Positions 1 to 64,000 of a stretch of 64,000 nucleotides of DNA are shown piece after piece; position 1 is the first letter of the stretch, and each line of letters opens with the position of its first letter. This DNA comes from Schizochytrium sp. TIO01 (Eukaryota > Protista > Bigyra: Labyrinthulomycetes), in NCBI GenBank assembly GCA_004764695.1, contig SMSO01000007.1:248001-312000 (forward strand), in the 5' to 3' direction. The position numbers and the translations under genes were made by a program. Under the pieces are notes generated by a model. It saw only the letters and a program-made list of their open reading frames with translations, was not told the DNA's origin and did no database searches.

Positions 1-917
1 CAGGTGGCTTTTGCTCCTGCAAATGTAAAAATGCAATGAAAAGCTAAGCAGAGAAATTATCAGCAAGGTTAAATGATTTGAAAGCTTTCGAATAATATTC
101 TGGTCAAGATGTGGACTATTTCTACAAATGTTCTGAACAACAAGCTTTCACATATTCCAACATTGTAGAATAAAAGGATAGCTTTGTGTAAGGATAGCGC
201 TCGCCCAAAGTTACCAGCCAAACCAAACGATGTCAAGTTGATGCCACAAATGTAGATTGGAGAGGTTATTCATACGTCCTTTGTATGTGTATATTTCGGA
301 GGCAATGTCGCAGCCATCGAGCTTTGCATATGAATGCTCCATCTGCTCAAATCAATTATATATAGAATGTGAGTTCATTTCATGTGTCATGACCATAGTC
401 TACCAGCATGCTGCTCATTGTGTCTCTAAATGTGTCTCTTAGATACCTAATGGCTTTTCATGCAGATTTTTACACTTAGAAACGGGTCAAACGAATCTTC
501 AACTTTTGTCCAAGAGTGACTTGAAACGTCGACATCATGTTTCATGAAGTGAAATGTATTCATTTATAATTTATGTTGTTTCCAAAAACCCCTCTCATCC
601 AACTTTCGCAAGACGTCTATGCTGCTGATACAATTATCTCTTCCGAAATCATTAAAATTCCGGTCTTAATTATCTCACCCAAGTCTCCCTCACATGCAGT
701 ACGAAGAGGAAGATTCATAAGTTGATCAAACCTGTTATCATCCTTCACAAATTCATAATTTGAGATCTTTGCTTTGAAACATTTCGAGTTGCGTTGCCTA
801 TGATCTGTGTACTTTAGCAATTGAAAAAGACTCTTTTCGGGTTTCTGAATCGAGTTAACACTTGGAGGATCTTATGCTCCACTTGGACAATTTAACTGAT
901 GGTTTGTAGAGCTGAAA

Positions 918-2414
918 CTAGTAAAATATCGAGGTTGAATTTGGCTCAAACGAACAGGGCTCACAGGAACAGTTGTCAAATTTCCCGTCAAGCATGTCAT
1001 AGAGAGCACCTGCGGCGTTGATACGTTTCATCTGAGCAACAATACGTCGAACTCCAATGCGAGTTTGCAGAGAATCCATCAAGTTTGCAAACCCTCCAAA
1101 GAATATGAAAGCATACAACGTATAGAATGAATGCATGCGATATTGTAGAATACATTCATCGTACGAGGGAATTTGGTCAAGAGGGACTCCGTTACGGTGA
1201 AGTTCAGAAAGGTAATAGCGTAGAAGTTCTTCCTCGTCTTGGGCAAGGGCGTCCTCTGGATAGCTTGAGCCGAGAAAATATGTCACATCGCGCATAGGAT
1301 GCTCCTCACACTTCGTTTGGAAGTCAAAGGTACCCACAACACCAGTATGAGTGATGTAAAAATTGCCAATGTGCGGGTCTCCATGGCAGAGCGTCTTATT
1401 ACCTGGGCGAGACCAGAACTGGCGCAGCTTGGGCCAATGCCAAAGCGCTGTCAGGAAGACTCTTTGCATGTCAACATCAACAAGGTTGTGGGATGATGCT
1501 TGTTGAGCATTGTGCAGTGTGTACATCCCCATGAAAGCCGGCAAGTAAGGACGACGTTGGTCATTCCAGACACCAGAAGGAACGTGATTCCAGTACTTTG
1601 CATGGATTTTACTCAACGTGGAAAGTACACGTTTCGCGAGAGACTTAGAAATCTGTGTATCCCAAATGTTGGGGAACTCCACATCCTGGTATCTCAAATC
1701 ATCCATTGCTAAAACGAAGCGGCTCGGCGTCCATTGCGCAATGTGAATATGCGGAGTTAGTACAGGGAGGCGGAGGGCTGCATAGGTATGAAGCTCATTT
1801 CGGTAAACATCATAGGAAGACATGAGAACTCTCACAATCCATTTTCGAGCCTGAATTTTTGCAAAGATTGGTGTCGAGGTGCTTGCAACACCTTGCTGCT
1901 GAAAATTTGCTTCATCAGTATATGTGACCTTGAGCCAGGTCCTCTCTGTGCTATTTGCATGCTGTTCAAGTCGATCCGCAAATGAAACTTGGCTAACCGA
2001 GCGGCCTGCAAGTCGAGCAAAGAGGTCTGGTTTGAGGAGATCATTTATTGAAGCTGGTAGACGCTCCTCTTCGTGGACCTTTAAATGTGTATGGGCAATA
2101 TCTTTTAGGAAAGGCCATATGCTAACCACAAATATGGTGCTTGTTACAAGCAGTTCGTGCAGAAGGAAAAATGTCTTTTGAATAAGGGTAGGATCATAAC
2201 CGTCGCGACTTTGTGAAGTACATGCTGTTGCAGACGATCCGCGCCGAGGCCTTCTTGAGAAAAGGGATACGGTCGCATTATCCCCCCCATCGTTAATTCG
2301 ACTGTCTATAACTCCATTGCGCGATCCCAGAAGGCCCTGCCTATGTTTAATTTGACGGTGGTCCTCTTTGTTGCTCTCGTCAACACCCAAACATTGTTTT
2401 CGCTGCTCCCGCAT
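918..2414 (-). CDS. Ecdysteroid-kinase-like / aminoglycoside phosphotransferase (APH/choline kinase fold) protein
   Basis: 498-aa ORF; IFAK beta3 Lys, YRNE helix C, LSKIHAKYW, Brenner motif LCHGDPHIGNFY, FDFQ metal-binding loop, PMRDVTYFL; hydrophobic segment near the N-terminus. Confidence 0.85.
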   Translation of the reverse strand: MREQRKQCLGVDESNKEDHRQIKHRQGLLGSRNGVIDSRINDGGDNATVSLFSRRPRRGSSATACTSQSRDGYDPTLIQKTFFLLHELLVTSTIFVVSIWPFLKDIAHTHLKVHEEERLPASINDLLKPDLFARLAGRSVSQVSFADRLEQHANSTERTWLKVTYTDEANFQQQGVASTSTPIFAKIQARKWIVRVLMSSYDVYRNELHTYAALRLPVLTPHIHIAQWTPSRFVLAMDDLRYQDVEFPNIWDTQISKSLAKRVLSTLSKIHAKYWNHVPSGVWNDQRRPYLPAFMGMYTLHNAQQASSHNLVDVDMQRVFLTALWHWPKLRQFWSRPGNKTLCHGDPHIGNFYITHTGVVGTFDFQTKCEEHPMRDVTYFLGSSYPEDALAQDEEELLRYYLSELHRNGVPLDQIPSYDECILQYRMHSFYTLYAFIFFGGFANLMDSLQTRIGVRRIVAQMKRINAAGALYDMLDGKFDNCSCEPCSFEPNSTSIFY

Positions 2415-3781
2415 TAGCCTTAGTAAAAGCTTGGTGTGCTCCCAAACTCTGTGGAAAACTTCGTAGTGTTAGGTACAAGAGAACAGGATTTAATTGAGAA
2501 GTCAAGTATTTTCTGTTGTTCACAATCTTCAACTAGATTGTAGCTGTTCCGGTTCTGCAAATAGCATCCCTAAAGCCCAACTGCTGCACTTGCAAGCCTG
2601 GCAAAGTTGTCTTTGTCTTAGTTCCTGGTAGCTTATAATTTCTTCACAAAGAAGAAGGAGAAGATCTCCTCTTGACTTTCACTTGTTCAAGCTAGAGAGA
2701 AGGTACCTTGGTACTAGAAATAATAACAATTCTGTACCTGCGCTTTCCGCGTCGTCTTTGTTGTTGTCGTCCCACAACACGCCGATTCCACCTCGAAAGG
2801 GGCTTCAAGGAGACTTGCAAAGCCTTCAGAGTCTTTCTCACGGGAGAGAGAGGAGTCCGCTCAGTGCCAATGGACCACAGGCCGTCGCGAAGGCGGGGTT
2901 CCTAAGCCGCAGATAAGGGTTCTGATTCACGTCCGCTTTCTTCGGTCTTTCTTTCTCTTCTTTTTTGATCTCGTTTCTTTTGTGTTGTTAATTATAGTCT
3001 CTTCCTCCTTTTATCTCCTAATTTCCTTTCTTGGGTTCCTGAACTGATGATTGAGGCGATTAAAACGTCATGTGCTACGAGGCACTGGCGGATAGATGGA
3101 AGCCTGTGCGCGCTTCTGCCACCCACTGCTGTGGCTATTGCATTCTCTACGCATAGTTGGGGCGGGTTGCCATATATGAAGGCTCGAGAGATGTTCGGGT
3201 ACAACTATGGTTATTGTTCAAAGAGGTAGCTTGTACCAAAAAGGGGAACCTAAGCTCATGACAGCCACGCCCTTTTGATGCATTTATGTATAAATAAATA
3301 TTGTACGGGTGATCACCAAATCAGTGAGTGCCACGCCACACCTGGGGCTAAAGCAGTAAATGCGGAACTTGATGTCATGCACAAGTTTTGTGAAACGACA
3401 AACTCGCTGCTGGTAATAAATAATTCTTGTACAAACTCATAAGTAAGCTCTTGTGAAAATATTAACTCGTACATGAGCTCTTGCTTCATCGAGATAATAA
3501 ATATATTTGGGCTTGTTGTCTTCATGAAGTTTTCTTTTGACCTATCTATAATCGAAACTCACTGTCAAACCAAACGACACGAATTTCTCAGGGTGGTTCG
3601 AGTTTAACTGGAGCTTGTTACTTCCAAGCTGCATACGAAGAGTTCGTTAATTCATCAAATCATGTCATACTTGCCTTGTGGAGATATTCAAAGAGAAGCA
3701 TATATATTTGGTTCTGAACTGATAGGGGATTATTTCCCTTGACAAAAGGCGCCTTTAACAAAGTAAGATAGCTTTTTGTCC

Positions 3782-3854
3782 GTGCGAACGTGAAATTTGG
3801 TTCTGCAAAACTATTGTTTATGCCGGTGCGAATGTCAAGTTTGGTTCTGCAAAA
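3782..3854. repeat. Imperfect direct repeat, 2 x ~29 bp (GTGCGAAYGT.AARTTTGGTTCTGCAAAA)
   Basis: gtgcgaacgtgaaatttggttctgcaaaa at 3782 and gtgcgaatgtcaagtttggttctgcaaaa at 3826. Confidence 0.7.
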
Positions 3855-5086
3855 TGGTTTTTATTTTTTCCAAAAGTCAAAGATTTTAAGTATATACTTT
3901 ATAGTTACTTTGTGAATCTATTTGAGTAAAATCATGCAAAAATCCGTCCCGCGTTTAGATCTGTGAAGCCTATTATTAAATGTGCGACTATCCTTTATAT
4001 GAAGAAAGGCTGCCAAAAAGCTAGTCTTCCACTAGTTTGTTTTATTTTAATGTTCTAGCGACTTTAATTCATCGGAATAATTGTTTTACCAATAAGCTTG
4101 GTTTGATGTAGCGCATTACTAGGTGAAGATGAGTAGCGTATGCGCCCTTAATGTTGACAAAGAGCTTTCGTTGGTTTTCTCGCGACGGTCGCAAAGCAAG
4201 AACACTTCAGAAAGCCACTGTAAGGATCTGCTTTCTAGGAACAAAACCTCCAGACAAGAATTGCACTCTCGAACTAGAGGTATTTGATTCAAGCTCGGCA
4301 ACAAGGAGAACCCAAGTACGACGCTTTAAAGCTCTGCCCTTACTTTTTGGACTCCGAGTCAATTAGAGCAGCATTGAATGAAATTGTGAAAAGTTGAATG
4401 GTAATGTACGGCCCAGACTAGAGGGTAAAAGGAGTGAAGGCATAGAGAAAGCATGGAGAAAATAACATGGATTTTCCATTTTATTAGAATGCGAGATTGC
4501 TATAGAAATTGAATTGCATTGTCATTGGGTTGCAGGAATAAAGGGGTAGATTGATAGGATAGCAAAAGGAGTAGAAAGGTTCCTACTCCACAATTATTTT
4601 GTTTGAAATCGTAAGGGTCATGTGGTGCTCATTTTACACTAGGTACACAAAGCAGCAGATGGTATTTTATAAATGAATTTTTGGGGAAAAAACATCTATA
4701 CATACCTATTTGAAAGGCTAATGATGACGTTGGAGAACACAGGAATAAACTCAGGGTTGTATTCCTGGCGATTAGAAACTTAATCGCTTGATTACTGTTC
4801 GGCCTTTCGCTTGGGTCACCGAATGAAAAACGAGGAAAAAGAGGGAGGTTGTATATACTTGCGTATCATGAATATGGATTGTGTTTCTCATCGCGAGAAA
4901 GATTGGTACGCATCTTGATAAGAGCAAATTACATTGAAGGTGCAGCGTTGCCTTCGGGCATCATCATCATGAGCGGGAAGGGAGCGGGGAAGAAGGAAAA
5001 AAGAGAATTGAGAATTCATGGTCATGGAACTTGCGAGATAGTGTGTTCTCAGGCAAGGGGGGAGGATGAGTAGAGATGCACCATGC

Positions 5087-5635
5087 TTAGGGAGATGATG
5101 ATGCAGGTGAGTCTCCAGAGATCCGCTTGAGGCTTCGTCTGTCACGATTCTTCTCAAGCTGCACTGAGATATCCTCAAGCTGCTCAACATAGTGTGGATG
5201 AATGTTCACGGCAGGGCGTTGGCGCTTGACAAGTTCGTATGCAGAGTCAAAGTCTTTCTTCCAGTACTTCATGAGGTAGAGGATTGCGATAGCCGGGCTG
5301 CGGTTAACACCGGATGTGCAGTGGATGAGGATGCGACCGTTCTTGGCACCGTCGAGGATGAATCCTTCAACGTCTTTGAAGAAGATTTCAAGGTCGTCAG
5401 AGCCATCATCTGCGAGCGGTGCACACATGAACTCCAGTTTGCTGTCTGGGTCCGGATACTTTGCAGAGGCTTCGAGGCACAGCACATGTGTAAACTTCAT
5501 CGGGTTGGCCATCTTGGCTGACATGGCGTCCAACCTGTTGCCCACAAAGAGATGTCCCGAGACGATTTGTGACGGCATCTCGCCCATCGAGGTCTCCCTC
5601 ACCATGCGGCTCTTGGATGCGTTGCTGTTTCCCAT
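5087..5635 (-). CDS. Atypical dual-specificity protein phosphatase, probably N-myristoylated
   Basis: 182 aa; PSQIVSGHLFVGN, general-acid loop PLADDG, intact CX5R signature ILIHCTSGVNRS, VKRQRP; N-terminus MGNSNAS fits the myristoylation consensus. Confidence 0.93.
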   Translation of the reverse strand: MGNSNASKSRMVRETSMGEMPSQIVSGHLFVGNRLDAMSAKMANPMKFTHVLCLEASAKYPDPDSKLEFMCAPLADDGSDDLEIFFKDVEGFILDGAKNGRILIHCTSGVNRSPAIAILYLMKYWKKDFDSAYELVKRQRPAVNIHPHYVEQLEDISVQLEKNRDRRSLKRISGDSPASSSP

Positions 5636-7926
5636 CTTGATCCCTCAAAAGCTCGCTCCGTCAATGCGTGAGTGAACAAACCCTTGCTTGTCTTTCCCAA
5701 ACCGACACTGCTGGGTCTTTGGTAATGTGAAGTGTATGTTCGACACTTCAATCACTCAACGTGAAAGCACCAACCCGCCAATAACGACTAGGTCTCCAGT
5801 TTCTTCGGTGTGCTCCACCACGTATTCGTAGTCTTTCCTCGCGCGAACAAAGATCGTGTGCTTGCTTGCTTGCTTGCTCAGGCACAGTCGAATTCGATTC
5901 TGTCACTCTTGAAAAGAACAAAAAGAAAAGAAAAAGCAAACAAGAAACAAACTTTTGAAAAGGGAGCCTCCCAGCGATCCACGATCCCTCGAGCCACCTC
6001 GTCTGACTCCGCCGCTCGAGCCACCTAGCTCGATCCCGTGTCGCTGCCTGGTCCTCCCAAGTCTCCAACGTCGCCGTTCAGGCTGACTAGCTAGCTCGCC
6101 CGACGACGCGGGTTATAGGCACCGGCTGTCTCGAAGACCTCGATAGGGTTTTGTTGGTTGTTTGTTGTTTGTTTATTGTTTGTTTGTTGCGGCCAAGGAC
6201 AAAGTGGGCCTTCGTTTAGTCTACAGTATCCACAGTAGGTTATACCGCCGCTCTACAGTAGAGCAAATCCAGAGCACAGTAGAACAAAAGCCCGCCTCAG
6301 TGGACTATAGCGTCCCCTCAAGTCGGTCTCTCTCTGCGCCTTTTCTGCTTCCTTTTCTTTGCTTGCGTTTGCTCTTGTTCGCGGATCGACGCTCTCCCCT
6401 CTGCCTCACAGCCGCCCCTCACAGCCGCTTCCTCCCTCCCATAAACGCCTGCGCTGCGGGCAGAGGGGGGTGAGGGCGGCCCTCACTGGGCGCCCGCGCT
6501 TCGACTCAGGGGCGATGTGGTATCCCTTGCTCTAACTAATAACCAGCTGCGGTCACCGCTGTGGGCGCGGTGTGGGTACAGGGGCGGTCGAACGAAGCTG
6601 GGGAGGCGCCGCCGCCCTGAGGGGCCTCGATTCCTATACTCTACTTGCCGCAAATTAGTTCTACTTGCGGCCTCCAAATCCTACAGTGCTGTGCCCTATT
6701 CTCTACTTGCGGGCGGCCCTATAGCCTACTTTCCCCCCGCCTGCTAGTGGGCGCCTAGGCGGCGGTAGGCGCCCCTCTTCCTGAGACCGAGTCAGTTGCA
6801 GCAAGTGAAGAATGATCGAAGAAGGAGAGAGGAAACGGGTCTCTGCTTTGATCCGGACCCGTCTGATCTCGAGTGAGTCGGCCCAAAAGCACTGTCTCTT
6901 TGGCCCTTCTTCTCTGCGGATTTCCGTATCCGCAGATGAATATATTACATGCATGCATGTATCCTTGCTTTGCAGTGGCTTTTGTGTGATGTCGTCTATT
7001 TTTAATGCATAAAATTGCTTTTAGAGCTCTTTGAAAGTAAAATATACTTCTTCTATTTTAATTTAATTTAGTTTAGTTTAATTTAGTTTAGATTAATTTT
7101 GTTTTGTTTTGTTTTGTTTGTACTAATATTTTATTGCGTGCGTGCTGGTTTCTAAGGGTGCCTAGGCGTTTGCTAAGGGTGTATTGAGGTTATGAACGTA
7201 GGTACTTTCTGGCACTCCTACGGTAAAGAGTAGCGGGTTCTAGTTCCGGGTTGAGGTACCGCAGAAAGCGAAAGGCGGCGAAGATCGATACACGCAGCGA
7301 AGATAGATCTCAGGGTTGCGGGAGTAGAGAATCGCGACGCCTGAAGGCGCTTCGTCTTCTCGAAACCCGCTTCTAGCTCGTCCTCTGCCTGCACTCATGG
7401 TACCTGTTCATGAGCGAGCAAGCAGTTCAACAAGTGAGCGAGCAAACCCACGAAAGAATTAAAAGATAAACAAACATTACAAACAACTGTAAATCATTTA
7501 TTTATTTATTTATTTATTTATAAAAGAGCCTCAAGCAGAAGAACTTTAGGTTGGTCTGCCTGGCGTGCTTCTCGACGCCCTCGCAGTAACGGGCTTAGGC
7601 CGGAGCGTCTTCGACGAAGTAGGCCAAAGATGCCGTCGTTCCCAGCTCCTGCGGCCTCAGTTCGTTTCTGATCGCCGCGCTGCGAGACGAGTGCTGCTGC
7701 TGCTGCTGGCGAAGAAGCCACCCTCCTTCGTGGCGTGCGTGGGCTAGCGATACGCCTAGGAGGCCACTAGCAGCCAGAGAGAGAATAGGGGTGTGTACTG
7801 CGATCTTGGAAAGTTTAGAGAGGAGGAAGAAGAAAGAAGAAGCCTTTCCACTATTCATCATTATTGTGTATATGTGTTTAAAAGCTTTTCTAACAATGTG
7901 TTTTCAATTGTATCTCACGAATATTC

Positions 7927-8050
7927 AATTGAAGCGAATTGAAGCGAATTGAAGTGAATTGAAGCGAATTGAAGTGAATTGAAGCGAATTGAAGCGAATT
8001 GAAGCGAATTGAATTGAATTGAATTGGATTGAAGTGAATTGAAGTGAATT
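7927..8050. repeat. Tandem minisatellite, 10-bp unit GAAGYGAATT (degenerating to GAATT)
   Basis: About 12 consecutive units visible directly. Confidence 0.95.
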
Positions 8051-11000
8051 TAGAATTAAATTATGGTATAAGATGAAAAAGATGGCTCAAGCCGCGCAGA
8101 AGAATCCAAAAGCAAGCCCAAAGGCGAACTCGCTGAGCATATGTATGTATGTATGTTTGTATGTATGTATGCATGCATATACGCTTTGGCTCTTCAGGAG
8201 CCTTGGGCAAAAGTGGCCAAGGTTGGAGACGAAAGCGACGCGGCCGACGATAGATTGCGCTCGCTCCTCTGCTTGGAGGGCTCGAAATGGAGGAAATCGC
8301 CATCGACATCGATCCACTTCGAAAGCCGAAGGATCTTCGCTCTTATGGCGAACAGTACTCAATGCGAAATCGCCCACGAAGTGGACATTCTTCAGGCAAG
8401 AAGAAGCGAGAAATCGTTGACTTCGGCCTCACGTTTGGACGTGAAGTTTCAAGTTTCAAGGTTCAAGGTTCAAGATCCCAAGATCGATCCGAGAGCCCAA
8501 AACCAAAGCAAGAGTCGATATCCATAGAGAGATCATGGTTGAAAGGTATCGCTTTGAATTTGTATGGATTTGTATGGATTTGTATGTTTGTATATATGTA
8601 TGCATGCATGTATGTCCGCCCCATTCGAGGATCGCTTTGACGCATATGCGTCCACTCATTTACAGATCGAACGATCTTTGAGCTTGAAACGTCGAAGGTA
8701 TTATTTCATTGTCTGTTTCATAAGAGCCCTTCGTTCATTTAACTTTCATTGAATTTCATTTCATCGAATTTCATTTCATCTTTCGAATAAAATAAGTCCG
8801 CTTTACCAAAGTTGAAAGAAACCGGAATGACGACGCCCTTTGTATGTACTTACGCACTCACTTAGTTCAAAACATACTTCAAAACATACTTTAGAACTTA
8901 CTTTCTTTCTTTCTTACTGACGTTGTTTAATTGTTTAGTTAAATCTGCTTCGCGTTGGCCTTTGCAGTTTACAATGTTGGTCGATCGCTGAGATGGTGAT
9001 GAAAGGGCCACGAAGCGGAAGGCAGAGAAGAGAGGGCGCCTGAAGAAATAGACAGCTTTGCGAGGCCTGCGAAAGAGCCTTTGGCCAATGATTGATTCTC
9101 TGCTCCTTTGGAGCTTCTTTTTCATTTTCATTTCCATTTTCATTTTCATTTTCTCTTTCTTTTTCATTTCCTTTCTCCACGAAATCTTTTTCTTTCTCCA
9201 CGAAATCTTTCGTCTCTCAGTTCTTGGCGAGTTCTTGCATCCGCCGGTTTCCGAACACACGCTGCGGGGATCGAACCTCCCACAGTCCCCTCGCGCCCTC
9301 TCAAGCGCCACTGGCCCACGGAGGATGATCCGCAGCTCCGGTATATCCCACCCTGCCCCAATTCTGTGGTAGCCACATAGGCTAAATTGGTAAAATTGGT
9401 CGCGTGGGGGGGTCTCTCCGGGAGACTGCGCTGCTCGGAGATTGCGAGCCTCTGCGCGTCACGAGTGCGATCGCAACGACCGCCTTCCCCACAGCGACGT
9501 CACGGCCGCACTATGGACAAGCAGGGGGCCGCAACGCATTCTACCACAGCCAGCCTTGCGCTGTGGGGAAAGGGGGAACCCGACGCCAGATCCTGGGACC
9601 TTAGCGAGGGGTAGCAGTCGCTTAGCGGGCGGTGCCTAGGCGGGCGGTAGCTACTGCTAGGAGCTGCGAGATTGAGGTTCCCATTGAGGTTCTCATTGAG
9701 GTTCTTGAAGTCGTTGTGCTGGTTCTTGAAGACTCCTTCTTCTTCGGCGCCCGGGTTCGTGAGGTGTCTGTCGCCGCCAAAGCGCAATGGGCCTCGTCGA
9801 ATGCAGAATACCGATGTCCTGCTGTCGCGTTTGCGGCAGGCTTCATGGGCCTGTCTGCGCGCTGTGCGTGATCTGGGATGCATATGGATGCATGCATGCA
9901 GTTCTGGAGGAGGGATACGGGAAATAAGCGGAGGAATCAAAGCTGGAATGGTCGCTGCGCATCTCTTCGTGTTGGTGGACCAGGAGAACGGTCAGCGGAG
10001 CCGACTTTGGCTGCGAGCCCGAACTGGCGATCGACTGCTGCAAAAGACCTTGGAGACGTCCTTGAGGTCGAGCAGCCCCTGAATGAAAAGCTAGAGCTCC
10101 AGCTCCAGCTCTCGAGAGCTCGAGATGAGCGATGGAGCTCGAAGCTGCTGGCCGAGCTGGAGCTGAGCTGGGACGGGGAGAACCGCCAAGAACTCGATGA
10201 TGACAGCTCGTCGATTTCTTCGCGCGATCATCCGCTCGCTCATTCGTTCGTTTCGAAGGGCGATTCTGTGATTCTGTGAGATGATTCTGTGACTCAGGTG
10301 GTTGATTCTATGAGGTGCTAAATAAGAAGAAGGTGCTGAAGGGCAAAACTAAAATGTAGCGATTCCCGCCGGTTCTTTGGGCGCCGGTGGAGGGATCATC
10401 TTTCCGAGGTCGCCCAGCTCGCGATCGACTGCAAGCGTGCAGGGAAGGGTGAATGGGTGGTCGACGACGGTTCTCAGGTTTGGCAAGCATCGAAACTGTG
10501 CTTTCGGTTGTGTTTGTTTGATTGTTTGTTTGCCTGCTTGCTTGCTTGCTTGCTTTCCTGAGGTTGACAAACCAAGGACCGTGAATCGAGGATCGTGGAC
10601 GAAGACTTTACGCAAATGGGCTCAGGAAACCAAGCAATGCAAAGAAAGCAATGTCTAGGTAATCGTGCAAAGCGGTAAGGGCGGTGGTGCTGGTGCGAGA
10701 TTGATTGGTCGAAGAAAGCACAATGTAGCTGTCTGTCTGTCTGCCTGCCTGCCTGTCTGTCGAGGTCTCTTGGAACAGCACCAGATGATCTCTTTCTTGT
10801 GCGAAAACCTCATCGTTGTGCACAATTAATTCACGGCAGATTTACTCTTCCGGGAGCGCGACGCTGGTGTCCAAGTTGAATCAAGGCTCATCGAGAAATT
10901 CGCCATCGATCGATCGTGATAAACTCAATGATTGAGGATCGAGAGGCGTGCATTACTTATCATTACTCCAAGCTGAGAGTGAACGCAAATCGCCTCGAAA

Positions 11001-12596
11001 CTTGACCGGCGTTCCTCCCATCCTTGTGACTTGGACAAGCAAGGGCTTTCTCGTCCTCTGTGGCCCCTTCAAGTCCGCTGGCGCCGGCCCCGCTGAAGTC
11101 GCGCTCGGGCAACTCAAGTCCTCAATGAGGGAAGCAATTCTATGAAAGGACTAAGGGCCACTAGGCAATAGCTACCGGCAAAACGCCATCGTCGTGAAAC
11201 TGGAGCTGCTCATGCCTCTAGTTGGTGATAATGATGACTATGACGAGTCGATGACTCGGCGTCGGAACCAGAGAACTCTCATGATGCGTCATGCATAGGT
11301 ACACACGTGTCTGTTTGTTTGTTTGTTGTTTGTCCATTCAGCCCTGCATCATTTCGTTGTGGAGTAAATTATTTTGTTGGATAGGGAGAGGGATGGCTGA
11401 TGCCAATCGGCGGGGTCGTTCACTTCGGTTCTGCTTCGCAAAATAGCAGAGGCTAGCACCGCCTAGGGCCACGGTACTAGCTTATACAGCTCATCATATC
11501 ATGTCCCTCAGTGACAATGATTGAATGAATCGAAAGAAGTATGTGATAGGCAAGGTGGGTAGTAGCATTATTAGAATTGGCATTAGCAGTAGTAGTAGAA
11601 GTATTAGGTGCATATGTAGCTGGTATATATTTTTTCGAAAGTTGGAATGAATGCTCCGAGGTCGCTACAATTTGCCCCTTCAAGATCTACAGCAAAGTCA
11701 TACTTGGATAGACGAGGGATTTGTTTTAAAACCCAACAGATTGGGAACGAATAAATTGCGAAGCAGCATAATAACTTTCATGCAAGGCTGATCTACTAGT
11801 TCTACTTCGTGATTAAACAAATGTTTACATGACATACGCTGACTACATTGCGAAGAAATCTCATGCGAGTTTGAAGGCATATGTTAAGATCGCTTGAGGA
11901 ATATTTCTTGGTAACAATTCTATGTCGCTTGAGCATTTTTAATTGTAAGTAAGAAGGATTGTGTCTGAGGGCTGCTTCGTAATCGGAACGCTCTTTCTAG
12001 TGTACATTTGCAACGGTCTCTCTCTCTCTCTCCTCTCCTCCCTTTCCCTGTGCCAAATGAGAAGGTTGTATTATATAAAAATTGATGAGGTTTTTTCATG
12101 CGAAACAAGCTTGATTCGAAGTCCATGGGATACGGCACTGATACAAGCCATTATCATATACGTATGTGCCAATCAAACTACTCTAATAAGCATTTTATCG
12201 GTCCAACAATATATATGAAACTGGATTTAAAGAGTAGGGTAGAGACATACAATGCTTGTTTCTGCCCTTAGTTACCTCCCTTCTCTTCGCTTTTCATTAT
12301 AAATACTACCTTTAAGGTGTGTACTTGTACGAATCTGAGAATGTGAATGCGGGGAACACAAACACAGCGCGCGGAAAGTCTGGCAAAAATTGGCCAACAC
12401 TCATGAGCATCGAGGTTAGCCAAAAGGCACTTCACAATAAAAAAGGCAGATACTTTGCTGGGTGTTTCAATGAAAAAATCTGTATGCTGAAGGGCAAGTA
12501 CGTAGAGCTGCGAGAAAGCATCACTCCGGTTAACCCGAAGAAGCTAAGCGCTGACCTGACAACGAAAATCAAGGAGTTCTACGAGACAAAAGTAGC

Positions 12597-14162
12597 ATGC
12601 AAGCGCCCCGAATTCGTCTCGCGCGCCTGCACAGTAATAACAATGATATAGAAAATGGAGATCGTAGCGCTGAAAAACGCGCCAAGATGGCGAAAGCGAG
12701 AGCCAGGAGACGTACGCGGCTCTCTGCTGTTTTGGGTATGCGTAAACCAAGCGTGACAATGGTCTCGTTGTCTAACTTACGCAGAAAACTCAATGATGAC
12801 GACGATGCTGACCCAGATGTGCAGGTGTTTGATTTGATGCAAGAAAAAATCAAAATGAAGGCCTTCCGTAAACGCATGCATTGGAAATGGCGTAATTGGT
12901 GCGATGAAAAGGGGTTTCCACAAGAGATTAGCCTGGAAGAATATGCCGAAAGACGTGAAAAAGATCCAGAGAAGTTTGCCGAGGAATATCCAAGCATATT
13001 GTGGCAAGAGGAGCGAACAAAACGGATCGAGAGGGAAGCATTAGAAAAACAAAGGCAAGAAGAGAAAGAAGCTCGTAGGCTTTTCGCAGAAGAAGCGATT
13101 CGTCGACAGAAGCTTGATGCGCACTCAGAGAAAATGAGGTTGTACATTAAGCGACACAATCACTTGTTTGACATTGAAGATCAGCGTGTTGTTGATCAGA
13201 TGGTCAAAGATAAAGAAAGAGTACTACGTCTAGAAGAATTCGAGAATGCGCGACATGCAAACGAAGTCCGTGACCGTCTGGCAAAAGAAGCAAAGGAAAA
13301 ACAAGAGGCCGAGGAAAAGCTAGCTTGGGAACGTGAAAAAGAGGAGGTACGGCTGGAAAACATCAGACGAGACAACGAGCGGATAGATCAAGAACTCACA
13401 GATCGGGTCCAAGCTATTATGATTAGCTCAGGAACAACCGAGGGCAAAAAGAGAACCAAACGCCCTTTTCGCAGTCCTGAAAGTATTACAGTACGCTTTG
13501 TGGGTGAGGTAGACAGCTTCGATGCAGGGCTTCTTCAATACAATATATTTCCACTAGCTGACTACCTTAAACGTTTTCCACGAGCAAAAGATGCCTCGAA
13601 GCAGTTTCCGCACTTGTTTCTTACTACAACTACAAAGGTGATTGGTCACCAACTTGGTGCTGAAGGAACACGAGCTCTAGCTCGTGCTCTATCAGCCGGG
13701 GCATTTCCACGCATGCAGAGATTACGCTTGAACTGGTGTGCTATGGAATTTGCGGGGTGCAATGCTCTTGCCAAGGCAATCAACACAGGTCAATGCGCCT
13801 ATCTTGTAAAGTTGTCGCTTCGAGGAAATGCTCTCGGCTGCGGTAGTGTCAAAGCGCTTGCTGAAGCACTCGAGAAAGAGAACGTTGCCCCAAAATTAAC
13901 AACAATCGACCTTGCGAAGAATCGAATTGCATGCGATGGTGCCAAAGCGATTGCTCATCTGTTGCTGAATCCTGTTGCTGCTTATGCTCTCGCCTCGATT
14001 GATTTAGACTCAAATCAGGTTTGTGAGCTTGGTGCACATGCACTTGCAAGAGCTGCTCGGGTACGTACTCAAGTAGCAGAAATTCGACTGACCAGCAATC
14101 GAATCCCACGGAAAGATATGCAAAAGCTTCGTAATCTTATTCCAATATCTCTCAAGATATGA
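12597..14162 (+). CDS. Coiled-coil + ribonuclease-inhibitor-like leucine-rich repeat protein
   Basis: 521 aa; E/R/K-rich helical N-half; RI-type LRRs (LRLNWCAMEFAGCNALAKA, LSLRGNALGCGSVKALAEAL, IDLAKNRIACDGAKAIA, IDLDSNQVCELGAHALA). Confidence 0.88.
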   Translation: MQAPRIRLARLHSNNNDIENGDRSAEKRAKMAKARARRRTRLSAVLGMRKPSVTMVSLSNLRRKLNDDDDADPDVQVFDLMQEKIKMKAFRKRMHWKWRNWCDEKGFPQEISLEEYAERREKDPEKFAEEYPSILWQEERTKRIEREALEKQRQEEKEARRLFAEEAIRRQKLDAHSEKMRLYIKRHNHLFDIEDQRVVDQMVKDKERVLRLEEFENARHANEVRDRLAKEAKEKQEAEEKLAWEREKEEVRLENIRRDNERIDQELTDRVQAIMISSGTTEGKKRTKRPFRSPESITVRFVGEVDSFDAGLLQYNIFPLADYLKRFPRAKDASKQFPHLFLTTTTKVIGHQLGAEGTRALARALSAGAFPRMQRLRLNWCAMEFAGCNALAKAINTGQCAYLVKLSLRGNALGCGSVKALAEALEKENVAPKLTTIDLAKNRIACDGAKAIAHLLLNPVAAYALASIDLDSNQVCELGAHALARAARVRTQVAEIRLTSNRIPRKDMQKLRNLIPISLKI

Positions 14163-15260
14163 TTCGATCGCATATCTGCAAATCATCAGATGAATTTAGC
14201 ACCAGCCTTCTCTATAATACTACCACTAATATACGTTTTAGGTACTGAGAAACCCAACATTTTATTCACAAGCGATAGTGGGAAGCTTTTAAAGAAGTTC
14301 TTGCTTGAAGGAAGGCTAGGTGATATTTTAAAATTTGTTATTTTCGTTCCACAGAAATTTATAATGTAATTTAAAGTGTAAAAGTAAGCGCAAATATTCT
14401 CACAAAATTCAATTCGTAACTGTTTGGCATTTAGTATCAGCTCTCCCTTTTTCTCACAACAGAAATTGCGTGCGAACTGAAGCCGGTGTTCTTTATTTCA
14501 CGGACTTTGTTCAGAGAGGGGGGAGAGCGAAAGTCACAGACGAGTTTGAGCTTAATGAAATTCATTGTTTGTATCTGCGAGTTTTCAGGCTGTAACGTGC
14601 TCTGAATCTATATCATGAGTCTTGGTGCGTCACATTTGAAAAATAAAAAAAAACGGGTGGTATCTTTTTGCTGTTTTGACCGACACAAATATGTAAGAAG
14701 TATTTTTGAATACATTTTTCAGTAAGAGCTGATTGTTGATGGAGTTGCATGAGGTAGTTCTATTCCTCTATGTGACAAGCATCGACAATCAACACGTATA
14801 GCATTTATCGTAAAGTAGAAACACAACCAGCGATCTGGCCAAAGTAATATACTAGTTGGAAACGCACCCAGAGAAGAGGCAGAGACATCTTACCAACTGA
14901 TCTCGTTTTCTGGCCGAGAGCTACTATTGTTACATCCAACGTAAGACGAAATGGAAACTTCACCACTGTGCAATGATTGTTTCTGGGAAGAGCTAGGCTT
15001 CTGTGATTGGTGGGGAAAGTACAGAGTTGACCAAGGTACTCATAATGACTGTGCCTAAAGACAGCTGAACATGGCCAAGGAAAGGCGCTTCAACAACCAT
15101 AGCGAGGCAATGCAACACTCTTTTTAAAGAAAGGAGAGACTACCTCCGGTTTGGCGACTGAACCTAGTTTGTCTGAAGGGAGGCAGGAGGGTCACTGGCT
15201 GTAAAAACCAGCATAAATCATGTGCATGAAACCGTAGTAGGGTGTTGTTCCTGCTGAAAA

Positions 15261-16613
15261 TTAAATAGCAAACTGTCGTGCTTGTAGGAGCTTACAAGTG
15301 GCTGGAATATCTTGCATAGACACACCTGAGTTGATGTTGAGCTTGTAACACCCACATAAGTTTACGTAGCGCAGTCTTGGGATAGCGCGAAGGGAAAGTT
15401 CCTCCAGATCGACCAGGAGACTTAGATCTAGGACTTGAAGGTTGCGAACCTCCTCAATGTGAATTTCTTGAAGACGGTCACACGAACCCACATCAAGCTT
15501 GCAAAGCTCTGGACATCGTGCAATTTTTACACTTGTAAGGGCTGCACATGCTTCGAGGTCAATTTCTTGCAAGAAGGGTAAGTCTGTGAGCTCAAGAGTT
15601 GTAGCAAGTCCATTCGGCGTACAGCTACCAGAAAGCCAGATACGGCGCAGCAGAGGGGTATACCGTGTCAGAAACTTGAGTTGGCTGAAGTCAAGCCAGT
15701 AATTAAACCGGAGATCCAGGGCCTTGAGTTGGGTGAGCGGCTTGAGTTGGTTTTCAACCTCTTCTGGCGTGCGCCGCACACGCACTCGTTCAAGACGGCA
15801 TGAACGGAGGCTAAGAACTTCAAGTGGGCGGGTAGAGGCCAACTCGAAAACGTCAAGTAACGGGCATTCGAAGAGTTCAAGGTTCTTCAGAGACTCACAG
15901 GTTTCCATTAACGTACGGACGAGTTTTCTTCCCATGTCTATTGAGTTACCGAGCTGTAATGACTTCAAGTTCTTGCCTTGCTGCTGAATAATCTTCGTAA
16001 GGAGGGTTTCGCCACAGACAATCATTCCGCTAAGCTCAAGTGCCTCGAGCGGCGGGTTCGCCTGAAGGACAGCTTTCGCAGCTTCCTCTCCAAACATAAT
16101 GCCTTGAAGACGAATTTCGCGCAAATTCACACAAGACGCAAGAGCTCCAGCCAAGGTAGCCTCAGAAATGCTCCTACATTCCCTCAAAGAAAGCGCTTTT
16201 AACCTTGGCGCTAGTTCTGAAATACGTGTCCAAGCCGTGGGACTGATGGCCATTCTCGCGGAAATTTCTGTGACCTGCTCATCGCAGACTCGCTGAAGAG
16301 TTCTGCATGTGCACCTTGCCGCCTCTACATCTTTCCATGTAGTTTGAGCGAGAATTCTTTCCAAAACGCTCTCTGGCAATCTTAATAAAGCACACGACTC
16401 CATGTTGCCACCACGTTTCGCCACATTCTCAAAACTTCTGCGCCTGAGTTGAGTTTGTTGTTGATTTTGTTGAAGGCGCTGAGCCTGATAACTGTTCTGG
16501 TGTTGAGTCTGGCGTTGGATCTGTTGCTGTTGATCCTGCAGTTGGATTCCGACGGAGCCCTGCGCAGAATTCAGGCCTTCAGGCGGTGGTGTCTGGTGTA
16601 CTAAGAGTGCCAT
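15261..16613 (-). CDS. F-box/LRR-repeat (FBXL-type) protein with Gln-rich N-terminus
   Basis: F-box LLRLPESVLERILAQ...DVEAARCTCRTL followed by cysteine-containing LRRs; first ATG (MALLVH) at 16613, while the ORF track starts at a TTG at 16787. Confidence 0.88.
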   Translation of the reverse strand: MALLVHQTPPPEGLNSAQGSVGIQLQDQQQQIQRQTQHQNSYQAQRLQQNQQQTQLRRRSFENVAKRGGNMESCALLRLPESVLERILAQTTWKDVEAARCTCRTLQRVCDEQVTEISARMAISPTAWTRISELAPRLKALSLRECRSISEATLAGALASCVNLREIRLQGIMFGEEAAKAVLQANPPLEALELSGMIVCGETLLTKIIQQQGKNLKSLQLGNSIDMGRKLVRTLMETCESLKNLELFECPLLDVFELASTRPLEVLSLRSCRLERVRVRRTPEEVENQLKPLTQLKALDLRFNYWLDFSQLKFLTRYTPLLRRIWLSGSCTPNGLATTLELTDLPFLQEIDLEACAALTSVKIARCPELCKLDVGSCDRLQEIHIEEVRNLQVLDLSLLVDLEELSLRAIPRLRYVNLCGCYKLNINSGVSMQDIPATCKLLQARQFAI

Positions 16614-16848
16614 GTCTGACCAATTTGGATTTGCCGCCGCTGTCGGTGGAGCGAGCAGTGGGCAAAGGGCTTCCCACGCAATAAACAGCCCCCTCTGCTC
16701 CGCGAAGTTTCCGCGGGGCCTGGTCTCGCGTTTCTCCGGTGGATGCGCGGTCCGAAGTGATGGACAATCGCCGCTGACCCCAGGCAAATTAAGGAATTGC
16801 CTTCAACACCTTCCTTTCAGAGCTTTCATTGAGTACTCTTATGCCAAG

Positions 16849-16902
<54 letters not shown>
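16849..16902. repeat. Poly(dA) homopolymer, 54 nt
   Basis: Uninterrupted A run, ~235 bp upstream of the F-box gene ATG. Confidence 0.95.
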
Positions 16903-16907
<5 letters not shown>

Positions 16908-18573
16908 AGTGGGCATCGGCTTCTACACAGAATTCTAAAGCACCAAACATCACTCAGAACGACATTTTTACATCAATGAATCAATGAACCAACCACATCA
17001 GTTTGAGGTGTTTCCCGCATACAGATTCCACGCCCGCAGCTTTCAAGCTCGATGGTTGTTTTCATAGAGTCCAAAGTTGGTTTCTTCAACTTCGCTGTGG
17101 TTGATTGATGATTACCGCTAGTGAACTCAAACTAATATTCGATAAATTGTTTTCGCAAAAAATAAACAAAGAAAGACCACCAAGAAGAAGCTTGCGTTGA
17201 AGTAGACGACGCCTGTCAGATCAAAGAAGTGGGTGGACGAAAATCGAGACGAATGCGACGCAGAGGCGATATGCACGAAAGCTCCATGCTCGGTAACCTC
17301 GTGCCGCGAGAATCCAGCTTATATAGCCGCCAAACCTCTATATTGCTCTCCTGTATAACCCACTTGTGCTCTGTATACTCTACTTATGAGGCCACCACAT
17401 AATGGATTATACAGACGTTCTTCACGAATTCCGCAGCTGGTTCAAAGGTGCTTCCGCAACACAGCTGCGGGAAGCACGGAGTCGGAGTTGTCCCGCAGTA
17501 GCTGCCAAGGTGTGGAGGGAAGCTCAGGTTCCTGAGGTAGAAGAGCATTGAGAGCTGTGAAGCTGCGAAAGCTGTTTGGCGGCTTCCTTGCTTTCAATTC
17601 TTGATCTGCTTCTTCATGTGTGGTGGCAAGCCTCACCACAAAAGTTACCGCAAAGATCGGCCCACGCCATCGGACGCGCCACCCATCTCGGCCGAGTCGC
17701 CCCCAGAGTCGATCTTCCCCACGCTCTTCTCTCGTTTAAGCTACTTTTGATTGCCGCATGGCCTCAAGACATCACTCACTTGTTTGGACATATTTCTGTG
17801 CAAGATTAGGACGTCTTCTTTAAGCACCTACCTAGGTGGCATACGGAGAAGCGCAATCGTCGCTATCGAAGAGTCAATCAACTTGTATCATTCAAGGCTT
17901 GATCACTTTGGGCACCCACCTCGTGACTTGACTTGAGGACTTCTTGGAATAAGTTACCTGCCTCTAGCTAGGTACCTTGTAGGTAAAAAAGCACATCGAT
18001 TCGAACCGAAACAAATTCTAGCCAGCCAACAGCCAGGTGCTGCTCTACTTTCCCGTTCGCATGCTTCCTGGCCATCGCCATCCTGATCGCCGCAAACTTC
18101 AACTTCTAGCTGGCTGGTTGGTTCCCCAGCCGTCCCTTTGCAATATCTGTTCTCAGATCCATTCGGGGTTAGCAGCTTATCGATTTGGCTCGCTCCCAGG
18201 CCTCCAGCTGGCTGCCATGATGCGCTCTGATGACCTTCTCCAACCTCAAGACGAAGGCAGACCCAGCTTGCCGTATTCGGTTTCTCGTTGGCGAGAACAA
18301 TGCGCTGCGAGCTCCGAGTCCACGCTGGCCTCGAGGTCCGCGAATCCCCGGAGATCTACTAGCTATCAGGAGCTCGAAGGCCGCGCTCACTCAAAAGGCA
18401 CACAACCTGCACCTGACCGTTTGGACTCTGAGAGGTTGAGATCCCAAGGGGTCACCAGGCCTCGCGGCTTCCTGCCAGCGCGCACCCAGCTCTTGTCGTT
18501 TTCCATGCCGGTCTCTTCGGCGTCATCGTGCGTACATCTTCATCTCAAATCAGAGTTTGAAGTACGATTTCAG

Positions 18574-18662
18574 ATTTGAATTTGCAATTTGAGTTTGCAA
18601 ATTGCAAATTTGAATTTGAATTTGAATTTGCGAATTTGAATTTGAATTTGAATTTGCATTTG
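18574..18662. repeat. (TTTGAA/TTTGCA)n microsatellite
   Basis: Directly visible hexamer repeat. Confidence 0.9.
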
Positions 18663-20404
18663 ATATACGTAACACTACTGTTTATTTTATTTTTGAATTA
18701 AAAATTAATTTTTAAACTAGTAAGCCTTCAGTCAGAACTCGATCGGGACTCGCGTGCACAACAAGAAGAACTTAAGGCCAGTCGCATCCGTGGATTGCCG
18801 CTGTTGCCGCTGCTGTTGAGTTGTGGACCAAGTTGTGGTGGCGGTGGTGGTGGTCTTATTGGATGTTTTCAATCATGCACGAATGCTGTCAGCTAGCCAG
18901 CTTCCTCTCAGGTGCTTCCAGCACAGACTGTAACAACACAGTGGCACTGGCTCGCCAAGTACCTTCTACCAGCATGTGCTGCGCAAGGATGGTGCTCTCA
19001 TCTACACAGGGCTCAACATTTTGGCGACAGACTGACCGCATCGTCCAAGCTCGTTTGCCTTAGGTAGCTTGTTTGCTTGCTTCTCGGTGCATGGGATTAG
19101 CTCGCACTCAGGTTCCCCGTCAATGGATGCCAACATGGGCTTTGAAGATAACACATACGTAGACTTGAAGAAGAAGAGGCACACTCGACTTGGTGTGGCG
19201 TAGCTTGACTCGGAATGGGCGAGGGATGTCGCCATTGTTCTAGTACTTAGTACTTACTACCTAGAAACGTTGTTCTATCTAGTTATAATTCTACTAGGCG
19301 TACCTATGCGTTGTATAATCAAGAGCGCAAGCAGAGACACGGCAATTTTCCTTGCAAACTTGCTCTTGTCTTAGACTGTGTGCTGACTTGTGTCCCGCTC
19401 AAGCCTCAAGTGCATTATAGGGGGTTTCAGTCGTATGATCAGTTTTTTTGTTTATCTAAGCCATCAACAACACAGCTAGCCAATCGTTTAGCGTCGCTGC
19501 CTGTTTGCTAATAGCAATTACTTTGTCGCAAATAACAAATACACTCGGCATCTAAATCTTGACTGATAAAACCATGTCTATATATTTATTTATATTTTTC
19601 TAAATTGAAATTAGAAAAAGGCATGGAAAATTGTGCTCTTTATAACTATTCATAAAATTGTCACACTAACCTTAATCCATGCAGTTTCGCACGAAGTATT
19701 TTCATCCAAATTTGAGCTGGGCGGTACCCCTATGAGAGTTGAAAGATCTTTATTTTCGCTTGGAATACTCAATGGCTAAGTGACCTCTATATGTAGTATT
19801 ACATATATAAGTGATGGCAGTAAACTACTCCTATCATCCATGCTTCCACTGGGCAGAGAAACTCAAAGCCAAAATCGCTCTCATACCAGTACACTTTTTA
19901 TGTATTCTTAACTACTATTACACAAATGAGCACTCGCTGATCTAGATATTTATTAACTGGGCTATGCATTTAGGCTTTGAGCACGGCCAATGCCTTGCAT
20001 AACTTAATTTTTTAAAACATACGTATGAATCTTTGCCAGTTGGATGTAATTGACAAATCTGAAATCAGAAGAATCGATCATCCTCATATGGGCGAGATGA
20101 AGCTTCGCAAGAAGGCTGCCAATTCAAAGGCAAATAAATGCTCGATCGTGCCTTCTCTACGGCACACTGTTTTGCCATGTCTTGACAAGCTCTCTAATTA
20201 CGCGAAGAGGAGAACGGGGATACTTTGGAGAAGCCCTCGATTAATTCTTTAAACATGAAACCAATTAGTTCAGGGATCCACATACTACTCTTTTGGGCCG
20301 CACGTGATTTATTGGCTCATTGCCCCGATTACAGCGTCCAAATCATGATATTTAGGACGATCAGGAGTTAAAGATACGGTTTAATTATAGCAACATGCAT
20401 GCAA

Positions 20405-22680
20405 TTAATTGTGTTGAGAAGCAGCTTTGCATGTTTCATGTCCATCCTTTGCAAGAGAAATAGAATTGCTTAAAATTATGCTCGACATTCGATTATATGA
20501 AAGCAGCAACGAAAAGCTTATGCTTGAATTATTCGTGAACGGCAGTCTGGTTTGAGTAGAGAGTTTGTAGTGGCTAAAAGCAGCAGATGCGGAGTCTTGG
20601 GTGGGTGTTTTCGGCTGACCTAGAAGCAGCCGTGATATAACATCTGTTATTGACAAAGCATCGACTTCTAAGCATGAATAATTGAACAGGATATGAGCCT
20701 ATCGCAAACTCCTTAGCAATTCATTGGTTACTATCGAAGTATAACAGCTATGTGTCAGACAGAAGACCAAAGCCTAGACTTGGACATCGGACCTTGTCAG
20801 AAGACCCTGAACGTCAATGCTAACCATTTTTTTCCTTCATCTCTCTACCTGCGCTATCTCTCGGTGATCGCCTCATGCACTGATTTCTTTGAATTTGTGA
20901 TGGGGAAGTTAGCAAAAGGTGTAATACAGATATTCTAATTTAATTCTGAGCGTGCCAGGAGATGATTCTGGTCAGCTTGAGGTTGACTGTAAAGATGAAG
21001 GTAAGTAGCTTGATGAAGGCTTTAGGAAGGCTGATTTAAGAGTTAGCGAACTGTTGTCATGGAGAATGAATCCCAGGACAGATTGATTACGGAGGTTAAG
21101 GCATTCTTGAAAGGTGTTGAGATAATTGATGGGGTTGGGTTAATTCATCCTCTACAACCATTGATTCAAGCTACACCATGCTGTAGGTAATGTGTATTCA
21201 CACTTCTGGTTCTTGATCCCGGCAGCCACATGAATCTGGCTACCTACTCTTGCTCTATTGTAAGGCTTATGTCTAGTAGGGTTTCATAAAGGGACGCCAA
21301 GAACTCTAGCAATGTCTTGTCCACTAGTTCCTTGGATTGGAGATCTCAGCAGAGCGAAACTTACTATTATCTTTCAATTGTGATTGGTATAAATTTTATA
21401 TCACACCCTTGCTTAACCTGCTGATCTTCAGGACAATGTTGCACTGGTATACTTACTACTTAGTAGTGACGAGCATGTTGTTAGGTTCAATCATTTTCGT
21501 CTGGAAAGTAAATCTGAGAGTGATTACTCCTCAAATTTAAGCGTTGAAGATTTGTTGCTAGGTATATTGGGATATCTAACCTCTAGATATTCACTTCAGT
21601 GCTGCTTCCAGAGGTTTACCTGAATTTCACTGTATTGCCGTGTCATTTTTGCCGTAGACCATGTGTGCTTTAAATTGGAATAAACAATCCCTTATTGAAG
21701 CAGATTGAATAGCATGCTTAAATAGCGCCAAATCTAATGCTAGAGTTTTCAGGATGGGTGTACATTCCGAGCTCTAACTCGCCACAGAGTTTTGCTATTA
21801 CTTTCTGGCCGTTTGCACATCGTGGTTCCAGCCAACTTTGATTTCGTCGGCTCATCATGTAACTTTTTGATTTAACATTATCAAGTCACGCCTGTGACGA
21901 TCGGTACCTTCTTCAGCATATATACATAAACAGCAAGTAACTCTCGCTTGATTCCACTTTTACTGGTAATACAAAAGCTGCTGGAAAGTATTGCAGGAAA
22001 TTTAACTCATCTTGAAGCAAAACTATGTCCAACATAATGAAGGGTATAAATCAACGACTCGGATGATCTAAACTAAGCACAGGAATGGTAGGCTTGTGAG
22101 CTGCAGAGCTATTCCCAGCGATAATGTCTTGAATGAAGTAAATGCAACCCTCGTTAGTGTACGTGTGCTACAAAAAGTATTCCCATGCCTCAGGTCTTTA
22201 TCAACACCTCCGAAATAAAAAGACCCCAGAAGTAGTTCCAATGCAGCTAGTGAGCAGTGCAAGGCCCTCGCGTTTGCTTGTTCTTTGGCTTGTTGCTAAC
22301 GAAGACGGAATAATCGCTGCTTCCACGAGGCTCAGGAAGTTCACTCCTCTAACAACAAGTCGTTTGCCTCACTTTTCGAAGGCTAGTGATGTCAAATTGT
22401 GTCAACTCCCGCAAACTACTAGGTTACCTACCTACAATTTTCTCTTAATCAAGCTTTGTGAATTAGACTCCAACTCTGTCTACCGTCCAACAGTGCAGAA
22501 CTTTGAAGGTGCTGCCCAGCTGAGCGGAAGAGAAGTTTCTCATTTCAGAGTTCTTCAGAGTTCGACCACGCTCCAGGACCCCAAGCCTTGCCAGAGATCT
22601 CTAGTGGAGCAAACCGGCCAGCAATTCCGCAATTGCTCACCGTCAATCATCAAATCCTCAAGCTCCAGTAGAGTTTGATC
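20405..22680 (-). pseudogene. Possible decayed F-box/LRR gene
   Basis: Manual minus-strand translation gives QTLLELEDLMIDGEQLRNCWPVCSTRDLW (F-box-like), *HNLTSLAFEK*, DKTLLEFLASLYETLLDISL and SVINLSWD (LRR-like), interrupted by many stops; boundaries approximate. Confidence 0.3.
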
Positions 22681-23548
22681 GACGTGATACTCGATAGGTA
22701 GATAGATTCATGAGCGAGCTCCAAGCAGCCAAAGAACCAACCTGAATTAACGAAGCGGTTATTGTGTGTCGCAAAGAAGAATACATGCTCTCGCCAGGAG
22801 AATCGGAAGGAGCCCCCACCTCGGTTTTAGAGGACCAAAGGATGGCTTGACTGGGACACTACTTAATATATTTAATTGTTTTATAGTTTTTTAAAGTTTT
22901 TTTTTAAGTTTTTTAATAACCCTGAAAACACCATCACGATCATCCGCCTCGAAAATGTATTACTTACCTATCAAATCATCAATCGCCTGTCGCAAACGAG
23001 ATCTCCAGGCGCACAAGAACGGCGTTCTTGAGGTCCCAAGTTTCGCTTCCGCTCGCTGACAGGAGGAGCTCCGGAGGTTTCTGGTCAAAGGTCGGTCTTG
23101 GGCTGATTTTTGTTTCCCGTTTCTCCGTTTTCTCTTGGTCCTGTTTGGTCATGTCTACCTCGCAGCGGCCTTTGCCTGAATGCAATTCGCTAAACCTGAA
23201 GCACAACCCATGAACGTAGACACCTCTGCCTGCGTACCTGCGTGCCTGCGTGGGCGCGCCCATAGCCATATGCACAGCCCCGTCTGCGCCAGTTACATGC
23301 TCCGCGGTCAAATGGCAATCAATCAATCAATCAATACATTAGTTACTCAGTACATCAATGACTCAGTACTTCAACAAATCAGTACATCAATCAATACAAA
23401 AACCAATACAAAAAACCAATACAAAAGCCAGTACATCAATCAGTCAATACATCAATCCTCGCTGGTTCTGTAGTCCCTAACGCATTGCTCGAGTTCTAAA
23501 CCCGAGTTCTGAGATCTGGCTCAACCCGACTTTCATCCAAAGCAAAGT

Positions 23549-23772
23549 TCAAGATTGATCCAAAGCTCAATCTTCTTTGGATCAATCTTGATCTTAAATT
23601 CTTCTTCTTCTTCGATCATGTCTTCTTTGGATCAATCTTGATCTTAAATTCTTCTTCTTCTTCGATCATGTCTTCTTCAATCGTGTCTTCTTCAATCGTG
23701 TCTTCTTCACTCATGTCTTCTTCACTCATGTCTTCTTCACTCATGTCTTCTTCAATCGTGTCTTCTTCAATC
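23549..23772. repeat. Composite repeat: 17-bp perfect inverted repeat + exact 50-bp tandem duplication + 15-bp minisatellite
   Basis: tcaagattgatccaaag (23549-23565) / ctttggatcaatcttga (23575-23591); 23571-23620 = 23621-23670; then ~7 x TCTTCTTCA(ATCG/CTCA)TG. Confidence 0.9.
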
Positions 23773-24217
23773 TCTCTCGTCGCAGGCCATGGCCTCGAAA
23801 GAGTGCTCCATAAAGAGATCCTCCAAATTACATTATTTTGCTTTTGATTGCTTGCTTGCTTTGGACTGCCCACGCACCCATGAGCCCATCCACTCACTCA
23901 TCAGTGCATGCATTCGCAAGTCGACCTCCACGTTCTCGAGGCCCTTGTCACGGTCCTGGACTGCGAAGGCGGGCAGTGTAAATCGCGGCTGCTTGGACGC
24001 CATCCTTAAGTTTCGCGGAGGCGAGTTCACCGTTGACCTCTTCAGGGAAGCCAAGAGATCCCGACCCGCATGATAGGAAGGACAAGCCTGCTCAGCGGCA
24101 CTGCTAGCGCGAGCGAGGCAGTTCTAGGATTTTGGGTAGAAGGCCCCTCGCGAGCCTTCCTCCAAGTCAAGAAAGAAGGAGCTTTTAATTGATTTACAAA
24201 AGTTTATGATCGATCGA

Positions 24218-24233
24218 TCGATTGATTGATTGG

Positions 24234-24270
<37 letters not shown>

Positions 24271-24288
24271 GATGATGATGATGATGAT
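24218..24288. repeat. (GATT)n followed by (GAT)n microsatellite
   Basis: Directly visible. Confidence 0.9.
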
Positions 24289-27206
24289 GGCTCTTGCGGC
24301 GAGTGAACGAAAGAGAGCTTGCCTGGTGCAGCGAGGAGACTGGGGATGAATGCCGGGCGGCTTGGTTTCCGGGTTCTGGGTTCTGGGTTCTTGCTTTTTC
24401 GAAGCTTGGTGTTTTCAGCCTCAGTGTCTCTGCCCTTTTGAAAGAGTGGACGAACAGAATTCCCATCGCTGCATAAGGGGTACGTACCTACATCGGTGGG
24501 ATTCTTAAGCCGCTTCGTTTCAGACAGATGGCCATGGCAGGCGACTGCAGACTGCAAGGATGTGGCTACGGACCTGCGCAAAGCTGTGCTGAGAAACCTG
24601 CAAAGCTATGGGGACGAAGCTTGGCAGGGACGAAGAAAGCAGATAGATCGCTCGGCCTGATGATTCGGAGGCCTCCCTCTCTCGAGCAGGAAGTGAAGAG
24701 AGGGGTGCGCGGGGATGTCTCCAGAAGTACACACCTTTCATCATAGCTGACTTGCTCCCGTATCCTACGTGGTATATTTGAAGGAGAGCGATAGTAGACA
24801 CCGACGAAGACTCGAAAAACCTGGCTGTAAAGAGTATCTAGCCAAGCTCAGATGTCTCTTGGAGGCCCTGGTCTGAGCATGGCCCCATACATCAAAACCC
24901 AAAGATCTGCCAGGTCCAATATAGATTTTCCCAACATCATCTACAACTACTGCTCAGGTGCCGACCTGATTTCTTCCTCTCTTTTTTCCCCACTTAAGAA
25001 GTTTTGTTTTTTTGTTTTTTTAATATAATCGATTTTAATTTATTTTTATTCAAAAATCAACTTTAAAACCAATAAAAACTTTCTTTATTTAGACTAGGGA
25101 TAGTCTGTTAGTTATAATTACTTAGGCAAGTGAAATGCAACTTTTTATCCTTTCTCAATTTTAATTTTAATTTTAATTGGAAAAGTAGTTGTGCAATGAA
25201 AAGAAAAGGACTTTTGGAAAGCAGAGTTGTTAAAATTAAAAACTGTATGCAGAGCACCCCGGGAGCACAGTCCACGCCTCTGCGCAGGATCCGCGTGGCA
25301 TTTATCATAGCGTTGACAGGCTCAGGAAGATTTTAGCAGAGCTGAGTTGGCTTATAGGAGACCAATGAAATGATGCGATTTGCCGCGAGTTTCCTCCGAG
25401 CAGCAGCTCGCGACACAGTACTTACTTTGCGCGCGTCCTGCCGCTCTGCACCAGGAGCCCTCACCTTTCCATTTTAGAATTATGATATCTTCAAGTTGCA
25501 AAATTTATACTTTTTTTACCGCATATAAAAGTTTTCCTGGCTGCCACCGTTAGGACATACTACGCAACCTCTAACCCCCAGGATCGGCTTAGACCCTTTT
25601 ATAAACAGGCCCAAGTCTAATGCAATCTTTTATAAAGTTAAAAGTGCAAGGAGCAGTAGAGAGGTTATAGGGAACCTGCGCGTGAACAACTCTTGAAAAT
25701 ATTTTAAAAGGGAGGTAAAAGGAAAGTAAAAGTAGTTTTGTATCAAGGATGTATGCGGTTTGAAAGGTTGTTGAAAGGGAAGTAAAAAGGAAGTAAAAGA
25801 AAAATGAACAGAGATTGGAAAAACCCGGATTCTCCAAAAAGAGATCTCGTGCCGCGAATCGCAATGCTACACCAGTTCGCGGCCAGCAGAATCGAAATTG
25901 AAATCGACGTAGAGTCTTCGCATGGAGAAGAAGTAGTCCCTCAAGCACGAACCCACTGCTCTGACACGCTGGAACGAGCCTCTGTGGCCGAGGATTCTCC
26001 TCGCGCGTGGAGTTCTATCACCATAAAATAAACTTGCTTGCAAAAGCCAAGGTTGATCAAGGTTGATCCAGGTCTAGACCCCTGCGCCTGACCGGAGACT
26101 GTCTGTATACTGGCAAAATAAACTACGATCTTCTCTGAAAGCTTGGCAGATTGTCTACTTGCGTACACGGTACGCCCGGTCTTTGCAAGAGGACTTTTGA
26201 GCAGGGCTCTGGAACGGGAGCTTTCATAGCAGCAGGAGTCTTGACGATTGAAGTTCTGGGTCAAACGAACACCAAGGAGCAACTCAGCTTGCCTAACGCT
26301 CAACTCATATTAGGACGCAGACCCAAACGCGGGGCCTGTACAGAAATAGAGGTCTGGTTTATTCGCTCCATACAAGCATATTCATTCAAGTCTTTGTCGA
26401 AGCCCAAACAAACAAAAGACTGCAAGATTGATCTCATCTCTGGCGAACTTTTGGACAAATTCTTTATCTTTTAGGTCCTTTCAGTCCATTACATCCGATC
26501 CAGCAATCAATCAAAACCAGCTCGAGTTAACTGATCTGAGCGGAATCACAACTAGAACCAATCAAGGCGGATCCTTCTGTATCCACACCCTTGACCACAG
26601 GCTGTAAACTCACTGGTGCGCGCGTAAGCAATCCTCATCACCGTCAACCTCCCTTCTCCACAAAGTCCAAATTAAACAACCTGCGCCACAAAGGAACGGA
26701 ACAAAGGAACAAAGGAACGGGACGATATAGAACAGAACGCCTCCTCTCTAGCGTACCTATAACTACTCCTACTAGCTGGCAGCGCCTTTCCCAAAAGCTA
26801 ACCACCTTGTGTAGGGTTTGTCTATTGGAAACTATAACAACCGAACCCTCCCCCCAAGATAGCACCACGTAGCTAGCTGATCCAGTAACCCTTTCGTATT
26901 TATCTCTAGGCGAAGGAGGAGGGGTGTGAGCTCGTTACATTGTCAGTATATGATATACGTAGACTGAGATTTATATGGTATAAGGCGCTCTGTGTTAAAT
27001 TGAGGGGTATTCATTCATTTGCTAGCGAAGGCGCGACGAGAGCGTCTTTTGCGAGAGACGAGCGTTGCAAAGACTGCGGAAACTGTGACCAAGCCGTGAT
27101 CTTGGGAGTCTTGGCTGACTTGCTGAGACTTTGAAATAGATTTTGAGAGAAGGCCGAAAGCGGCTTCGAGAGTCAGTTATTGTAGATTGATTGATTTGGT
27201 GGCGGC

Positions 27207-28376
27207 ATGACGGAGGCCAGTGGCGAGGCCGCCAACGGCGCTAATAAAGAGGAAAATGTGGCTGAGAATGGTGTTGAGAACAAAGAGGAGCAGAATGGAA
27301 ACGATGCAGAAGATGTCCAAAGCGAAACTAAGGCTGGCAGCGATGATTCCATGAGCAAATCTGGAGCAAGTAGCTCCCCATCGGCCACTGCGAATGGCAA
27401 AGATGACGACGATGACGATGACGCCGAAGATGATGGCGAAGATGACGCCGAAGATGACGATGACGACAACGACAATGAGGACGACGACGACGATGACGAT
27501 GAGGATTCTGATGATAATTTGACTTTAGATCAACTTCAGAAGTCCAAAAAGGCTACGAGCGATGAAGACGACGATGACGATGACGACAACGACAATGAAG
27601 ACGACGACGACGACGACGACAATGATAATGACGACGATGACGATGACGATGAAGACAACGACAACGAAAATGAAAACGACGATGATGCAGAGGAGGATAA
27701 TGACAATGATGATGAGGACGACGATGAGGACGATGATGAGGACGACAACGTCCCGCTGAGCGATCTGATACCACAGTTGACGCCAAGGCGAAGCAGAAAG
27801 AAACCTAATTACAAGGAAGTAGACTCTGACGACGATGAAGGGTATGAGGATGAAGACGATGATGGTGGAAGTACACGTAAAAAACGCAAAACGATGACAT
27901 CAGCAAGCAAGTCAGCGCAAATTGCGGTAGCCTCGACTGCCGCAGAAGAAACCGAGAAACACGCGCTGGTTGCAAACATCCTGAAGCGCTGGCAATACTG
28001 CCTTCCGTACTGGCCTGACATGTCTAATGTACCAAAGCCCCCCAAGACCTTCATCGAAACCGGAACAAAGGGTGTGTATGTAGGTATTGCACCTGATAAC
28101 CTTGGAGAGATCCGCGACCTCCGGCCGAGGGATGGCAAAGCGCCTATCTTTTCTGTACTCATCAAGTATCCTGTAAAGGAGCTCCGGGAGGACCTTATCA
28201 ATGGCATTACCAAGCAGCAAAAGGCTCTTGACGATAACAAATCTCGTTACCCTGAGGACTGGTACAATAAAGTGACAAAGCTGCTCAAAACGGAGCTGAG
28301 GAATGCGAAGGCTATTAAGCATATCAAGGTAGAAGCTGAGTTCATTGGATGGTCAAAAAAGAACAAGCTTTCTTAA
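27207..28376 (+). CDS. Asp-rich acidic, probably nuclear protein with conserved-looking C-terminal domain
   Basis: 389 aa; long D/E/N tracts, NLS-like RRSRKKPNY and RKKRK, globular C-terminus LVANILKRWQYCLPYWP. Confidence 0.85.
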   Translation: MTEASGEAANGANKEENVAENGVENKEEQNGNDAEDVQSETKAGSDDSMSKSGASSSPSATANGKDDDDDDDAEDDGEDDAEDDDDDNDNEDDDDDDDEDSDDNLTLDQLQKSKKATSDEDDDDDDDNDNEDDDDDDDNDNDDDDDDDEDNDNENENDDDAEEDNDNDDEDDDEDDDEDDNVPLSDLIPQLTPRRSRKKPNYKEVDSDDDEGYEDEDDDGGSTRKKRKTMTSASKSAQIAVASTAAEETEKHALVANILKRWQYCLPYWPDMSNVPKPPKTFIETGTKGVYVGIAPDNLGEIRDLRPRDGKAPIFSVLIKYPVKELREDLINGITKQQKALDDNKSRYPEDWYNKVTKLLKTELRNAKAIKHIKVEAEFIGWSKKNKLS

Positions 28377-29074
28377 ATTCTTCTGTTGTCTTTTGTACGA
28401 ACGTTTATTTCTCTCACCAATATCTGACTTCTTTTTTGTTTCTATTCCTTTTTACTTCTTGATTCTTCTGTTTTGCGCCTTTTTTTACTTCCTTGTTTAT
28501 ATGTTGGATTCTGTTTCTCCTTATCATTTAAATAGTGGCACCAGTAGTCTTTCTTACAACTTACAGAGGAGCCATCGTTCGAGCTGAATAGATTCATTTT
28601 TTTCTCGCTAACAGCTGTGATCGTTCGTCACCCACCTTCACCTGCCACTATAAATCACAACAAGCAACAAAGCCTGTGTTATTCGATTGAGCAGCATGTC
28701 CTATCATTTTAAAACGTGCGTCTCTTCGCATTTCTCTCAATTGAGAGGCGCAGATTGTGGTTGGCTTCCCAATCTGTCAAAGTAGCATACATGCAGTCGA
28801 TAAAAGAAGATTGAACGCAATCCTCTCAGCTGAACCGGTGATTAAACGCACCAATGAGCCCAACCAAACAAACAAAATGTGCTTAGCACTTTTGAGAAAA
28901 ACAAGCCTTATTGATTTAAACTATACTTTCGTTCAAGTCTCGCGATAGTCTTCCTTGCAATACATAAACCTAAAATCCTAGGTCGTGTACCCCCCAAGCG
29001 GGTTAACGCCACCACGCCATTTCTACTTAAAAAGCCCAGACGCGTCATATCTTACATTGTCTAACAAACACTAA

Positions 29075-30580
29075 CTAGCATGAAGGAGAAGGAGCTGTGT
29101 CCGGCGCAATACTTGTTGGTTGTCTCCTGCGCGTGAAGATAGCAATCTTCTCAATAAAATGAGTGTAGGCAAAGTGGTCAGCAAGACAGAGTTCCCGAAG
29201 CTCAAAACCTTCCGCAAGAGCTTCTGCGTTGCGCTCTAGGCCGTCTCCACACGCCACATACACGAGTATGTCAACAAAATCAAGCTGACCCAAAAATCGT
29301 GCCAAGTCGTTTGGCAAACCTCGTCTGGGAGGATCAACTAAGCAAACAGTAGGGCCCTTTACATCAGGGAAAGCCGCGCGACGTAGAATCCTAGGCAGTC
29401 GCTTCATGTCATCACAGAATACTTGCACATGGGTTAGATTGTTGATTCCTAAATTGTGTTTGGCCTGCCTCACAAGGTGCGGGTCAATCTCGACACAAAG
29501 GACCTGAGTGAAGAGGTCCGCAAGCCCGACAGTATGATTGCCGCAGCCACTACAGAGCTCCAGAAGGCGAGCATCCGCAACATTGTAACGGGAAGAAAGC
29601 ATCTCGTGCATCCAGTCGTTCACCCCACGCGTGATGGCACCGTTGGGGTTAGAAAAGCTGCCTTCAACCTGGCAGAGCATACGCCCAGGAAAAAGAGCTT
29701 TCTCCACGACCTGGGCAACCCCGCCCATGGACTCATCTGGTGCTGTAGCACCCTCTGTGCGAGCTGTCAACACACATTTCCGTGAGCGCCAAACCACCGT
29801 GATGTCACCATGTAAATTATCTTTGAGCCGCATCAGCAGACCCCTATTCATAGCATCTCGCCACTCCTCCTCAGACACATCGTCCTCACCCTCTGTGAAG
29901 TACATGGTTACCAAAAAGTCATCTCCCTGCATAGTGTCGACGAAATTGACCAGGTGCAAGCGGTCCACGCAAGGCATTTCTGAGCTTTCACCGTGCTTTG
30001 TATTCAGACTCTCAAGAGTGGCCTTCATGGCAACCTGAATTCTCTTTGTCGCAATCGGGAAGTCATCCTCAATATCAAAGAATAGCCTATCCGGGAGATT
30101 TGGGTCCGTATTGGACACCCCGAACCTAAAGGGTCTGCGCTCGCTGACGACCTCGACGTCTCCATCGGTTTCACCAACATCAGCGTTGGCACGGCCCACG
30201 AAGAACTTAAGCCTGAGCCTGTGGTGCCTCACTGGGGATGGCACTACATGCACGCAATCCCCAGCGAGTCCGGGCCAGTTCTGCTGCAGTTCACGCTCTG
30301 TCTTGACTGCGAGCTGCACCGCGTAGGACAGCGAGTTCACAGGCATCACAAAGCCTCGCATGTGATGCTGCCTCGGGCCCGAAGCAGCGGAGTCTTCTCC
30401 CCAGCAATCAAACGCAACTTTCATGATAGCTCGCTCCAAGCTGCGATGTACCTCGACAGAGCTCTCTGCAGCACACCTGCGGACTACAGCGGGAACGGAG
30501 CGGTCCGCAGAGCTTGGGAGTGCATCTTCGAAGCGCAGTGCAGCGGAGATGGCTTCGCAGCCGCCGCACTGACAGACCAT
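29075..30580 (-). CDS. trmA: tRNA/RNA (uracil-5-)-methyltransferase, TrmA family
   Basis: SFSNPN, SAM motif LLELCSGCGN, VEID, VDPPRRG, catalytic Cys in YVAC, DHFAYTHFIE (cf. TrmA DQFPYTHHME); first ATG at 30580. Confidence 0.85.
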   Translation of the reverse strand: MVCQCGGCEAISAALRFEDALPSSADRSVPAVVRRCAAESSVEVHRSLERAIMKVAFDCWGEDSAASGPRQHHMRGFVMPVNSLSYAVQLAVKTERELQQNWPGLAGDCVHVVPSPVRHHRLRLKFFVGRANADVGETDGDVEVVSERRPFRFGVSNTDPNLPDRLFFDIEDDFPIATKRIQVAMKATLESLNTKHGESSEMPCVDRLHLVNFVDTMQGDDFLVTMYFTEGEDDVSEEEWRDAMNRGLLMRLKDNLHGDITVVWRSRKCVLTARTEGATAPDESMGGVAQVVEKALFPGRMLCQVEGSFSNPNGAITRGVNDWMHEMLSSRYNVADARLLELCSGCGNHTVGLADLFTQVLCVEIDPHLVRQAKHNLGINNLTHVQVFCDDMKRLPRILRRAAFPDVKGPTVCLVDPPRRGLPNDLARFLGQLDFVDILVYVACGDGLERNAEALAEGFELRELCLADHFAYTHFIEKIAIFTRRRQPTSIAPDTAPSPSC

Positions 30581-30899
30581 AGTGAGCGACGATGACAAGC
30601 ACGAGGAGGGGAGCCAGGGCCTGGACCACACCACGATTCGCAACGCAAACCCTTGCGTGCAATATTGATGAATGTTTGCTTCAACTTGAGTGGCTTGAAG
30701 GACACCATTGTTTTGATAGGAAAGAAAGAAGGGAAAATAAGAGATCAAAATGAAGGGAGATGCGAAATGATCAGGTAAGGTGATCACGCAGATTGACGGG
30801 CGAGGGGATTGGAGTGCGCGATAAAGCAATAAGTACGGAGTCAAGTTTGGTGTACTAAGAAGGAGCAAGAGCTTTTAAAACAGTACAAGGGGAAATGAC

Positions 30900-31800
30900 A
30901 TTGTGGAATTTTGAGGGTATGAACGTTACGAATAGCCCAAACAAGCGGATTTGGAAAATGGTTATGGGCATGAAGGAACAACCAAAAGGGAGCACCTGCA
31001 ATCAGGAAACCAGAAAGTTTACCCTGTTCGGTTTGGGTTTAGACCTTGATAAGGTAAGATCTGGATTTTCGCTGTTAATTTGGCACAAATGTAAGCTAGT
31101 ATTCAATTCACAAATCCAGCCAAGAAGTGTTTCCCCGTTTCCTTCTGGTTTTACCAAATCTTTATGCTACATATTGAAGGTTGATACCCTGCTAATATTC
31201 ATCGCTACAAGTTCGCAAATTAAGGTTGCTCTCGAAGCAAACAGTATCTTCACTTCCTCTCTGCTCCGATGTCACCCAGCTACTCAAATATATAAAGCAA
31301 CAATGCACAATGCACAGGCCAAAAAAAATAGCAAAGTATTCCCAAATGGCCGCATAGACAAAACCGCTAATAACTTTCTTAGGTTTCCGTACCCTGAAGT
31401 CATGTTGAATGGAACCTATTTTGCTTTAAAATGGAATCTCACTTCAACAGTATTGGCCTGACCATCTACACTTACTCTGAAATCGTAGTTTTCCGCATAC
31501 GTCGTGTTGCTAAAGAAACAGCGTATAGACAGTATTCTATCTTCTATCCAAGTTGAGTGCCATGCACGCAATGTGGTACCTTTTTGGTCCTCATAGTCGT
31601 AATTCAATACCAATTTAGGTCAACAATAAGGTAACTACAATTGACAAGAATGAAAGAAAGATAATACCACGGTAGTGAACTTTCAAGAACAAAAGTCAAG
31701 TCAGCAAGTCTCGATCGAGCTCCGACGGAGATTCTACTCGCTTGCCAGGCCGCTCGGCGGCACGGCTGGCAGTATTTTCGGGGATAGATACTTTTGTCCA
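30900..31800 (-). pseudogene. Possible disrupted membrane-protein gene remnant
   Basis: Protein-like minus-strand fragments 31604-31801 and 31416-31613 continue past stops into a TM-like NTLLFFLACALCIVALY; the + strand 188-aa ORF may be its shadow. Confidence 0.2.
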
Positions 31801-31859
31801 CCCAGGTTGGCAGCCAGGTAGCGGATCCTGAAAGGAAAGTCTGCGATTAGATCATCAAA

Positions 31860-34595
31860 ATGGCGATCGGCAGGCTAACCAAGGTCTCGGCGGTAGTCAT
31901 CTGGGCCGCTATCTGCGCCGTGAATGAGCCAGCTAGAGCTGCAGGACCTCATGTCGATGTGCGGTGGAGTGTGCTTGCAGGACAGTACTTTCTTGCAGAA
32001 AACCTCACGGCTCAGGAGGGAGGATTTGACTTGGAAATACACCCTGGGAGCGAAGCCGAGGTCATGCTTCGAGGCGTGGACCTAGAAACATCTTCATCGA
32101 TGTCAAGGCATTCTTCGTCAACAACAGGTTCTTCAGCTTCACCTCCATCACATGAAGGACTTCAAACTTTTGAGCAAAGAAAACGTCAAGTCCATGTAGA
32201 ACGCCGAAGAGAAAGGGTTAGTGCAAACGAGGATGATGACGAAGAGTTGGAAGCAGCGAATACAACAACCACAGCGGAGGAGGATGCAGAGATGGCAAGG
32301 CTAGAGGTACTCTTACCTGTTGCAGATTGGACATTTAAGAAGCTTGATGTTAGAGGTGCGGTCAGAGATGCCGCGCGGTACCGTGTCACGGTTCAGGCAA
32401 GTTCACCTCATGAGAAACCAATGTTTCGGCTCGGTTTGACACCAGGCCAAGACCTCAGACCAGGAGAACGTCTGTACCGGGAGTGGATGGTAGACAACAG
32501 GTGCCTATGGTACCTTGCGGGACGCCCTGATGAATCAGCAGAGCTCAACGATGACCAAGTGTGGGGTGCGTTTGGCCAAGACGGCTGTGTTGTTGGATCA
32601 ACTCTTTCGATGGAAGTTGACCTTACCAAAGGTCAGGTGAGGTTTTGGTCACCATCTTCACAAGGTAGTCAACCCGAGCTACGTTTTTCCCTAGATGGAT
32701 TTGCCCCAATATCATTGCCTCGATTGACAGAGCAGCGGGACCACGTCTCTCTTACTCAGGACCTTGTGATTAATGGTGCGAGTTTTAACTTCGAAACGTC
32801 CAATTTCGGGCCAGATTTGCCGCTTGGTCGTGCAATTGTAGAAGGCCTTGTACTCGCAGACCCAATCGATGCTTGTGATCCATTTTCCACCCGTATGTCA
32901 CAAAAAATAAAGGGTAATGTGCTATATGCGCTTCGTGGCGGGTGTGACTTTCTTGACAAAGTTCTCCATGCCCAAGCGGCCGGGGCAGTTGCTGTTATAG
33001 TTGCAGACAACAAAGAATCTCGGCGTCAAGCCCGTCCCGTAAAAAAATCCAAACTTGGAGCTAAAGGCGGCGATGATGAGTCCATTGCTGCAGGTGACCT
33101 GGCTGACGGGCCTGAGCTCGTCATTATGGATCATATCAACCGCCATGAAGATGCATCTCGGGTGCTCATTCCTTCAGTGTTTGTCTCAAATGCGGCTGAT
33201 AAGTATATTACATCTCAATACAAAGCTGGCCGGTCCATTAATGTTGCACTTCGAGGTTCGGTGGACGCCCCTGCTCATCACGGTTTGCACTGGAGGGAGC
33301 ACCGCTTGTCTCCAGCGATATGGCTTGGCCCGACCACCGAAGTCAGTATTACTGTTGAAGCATCTCCAAAAGCCTCTGTGCAAAAGCAGTCATGCCGCCC
33401 TGTTGCATATTTGCCTCTAGCAGCGTCAGAACGGAAGAGTTTGCTAGCCTCTTTGCGAGGGGTAGCTCGTTCTAAAGAGACTAGTAAAGATGCAGCAGGT
33501 TTCCGTACTAGTAAGCGACTTGCTGCACAGGGTCAGGCATGTGGCGAAACAGAGGCATCACCAGGTAGCTACCTGTCTGTTCTTGATTCAGGTATTTCAC
33601 TTATCCCTTGGCTCAGAAATATCCCTCAATTTAGTTCTGAGTTTCAAGAATCTAAGTTCTCTGCAAGACAAAAAATTACCAACGGATGGGGGCTAAGCCT
33701 GGTGCCGTCCACAGATCTTTTGCGAAGCCAAGAAGATAAGAGTGTGGTTCTTCAGCGTCATGCATCGCGCTGTCCTCGGGAAGCATCGGCAAGTCGAAAT
33801 GAGCTCGTTGTTCAGAGGGCATCTGATGCTAGCGACAAGAGCCAAACTGAATCTGCAATCATTTGTACATTTGTGCATGGACTTGCAGCTCCCCGTGAGA
33901 CAAGTGCTTCTATCCTCCCGGTCGTGTCTCCAGAGTTTTTTGCACTGAGTACCTTGCGTGCCCCTTTAATTTACATGTGGGAGTTCCATTTAATCATCCC
34001 AGAAATCTTTGAATCCACACGCCAATCGAAAGAACAGAAAGGTTCGGAAACGGCAGAGAGCGCGTCTGGTTATGAAAAGAATTTTGAAGACAAACCTAGT
34101 GGGAAGGATAATACTTTGTTTGCTGCAGTTGGTGTTGTAACTGACCCAACGGGCCGGGCCAGTGAATTTTGGGGACTCACCTCAGATGGCTTCCCTCTCA
34201 TCAAAGGTCGGGAAATGAGCATTTCTTCTTCTTCGGTTGAAATCAACCAGGCCCTTCGTTGGACCTCCTATGCTGGGGTTTTGCTTGATCTAAGTGATAT
34301 GAGCATTACAATTTTTACAGATGCTGCACATTCGAGATGGGTCACCTTACAGATTAAGCCAAACCCAGACATCCTTTTGCCTGTAATGGGGGAACCCGAA
34401 AATGGACTGCCGAGTGCCGGTGCTATGCCCTTCATCACGCTGCATGCCGGCTTGCGCGTCCGCCCCGGTGAATTCCTGACACATAAACATGCAGATGCAG
34501 TGCGTGCCCAGAAAGAACATCGAAAAGCCTCTAGCAAATGCATTCAGGCTCACATAGATGTTCACATTTGCGCAGCCTCGGCCTCAACTGCTTGA
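31860..34595 (+). CDS. Secreted protease-associated (PA) domain protein with SPRY-like beta-sandwich domains
   Basis: 911 aa; signal peptide (VSAVVIWAAICA); PA domain PIDAC...LRGGCDFLDKVLHAQAAGAVAVIVADN...IPSVFVS; SPRY-like segments VGSTLSMEVDLTKGQVRF and GVLLDLSDMSITIF...MPFITL. Confidence 0.8.
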   Translation: MAIGRLTKVSAVVIWAAICAVNEPARAAGPHVDVRWSVLAGQYFLAENLTAQEGGFDLEIHPGSEAEVMLRGVDLETSSSMSRHSSSTTGSSASPPSHEGLQTFEQRKRQVHVERRRERVSANEDDDEELEAANTTTTAEEDAEMARLEVLLPVADWTFKKLDVRGAVRDAARYRVTVQASSPHEKPMFRLGLTPGQDLRPGERLYREWMVDNRCLWYLAGRPDESAELNDDQVWGAFGQDGCVVGSTLSMEVDLTKGQVRFWSPSSQGSQPELRFSLDGFAPISLPRLTEQRDHVSLTQDLVINGASFNFETSNFGPDLPLGRAIVEGLVLADPIDACDPFSTRMSQKIKGNVLYALRGGCDFLDKVLHAQAAGAVAVIVADNKESRRQARPVKKSKLGAKGGDDESIAAGDLADGPELVIMDHINRHEDASRVLIPSVFVSNAADKYITSQYKAGRSINVALRGSVDAPAHHGLHWREHRLSPAIWLGPTTEVSITVEASPKASVQKQSCRPVAYLPLAASERKSLLASLRGVARSKETSKDAAGFRTSKRLAAQGQACGETEASPGSYLSVLDSGISLIPWLRNIPQFSSEFQESKFSARQKITNGWGLSLVPSTDLLRSQEDKSVVLQRHASRCPREASASRNELVVQRASDASDKSQTESAIICTFVHGLAAPRETSASILPVVSPEFFALSTLRAPLIYMWEFHLIIPEIFESTRQSKEQKGSETAESASGYEKNFEDKPSGKDNTLFAAVGVVTDPTGRASEFWGLTSDGFPLIKGREMSISSSSVEINQALRWTSYAGVLLDLSDMSITIFTDAAHSRWVTLQIKPNPDILLPVMGEPENGLPSAGAMPFITLHAGLRVRPGEFLTHKHADAVRAQKEHRKASSKCIQAHIDVHICAASASTA

Positions 34596-35167
34596 ACTCA
34601 TTAAATGTTTCTTATCAAAGAGATCTTTTGCCGCCACAGCTCACAACTCATCCCTGCTGATTATCATTCAGGTTCGCGTTTCGTTTTATCCACATTCATA
34701 ATTGCTGTCGCCGCTTCTCCTTCTGCAAAGCCACAGCCACTACTGAAATGCATACTCTTTCTTGCGAGATCGCCGGCTACATTTGTCAAGATCTAGTACT
34801 CTATAGCAACTATAGTACATTAAAAAAAGAATCAACTGTCTCTTGTGTTTTTTTGTTTTTTGCTTGCTTTCTTTCAACATTTGTTTATAATTGTCTAACT
34901 ATGCCAATAGGATGAGAGACTTTCCAGTGGATTGTCTACATGTAAGCCATAATTTCGGGCCCAACTTTGTGAAGACGTCTTATCAGTGATCAGGATCAGA
35001 TCAGAGGGAAACAAGAACTGGGAATGGTAGGGAAAGGGGGATTCAAGGAAAGGGACAATTCTCGTTTCGAAAAAGAAAGTGCCCTCGAAAACAATAAAGT
35101 TGAGAGAAAGAAAATTTGCGGTCGGCCATCTTAGATGTCACGTCTGAAAAGTTTTACTTTTGTCATT

Positions 35168-35379
35168 TTCATTTCTTTCGAGGTAAAAGATTTTGATCTC
35201 TCTTCCTTAAAAGGTTTTGAGGTGTGCAAATGAAAAGATCACTTTCTGATTTTTGTAAAAGCTGAAAGGGGAAAGAAAGTTCATTTCTTTCAAGGTAAAA
35301 AAATTACCCTTCAAAGATTTTTGAGGTACGCAAAACGGAAAGATCGCTTTCAGGTTCTGGTAAAGCTGAAAGGGGAAAG
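35168..35379. repeat. Degenerate ~100-110 bp tandem duplication upstream of the nuclease-kinase gene
   Basis: Units 35168-35275 and 35280-35379 share ttcatttctttcRaggtaaaa...ttttgaggt..gcaaa..gaaagatcRcttt...taaagctgaaaggggaaag. Confidence 0.85.
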
Positions 35380-35607
35380 GACAATCACGCTTGCTCAACC
35401 AAAACGAGTGTCCCTCTCAAATTGAAGCACGCGTAATCGACATGTTTGGATTTCTATCGATCGAGCGCGTTGCGTTTTATTCCTGAGATCTGTCGGTCTG
35501 GCTAGATCTAGGATGTGTAATCCCCTGGTTGAGTGAAAGTGGGTGTTTCGTTGCAGGCAAATCCGGAATTCTGTCAGCACGTGCAGAGTTTAAGAAGATA
35601 AACAAGG

Positions 35608-38211
35608 ATGGCTCTGCGCCCTGAGAAGCCGTCGAATCTCGTACGGAGACCTTCAACGAGGTCTATTGTTGGTGCTTTTGAGAGAGTGTTGACTGTTTCT
35701 CGGAATTTGCAAGAGAAAACTGGTGAATTGGCTTCGAAATTGAAGGTTCTTGAGGCCCGTGTGCACGAAATTCGACCTTCCATTAATCCTTCCTTGGCCC
35801 TGGCCATTGATGCTGCAGTGAGAGGAGACGAAAAAGCACAGAAGATTGTACGAGAGAGTGAATCCAAAGTTCCTCTGTGTCAGAAAAGGGCGGTCGCGGC
35901 GTACACAGCCGCAAGCCACTCTCTCTTTCGTGTCCTTGCAGACACTGCAGCACTAGAGGAAACAAAGACAGAGTGTGCACTCTTAGTCTCTCAGGCACTC
36001 TCCCTTTTCCAAGTTGTTGAAGGTAAGCAAAACCCGAACACGATTGATAGGCCGTCCATTAGTGAAATCGTTAAGAGTGTGAAAGGGCTTGAAACGAGGC
36101 AAGAAGAAGAAGAAGAAGAAGAAGAAGAAGAAGAAAAGGAGAAAGCAATGCCCTTTCCTCGTCTATCAAGAAAGAAAGCCAAGCACGGCTTGTCTGCGCC
36201 CCTTCACGCGAAAGGGAAGTCCAACGGAAATCGAGGTGTTAGACCCCCGGGAGACGAGGAGGAAGACACAGGTGGACTCGAGACAATCCTTGGAGCAATG
36301 GCGACAAGCAACCGAGACAACGCGGGGGGCAGTGGTGCGCGTTTCGATATTGTCCGCTTTGAGAGACGTCTAGAGGTGCAACAGGCTAGACTTGAGAAAC
36401 TTGAAGAAAAATTGGAAAAGCTGCGAGACAACGGCAAGATTCCTGATGACGTTTTTCCGATCATTGAGGATGTTGTTCAAGAACGCACAGAGTTCGAGGA
36501 CGCAATAAAAGAGGTGGCAAATTTGGATTTAGAGGGTCGTTGGAAACATGACACTTCAAGAGCTCTGCGCATAGCATCTGATATGAAGGAAGCCCGATTA
36601 GAAATCAAGGAGACAAAAGGGAAGATTAGAGAATTTGAGTCTGGAGGCGGTGAAGAAGGAGAAAGCATTTCGCGCTTCTCCGGATCAGTTTGGGAATCCC
36701 TTGGGTGCGTTTTACCTGAAATTACTCACGATCCTTCTTTAGCCGTATCAAACACGAATATCTCAAATACGGATAACTATCCTTTTGCCCCGAAGACTGT
36801 CCAGGGGATTGACTGGGAGAATTTCATGGCATACTGTGCAGATAAAGGATATTTGGAAAAACTTCAGCAAGAATCAACTAATGAAAGTGTTGGTGATTTA
36901 CTTGAGAGGTCAATGCGCTCTCTTTATATAAAGTCTGAGAGTTCCGTTGGACTTTGTTTTTCACAAGTTTTCCAAGCAGTCATCTCTGCTCTAGACTTCA
37001 TTACGGAAAACCTCCGCTACACGTCTGACAAGTCCTCGACGGGTGGTCTTCGACCAGATTTTATTATTGGTCTCGTCGAAAATGGGGTTACAGTACCTAT
37101 AAATCCCTTGCTTGTGGGTGAACTGAAGAGTTACAGTTCAGATCATGAACCATTTTATTTCCGTTGGTGTGACTGGCATGGACATGCCCCTGAACAATGC
37201 CCTGATTCTGCTCGTTCTGAGAGGCACGCGAGTGTGTCCCCAATTAGACAGTTGTATAACTACATGGTCGACTCTGGCAAGTTTGTTGGTGTTTACTCCC
37301 ACTATGGCTGTACTGCGGCATTCTTCCGTGACTGTAAAGGCACTCTTGTTACAACGCCGATGCTCACACGCGACTCTGGTCCAATAAGCGTGCCACAGTT
37401 GCTCGCCTTGGTTATCATGATTGCCATATCTGAGGAGGTGCCGGAATTTTACAACGGTGGAACGCCCATTTTGGTGCCATGCGAAGGCAAAAGAAGTTGC
37501 AAAAAGACCAATCGTAAACATACCAGTCTACCTGATGACTGTAAGTGGTTAAAGAGCGATCTCAAGAGTAGCGCTAAACCTAGAACAGGAGCCACTGCAA
37601 TGAGAAGGGCGGCGAACAAGTCCCTTTACAAAAAGCATGACACTCCCATCACCTGGGGTGATCTCTACAACTGCAAGTACATTTCTGACTGCTACACAGG
37701 TAACGCAGTTGAGTGTGAGATCATGGGCGAGCGAGCAGTGGTTAAATACAACGATTTCGGCGATCACGAAGATGCTGATGAGCGTCTTGACCAGATTGAT
37801 TTTGAAGCTGAAGTCTACGCAAACTTGTCTGACTTGCAGGGGGATTGTATTCCCAAATACCTGGGCCATGGCTCCATTACCGATACTGATGGATCCCAGT
37901 ATGGTTTTGCTACCTCTTATGCAGGTGAGTCACTCTCGTATGAATCTCTTGATTCTCTCACTGAAGAGTTCAAGACAAGCGTCAAGGATGCCCTAGACAA
38001 GATACACGCGCGTGGTGTTTTGCATGGCGACCTGAGACTTCCGAACATCCTGAAGTCGAAGGACGATCCCGAGAAGGCAGTTTTTATCGACTTCAGTCAT
38101 TCAGGGATCTATGACGAACCTGATGATCAGTTCTTTCAAGGCTGCGCAAGGCTTGAGAAGGAGAACCTCGTCAAGCTCTTGAAAGGCGAAAAAATCAAAC
38201 AAGTTTTTTGA
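35608..38211 (+). CDS. Spok-like / Crinkler-type REase-kinase protein (helical N-terminus, coiled coil, PD-(D/E)xK nuclease, Cys/His cluster, APH/RIO-like kinase)
   Basis: 867 aa, intronless; RPDF...VGELK...QLYNYM..G nuclease motifs; kinase AVVK, EAEVYANLSDLQGDCIPKYLG, LDKIHARGVLHGDLRLPNIL, FIDFS. Confidence 0.85.
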   Translation: MALRPEKPSNLVRRPSTRSIVGAFERVLTVSRNLQEKTGELASKLKVLEARVHEIRPSINPSLALAIDAAVRGDEKAQKIVRESESKVPLCQKRAVAAYTAASHSLFRVLADTAALEETKTECALLVSQALSLFQVVEGKQNPNTIDRPSISEIVKSVKGLETRQEEEEEEEEEEEKEKAMPFPRLSRKKAKHGLSAPLHAKGKSNGNRGVRPPGDEEEDTGGLETILGAMATSNRDNAGGSGARFDIVRFERRLEVQQARLEKLEEKLEKLRDNGKIPDDVFPIIEDVVQERTEFEDAIKEVANLDLEGRWKHDTSRALRIASDMKEARLEIKETKGKIREFESGGGEEGESISRFSGSVWESLGCVLPEITHDPSLAVSNTNISNTDNYPFAPKTVQGIDWENFMAYCADKGYLEKLQQESTNESVGDLLERSMRSLYIKSESSVGLCFSQVFQAVISALDFITENLRYTSDKSSTGGLRPDFIIGLVENGVTVPINPLLVGELKSYSSDHEPFYFRWCDWHGHAPEQCPDSARSERHASVSPIRQLYNYMVDSGKFVGVYSHYGCTAAFFRDCKGTLVTTPMLTRDSGPISVPQLLALVIMIAISEEVPEFYNGGTPILVPCEGKRSCKKTNRKHTSLPDDCKWLKSDLKSSAKPRTGATAMRRAANKSLYKKHDTPITWGDLYNCKYISDCYTGNAVECEIMGERAVVKYNDFGDHEDADERLDQIDFEAEVYANLSDLQGDCIPKYLGHGSITDTDGSQYGFATSYAGESLSYESLDSLTEEFKTSVKDALDKIHARGVLHGDLRLPNILKSKDDPEKAVFIDFSHSGIYDEPDDQFFQGCARLEKENLVKLLKGEKIKQVF

Positions 38212-38289
38212 ACACTCACAAGTTAATAACCCCTAACTCATGAAAAGAAGAAGAAGAAGAAATAATCAATGTTTGTTTTGTTTCCAATC

Positions 38290-38309
38290 CATTTTATTAT
38301 AATAAAATG
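38290..38309. terminator. Perfect 20-bp palindrome carrying AATAAA on both strands (bidirectional poly(A) signal)
   Basis: cattttattataataaaatg equals its own reverse complement and lies in the 106-bp gap between convergent stop codons. Confidence 0.65.
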
Positions 38310-38317
38310 CTACTTAG

Positions 38318-38433
38318 TTAGGTTACGGAGAGGATCTCTCGCAAGTGATTTTCCACTGCAGAACTTGTGTACTCACTGAACCGCCGCTTGTCTTTGGATT
38401 GATGGCAAGTTTCGAACAATGCCAACGGATCCA

Positions 38434-38471
<38 letters not shown>

Positions 38472-39073
38472 ACTTTAGTCGCTTCGGCGTAGTCTTGGGA
38501 GGGTCCAAGCAATGGAATTGGGCCCGGGACAAAGGAGTTAAGTAGCCACGAAAAGAGCACACGAGCGGTCCTTCCATTGCCAAATGCAAAGGGTTTGAAA
38601 AACAGGAACTTTGCTGTGAATTCTGTCGCAACGTGCAAAGCATCTTGCAATGCGGCGGCTTCTATATCTTTTACATCTTGCTTTCCTGTGATCGAGAAAG
38701 GTGTGGTTTGGTATTTTATAATGAGATTCCTCAGTGCACGATCAAGAAGCCCAGGGGTTGGATGAACAAGAGGAATTCTCGTCAAATCACAGGTAATTTG
38801 GTGACGCCTGAATGAGAATGCGGATGCACTTCGCAATTTGCTGCTGCTGTGGGGCTGGCCGAGGATGATTGCGTTAAGTTTGCAGAGAAACGAAAAGGAA
38901 AGGCCGCCATCATAATGCATTGCGAACTTGTAAGCTTCAACGAGGTTGGTTCTGTTTTTTTCTTCGGTTTCCAGGGCTACTCGCTGTAAAAACCAAGTTA
39001 TCAAGGGGCCGTTTTGCAGTTCGCAGCGACTCCTTGCTTCTCGCGCTAGTTCACTCAAGTCAAGGCCGGTCAT
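38318..39073 (-). CDS. Fic/Fido-domain protein with non-canonical active site (KPFAFGNGRTAR)
   Basis: 251 aa; LCKLNAIILG helix, flap region, Fic signature xPFxxGNGRTAR; internal (GCA)n poly-Ala. Confidence 0.85.
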
Positions 39074-39231
39074 TTTTCTGTTGTTGTTTTGTTTTGTTTT
39101 TGTCGATTTTGCTTGGTTGATGAAAGAAGTGCAGAGAAAATTAAATTTGTTCGTTCTTCTTCTTGATTTGACTATTTTCTAATGAATAAAAGCGCGTTGG
39201 TTTTTTTGTTGCTTCCTTGTTATTTATTAAA

Positions 39232-40060
39232 TTAAACCCAAGGTTCCATTCGTTCTCTGGAGAGCCGCACGTCAAAAATGACACCATCGTTCGCACCGGT
39301 AATCAAGGTGCTAGAGAGTGTGACATCAAAGAGATAATTGCCGTAACAAATGTCCTGCTTTTGGATGTCTCCTAGACAGTCAATGTCTAGCTCAGGGAGG
39401 CAAATTTCGCCTAGAAAGCCGCGCAGCCGGGCTGGTGCAATGTAAACCCTATCCCCGTCTTCTTCAATTAAGGCTAGATCAGACTCTTCGAGAGGGAGCA
39501 CCTCGTGCGCAGCAGGGGAAACGCACATGGCCACTTTGGCATTATCATACTTGTACGCAAATAGAACGACCGTCTCACTAAGCAACTCAAGAGAGTATTC
39601 AATGTTGTCCTGATGAAATCCAACAGAAATGAGCGGTGAGAAGGGCCGGGGAGATCTTAGGAGATCACTTAAGCGGTCTTGTTTCAATGCTCACCCTTCC
39701 CTGAGAGAAAGGCGAGTTGCTGCCTGTATACAGCATCTTGCGAATGGTCTTTTCATCGAGAAAACTCGGGTAAGCCGCAATCGTGACCTGCACATCATCG
39801 GAATATTCAATCATTTTCAGATCCCCAATGAGTTTTTCTAAAAAACTCTCGTCATTCAGTCTTATCCAGATCTTTTTGAGTTCAGGGAGTTCGTAGACCT
39901 CCTGGAAAAATCCTTTGATACCCTCATCATACCAAAGTTCACCTGAGTAAAGGCTGTTCCTGCAGATCAGCATCTCTTTACATTCCCTCATTCTCGTCAC
40001 GTTCTGCTGGAAAAGTGCTTCGGGATAATCACCGCACTTGTTGAACTTGGGTCGCTCTGC
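39232..40060 (-). CDS. Spliced orphan protein (ORFs 39665-40000 and 39232-39687 joined by an 85-nt intron); 5' end uncertain
   Basis: GT-AG intron 39694..39610 (AGG/gtgagc...ctcac...catcag/GAC) joins ...SQGR to DNIEY... in phase 0; the upstream frame stays open to a possible acceptor at 40061; AATAAA just after the stop. Confidence 0.6.
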
Positions 40061-40625
40061 CTAGCGATACGCGAGCACGTGCTAAATATGCTTATTTGAT
40101 AGTTTAGGGTGCATACCTTGCCCCTCTCTTTGTGTTTTTCCTCCTCCCTTCACCCTTCTTAGATTTTGTTCCACAGCTTGCAATCACGTCATACAGAACA
40201 CCTCGCAGGCCTACAGCCTTGTAACGAGTGTTGAATTCGAGTGATGCTGCAGAAGCAAAGGAGGCTGCGAACTCAAGCATTTTGTGCTCATTCTTGGTCT
40301 TGGATTTACGAAAAGAATAAAATATGTCTTCTAATGCATCTTGTCAGCGAGAAGCTGTAAAGTAGGGAATAATAGTAGGATAGATGATGATTTCTTCCTC
40401 GCAGCTCAGGCTAGACCTCTTTTGATTGTCTGACTGCTGCATCACATTTATTTCAGCTCAAGCAGGGAAACTACAAATCAGTCGTCAGCAAATAATCTGG
40501 CTCATCTATAAAGTATATGCTAAGCCTGAGATCTGAAAGCTAGCATGCTTTTACCACCCTATCGATACGATTAAGCGGAAGCAAGCAAGCAGTGATTCTG
40601 ACAACTGGAGAAAAGTAAGTCGGCT

Positions 40626-42659
40626 TTAAAGCTCATCTTGAGTCTCAACACGATCATAGACCACACTGCCGGCTTCTCGTGAGCGCTTCATCATCAAGCA
40701 AGCGCCACAGCCAACCAATACGCTCAGGGCAACCACAACATAAGAATACCTTGGGTCAATGGTGTCCTGATCAGCTTCAGCTTCCTCCTTGTCAAAATCT
40801 GAGCGCAGGTTCTGAGGTGCTGCAGTTGGCGATGCAACTGGCGATGCAACTGGCGATGCAACTGGCGATGCAACTGGCGATGCGACCGGGGGTGCAGTTG
40901 TGGGTGCAGTTGTGGGTGCAGTTGGAGATGCAGTTGGGTATGCGGTTGGCATCAAAGTTGGCTTTGGAGTTACAACAGTGCAAAACGGCTGAGTTTGAGG
41001 TTTACGAGGGAAGAAAATAACATCCGAGGTCCAGTTTGTCCTACCTTTAATGACGTGGCCTGATATCTCAGCATACCACTCTGGGTTCGTGCGGGCATTC
41101 ACAACGTGCGATTGCGGGTGTACCGCAGGAAAGGCCTCTTGTGGGATAGAATACCAATTCTGGTCTACTTTGGCCACAGCAACGACTTGCTGCAGTGTCG
41201 CATTGACTGGAAGTGCAGGCAACACCTGCTTAAATGCAGGGATAAATGGCCAAAGCTCACGATCGTTAATATCATCCTGTGCATCGAGCTTAATATCCTT
41301 GCCAGAAGTGCCCTCGGAGTTTCCGTTGTTTTGGTCGCCCCACAGACCACCACTATTCCAACGCGTCTTTCCAGATAGAACAGGGGTCCGAAGAGTGGTG
41401 AGTCCCCCACCTTGAATCATGAAGGTGTACTCCAAGAAAGTTTCATCCACAAACATCGCGCCACCAACCTCCCAGGTGAATTCTGACTTCGATGCATCTT
41501 CTTGTGAGTCTGGCACGCTAACCCACTGGATATACGGCTGCACTAGGTCCGTCATAAGCAGCGCCAGCCTCAGGTTGCGTGGTGTATGTCCATCTCCGCT
41601 TCCCTCTGGTCTAAGCATCTGCGCCGTTGAGCCTAGAGTTTCTTCCACCGGAGTTTTGTCATCTGCAGTCTCAATGAGAATATTAAATGACCGCAACATA
41701 TACTTGCTATAGATCGTCTTTTCCATATTATACCCCTGAAACCTTTTGGGCTTACACACCTTACCCGTCGGGTCCCACGAAGCTGCGTAAGCCCAGTCTT
41801 CCATTCCGCCTCGGACCGGATATACAAGGTCATTTAAACGATCATGCGGATATAGACCTGCGCCTTTATGCATGTCCCCAGCATAGGCGCTCATAGAAGA
41901 CCCCAGCATGAGTTGTGCAATGTCATCGGGGCTCACAGGTTTTGTACGCCTAGAAAGCGATCCCCACTCGAAAGCGATGGCCTGCATTCCGCCATGGTAA
42001 GTTAGAGCTAGCTGGAAAAGATGCTCTCGAAATAATTCGTTCACAGCACGTGCGGTAATTGACTCCATACAGGTATGCGGCCTATCAATGGGAAAATCTC
42101 TGTTGGGGTCTACCGTATTCTCTGTGCGGGTGTTACGGTAGTATCCAAGGGCATTTGTGGTTGGCATAATAAAAATAGAGCGCGTGTTAACAAGCCTGCG
42201 GATCCAGGCATTCGAACAGCTTGTGTAAGACTCAAGCAAGAGCCTGGCAAACTCCATCATTGTCGTGGGACCAACACGCTCGTTTCCGTGGAGTGCGCCG
42301 CTGAAGAAAACCTCAGGACGCTCAGGATCTGGCAAAGTCGCCTCGTTAGTGATACGCAAGATGTAATGTTTGCAAGGACCACGAGTTCCGCAAGACCCGG
42401 CAGAAGGAAGACCGTAGCGTGCCTGTGCGTCGTAAACCTCGACGAGACCGGGATACGTTCTCTCAAGACGTTCGAGCTCGGCTTTGATGGCCCAATAGTC
42501 GAGGTATTTCACGGGCCTTGCTGAAGAGCTTGGGCTTGATAACTTCTTTCCCACCATCTCCATGAACTCGGGATGGTCCGGATGAATCCCCTGTGCGGCC
42601 ACAGAGGCACACAGAGTGGCCACCGCCGCCAGGGCGGTCCAGATGCCTCCGAACTTCAT
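40626..42659 (-). CDS. Zinc carboxypeptidase, peptidase M14 family, type I membrane protein
   Basis: Signal peptide MKFGGIWTALAAVATLCASVAA; zinc ligands HGNE and YHGG, DPNRDF, ILIE; PT/PVAS mucin-like repeat stalk; C-terminal TM YVVVALSVLVGCGACL. Confidence 0.93.
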   Translation of the reverse strand: MKFGGIWTALAAVATLCASVAAQGIHPDHPEFMEMVGKKLSSPSSSARPVKYLDYWAIKAELERLERTYPGLVEVYDAQARYGLPSAGSCGTRGPCKHYILRITNEATLPDPERPEVFFSGALHGNERVGPTTMMEFARLLLESYTSCSNAWIRRLVNTRSIFIMPTTNALGYYRNTRTENTVDPNRDFPIDRPHTCMESITARAVNELFREHLFQLALTYHGGMQAIAFEWGSLSRRTKPVSPDDIAQLMLGSSMSAYAGDMHKGAGLYPHDRLNDLVYPVRGGMEDWAYAASWDPTGKVCKPKRFQGYNMEKTIYSKYMLRSFNILIETADDKTPVEETLGSTAQMLRPEGSGDGHTPRNLRLALLMTDLVQPYIQWVSVPDSQEDASKSEFTWEVGGAMFVDETFLEYTFMIQGGGLTTLRTPVLSGKTRWNSGGLWGDQNNGNSEGTSGKDIKLDAQDDINDRELWPFIPAFKQVLPALPVNATLQQVVAVAKVDQNWYSIPQEAFPAVHPQSHVVNARTNPEWYAEISGHVIKGRTNWTSDVIFFPRKPQTQPFCTVVTPKPTLMPTAYPTASPTAPTTAPTTAPPVASPVASPVASPVASPVASPTAAPQNLRSDFDKEEAEADQDTIDPRYSYVVVALSVLVGCGACLMMKRSREAGSVVYDRVETQDEL

Positions 42660-44710
42660 GGCTTCGACAACAGACAACTGCGAGGCCCACCGAGGTATTG
42701 CCTTTGGGCTCTGCCTACCAAAGCGACGTGGCCAAAAACAAAGAAATCGTAACAACGAATTTTAATCGAAGTAACATACAAAGTAGTCCTAACACCTATT
42801 ATACGCTATCTAGGAATAACTATCCAAAAAATGAATTAGGCCTTTTACCGATAGATGACTCGGTACTTACATGAGAAGCTTCTTAAGACAGCCATTCTCA
42901 GAGGGTACGCGCAAAGCTTCGACTTTATTCATAAATGCTCGAAGATTATTTTAAACACAGCTGTGTAATTGCAATGTGGTTGACTCAAAGCAGCTTGGCT
43001 TGCTTGTACTGTTTACGCAGTATTGCTCGTCGCTGTGATAGGATTCAACTAGATTAGTTTTTATTAGTAGTAAACATGCATCGAAAAAATTAGGTACTCT
43101 TGATATACATACGTACGATTTGTGGCGGGTGTGGCTGATATAGATGCACACTCTGTAGCGTGAAAGCTTGGTTCGGGCGTTGAAGTTTGTGTTTCTAGCA
43201 GGTCATCTTCATTGCTAGTCTATGTTTTTCAAGGAAGAACTGCGGTATTAATGAATGACGATATAGCAAGGCAGTTTCAATTAAAAGTATGAACCGAGCA
43301 GTGGAAAAAGAAGCAAAGGCGAACGCAATGACAACGTGATAGTTGTATTGCCTTACAACAAAAGCAAAGATACTTATCAAAAGCAAGTATTCTGGGTTGG
43401 CTTTGGTTGACATAAAGCTCTTACCATAATAGTCCTTGGCATTCACATGTTCACTATTCAGTCAATTTCTTGTTTATGCAAAATATGGCAACCACAAGAG
43501 AAGAGTCAGCAATTATGGTAGGGACCACAAGAAGTGCGCGAAGTGGTTACATAGGGAAATAGTTTGCGAGTTATGTATGTGTGTAATATATAGACTCGCA
43601 GCAAATTTATGTACGATAAGTATGTATGCCGAGAAATCAATGATGGCATTATAGCTGAGGGTAAAAAAGACTAAATCCAGTAAGCTCCTAATCATGAATT
43701 ACATTCAAGGTACCAAATAGATAGGCAGATTGTGTAGCTTTAAATTGCTTGCAAAAATTGAATCTATAGAAGGAAAAACTATTCACAAAATACAGAAGCA
43801 GTGCTAAAAGGAGCAGCATCATGCAAATTTTGCGACGAATACATAAGAGATGAAGAAGTCCCGCTTGAAAGCATCATTGTCAGTTTCTTCAATTCCCCAA
43901 TGACGGATGGTCTTTATAAATGGGTAATAGCACCTACTACTAGGTTCCGTTCCAATTCGTTCTGTTCTCTCTCTCTCTCTTCGCTTTTGCAGACCGGAAC
44001 AGAACAGCTTCCTCAATACAGAAGTTGAATGGACTTGGACGGTGTAGGTGCTGTGGCAGCATTCTTATTCACGGACGGGAATGAGGAAGTTGTGGTAGGG
44101 TTCACGGGCGTTGAGACGTGCGGCATCGGTAGAAATGGTGTCCTCATAAATCTCAATATCTTTGTGAAAAGAAACTAACAGAACGGAGGTGGTGACTTCA
44201 GATCGCAAGTTACGACCCGACTCAACGGCTAGATCTTCGTAAATTCTGCTCCACCAAACAAAAAAGCATGACAGAACCCTCGAGTTGCCTACTAAAAATA
44301 AAGGATGCAGGAATTAGAAGCTTAGAACTACTTACCGTGAATGACTGAATTTGCTCTTCGGTACTAACCTCTTTTCCGAACGTATTGATAGGCCATCCGA
44401 ATAAAAGTGAAGCGTTCATGTAAGAACTGAGCTGCTATATTAGGAAGAAGTTGTGTGGTTCTAAATATTGCAATTCTAGTACAAAGAGCAACATTGCCAG
44501 CAATATATATGAAATAAGGATTTGGCACGCAAGGCATTTTTCATAGCTTAGGTAGAGAAACAAAACTTGACAGAACATCGGGTGCAGCTAGCTAGTGCAG
44601 CTGCAACGACAACCAAAGTTGAGGCCAGAAGGAGGCCAGCCAGCATTGCAGGGGCAAGAGTCATTTAACCCAAAGGCATGAGCTAGCTGGCGGAACCTGT
44701 CTTTCGATTC

Positions 44711-47371
44711 ATGGAAAGCCAAGAGAAGGACGGATCACCTCTCCCTGCTGGCGCGCCTTCGCCTGGGAAGTGGAAACGAAGCAACACAATGTCGGCGACT
44801 ATCCGAAGGGCGAGTGTCAGTATTGAGCAGACTATTGAAGGAGGCCTTGCAAACATGATGCGCCGACTTTCTACGGATGCTGCAGCTGAGGAGCATGTCA
44901 AAGTTGTCTTTGATGGTTACTCTACTTATCGGCACTTTGAGTTTCCGGATATTACACCTCTCAAACTTCGAGCGATGACCACATTGGAAAGCTTTGACAC
45001 TCGACAGGCAAGACGTCTCAAACTACTCCATAAATTTCTCATTTCACATCGTAGCAAGTGGCGAACGAGCGTAATTAAACTTTCCTTTGTCGCATCTTTT
45101 TATGCAGCAAACTCTACGCCTGCTTTTGTTGCCTTTGGGTATGAAATGTACCCAGTATTTTTCATTCTTCAGATGCTCGTATATGCTGTATTTTGGCTTG
45201 ATATTTTCTGTGAATTTAATTCGACGTATCAGGCTCAGAACGGTCATGATATATCCGACCATATTAGCATTGCAGAGCAGTACATCCGAACTTGGTTTGT
45301 GATTGACTTCTTGGCAGCCTTACCATTTCACGTTTATCAATCATCGGAACGTTTAGAAAACAACTTCAAGCTCGAGTGGGACCTAACAAACCGCATGGAC
45401 AAACACCCGTTAGAGTTTAGGTCGGCCCTCCAGCTTGTCATTGTCTTTGCTAAATTCCTTCGGGAGGCAATTCGTATGCGAAAAGTTGGGTTCTCAAGCA
45501 CGAGGTACGCGACAATAGTTCATGGCTTGTCCTATGCAGCATATTTGTTAACATTAATTCAAATCCTCACAGCAATCCTTTTTGTAGTTTGCCAGACTGA
45601 AAACTCTGTGTTTTTTGCCAAGGCTATGATTGGTGAGCTTGATACAATGGTAGCTGAACAGGGAACAGATGTCTCCAACGCATATCTGATGCGATACATT
45701 GTATTCCTACACTATGCTACAGTATATATTCTTGGCAAAGGCGAACCAACATGCACCGCGGAGCGTATCTTTGCAATTTCTACTAACGTGCTTGGCTTGT
45801 TTTTCACTGCCACAGTTGTTGGTCAAGTCACACATATAATTCATCAAGCTAATGCAAAGGTTTCGAAATGGCGTGCGAAAATGGAAGAGGTTGATGACTC
45901 AATGTTGCAGATGGGTTTAAGTCCTGACTTACAGAACCGGATCCGAAATTACTATGCGTTCTCATGGGCAGTGAACGGTGGTGAGGACAAAAATTTTCGT
46001 TGGCTACAAGATTTAAGCAAGGGTTATCATGAAGCAGCAGCAATTCAAATGAATGAAAACCTGATTGCCTCTGTGCCAATCTTCCGAGTCGCTGACAGAG
46101 CTTTTGTGCATGCTATCATCATGAAACTTCAACAACAGCTCTACTTACCTGGTGACTACATAATTAAACATGGAGATATCGGTAACGAGATGTACTTTGT
46201 TGTCAAAGGTACAGTTCAAGCGATGGATAAAGAGGAGACTGTTATATACACAACGCTCTCAGAAGGGTCCTTCTTCGGTGAAATCGCTCTCTTGAAGAAA
46301 AATTCAAGGCGAACTGCTACTGTAAGATCCTTTACCTACGCTCAACTTAACGTCCTTTATAAAGCTGATTTTGAGGAAATCTTAGTCAATTTCCCAAAAG
46401 ACGCAGCGCTTTTAGAGGCTGAGGCACGTCAACGTGAGCAAAAGTCTGACGCTATGGCCAAGATCAAAGAAAAGCGTATGCAAAGCCAGAGTAGCCAGTC
46501 ACGCTCTCACGGAGATTCGCTTCTTTACACTGTTATCCCGGAAAGCGAGGGAGAGGCAGAAGATGATGATTCTGACAGTGCACGTGGGCATGCCAAAAAT
46601 TCTTCATTTAGAAAAATACACCCGAAACAGGAAAAAGGCACTAAGAGTTCTGCCGATACAGCCCACCATGCGCAAGAAAATTCATCTGTCCCTGCCACCC
46701 CTACTCCCAGTGGTGGCATAGTGTTTGGAACTAGTTCTATTCTTGCAACGGGGGACTCACCTCAACGGTTATCATTTGGAGGGGCTGTGCATAGTGCTAG
46801 GTTCTCAAAGAAGAGCGGCAGAAGCTATCAGGTTTCTCCTGATATGAGCGCTGGAGACGGCCAAGGGCATAATACAATCTTTAACCTAGACGCAGATGGT
46901 GAGATTGACCTCTGCTATTCTCAGCTAAAGAAAGCGTCTACATCTGAACTGCGCTCAGACGAAATATTGCAAATGCTTTCTATCCTCACACAGCATTTGC
47001 AAGCATCTGAAAGCTTGCCTAAAATCAAAACGCGACGAATCTCAATGCTCGTAAACGAATTAAATCATGGGCTGGAACAGTGCGAATCTGCTCAGACAGC
47101 ATCAACTTTAGACACAGATGATACAGAGACTCAACTCGATCTTGCTGAAGCTAGCGAAGAGGTACAGTCCACCCGAAAAGAGGTCCCTCCTCTTGACCTA
47201 TCTCTTACGTCGACTGAAACTGCTTCAACTAGTAGTAAACATTTGCAAACCGCAGAGACTGGAGGTGCGGTCGAAACAAGTACCCAGGAGGCAGCTGCAA
47301 CTGACCAGAGGTCTTCTAGGAAAACTAACGATTCAGTTGTCAATACCCTAGATTCAAAGCCTTCAGAATGA
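44711..47371 (+). CDS. Cyclic-nucleotide-binding-domain cation channel (KCNH/HCN/CNG superfamily)
   Basis: 886 aa; YIRTWFVIDFLAALP S3, TAERIF..LGLFFTATVVGQV S6, C-linker LQNRIRNYY, CNBD PGDYIIKHGDIGNEMYFV...GSFFGEIAL...RRTATV. Confidence 0.92.
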   Translation: MESQEKDGSPLPAGAPSPGKWKRSNTMSATIRRASVSIEQTIEGGLANMMRRLSTDAAAEEHVKVVFDGYSTYRHFEFPDITPLKLRAMTTLESFDTRQARRLKLLHKFLISHRSKWRTSVIKLSFVASFYAANSTPAFVAFGYEMYPVFFILQMLVYAVFWLDIFCEFNSTYQAQNGHDISDHISIAEQYIRTWFVIDFLAALPFHVYQSSERLENNFKLEWDLTNRMDKHPLEFRSALQLVIVFAKFLREAIRMRKVGFSSTRYATIVHGLSYAAYLLTLIQILTAILFVVCQTENSVFFAKAMIGELDTMVAEQGTDVSNAYLMRYIVFLHYATVYILGKGEPTCTAERIFAISTNVLGLFFTATVVGQVTHIIHQANAKVSKWRAKMEEVDDSMLQMGLSPDLQNRIRNYYAFSWAVNGGEDKNFRWLQDLSKGYHEAAAIQMNENLIASVPIFRVADRAFVHAIIMKLQQQLYLPGDYIIKHGDIGNEMYFVVKGTVQAMDKEETVIYTTLSEGSFFGEIALLKKNSRRTATVRSFTYAQLNVLYKADFEEILVNFPKDAALLEAEARQREQKSDAMAKIKEKRMQSQSSQSRSHGDSLLYTVIPESEGEAEDDDSDSARGHAKNSSFRKIHPKQEKGTKSSADTAHHAQENSSVPATPTPSGGIVFGTSSILATGDSPQRLSFGGAVHSARFSKKSGRSYQVSPDMSAGDGQGHNTIFNLDADGEIDLCYSQLKKASTSELRSDEILQMLSILTQHLQASESLPKIKTRRISMLVNELNHGLEQCESAQTASTLDTDDTETQLDLAEASEEVQSTRKEVPPLDLSLTSTETASTSSKHLQTAETGGAVETSTQEAAATDQRSSRKTNDSVVNTLDSKPSE

Positions 47372-48264
47372 GTAGGATGCAAGTCTAAATAGGGAGGCTA
47401 GACTATTATTCCTCTATACGCACCCACCTTTAAATACACTTCAAACTTATCACTCACCATGTTATATTTGTTTATTCCTCTTCAAAAAGTAGGCTTGCTA
47501 TAGCTGTTATTACGATTTGTTGTCTAGTAATAAGAGACATAGTCTTCCATTCAAAATTTTCTAGCTGGAGTTAGGAGCGCTTGGTCTTATTATGCCTTGC
47601 AAATACTCTTTCTTTGACTTCTTTTGCAGAACAATTTTTCTTTAAAATGCGAGTCATAGTTTGTATCTGATGGACCCAAATAACTCGTTTGCTAAGTTTA
47701 TTTCAAAGACAGTGTGGAATGTCAAGTTGCCAAGCAATCGCAACCTGAAAATGAATTTCCGTCGACAATCAGTCCATGGGGATGCATTGAACAGTATATC
47801 TAAGGATGACTCCGTCTTAAATCGAAGACAATTCAGGGGAAGATAGAAACAAGTTAATGAAAGGGCAAGACGGCAATTGCATACAAGTGAGTAAATACAA
47901 CATCGTAAGCAAGCAACAGTGAAACAAGTTCTAACCTTCCCCCTCCTACTCCCAACCCAGAGCGACTGCCCCACTACTTCGTTTGCTGTTGCTGCTGGAA
48001 AAAGAGAGAAGACAAAGAAGAAGGATTAGAGTCGATAAAAGTAAAACCATAAGATGTTTGAGAGGCATTGAGCAACTAGGCCAGTGCTCCTAGGTCATGT
48101 TTGGTTTCACACAAAGAGGGTCGATTGGAAATGGTTGGGAGCAATATTTGAAGGTTTTTTTGTAGAGTTTGGGAGTTGGGGTTAGTTCATGCAGACAAGA
48201 AAGTCCCTACTAATTGTATAGGAATAAATTGCTGGGAGGACAATAGAAAGCAAAAAATAACCTT

Positions 48265-48615
48265 TTACTTCTTGCTCTTGCGCTGGCGCTGAGCCACAAC
48301 GCGCTTCACAATCTTCTGCTCCTCGATCAAGAAGGCGCGGACGATGCGGTTGCGCACGCAGGTACCGCAGCGGGAGCCACCGTAAGCACGGGTGACGGAC
48401 TTCTGGCGGGAGGTAACCTTAGCGAGCTGCTTGGGGCGGAAAGCCTTGAGGCCGCAGAGGGTGGCCTTGCAGTCACCGCACTTAGCAATGTTGGTCTTCT
48501 TGGCGATGTACTTGGCAGCAAGGTTGCCACCAGGGGTCTTGACAGCCTCCACCCGGTTGGAGCGGGTGCGGTAGGCGTGCCGCCGGCGGTATGTGATGCG
48601 GATGTTCTTGACCAT
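48265..48615 (-). CDS. RPL34: 60S ribosomal protein L34 (eL34)
   Basis: RITYRRRHAYRTRSN..KTPGG..KCGDC..VTRAYGGSRC..CVRNRIVRAFLIEEQKIVK; strong codon bias. Confidence 0.98.
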   Translation of the reverse strand: MVKNIRITYRRRHAYRTRSNRVEAVKTPGGNLAAKYIAKKTNIAKCGDCKATLCGLKAFRPKQLAKVTSRQKSVTRAYGGSRCGTCVRNRIVRAFLIEEQKIVKRVVAQRQRKSKK

Positions 48616-48620
48616 CTTTC

Positions 48621-49440
48621 CTAGTTTTCACACGACTGTGGATGATTATTGTTTTCCATACCAGTCATTTGTATTATCATCCAGATTCCATCGTTCCACA
48701 TTTTTGTCAAGAGAGGTAGCAGCGTCATATTCCAAAGCCCATAGTCAATTCAAAACATCAACATATCAAAAATGATGATTGGTATGTGCGAATATAACAT
48801 GTCAACGAAGCACGGAATAAGGGAGGAAGAATCCACAAATGAGTCCACGAGAGAGAAAGATTCAACCAAGTAATACGGTCAGCCACGATCGCCACAAGCA
48901 AAATTTTGCGTCCACCAACAACAGCGTCACAGCCATCACCAACGATAACAAGCAAATAACATTAATCACAACACAAATCACGTCAGTCTCTAGATCCATA
49001 TACATGTCCACATCCCTTCCTCGCCTCGATACACCTCAGAAGCCACGCATCACCGTTCGCTAGCCGTCAGCCGTCTCCATATTTCTATGGTCTTGGTGTC
49101 TCATGGGTCCATGGATGCCGGCATGGGCATTCCGCATCTCACCAAGCGACGTGCCGGGGTCCGTGAGCGTAGCGTTTCATCCCTCAGGTGTCCTCCAGAG
49201 CCCACCAGGACCCTCGGAGGCGTCCGGCCAGGCCAGGGCGGCGTCTCGAGCGCCCTCCGCAGCAGCACCTACCCGCGTGCAAGGACTTGTTGTCTCTTTG
49301 TTGGCGCTCCGCCACTCTGCTCCTTCTTGCCCTAGGCGCTTAAACCTCCACTGTATACGCCTCTTTAACCTACTTTCCACTCCCTATAAAGCCCTTTCCC
49401 CCTGCCTATAACTCACTTTGCCTGCTTTACCCTACTGTAC
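48621..49440 (-). other. Probable ~0.8 kb 5'-UTR intron of RPL34
   Basis: Acceptor ...aaactag/gaaagATG at 48621; candidate donors cag/gtacag (49440) or aaa/gtgagt (49416). Confidence 0.45.
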
Positions 49441-49499
49441 CTGGCCTTTGCCACTCGCGGCGCCGCAGCCACCGAAGCAGTTCCCGCCGTTCCCCGAGA

Positions 49500-49670
49500 C
49501 CGCGAGAGCTAGGGTTAGGGCAGGGGGTCCCGGAAATCCGGGCTTAAAAATGGGTTGTGCAGAAGGGAGGGCTGGTGCAGGAAATGGGTTGCGCAGGAAG
49601 AGAGGCGGAAAAGGGTTGCGCGCGGAAGAAAGAGCGGAGGTGGTAGAGGCCTAGGTTAGAGGTTAGGAGG
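49500..49670 (-). promoter_or_regulatory. RPL34 promoter/TSS region with pyrimidine (TOP-like) tract and telo-box-like motif
   Basis: Minus-strand cttttccgcctctcttcc near 49595-49612; TAGGGTTAGGG at 49510-49520. Confidence 0.4.
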
Positions 49671-52664
49671 CAGCCAGTAGGAGTAAGAATTATTGGTAAT
49701 TGATAGATTGATAGCAGGAAGCTATCTAGTTTTAAGTTGCAAGGAGATGGCTGACTTGATCATCATCCGCACTCATCGATCTAGTACATTCATTCGTCCA
49801 TGAAGCATGAAGCATGATTCATGATGGGCTACTATGATAATTCATCATGTCAATTTGTGGGCAGCTTTGGGACGATGGCATAACAAAAAAATTGAGGCAT
49901 AAATTGTTGCAGGAAGTGGTTCATTAGGTGTGCCAGAGTTGGTAGCTGGCATCGCTTCTCCACTTGGGACTGAAGACAGCATAAGAAGAAGCTGGACAGC
50001 GCTTTTCTTTTCATGAGGTTAGCTTTAATTAAGGGAGGCTATGAGTATCTTATCACATCCTAGAGGCCTAAGTTTTAGAAGTGCGTTGTTCTGCTCCAGG
50101 TTTAGTGGCTTGCATTGGTTGCACTCATGTCATGAATATGAAAGTCGTGAGAAAGTTTGTCATGCGCGTGAACAAAACTGTTAGAATGTATTTTTTTAAA
50201 GGATGAATATGTTCCGGAGTAGAGATCAGTGCTACTGTTTTAGGTTCCAGCTCAGCTAGGAACGTTACTTTGAGGAAATGTGAATTTTAGGCCTAAATAT
50301 CTAAGGACATGATATGAGGGTTTAGCTAGAACTTTTAACTTTTCAGGGTTACTGCTTGTATTCATCTCTTTTTTAATAAACAGCAAAATTAGAAGATCCT
50401 GCATTGACTAGCAATATTAAAAACACACCATCGCCCGCTCATCGGGAAAAGTCACAGGAGTAACTAATCACCTCAAAGGCTATACTTGTATAAAAATATT
50501 CAGAAGCCCTAACGACTGAGAGGGCTTACAATACGATATGCCTAGTTCAGGTAGATTTGTTGATTTTGCGCGGAACATGCGTTGATACTGCACATGCTTT
50601 CACCTTAGCAAAACTTTAGTTACTGGGACACTTAGAACAACATTCATTGTTGTCATTAATTACTTGATGGACTTTGTCTGTACGTCCACTCAAATTACTG
50701 CAAAGATGTAAAAGCCTGTTTGTAAAAACATCATCCGGCTTGAAAGCTATGCACAGTGCGATGCAACATTCTTCTTCTTTTTTTAATAAACTTATCTAAG
50801 ACATGCTTGAATCTCAAAGGTCCAAAGATTTTTCAGCTCACGATAACAATGAAGCAACTCTCCTAAACAAACTTGAGAAGAGAATCTCTAGTCTAACTTT
50901 TCTTTCAATGAGAAATTGTATGATCTAGTGTGGCATGATGGCCACTGATCACTTCTGTTAAAGTGTGGAGAGCGTTTCTTGTTGCCTGAAGAGCTAGATT
51001 TTGGCAGACTAACAACCTATAGTTTGATCACTTTACGCCTATAACACAAGATAAACTATGCCTGTCATTGTTTCCTGGAGGCGGTAGAGCTCATGCTAAA
51101 GTTTATGAACTCAAGTAACACTTTAAATCTGTTGTGAATCTATATCAAGAAGTTGCTACGTCAAATTCCAAGCTCAAAGCCAGCATGTTGTTACTGATCC
51201 TTCAAGACAGTATATAGTAGAGATAATTCTTAATTTCGAAGAGAGAAGCTCTGGTTTAAAGACCGGCCGTCATCTTGTACAAAAGTACGCTGGTCCTTCG
51301 TATTTGCTATTGTCTGTCGGCACTACTCCCAAGAAAAGTTCGCAAATCTCCATAGGGCTAAGCACAATTATACCCTCCTTAAGAAGTTGCAGAAGGCCAT
51401 TGGCCAAGCGCACGCATTCACTGCACGTGCGAAGAGTAGTGCTGAGGCCTGCCCACTGGCTAAATCAATCAATGATCATCGATGACGACGGACTGCTATG
51501 AACCTCCTTCCTCTTCAGGTTTAGTACGAGGCAGTTCCTTTTGCCTGCCTATCACCTCAAATCGCTAAAGCATCGCCCCAAGACCTTGGGGTTCTTCAAG
51601 TTCCTCAAGTTACTGAAGAAGTTCCTCAAGTTCTTGGAGATCTTTGCAAACTTCCAGCATCGACAACAACCATAGTGCGGATAAATCAGCACAAAGTAAG
51701 TAGGTAGTCACTCTCAGAAGCACTGACTACCTTCTACTTCAATCAACAGAAGCTCAACAGCAGAGCCGCGATTCCGAAAGGTGACCGGGACTTATTCATT
51801 CATACCCAGGTATTTCAGGTACTACCCCCGTGCCTGCCTACACACTTAAGTGCATGCGCCGTACCTAGGTGAAGGAATGCAATTCGAAGAACGCAAATGT
51901 GATCTCGATATTTCAAGGTAATAGAATCAACGAACCCACAGACCTCCCGAGAATGAATCCCAACACAAACCTTGAAAGGCCTTGATCCCAGGCAGTCCGA
52001 CGAGCGACCAAAGCTTTTCCTACAGAACTTCCAATGCCAGTGGCGTGCTGGCAGCCCAAGGGCCCAAGGGCCACAACGACGACGACGACGACGTAGAGAT
52101 TACAGGGCGGGATCAGCGAAAGCTCTTTGATTGCTCGACTGAAGTTGTAATTCCTTACTTACAAACAAACAGTTAGAATTGCCGATTCTTGCCATTCACA
52201 TTCTTTGCGCTCATGGCGCCCTCCTATCCTAAACAATAGCAATGGCTAAGAGCTCTGCGCGCTCTTCTTTCTTTGGACTTACCTATGATTCCTTTCACTT
52301 CTCTGTTCCTTAACGTAGCAGTAATAGTAGTTAGGCAGGTGAATAGGCTAGTATTCTTCTCTTTTCTCTTTATCTTTTCTTTTTTTGCAATGCTGAGGGT
52401 CAGCAAGAGTTATGACAAACAGACGCACGCAACAGAACCGATACGTACGGACAATCCACCGAGGGCAGCCCCGGAGTGGATCGAGTGGGCCTCCGTGCCA
52501 CGCTTGAGCCCCCGCGGACACCCTTGAAGGCTCATACTGAGTGTAGAGCAGCTGCTGAAGCTGCAGAAGCTCCGTTCGCAGAGCCTCGTTTCTAGGATTA
52601 CCTCAGTGAAGGTGGGCGTCGAGAGCTTAAAGAACGTGCACAAGCTCAAGCCAATCGGGACATA

Positions 52665-54536
52665 ATGCTCCGCTTTTTAGGGTCCGCGGCTGTAGGAGGT
52701 GCAGGAGTAACTTTTGCATATGTCGGAGCTACTGATGAAGATGCCCGAGAAGCCGTCCGAGCAGCATCGCACAGCACAACTGGAATTGTGCGCTTCGCAA
52801 GAACCTGTACCAACGCCTTCATCACCGCCGTTGACTACTCCATTTCGTTGTATGGTAAGGACCGCGAGGTTAACTATGACGAGTATAAAACAGCACTGAA
52901 TGCTGCGAATTTGAGAGCTGCGAAACGACTCTACAAGGTGTGCAATAGTAATGGAGGTCTGTACACGAAATTTGGACAAGGTGTGTCCACCATGAACCAC
53001 GTGCTGCCAAAGGAGCTCGTAGAGACATTGGCACCACTGCATGATAAGGCGAGATCTATGAGCGAAGAAATGGCCCGCGAAGCCGTAGAGTCTGAACTAG
53101 GTGGCCTCAAGATTGAGGACGTTTTTGAATCCTTCGAGCCTCAGCCGCTGGCTGCAGCCTCGCTGGCACAGGTTCACAAAGCTGTGCTCAAGGGTTCTGG
53201 TGAGGTGGTTGCCGTGAAGGTTCAGTACCCTTATTTGAAAGATCAGACTCGAGGTGATCTTGCCACGCTTCGTATGCTCACAGACTTTGTCGGATACTGG
53301 TTTCCCAACTTTGCGTATTCCTGGCTCACCCCGGAGTTCACTGATGATATGACTTTAGAGCTCGATTTCATCCAGGAAGGTAGAAATGGAGAGAGACTTC
53401 GGGAAATGTTTTCGAACCGTGCGGATGTTTATGTGCCCAAAGTATTCTGGAAACACAGCACCCGTCGCATGCTTATTATGGAATTCATAGAGGGAACTAA
53501 GATTTCCAATGTTGACGATTTTGCTCAGCATGGCATCCATCCATTGGAAGTGGCAACTACTGTTTCGTCCATTTTTGGGGACATGATCCATGTTCACGGC
53601 TTCACACACTGTGACCCCCACCCTGGTAATCTCTTCGTTCGCAGGGCGCCAGAAAGATCGCTATGGTCTAACTTTAGTTTTCTGTCTTCGGCGACCTTGC
53701 TTGTCTCCGGTGTAGCGCTAGCTATCACAGGTGCAGGACCAGCGCTGGCTGCTCCAGTCATTGGCACCGCTGCAGCATCCTATATAGCCCCAACGCTCAC
53801 TCTAGTAGGTGGTCTGTCATCTGTGGTAAGCACATTCGGTCCAAAGAAGAAGACTTTTGGTGGTCAGAATGGTGCACCATACCAGGTTGTTGTTCTGGAC
53901 CACGGTATGTATCGGCGTCTGGATCCTGAGTTTCGCAAAAACTACTGCATGTTATGGAAGGCCTTGCTCCTGCGTGACATGAACCTTGGCCGTACTGCTG
54001 CTGAGCGTCTTGGTGTTGCAAAGGAATCGTTTGACGTTCTTTCACTTATTTTCACGTACCGTAGTTTAGATTCGACATCTCGTACTGGTGAGAAAATCAG
54101 CAAAGAAGAACGTGGTCGCTTGCGTGAAAAGTACAAGGATGTCAATGCTGGCGATATCAATAAGTTCCTCGAAAGCCTTCCACGTGACTTACTTTTTGTC
54201 ATGCGCTCAACAAATATTGTGCGTAGTATCAACCTTGGCCTTGGTGGCACGAGCCGCCTCCGTTTCCGTATCATGGGTGAGTCCGCTGTACGTGGCCTCC
54301 TTGTGCAGGAACCAACAAAGCAGCAGTACCTCAAGCGCATTCAAGAGGACCCTGAGGTTCCAGTACATGGTCCATACCGCATCAACCTCCCTGTGGCCTC
54401 GGAGATCATCAACACGGACCGCATCACTTGGCATCAGAGCTTCGAGATGTGGCGTCTCGGAACCTATTTGCAGCTCATTGATGCAACTTGGTTCTCTGCA
54501 TCCCTTCTTGCACAAATCGTACAAAAGCTCCCATAA
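52665..54536 (+). CDS. ABC1/UbiB/aarF-domain atypical kinase (ADCK1/ADCK5-like)
   Basis: 623 aa; NGGLYTKFGQ (KxGQ), AAASLAQVHKA, VAVKVQYP, ELDF..EG.N, HCDPHPGN, LDHG. Confidence 0.95.
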   Translation: MLRFLGSAAVGGAGVTFAYVGATDEDAREAVRAASHSTTGIVRFARTCTNAFITAVDYSISLYGKDREVNYDEYKTALNAANLRAAKRLYKVCNSNGGLYTKFGQGVSTMNHVLPKELVETLAPLHDKARSMSEEMAREAVESELGGLKIEDVFESFEPQPLAAASLAQVHKAVLKGSGEVVAVKVQYPYLKDQTRGDLATLRMLTDFVGYWFPNFAYSWLTPEFTDDMTLELDFIQEGRNGERLREMFSNRADVYVPKVFWKHSTRRMLIMEFIEGTKISNVDDFAQHGIHPLEVATTVSSIFGDMIHVHGFTHCDPHPGNLFVRRAPERSLWSNFSFLSSATLLVSGVALAITGAGPALAAPVIGTAAASYIAPTLTLVGGLSSVVSTFGPKKKTFGGQNGAPYQVVVLDHGMYRRLDPEFRKNYCMLWKALLLRDMNLGRTAAERLGVAKESFDVLSLIFTYRSLDSTSRTGEKISKEERGRLREKYKDVNAGDINKFLESLPRDLLFVMRSTNIVRSINLGLGGTSRLRFRIMGESAVRGLLVQEPTKQQYLKRIQEDPEVPVHGPYRINLPVASEIINTDRITWHQSFEMWRLGTYLQLIDATWFSASLLAQIVQKLP

Positions 54537-55265
54537 TTCAACGTGGGATTCATAAATCAGGTCAAGGTTTACAAAGAATCAATTATTTCAGAATGGAGCT
54601 CAAAATTAATCATTACAATTCGATGGACCAATGTAGCTAGCAGGTACGTCCTTTGCTGGGTAGTGTCAGGTCCCCTGCCTTTCTCTTGACGTTGTCAGGG
54701 CGTAGTAAATTTTTACATCATTAAATTGTTATTAGCAGTTAATGAGTCAAATCGCATCTTCCTCTTCTTTTTTCTTGTACAATCTATATTTTAGTCAAAA
54801 TACGTATATGAGCCATATGGATTCATCGTGTTCATAGAAAAGGTAGTCAAGCTGGTTTACGCCCCTAAGAAATATAAGACATACAGTACATATGAGTTTA
54901 AGAACTCTAGGAGCTCAAGGTCCTATCGTAGCTGCAGGTTGTATCCCGAGGATACTTCATCATAAGAGATTTTTGAGGTAAAGGGACTACACTAGATTAA
55001 ACTAGACCATACTATGCAAATTCTTATACGCAACATGAGAACTAATAAATATATTTGATCGCAGCTTACATTAAAAAGCATTATTTAATAACTACCACCA
55101 TAAAGTCCAATACTGCTAATCTCCCCTTTCCCCTTATACCGTTTCGCAGCCTTCTGCTTTTGAGAATGTGCCTGACATAAATACTGGCAGCGCCATACAT
55201 CAAGATGCGAATGCGAATAAGTTGAGAAGTGCTTGGTCATTCGATTCATTCATCTCCTCAGTTAA

Positions 55266-56432
55266 CTAATGGTCTTCTGTGCTGGAAGACTGTTTCGACA
55301 ACTTCTCCGGTTTCCCAGCTCCACAAAGTCTGCACCAGCACTCGCAGGGTAGTAGAATATCCGGAGCTTCCCCATCCAGTTTTTCATCATCAGCGATAAA
55401 GAGCATGCCAAGTTCAGAATGGTTTCTGAGTAACAAATTGTCTCGTTCGTACTTGCGAAGCATATTAACCTTGTCCTTCTTACGCTCATCTTTAGCTTGC
55501 CATAACGAAGACTGCAAACCCACAGCTCGTTTTTGCATCTCACGAAACCTGTCCTCAAGTGAGGTTTTATCCTCAGCCGCAATGTGGAGTCCACGCTGCA
55601 GCTGACCAACTTCTGCGGCTTGGGCCTGCAAATCCCTACGCTGCCGATCAAGCTTATCTTGAGCTGCCTCAAGGTCTCTTTGAAGCTGCAAAGATCTTGA
55701 TTTTTCTGCAACTAGCTCGCGTTGCATGCTGCTGACCCGGGCGGCTTGCTCCTCGAAGGCTCGTCGCAATGCAACCACTGCTGAGGGAGCTTCGGAAGGC
55801 CCTACCGGAGATGTCGTCATCGAAGTCAGTGAAGAAGAAGATGTCGGAAATGGCATCATATCAGAGATGTCTGAAGACGATCGTAGAGATTCAAGAGGGA
55901 GCTCTTTCATAACTTCGGAGAATGGCGGGGATCCACGCATGTAAGACTCTGGAGAAAGAGAAGAAGTTGATGTTGATGAAGGAGAATTAGGTTCAGACGA
56001 GGAAGCCTTTGGCATCTCCAAACGCGCAAAGGATGATCTTAAGAGGTCCGAGGAAGAAGATCGCTGCGAAAGGTCCAAAGGAGAGGATTGCAAGAGCTCC
56101 TGAGGGGGCATCTGCTCCGTTCGGGAAGGAGACTGGGAAGTCAGAGCTCCAGACCGTAATTGATGTGAAGAAGAAGCTACCCGAGAGGACAAAGAAGAAG
56201 AAGAAGAAGAAGAGAGCGGAATGCATTCTGCTTCTGCCGCAGTGGAAACATGAAAAGCGGCTGCAAAATGCTGAGGTCGCTGTTCCTGCGAAGAAGAAGA
56301 CGAAGAAGAAGAAATTGAAGGAAATGTCTGGAAGGTACTAGAACTATCGGGATCGGTGAGATCTTGATCATTTTCGTTTTCGGCGAAGCGGACCTGACGC
56401 ACGCCGCGAAGATTCAGGCGAAAGGGTTGCAT
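55266..56432 (-). CDS. Ser-rich coiled-coil protein of unknown function
   Basis: 388 aa; Ser/Pro-rich disordered N-half, ~110-aa heptad coiled coil, C-terminal CECWCRLC. Confidence 0.8.
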   Translation of the reverse strand: MQPFRLNLRGVRQVRFAENENDQDLTDPDSSSTFQTFPSISSSSSSSSQEQRPQHFAAAFHVSTAAEAECIPLSSSSSSSLSSRVASSSHQLRSGALTSQSPSRTEQMPPQELLQSSPLDLSQRSSSSDLLRSSFARLEMPKASSSEPNSPSSTSTSSLSPESYMRGSPPFSEVMKELPLESLRSSSDISDMMPFPTSSSSLTSMTTSPVGPSEAPSAVVALRRAFEEQAARVSSMQRELVAEKSRSLQLQRDLEAAQDKLDRQRRDLQAQAAEVGQLQRGLHIAAEDKTSLEDRFREMQKRAVGLQSSLWQAKDERKKDKVNMLRKYERDNLLLRNHSELGMLFIADDEKLDGEAPDILLPCECWCRLCGAGKPEKLSKQSSSTEDH

Positions 56433-57300
56433 GTTCGACTGACTGTGCGAATATAAAACAAGTCCTCAGAGGTAACCAAGTGACAGTGAAAGAGACGGAG
56501 TCGGCAACGTCACACAATTGAAGATTTGAAATCGCCAGCCCTGGAGAGCCTACCTCGATTTGAAACTTTATCCGAAGTTCTTAGTCCAAAAGGTGTCGGC
56601 ACTTTGAAGGCCTTGGGAAAGGTGCTTTCGGTCATTTCAAGGCGTCACTTGGGCGTCGATGAGTTCATTTGAGCGCTTTGCATACCGCCGAAGTTCTGCT
56701 TGGGGGTAGGGTATAATTATTTTAAAGGATTCGAAAATGGTAGTACATATAAATTACTATAATTTCAGAATAGAAAGTCTGAGAAAAGGTTTATAATAAC
56801 CCCATATGTGCGGGGATACGAAGATGCTCTGAATGAGGGCAAGAACGTAAACACAGAATCACAAGTTTGGTTCCCGACGATTCTAGCAAAAATATTGAAC
56901 AAGTTAGTACCATTTTTCAACAGAAGTAATTTGTTGGTGGATAGAAATGTAGCAGTGAATGAATTTGAGTTTACGATTACACTCATAACTACTGCCATAG
57001 TACCTTGATGGAAAGTAAAAACGCGAATAACTGGTGATAGAAAGGTGAGAACTATCATTAGAGACCTGTTCGCCAAGAAATTCTGCAGCCCAGGCGAAAA
57101 TGAAAGCTTATACGTTCAACTGAGAGCCGCTACGATTTCATAGTTGCAACGTTGGAAAGGATGTCTGGGGTATATAAAACTAGTTTCACTGGGAATTTAA
57201 GTTGTACAGAAGGAATTAAGTTGTGAAAGATGCTTCAAATAGTGATTCTGAAGGACATCTGTGTTATTGCGTGTAAAGCAACACTAATATGTTGTGGACA

Positions 57301-60300
57301 TTACTTGAGGGTTGACGTTGGGAGCTGCTTTGCAGAAACGCGAAGGGTACGAGCAGACTGTCTACCATTGGGACGCATGGCATCTGGTCTACGTGGACTC
57401 CTAGATTCTGAAGGAGCCTTTGCTGACGAGGAGACTTGCTCAAGGTGCCGTCGTAACACCCCAGGGATAAACCGATCATTGTGAACTCGGTCTGATTCGA
57501 CAACTTGGTCTGGTGAAACCATAGCCAGGCGTGCTTGAAGAGAGGATTGTTGGCGCAAAGACCCAGTAGGATCATTATCATTAAGGGTATTTGGTGGAGA
57601 GTGGACTCCTACCCCTAATACCGATGGGAGGATACTAAACTCCATGTCACAATCCACCTTGAGAGGTACCATGTCCGATTTAAGAGGCTTGGTTCGGGGC
57701 TTACGAGTTGGCATCTGATCTTTATTGATTTCTTCGCTAGATGCGGAGTGATCCTTTTTAGATTTATGTTTAGGTTTACGCAATGCACCGCTAGGTGTAC
57801 TAGATATCTTCATTAGTCTTTGTGATGTCTGCGCCCAGCTGTCACGGCATAGCTTATCAGAGTCCTCTTTAATTATGCTGTTTTGACCATTAGAGACAGT
57901 GTGCTCTCTATTATTTAATGCTGGAACTGTTGTAGGCAACGACTCCGCAGAAGCAGTATTCTGATCTGGTGCGTTTGGGATTTTAGATGTTGCTGATGTG
58001 ACCGAAGTTTTCACTTTAGGAGCGGGAACACGAGGCTCAAACTCTAACAGCATTTGAGACACGGACTGTTGGCGTCCAATCAACGGTTTATCAGAGGCAA
58101 GATCATCATGGTCGCCATCATTTTCATCATCATCGAGGAATCCAGGCTGCACTTCACCTGGTTCGTCAGCTTCAACTGGTTTGGCACCGCGTGGCTCAAA
58201 GTCTAGCAGCATCTGTGATACAGACTGTTGTCTTCCAAGACCGGGAGCAGGTGCAAAGGGGCTATCTTCTTCTTCGTCATCGAAACTACCTGGTACGACA
58301 TCCAGGTCAGCAGAGCCGCTTGTAAAAGCTTGCTTGTTTCCTTGAGGCTGAAAGTCTAGCAGCATCTGTGAAACTGACTCTTGTCTTCCAAATCCTGGAG
58401 TACTTCCAAAGGGATCTTGATCGTCCGGTTCATCATCATCGAACCCGCCCGGTAGCGAAACATGTTGTTGCTTATGTTGTGATGGTTTGTTTCCTGTTGG
58501 ATTGAAGTCAAGAAGCATCTGCGACACAGATTCTTGACGTCCAAAGTCGGGGACTGAACTCGCAAAGGGATCATCATCGACCTCATTATCATAGTCCATA
58601 AATGCTTCCCGAACAATGTGTGTGTTACCTGATGATTTGCTTGACTTTCCAGGGGAAAAGTCAAGAAGCATTTGAGACACTGATTCCTGACGTCCTAGTC
58701 CTGGAGCCGATGGACCATCTCCAAATGGATCATCATTGTCATCTATGGTATCATCGTCATAGAATGTGTTTACATTGTGTGTATACTGCGAGGTCGAATT
58801 GTTTGACTGTCTTTTAGCTTCTTGCTTCTTTGCACCTCCTGGCGAAAAGTCTAATAGCATTTGCGAAACAGATTCTTGACGTCCAAGCCCTGGACTACCA
58901 AGGAAATCGTCGTCGTCAAAGCCAGTTCCTATAGGTGTCTCCTTTTCGGCTTTTGGTTTTGCCGGTTTGAAATCTAAAAGCATCTGCGATACAGACTCTT
59001 GACGTCCAAGGCCAGGGCCTGGTGAAAACGGATCGCCAAAGTCATCGTCATCGTTATCAAATTGAACCGGGTTTGCCTCCCTGTGTTGGTGTTGAGGTTT
59101 GGACGAAGGTTTCTGTGGAGAAAAGTCCAGCAGCATTTGGGAAACTGATTCTTGACGTCCGAGGCCTGGCGTTGAAGCAAACGGATCATCATCGTCATCA
59201 TCATGCAGAAAGCTGCTTTCCTTTGATGTACGATTTGATGAATTTGTCTGGGAAGTTGGCTTTTGAGGTCTGGCAGGAGTGAAGTCCAATAACATCTGCG
59301 ACACAGACTCCTGCCGCCCAAGCCCACGTGCAGAGGCAAAGGGATCATCTTCACCAAAATCATCACCAAAATCATCACCAAAATCATCACTAAAGCCATT
59401 GCTTTCGTGTTGATTTGTTTGTCTGTGTTGCTGTTGCTTTGGCGCAGCTTTAGTAGGTGTAAAGTCAAGTAACATTTGTGATACAGATTCTTGACGTCCA
59501 AGTCCACGTGCAGAAGTAAAAGGGTCATCTTCATCGAAGTCATCCCCCAAATCATCAAAGAATTCGTTCCCATATTGAGAAGTAGGATCTCTGTGTTGTT
59601 TTTGTTGTTGTTTAGACACAGCTTTTGTGGGGGAAAAGTCAAGGAGCATTTGTGAAACAGACTCTTGCCGGCCTAGCCCAGGCGCAGAGTTAAATGGGTC
59701 ATCGTCTTCAGTATCCTCTAATCCTAAGTCGAATTCGAAATTTGGACCTTGTGGTTTAGTTTGACTTCGGCTCGGTTTGGCATTAGGCGAGAAATCCAAG
59801 AGCATTTGTGATACAGACTCTTGACGCCCCAAGCCCGGAGCTCCGCCTAAGAAATCATCGTCACTATCATCCCTACTAATAGTTTTATTTGCATACAAAC
59901 GTGTGTTGCCTCCTTTTTGGGCTGCTCCTGTTGTTGGAGCGAAATCCAAAAGCATCTGAGAAACAGATTCTTGTCGGCCAATTCCTGTTGGTACGTCAAA
60001 CGGGTCGTCATCATCTGCACCATCCTCAATTGCTATTAGATCACTATCTACACCAACACTACATTCAAACGGAGAATTTGTTGCTCCCTGCGGGTCAAAG
60101 TCCAAGAGCATTTGCGACACAGACTCCTGACGACTAAAACCTACAGCAAGTCCCACTGGGGAACCAAAGGGATCCTCTGTGTCATTCGCATCATCATCAT
60201 CCGGTGTATTGATTTCTTCCCCGAATGGGTCGCCTTCTGGATGTTCTATTCCCATTTCCAACAAGGCAGACACAGTCGATGCTCTTGCTAGTTCTGGAGC

Positions 60301-63150
60301 CTTGGTTGATCTTGTCTTAATTTGCTGAGCACGTTGAGTAACTTCATCTGATGGTTGAGTGAGGCCCATTTGCTCTGATGCATTGGCCAAGGCAGTTAGA
60401 GGGTCAAACAGATTTGATCGGCTCATCCCAAATGCACTCTTCGACATCTCTCGCCTGATCGAAACTGGCCGTGACCCCGTTGATTGTGTAGATACTTGAC
60501 CTTCTAAAGGAGGTTGAGATAACTTTGAAGCAGGTTTAGCACCAATTGCTACTGAGTTGTTTGGAACAACGCCCATCTGGTCTGCGGCAGATGGTATAAT
60601 ACTACTAGCATCAAACAAGTTTGCTCTTGAAGCGCCAAAGTTGCTTTGTGACATAGTCTTGTGAAGTTTGACAGGCTTACTGAGAGATGTTGTTGCACTT
60701 AGCTGAGACCCCGCACCGGTAAGAGAGTCAGTGTCCTTAGAGAACTTTTGAGAAGAGTGCATACCCTTAGGTTTGTTATGTGTCTGGGGGGGAATGGCAG
60801 GTGAATTGTTGGGTACTACACCCATTTGATCAGCTGCTGAAGCGATGACTGAGCTTGCATCAAAAAGGTTAGCCCGAGAAGCTCCAAAGTTACTCTGAGA
60901 CATTGTTTTATGCAACTTGACAGGTTTGCTGATAGAGCTTGAATAAGTCAGACGAGAGGAGTTACTCTGCAAAGAAGAGTCATCATCATTTTGGGTTGCT
61001 GTGGTGTTTGTGCGGTTTTGAGGAGGAAATGCAGGCGAATTATTGGGTACCACACCCATTTGATCCGCTGCTGAAGGCATGACTGAGGTTGCGTCAAATA
61101 AGTTCGCACGTGATGCCCCAAAGTTGCTCTGAGACATTGTTTTATGAAGCTTGACCGGTTTACTTATTGAACTAGACGTGCTAATTTTGGACTCCACACC
61201 GCTAAGGTCACCCTCACCGCCATTTATACGGGGAGCTTTTCTGGTCTGAGGGGGAATCGCGGCTGAGTTAGCTGGGATCACACCCATCTGATCTGCTGCT
61301 GAAGGAATAATCGAACTTGCATCAAACAAATTAGCTCTTGATGCGCCAAAATTGCTCTGAGACATTGTCTTATGAAGCTTGACCGGTTTATTGATTGAAC
61401 TAGCCGCGCTAATTTTTGAGTCAGCACCAGTCAGATTACTGTTGACGCCGCTTACATGAGAGTTCTTTTTGGTTTGCGGAGGGATGGCCGCTGTGTTTGT
61501 TGGAACTACACCCATCTGTTCTGCTGCTGAGGGGATGATTGAGCTTGCATCAAATAGGTTAGCTCTTGATGCACCGAAATTGCTCTGCGACATTGTCTTC
61601 TGCAGCTTAATAGGTCTGCTTAGAGAGCTACTTGCTGCCAGTGCAGAGTCCGTTGCTTGGAGAGAGGTTTCGTTGCTGGTAGCTGTCTTGCGGCCATTCG
61701 CCGTCGCATTTACTTGGGGAGGAAGTGCTGGAGAGTTATTCGGAACCACGCCCATTTGGTCTGCAGCTGATGGTAAAATAGAACTTGCATCAAAAAGATT
61801 TGCGCGAGATGCACCAAAGTTGTTTTGTGACATTGTCTTCTGGAGCTTAATAGGTCTACTGACGGAGCTAGCCGCGCTTAAACGAGAATTTGTTGCGGAA
61901 AGAGATGCTTCATTTTGTGCATTAGATTCGTTTGACTGTGATGTTCGTTGTGGCCTCAATGCAGGGGTATTTTTTGCTACTACTCCCATTTGTTCTGCTG
62001 CAGAGGGTATGACACTTTGTGCATCAAATAAATTTGCCCGCGACGAGCCAAAATGCCCTTGCGACATCGTCTTCTGCAGCTTCACAGCTCGTGTACGAGA
62101 AGGCGTTGCTGTTAGGGAGTCAGAACCCGAAACACTTTGGCTGTTGTTGCTGTTGTTGCTGTTGTAGCCACTCTTGCTGGCGTGAGTTGACTGCTGTTGC
62201 TGGGACGAGGACCCAGAGCCCATTTGATCTGATGCTGTCATGCGGACTGTTAAAGGGTCAAATAATTGTGCACGAGACTGCGAAAAATGTGAATTTGATA
62301 GGCCTCTCTGTAAGACAACAGGAACTTTATTTTTACCACCTCGCGCAGATTTTTCTTCCGTTTGACTTCTTGAAGCTGTAGACGAAGTAGAAACAGCCGG
62401 GGCGAGACCCATCTGCTCAGATGCTGACGCAAGAACCGAGCTAGAGTCAAACAAATTTGCACGAGATGCCCCAAAAGTGCTTTGTGAAAGAGCTCGATTC
62501 AAAGCAACTGGAGGTCTTTTCTTTGAAGGGGCTGGTGTTGTTGATGATGCTTTTGAACCAGATTCATTTTTAATATGACCATGCTGCTCCGCAGCACTTG
62601 GAATAATTGTAGATGAGTCAAATAGATTTGCTCGGGATGCTCCGAATTGCCCAGTGGACATTGTTCGCTTAAGAGCAACAGGATTAGAGGACATGTTTTT
62701 GTTGTGAGATCTTGCTGAGCTGGCCCCTGATATGTTCGAGTCGTTGGAAGTCGTTGGTGTAAGCCCCCCACCGCCAAGCATTGAGTCAGCACCAGTGGAA
62801 ACTAAACTTGAAGGGTCAAACAGGTTTGATCGTGATTGTCCAAAGCCTGAGTTACTCATACCACGTTGAAGGACCACGGGTCGAGGTGGAACAGGTTTTT
62901 GCTTGGAGTTGGCCTTTGTAGAAGACACCTGAGAAGGCTCACTTCCATCCTCGGATTTGGCTTCTTCGTCAAGGTCTTCTTCTACGCAAGTCTGGCTCGA
63001 CTCGGCCACAATGTTATCTCCATTTGTGATTTCGCTAATAACACGAAGCTTGAACTTTGTTTTTGCCCATCGAGCTCTCCCAGGAGTAAACATGTTCTTT
63101 GCATCTTTTCTGATTCCTAAAGCTCCAACCTCTCCTGTTCTCTGTGACAT
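57301..63150 (-). CDS. ~1950-aa intrinsically disordered protein with two internal peptide-repeat arrays
   Basis: Single long ORF; 12 x PVKLxKTMSQSNFGASRANLFDxxSxxPSAADQMG and 14 x GLGRQESVSQMLLDFxP; first ATG at 63150. Confidence 0.9.
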   Translation of the reverse strand: MSQRTGEVGALGIRKDAKNMFTPGRARWAKTKFKLRVISEITNGDNIVAESSQTCVEEDLDEEAKSEDGSEPSQVSSTKANSKQKPVPPRPVVLQRGMSNSGFGQSRSNLFDPSSLVSTGADSMLGGGGLTPTTSNDSNISGASSARSHNKNMSSNPVALKRTMSTGQFGASRANLFDSSTIIPSAAEQHGHIKNESGSKASSTTPAPSKKRPPVALNRALSQSTFGASRANLFDSSSVLASASEQMGLAPAVSTSSTASRSQTEEKSARGGKNKVPVVLQRGLSNSHFSQSRAQLFDPLTVRMTASDQMGSGSSSQQQQSTHASKSGYNSNNSNNSQSVSGSDSLTATPSRTRAVKLQKTMSQGHFGSSRANLFDAQSVIPSAAEQMGVVAKNTPALRPQRTSQSNESNAQNEASLSATNSRLSAASSVSRPIKLQKTMSQNNFGASRANLFDASSILPSAADQMGVVPNNSPALPPQVNATANGRKTATSNETSLQATDSALAASSSLSRPIKLQKTMSQSNFGASRANLFDASSIIPSAAEQMGVVPTNTAAIPPQTKKNSHVSGVNSNLTGADSKISAASSINKPVKLHKTMSQSNFGASRANLFDASSIIPSAADQMGVIPANSAAIPPQTRKAPRINGGEGDLSGVESKISTSSSISKPVKLHKTMSQSNFGASRANLFDATSVMPSAADQMGVVPNNSPAFPPQNRTNTTATQNDDDSSLQSNSSRLTYSSSISKPVKLHKTMSQSNFGASRANLFDASSVIASAADQMGVVPNNSPAIPPQTHNKPKGMHSSQKFSKDTDSLTGAGSQLSATTSLSKPVKLHKTMSQSNFGASRANLFDASSIIPSAADQMGVVPNNSVAIGAKPASKLSQPPLEGQVSTQSTGSRPVSIRREMSKSAFGMSRSNLFDPLTALANASEQMGLTQPSDEVTQRAQQIKTRSTKAPELARASTVSALLEMGIEHPEGDPFGEEINTPDDDDANDTEDPFGSPVGLAVGFSRQESVSQMLLDFDPQGATNSPFECSVGVDSDLIAIEDGADDDDPFDVPTGIGRQESVSQMLLDFAPTTGAAQKGGNTRLYANKTISRDDSDDDFLGGAPGLGRQESVSQMLLDFSPNAKPSRSQTKPQGPNFEFDLGLEDTEDDDPFNSAPGLGRQESVSQMLLDFSPTKAVSKQQQKQHRDPTSQYGNEFFDDLGDDFDEDDPFTSARGLGRQESVSQMLLDFTPTKAAPKQQQHRQTNQHESNGFSDDFGDDFGDDFGEDDPFASARGLGRQESVSQMLLDFTPARPQKPTSQTNSSNRTSKESSFLHDDDDDDPFASTPGLGRQESVSQMLLDFSPQKPSSKPQHQHREANPVQFDNDDDDFGDPFSPGPGLGRQESVSQMLLDFKPAKPKAEKETPIGTGFDDDDFLGSPGLGRQESVSQMLLDFSPGGAKKQEAKRQSNNSTSQYTHNVNTFYDDDTIDDNDDPFGDGPSAPGLGRQESVSQMLLDFSPGKSSKSSGNTHIVREAFMDYDNEVDDDPFASSVPDFGRQESVSQMLLDFNPTGNKPSQHKQQHVSLPGGFDDDEPDDQDPFGSTPGFGRQESVSQMLLDFQPQGNKQAFTSGSADLDVVPGSFDDEEEDSPFAPAPGLGRQQSVSQMLLDFEPRGAKPVEADEPGEVQPGFLDDDENDGDHDDLASDKPLIGRQQSVSQMLLEFEPRVPAPKVKTSVTSATSKIPNAPDQNTASAESLPTTVPALNNREHTVSNGQNSIIKEDSDKLCRDSWAQTSQRLMKISSTPSGALRKPKHKSKKDHSASSEEINKDQMPTRKPRTKPLKSDMVPLKVDCDMEFSILPSVLGVGVHSPPNTLNDNDPTGSLRQQSSLQARLAMVSPDQVVESDRVHNDRFIPGVLRRHLEQVSSSAKAPSESRSPRRPDAMRPNGRQSARTLRVSAKQLPTSTLK

Positions 63151-63320
63151 TGTTAAAGAAGCATACACGCCGAACGAGTGGTCTCAGCACGTGTGTCGCC
63201 TTGGTCAGCGTCTGTAAGCTGCTGCCTTTCCTCGAGTTCTAGATGACAAAACAATTGAAGTTGAGGTCTTAGGACTAAGCAATTGTCTCTCGAGCAAAAA
63301 CAGCAGCTACACACACAGAC

Positions 63321-63324
63321 GTTG

Positions 63325-63370
<46 letters not shown>
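63321..63370. repeat. (GTT)n(GCT)n trinucleotide microsatellite
   Basis: Directly visible. Confidence 0.9.
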
Positions 63371-64000
63371 ACCACGCTGGCTGCTGCAGCAATGCCTTGC
63401 TTCTGCAGCAGCTCAGAGAGGCTCTGAAGTATACTATAATCTTCAGTGTACTTCTTCAATTTGTATTCCTGCTTCAGGAGCTACCTGCTATGGCGTATTA
63501 GAGATATTATACGTGATTATTCATAGATCCAAGCAACTCCTCTGTGTCAGCACTCGTCATATGTGTGTGCAGCTCATGAGTATATAGCACTCATACCTGT
63601 TCGGGCATTCTGATAAGCACGCACTCTTCGCAATACTGATGCAGGCGTAAAGTACACACTTTGTTGCTAATAGTGTTCTATTTTTGTAAGTGTTAAATCA
63701 ACAGATAGTTATTCGCATTCGTTGGTACTTTCCCCCTATTTATTTCTATTCAATATTCGTTTATTTATTGTATTTTTTTGTTTCCAAAACACAGGACAAA
63801 ACTTAATAATAGGGAAGCGTACACAAAGCTGAGCTAGTTGCTGTCTCTCTGAAAAGAAGCGGAGGACAATACTTCAAAACTTATAGTTTTGGGTCGAGAC
63901 GCTTGCTGGTACTCTCTTTTAGGGTGGAGCAAGGCCTAGCTAATTTCTAGAAACGATTCTTCACCACGAGGCTTACAACATGCCGCGCTGCCGTTTAATC

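What the first reader, a model, noticed from the sequence alone, without database searches (positions are those of the whole stretch)
35000..40120. Compact island: Spok-like nuclease-kinase + pseudo-Fic + orphan gene, a candidate toxin-antidote / selfish element in a protist
Seen: three non-housekeeping genes packed with gaps of only ~106 and ~158 bp, preceded by a degenerate tandem duplication and lying between two ordinary secretory-pathway genes. Two carry conflict-system domains (REase + kinase, and Fic). Established: Spok meiotic drivers and Crinkler/RHS effectors use REase-kinase fusions, and Fic/Doc domains are toxin-antitoxin and effector modules. Inference: this is a mobile or accessory cassette in which the Fic-like and/or orphan protein modulates the nuclease-kinase, acting in drive, self/non-self recognition or antiviral defence. 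I know of no description of this combination but could not search for one.
Basis: partly seen in the sequence, partly recalled or inferred. Interest (0 to 1): 0.85.

Follow-up and report, generated by a model that had tools for sequence, protein, structure and literature searches.

The report
Multicopy nuclease-kinase cassette in marine protist
A five-kilobase block of three genes occurs in several diverged copies in the genome of what is likely a marine thraustochytrid protist; its main gene has the nuclease-plus-kinase layout of fungal spore-killer proteins and likely acts as its own poison and antidote, while a Fic-like gene and a broken orphan gene likely ride along.

Summary
In detail: gene A (36148-38211, +), a Fic-like gene B lacking the catalytic His (38318-39073, -), orphan C (39232-39991, -), gaps of 106 and 158 bp and a real ~110 bp tandem duplication. 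New here: in 4 of 4 DNA runs from four studies, ~34930-40050, spacers included, is covered by several variant contigs at about 5-8 times flank depth (medians). Gene A keeps all PD-(D/E)xK, QxxxY and kinase catalytic residues and belongs to the widespread REase+kinase class (Crinkler-type C-termini; Spok-like layout). It lacks the Crinkler header and Spok's exact Cys pattern. Listed differences between copies are 43 of 46 non-synonymous and miss the catalytic sites. C is broken in this copy; some B copies are frameshifted; none of 4 outside relatives of A shows B or C on its short contig. B resembles, by eye, the Fic of the Aurantiochytrium mirusvirus AurliV-1. No terminal repeats, target duplication, transposase or empty site was found. 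Best reading: a selfish, Spok-like self-contained toxin-antidote cassette with passengers; the function is untested. New variant of a known kind.

The parts
34930..40049 (.). Repeated cassette (ends approximate: left between 34836 and ~34990, right near 40049)
   Evidence: bins 35253-39839 at 3.4-21x flank depth (medians 5.4, 5.5, 8.3, 6.3 in X3, X5, X11, X13), flank bins at most 1.45x. Flank contigs end at 34986-35028. X13 has a loose end before 34970; X19 has a divergent record from 34929. Three divergent records stop at 40049 and go on with 81-162 unlike letters.
35168..35379 (+). Degenerate ~110 bp tandem duplication, variable between copies
   Evidence: 75% identity, E 4e-12. table 5: contigs of X3 and X13 skip one unit (35194 to 35307/35313).
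35608..36147 (+). In-frame 5' extension of gene A (180 codons), probably not translated
   Evidence: An 8-nt deletion at 35755 breaks this frame in 4 of 8 runs laid (X3, X11, X13; X20). RNA-like contig depth is far lower here than from ~36150 on (a hint only, contigs cannot rank levels).
36148..38211 (+). Gene A, 687 aa: helical N-terminus, PD-(D/E)xK-type nuclease (D304, E325, K327, QxxxY Q368-Y372, Cys/His insert), Cys cluster C-x5-C-x6-H-x6-C (445-465), eukaryote-like kinase (K533, E553, D628, N633, D648)
38318..39073 (-). Gene B, 251 aa Fic-fold protein; catalytic His replaced by Lys and acidic residue by Phe (motif KPFAFGNGRTAR at residue 160)
   Evidence: PF02661 24.7 bits, cut-off 24; aligned to FICD motif; motif position
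39232..39991 (-). Gene C, orphan, split over two frames around 39626-39694; likely broken in this copy
   Evidence: other copies differ beyond 39625; no splice joint; only a 97% near-self cluster found; no family
31860..34595 (+). Left flank: PA-domain gene, single-copy depth
40626..42659 (-). Right flank: zinc carboxypeptidase M14 gene, single-copy depth; RNA-like contigs run from its 3' end through C (X19, X20) and B (X20)

Best explanation
This is a three-gene cassette present in several diverged copies, whose gene A keeps intact nuclease and kinase motifs and likely works as a self-contained poison-antidote, with the Fic-like gene and the broken orphan likely carried as passengers. Shown: repetition of the block with its spacers, domain order and catalytic motifs of A, loss of the Fic His, the break in C. 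Inferred from Spok and Crinkler REase-kinases: the nuclease damages DNA unless the protein's own kinase and Cys cluster restrain it, so cells or gametes that lose a copy, or meet a copy of different specificity, would be harmed. That would keep copies in the genome and drive their variable regions apart. Inferred and weakest: copies spread by duplication or as non-autonomous cargo, since the block shows no transposase or ends of its own.
For: Depth and variant contigs over the whole block, both intergenic spacers included (variants at 38294 and 39149), in 4 of 4 DNA runs. Motif conservation in 4 of 4 close rows and across 20 rows. Atlas neighbours at 0.94-0.99 include SPOK2_N and Crinkler clusters. 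Kinase fold, Z about 15. Spok's order (coiled coil, PD-(D/E)XK with QxxxY, Cys cluster, kinase) and split of killing and resistance: passages of PMC6660238. 43 of 46 listed changed codons are non-synonymous, none at 10 catalytic residues, none a stop; 3 of 36 single-change codons are synonymous against 0.27 expected, p 0.006. B or C absent beside 4 of 4 outside relatives. B frameshifted in some copies and C broken.
Against: No toxicity, rescue or drive data. The nuclease fold has no PDB or Pfam hit. Spok's Cys pattern and the Crinkler header are missing. No empty site in 4 runs and no terminal repeat, target duplication or Helitron end. Summed contig depth is not a copy number, short contigs do not prove that all three genes lie together in each copy, and depth over B and C (up to 10-21x) exceeds that over most of A. 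The substitution tally uses only the rows the tool showed (40 of 444 and 40 of 226). The outside contigs are 2.8-6.1 kb long. X3 has no differences in the flanks and may be the window's own source.
Confidence: 0.45

Rival explanations
1. Multi-gene toxin-antidote: the pseudo-Fic or the orphan binds or modifies the nuclease-kinase and is needed to hold it in check.
For: Tight packing and joint repetition of all three genes and spacers. B stays an open frame in this copy with the GNGRTAR loop kept.
Against: A has its own intact kinase. No B or C beside 4 outside relatives. C is broken here and B frameshifted in some copies.
Confidence: 0.15
2. Host-serving defence family: an expanded, fast-evolving nuclease-kinase that would kill or stall a virus-infected cell, with a captured viral-type Fic as decoy or sensor.
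For: Aurantiochytrium, the likely host, carries persistent mirusviruses. B resembles the AurliV-1 Fic by eye. Non-synonymous excess. The block is present at this locus in all 4 DNA runs.
Against: No link to infection was tested. PADLOC hits are only weak generic kinase and Fic matches.
Confidence: 0.17
3. Relic of a giant virus or mirusvirus, integrated and then amplified by segmental duplication, now decaying.
For: The best structural hits over both domains are Pandoravirus DUF5898 proteins (492 and 511 columns, E 1.5e-9 and 6.7e-9, but rmsd 19-22). Fic resemblance. Orphan gene; broken copies.
Against: 8 of the 9 island motifs searched have no match in the 7 supplement files with the AurliV-1 and -2 ORF tables; the ninth, GNGRTAR, hits only the distinct viral Fic. 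No relatives in viral contigs. GC and GC3 are like the flanks. The closest sequence relatives with taxa are eukaryotic.
Confidence: 0.13
4. Autonomous mobile element of an undescribed kind in which the REase domain itself cuts for insertion, or in which C is the remnant of a longer mobility gene.
For: Dispersed repetition with single-copy flanks. Divergent copies continue differently beyond 40049. A review notes links of CR REases to transposable elements.
Against: No terminal repeats, target duplication, transposase match or empty site. 40049 may be only an exon edge of a diverged paralogue.
Confidence: 0.1

Closest known systems
Spok spore killers of Podospora and Fusarium (PMC6660238, passages; PMC9972908, abstract; 10.1101/2025.02.05.636631, abstract and section 15)
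   Same: Order of helical N-terminus, PD-(D/E)xK nuclease with QxxxY, Cys cluster and eukaryote-like kinase; multicopy and diverging.
   Different: Stramenopile host (inferred). Cys pattern C-x5-C-x6-H-x6-C rather than C-x3-C-x13-C-x5-H-x7-H. Extra Cys/His insert in the nuclease. A 5 kb block, not a 74-167 kb Spok block. No function shown.
Crinkler/CR REase+kinase proteins (Zhang et al. 2016, seen only through passages of the review PMC5289972)
   Same: REase plus kinase C-terminus; 2 of 62 relatives scanned carry a Crinkler header; class also found in free-living eukaryotes.
   Different: No ubiquitin-like Crinkler header in A; groups with P0004 and P0005 (98/95, long branch), away from the Crinkler-headed P0082; linked to Fic and orphan genes.
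AACRNL selfish Crinkler-like genes (PMC12957317, abstract and section 8)
   Same: Crinkler-related gene amplified within the genome of a free-living eukaryote.
   Different: AACRNL is an ADP-ribosyltransferase moved by flanking hAT or mariner elements; here nuclease-kinase and no such ends found.
Fic/Doc family, including AurliV-1 ORF 523 (PMC12606086 supplement file 3, row 47)
   Same: Fic fold and GNGRTAR loop; by eye similar N-terminal helices and the same residues after the loop.
   Different: B lacks the catalytic His and the acidic residue, while the viral protein keeps the His. The similarity was not computed.

Membership tests
Spok | PD-(D/E)XK nuclease motif with QxxxY | tested here: met
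   D304, E325, K327, Q368, Y372, invariant in 4 of 4 rows; motif level only, no structural hit
Spok | C-terminal eukaryote-like kinase with catalytic Asp | tested here: met
   HGDLRLPN and DF motifs; APH/Kdo/Pkinase weak hits; kinase fold Z 15.4
Spok | Cys cluster C-x3-C-x13-C-x5-H-x7-H before the kinase | tested here: not met
   A cluster lies at the same place but reads C-x5-C-x6-H-x6-C (sequence)
Spok | N-terminal coiled coil and Spok domain 1 (SPOK2_N) | tested here: inconclusive
   Low-confidence helices, weak SMC-like hit; no SPOK2_N hit in the Pfam copy; SPOK2_N clusters at 0.95 in the Atlas
Spok | Killing and resistance by one protein | not testable with these tools
   Needs a bench assay
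Crinkler (CRN) effector | Ubiquitin-like N-terminal header (PF20147) | tested here: not met
   No hit, whereas P0082 and P0135 hit it
Crinkler/CR class | REase coupled to kinase at the C-terminus | tested here: met
   class described
Active Fic AMPylase | HxFx(D/E)GNGRxxR motif | tested here: not met
   His to Lys and Asp to Phe
Fic/Doc fold | Pfam PF02661 at gathering score | tested here: met
   24.7 against 24 bits
Cut-and-paste DNA transposon | Terminal inverted repeats, target-site duplication, transposase | tested here: inconclusive
   None above shuffles, no transposase hit; ends known only roughly
Helitron | 3' hairpin before CTRR; RepHel gene | tested here: inconclusive
   13 CTRR sites near the edges, best upstream hairpin -5.6 kcal/mol; no RepHel hit
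AurliV-1/AurliV-2 mirusvirus DNA | Island proteins present in the viral ORF tables | tested here: not met
   Exact-motif searches in 7 supplement files: only the shared Fic loop, in a different protein

The most novel reading that the evidence does not exclude
A new kind of compact eukaryotic selfish element with no known transposase: a Spok-like nuclease-kinase that both addicts and mobilises a 5 kb cassette in a marine protist, carrying a disarmed Fic taken from the host's own mirusvirus as decoy, with copies diverging under an arms race.
Probability: 0.12. Interest if true: 0.85.

Novelty: new variant of a known kind. Interest (0 to 1): 0.56.

Why it matters
What the many REase+kinase genes of free-living eukaryotes do is open; outside fungi no Spok-type poison-antidote is known to me (recalled, not exhaustively searched). 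A recently repeated, apparently fast-diverging cassette in a culturable thraustochytrid makes the question testable with the yeast and E. coli assays used for Spok. It may also link a host conflict gene to the resident mirusvirus. I found no description of this cassette in paper searches; Zhang et al. 2016 and most subscription journals were not searchable, and the bioRxiv supplements of the genome paper are closed.

Tried and rejected
No whole genome was held, so copies could not be read. Word-based searches found nothing for A or B and only a near-self cluster for C. The single-sequence fold of A was poor (pLDDT 38). The Atlas gave no usable hit for the second frame of C. Scans gave no relatives in viral contigs, in metagenomes for C or in prokaryote genomes for B. 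L005 and L006 were dropped as chance 38-residue matches in bacterial recombinase genes. The nuclease-only profile had no PDB hit, and fold searches were filled by the kinase. Weak Leptospira hits to the first frame of C (E 0.02-0.4) were not accepted. The complex prediction of A with B gave 'no answer' (0.00), which is no evidence either way. No Rfam match. No second copy in the window. No peptide match in proteomics supplements, which may not hold sequences. No RNA holder on record; the four runs laid are guessed RNA and X12 is flagged probably DNA. An 85-nt intron in C was considered and left unproven. An assembly error in C was rejected because independent records P0156 and P0158 lie in one 90% cluster and P0156 carries the same odd segment. 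Earlier scan notes: nothing.

Full report
Observation. The window is intron-poor eukaryotic DNA of about 45% GC. A neighbouring gene clusters with a record labelled MMETSP0960, TAXON_ID 87120. NCBI maps that id to a fungus, whereas 87102 is Aurantiochytrium limacinum. I recall MMETSP0960 as A. limacinum, so the host is likely this thraustochytrid; this is inferred. Between a PA-domain gene and a carboxypeptidase gene lie gene A (+), gene B (-) and gene C (-), with gaps of exactly 106 and 158 bp, preceded by a real tandem duplication.

The block is repeated. No genome was held, so I laid contigs of four DNA runs from four studies on 31500-44000. Flank bins lie at 0.9-1.45 times their median. 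The 11 bins from 35253 to 39839 lie at 3.4-21 times, with medians 5.4, 5.5, 8.3 and 6.3. The tool warns that summed depth is no copy number. The qualitative signs agree, though: flank contigs end at 34986-35028, several variant contigs cover the same places (up to 12 at 39475 in X11), and variants occur in the non-coding left end and in both spacers. One unit of the tandem duplication is skipped in contigs of X3 and X13. No contig joins across the block, so no empty site was seen in these 4 runs. X3 may be the window's own source. The ends are about 34930-34990 and 40049. No inverted repeat, direct repeat or Helitron end stands above chance, and the window holds no second copy. A high-copy mirusvirus episome (about 9x, passages of 10.1101/2023.06.15.545109) could mimic this, but of 9 island motifs only the generic Fic loop occurs in the AurliV-1/-2 supplement tables, in a different protein.

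Gene A. An 8-nt deletion at 35755 breaks the first 180 codons in 4 of 8 runs, and RNA-like contigs are much deeper from about 36150 (a hint only), so the likely start is 36148 (687 aa). A search of 1.84 billion representatives gave 392 hits at E 0.001 or better, 5 at 1e-30, the best 33% identical over query residues 33-508. Of the 150 listed, 26 have a QxxxY-like motif and 23 also the kinase loop. The alignments show D...GExK, a Cys/His insert, RQLYNYM, a second Cys cluster and the kinase motifs. Atlas neighbours are fungal kinase clusters at 0.99, SPOK2_N clusters at 0.95 and a Crinkler cluster at 0.94. 2 of 62 long relatives scanned carry a Crinkler header; A does not. The model built on 20 sequences (pLDDT 76.7) matches kinases; the nuclease part got no structural or profile hit. 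The best viral folds are Pandoravirus DUF5898 proteins over about 500 columns with high rmsd. In Spok3 the same domain order holds, the nuclease kills, and kinase plus Cys cluster protect (passages of PMC6660238); SPOK1 targets DNA (abstract of PMC9972908). In Crinkler REase-kinases the REase is held to be the toxic part (passages of PMC5289972). Among the differences between copies that the tool listed (40 of 444 and 40 of 226 rows), 56 fall in A, in 46 codons: 43 non-synonymous, 3 synonymous, no stop, none at 10 catalytic residues. For single-change codons p is 0.006 overall, but 0.19 alone. This is a lead for diversifying selection, not a measurement.

Genes B and C. B reaches the Pfam Fic cut-off but has Lys for the catalytic His and Phe for the acidic residue. 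It has no sequence relatives in the collections searched. By eye it resembles AurliV-1 ORF 523, an intact-His Fic (supplement of PMC12606086); this was not computed. One-base deletions occur in some copies (38551 in X3, 38898 in X20). C lies in two frames. An 85-nt GT-AG intron would join them, but contigs of X19 and X20 run through unspliced from the carboxypeptidase 3' end. In all four DNA runs other copies differ beyond 39625 with letters that read in frame, so this copy is likely broken. C has no family or outside relative. Of 6 metagenome loci for A, 4 are true relatives; none shows B or C (best E 0.056), but only 2 have 1.8 kb or more downstream.

Mechanism and verdict. The best-supported reading (0.45) is a selfish cassette whose nuclease-kinase is a one-protein poison-antidote, with B and C as passengers and spread by duplication or as cargo. 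Repetition and anatomy are shown; toxicity, protection and mobility are inferred. Rivals are antiviral defence (0.17), a multi-gene toxin-antidote (0.15), a viral relic (0.13) and an autonomous new element (0.10). It is laid out like Spok and belongs to the CR REase+kinase class, but is filed neither as Spok (Cys pattern not met) nor as Crinkler (no header). A Crinkler-like selfish gene in free-living eukaryotes has precedent (PMC12957317, abstract and section 8). This combination was not found in searches. Novelty: new variant of a known kind; interest 0.56.

Noticed in passing
L001:1554-2102 (+): Directly downstream of a relative of gene A lies an ORF with what look by eye like N6-adenine methyltransferase motifs (FxGxG-like and NPPF; recalled labels), a possible nuclease-methylase pair.
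   Followed up: no
P0017 and P0051: Two 85-aa pieces at 54-58% identity to gene A, each with a longest Logan contig of 12,686 bases: probably a broken older copy or one in a related organism.
   Followed up: partly
L004:1116-2942: A relative of gene A broken by stops and a frameshift, beside a coiled-coil gene.
   Followed up: no
window 57301-63183 (-): 1960-aa open frame built of 76-aa repeats and many short repeated motifs.
   Followed up: no
window 44687-47371 (+): 894-aa frame that looks by eye like a cyclic-nucleotide-gated channel.
   Followed up: no
window 38072-40856: One RNA-like contig of X20 runs from the carboxypeptidase 3' end through C and B into the end of A: possible read-through, antisense to A; a contig across genes shows no single transcript.
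   Followed up: no
P0002: The source label gives TAXON_ID 87120, a fungus in NCBI; 87102 is Aurantiochytrium limacinum, so probably a digit swap.
   Followed up: yes
window 16849-16902: A run of 54 A.
   Followed up: no
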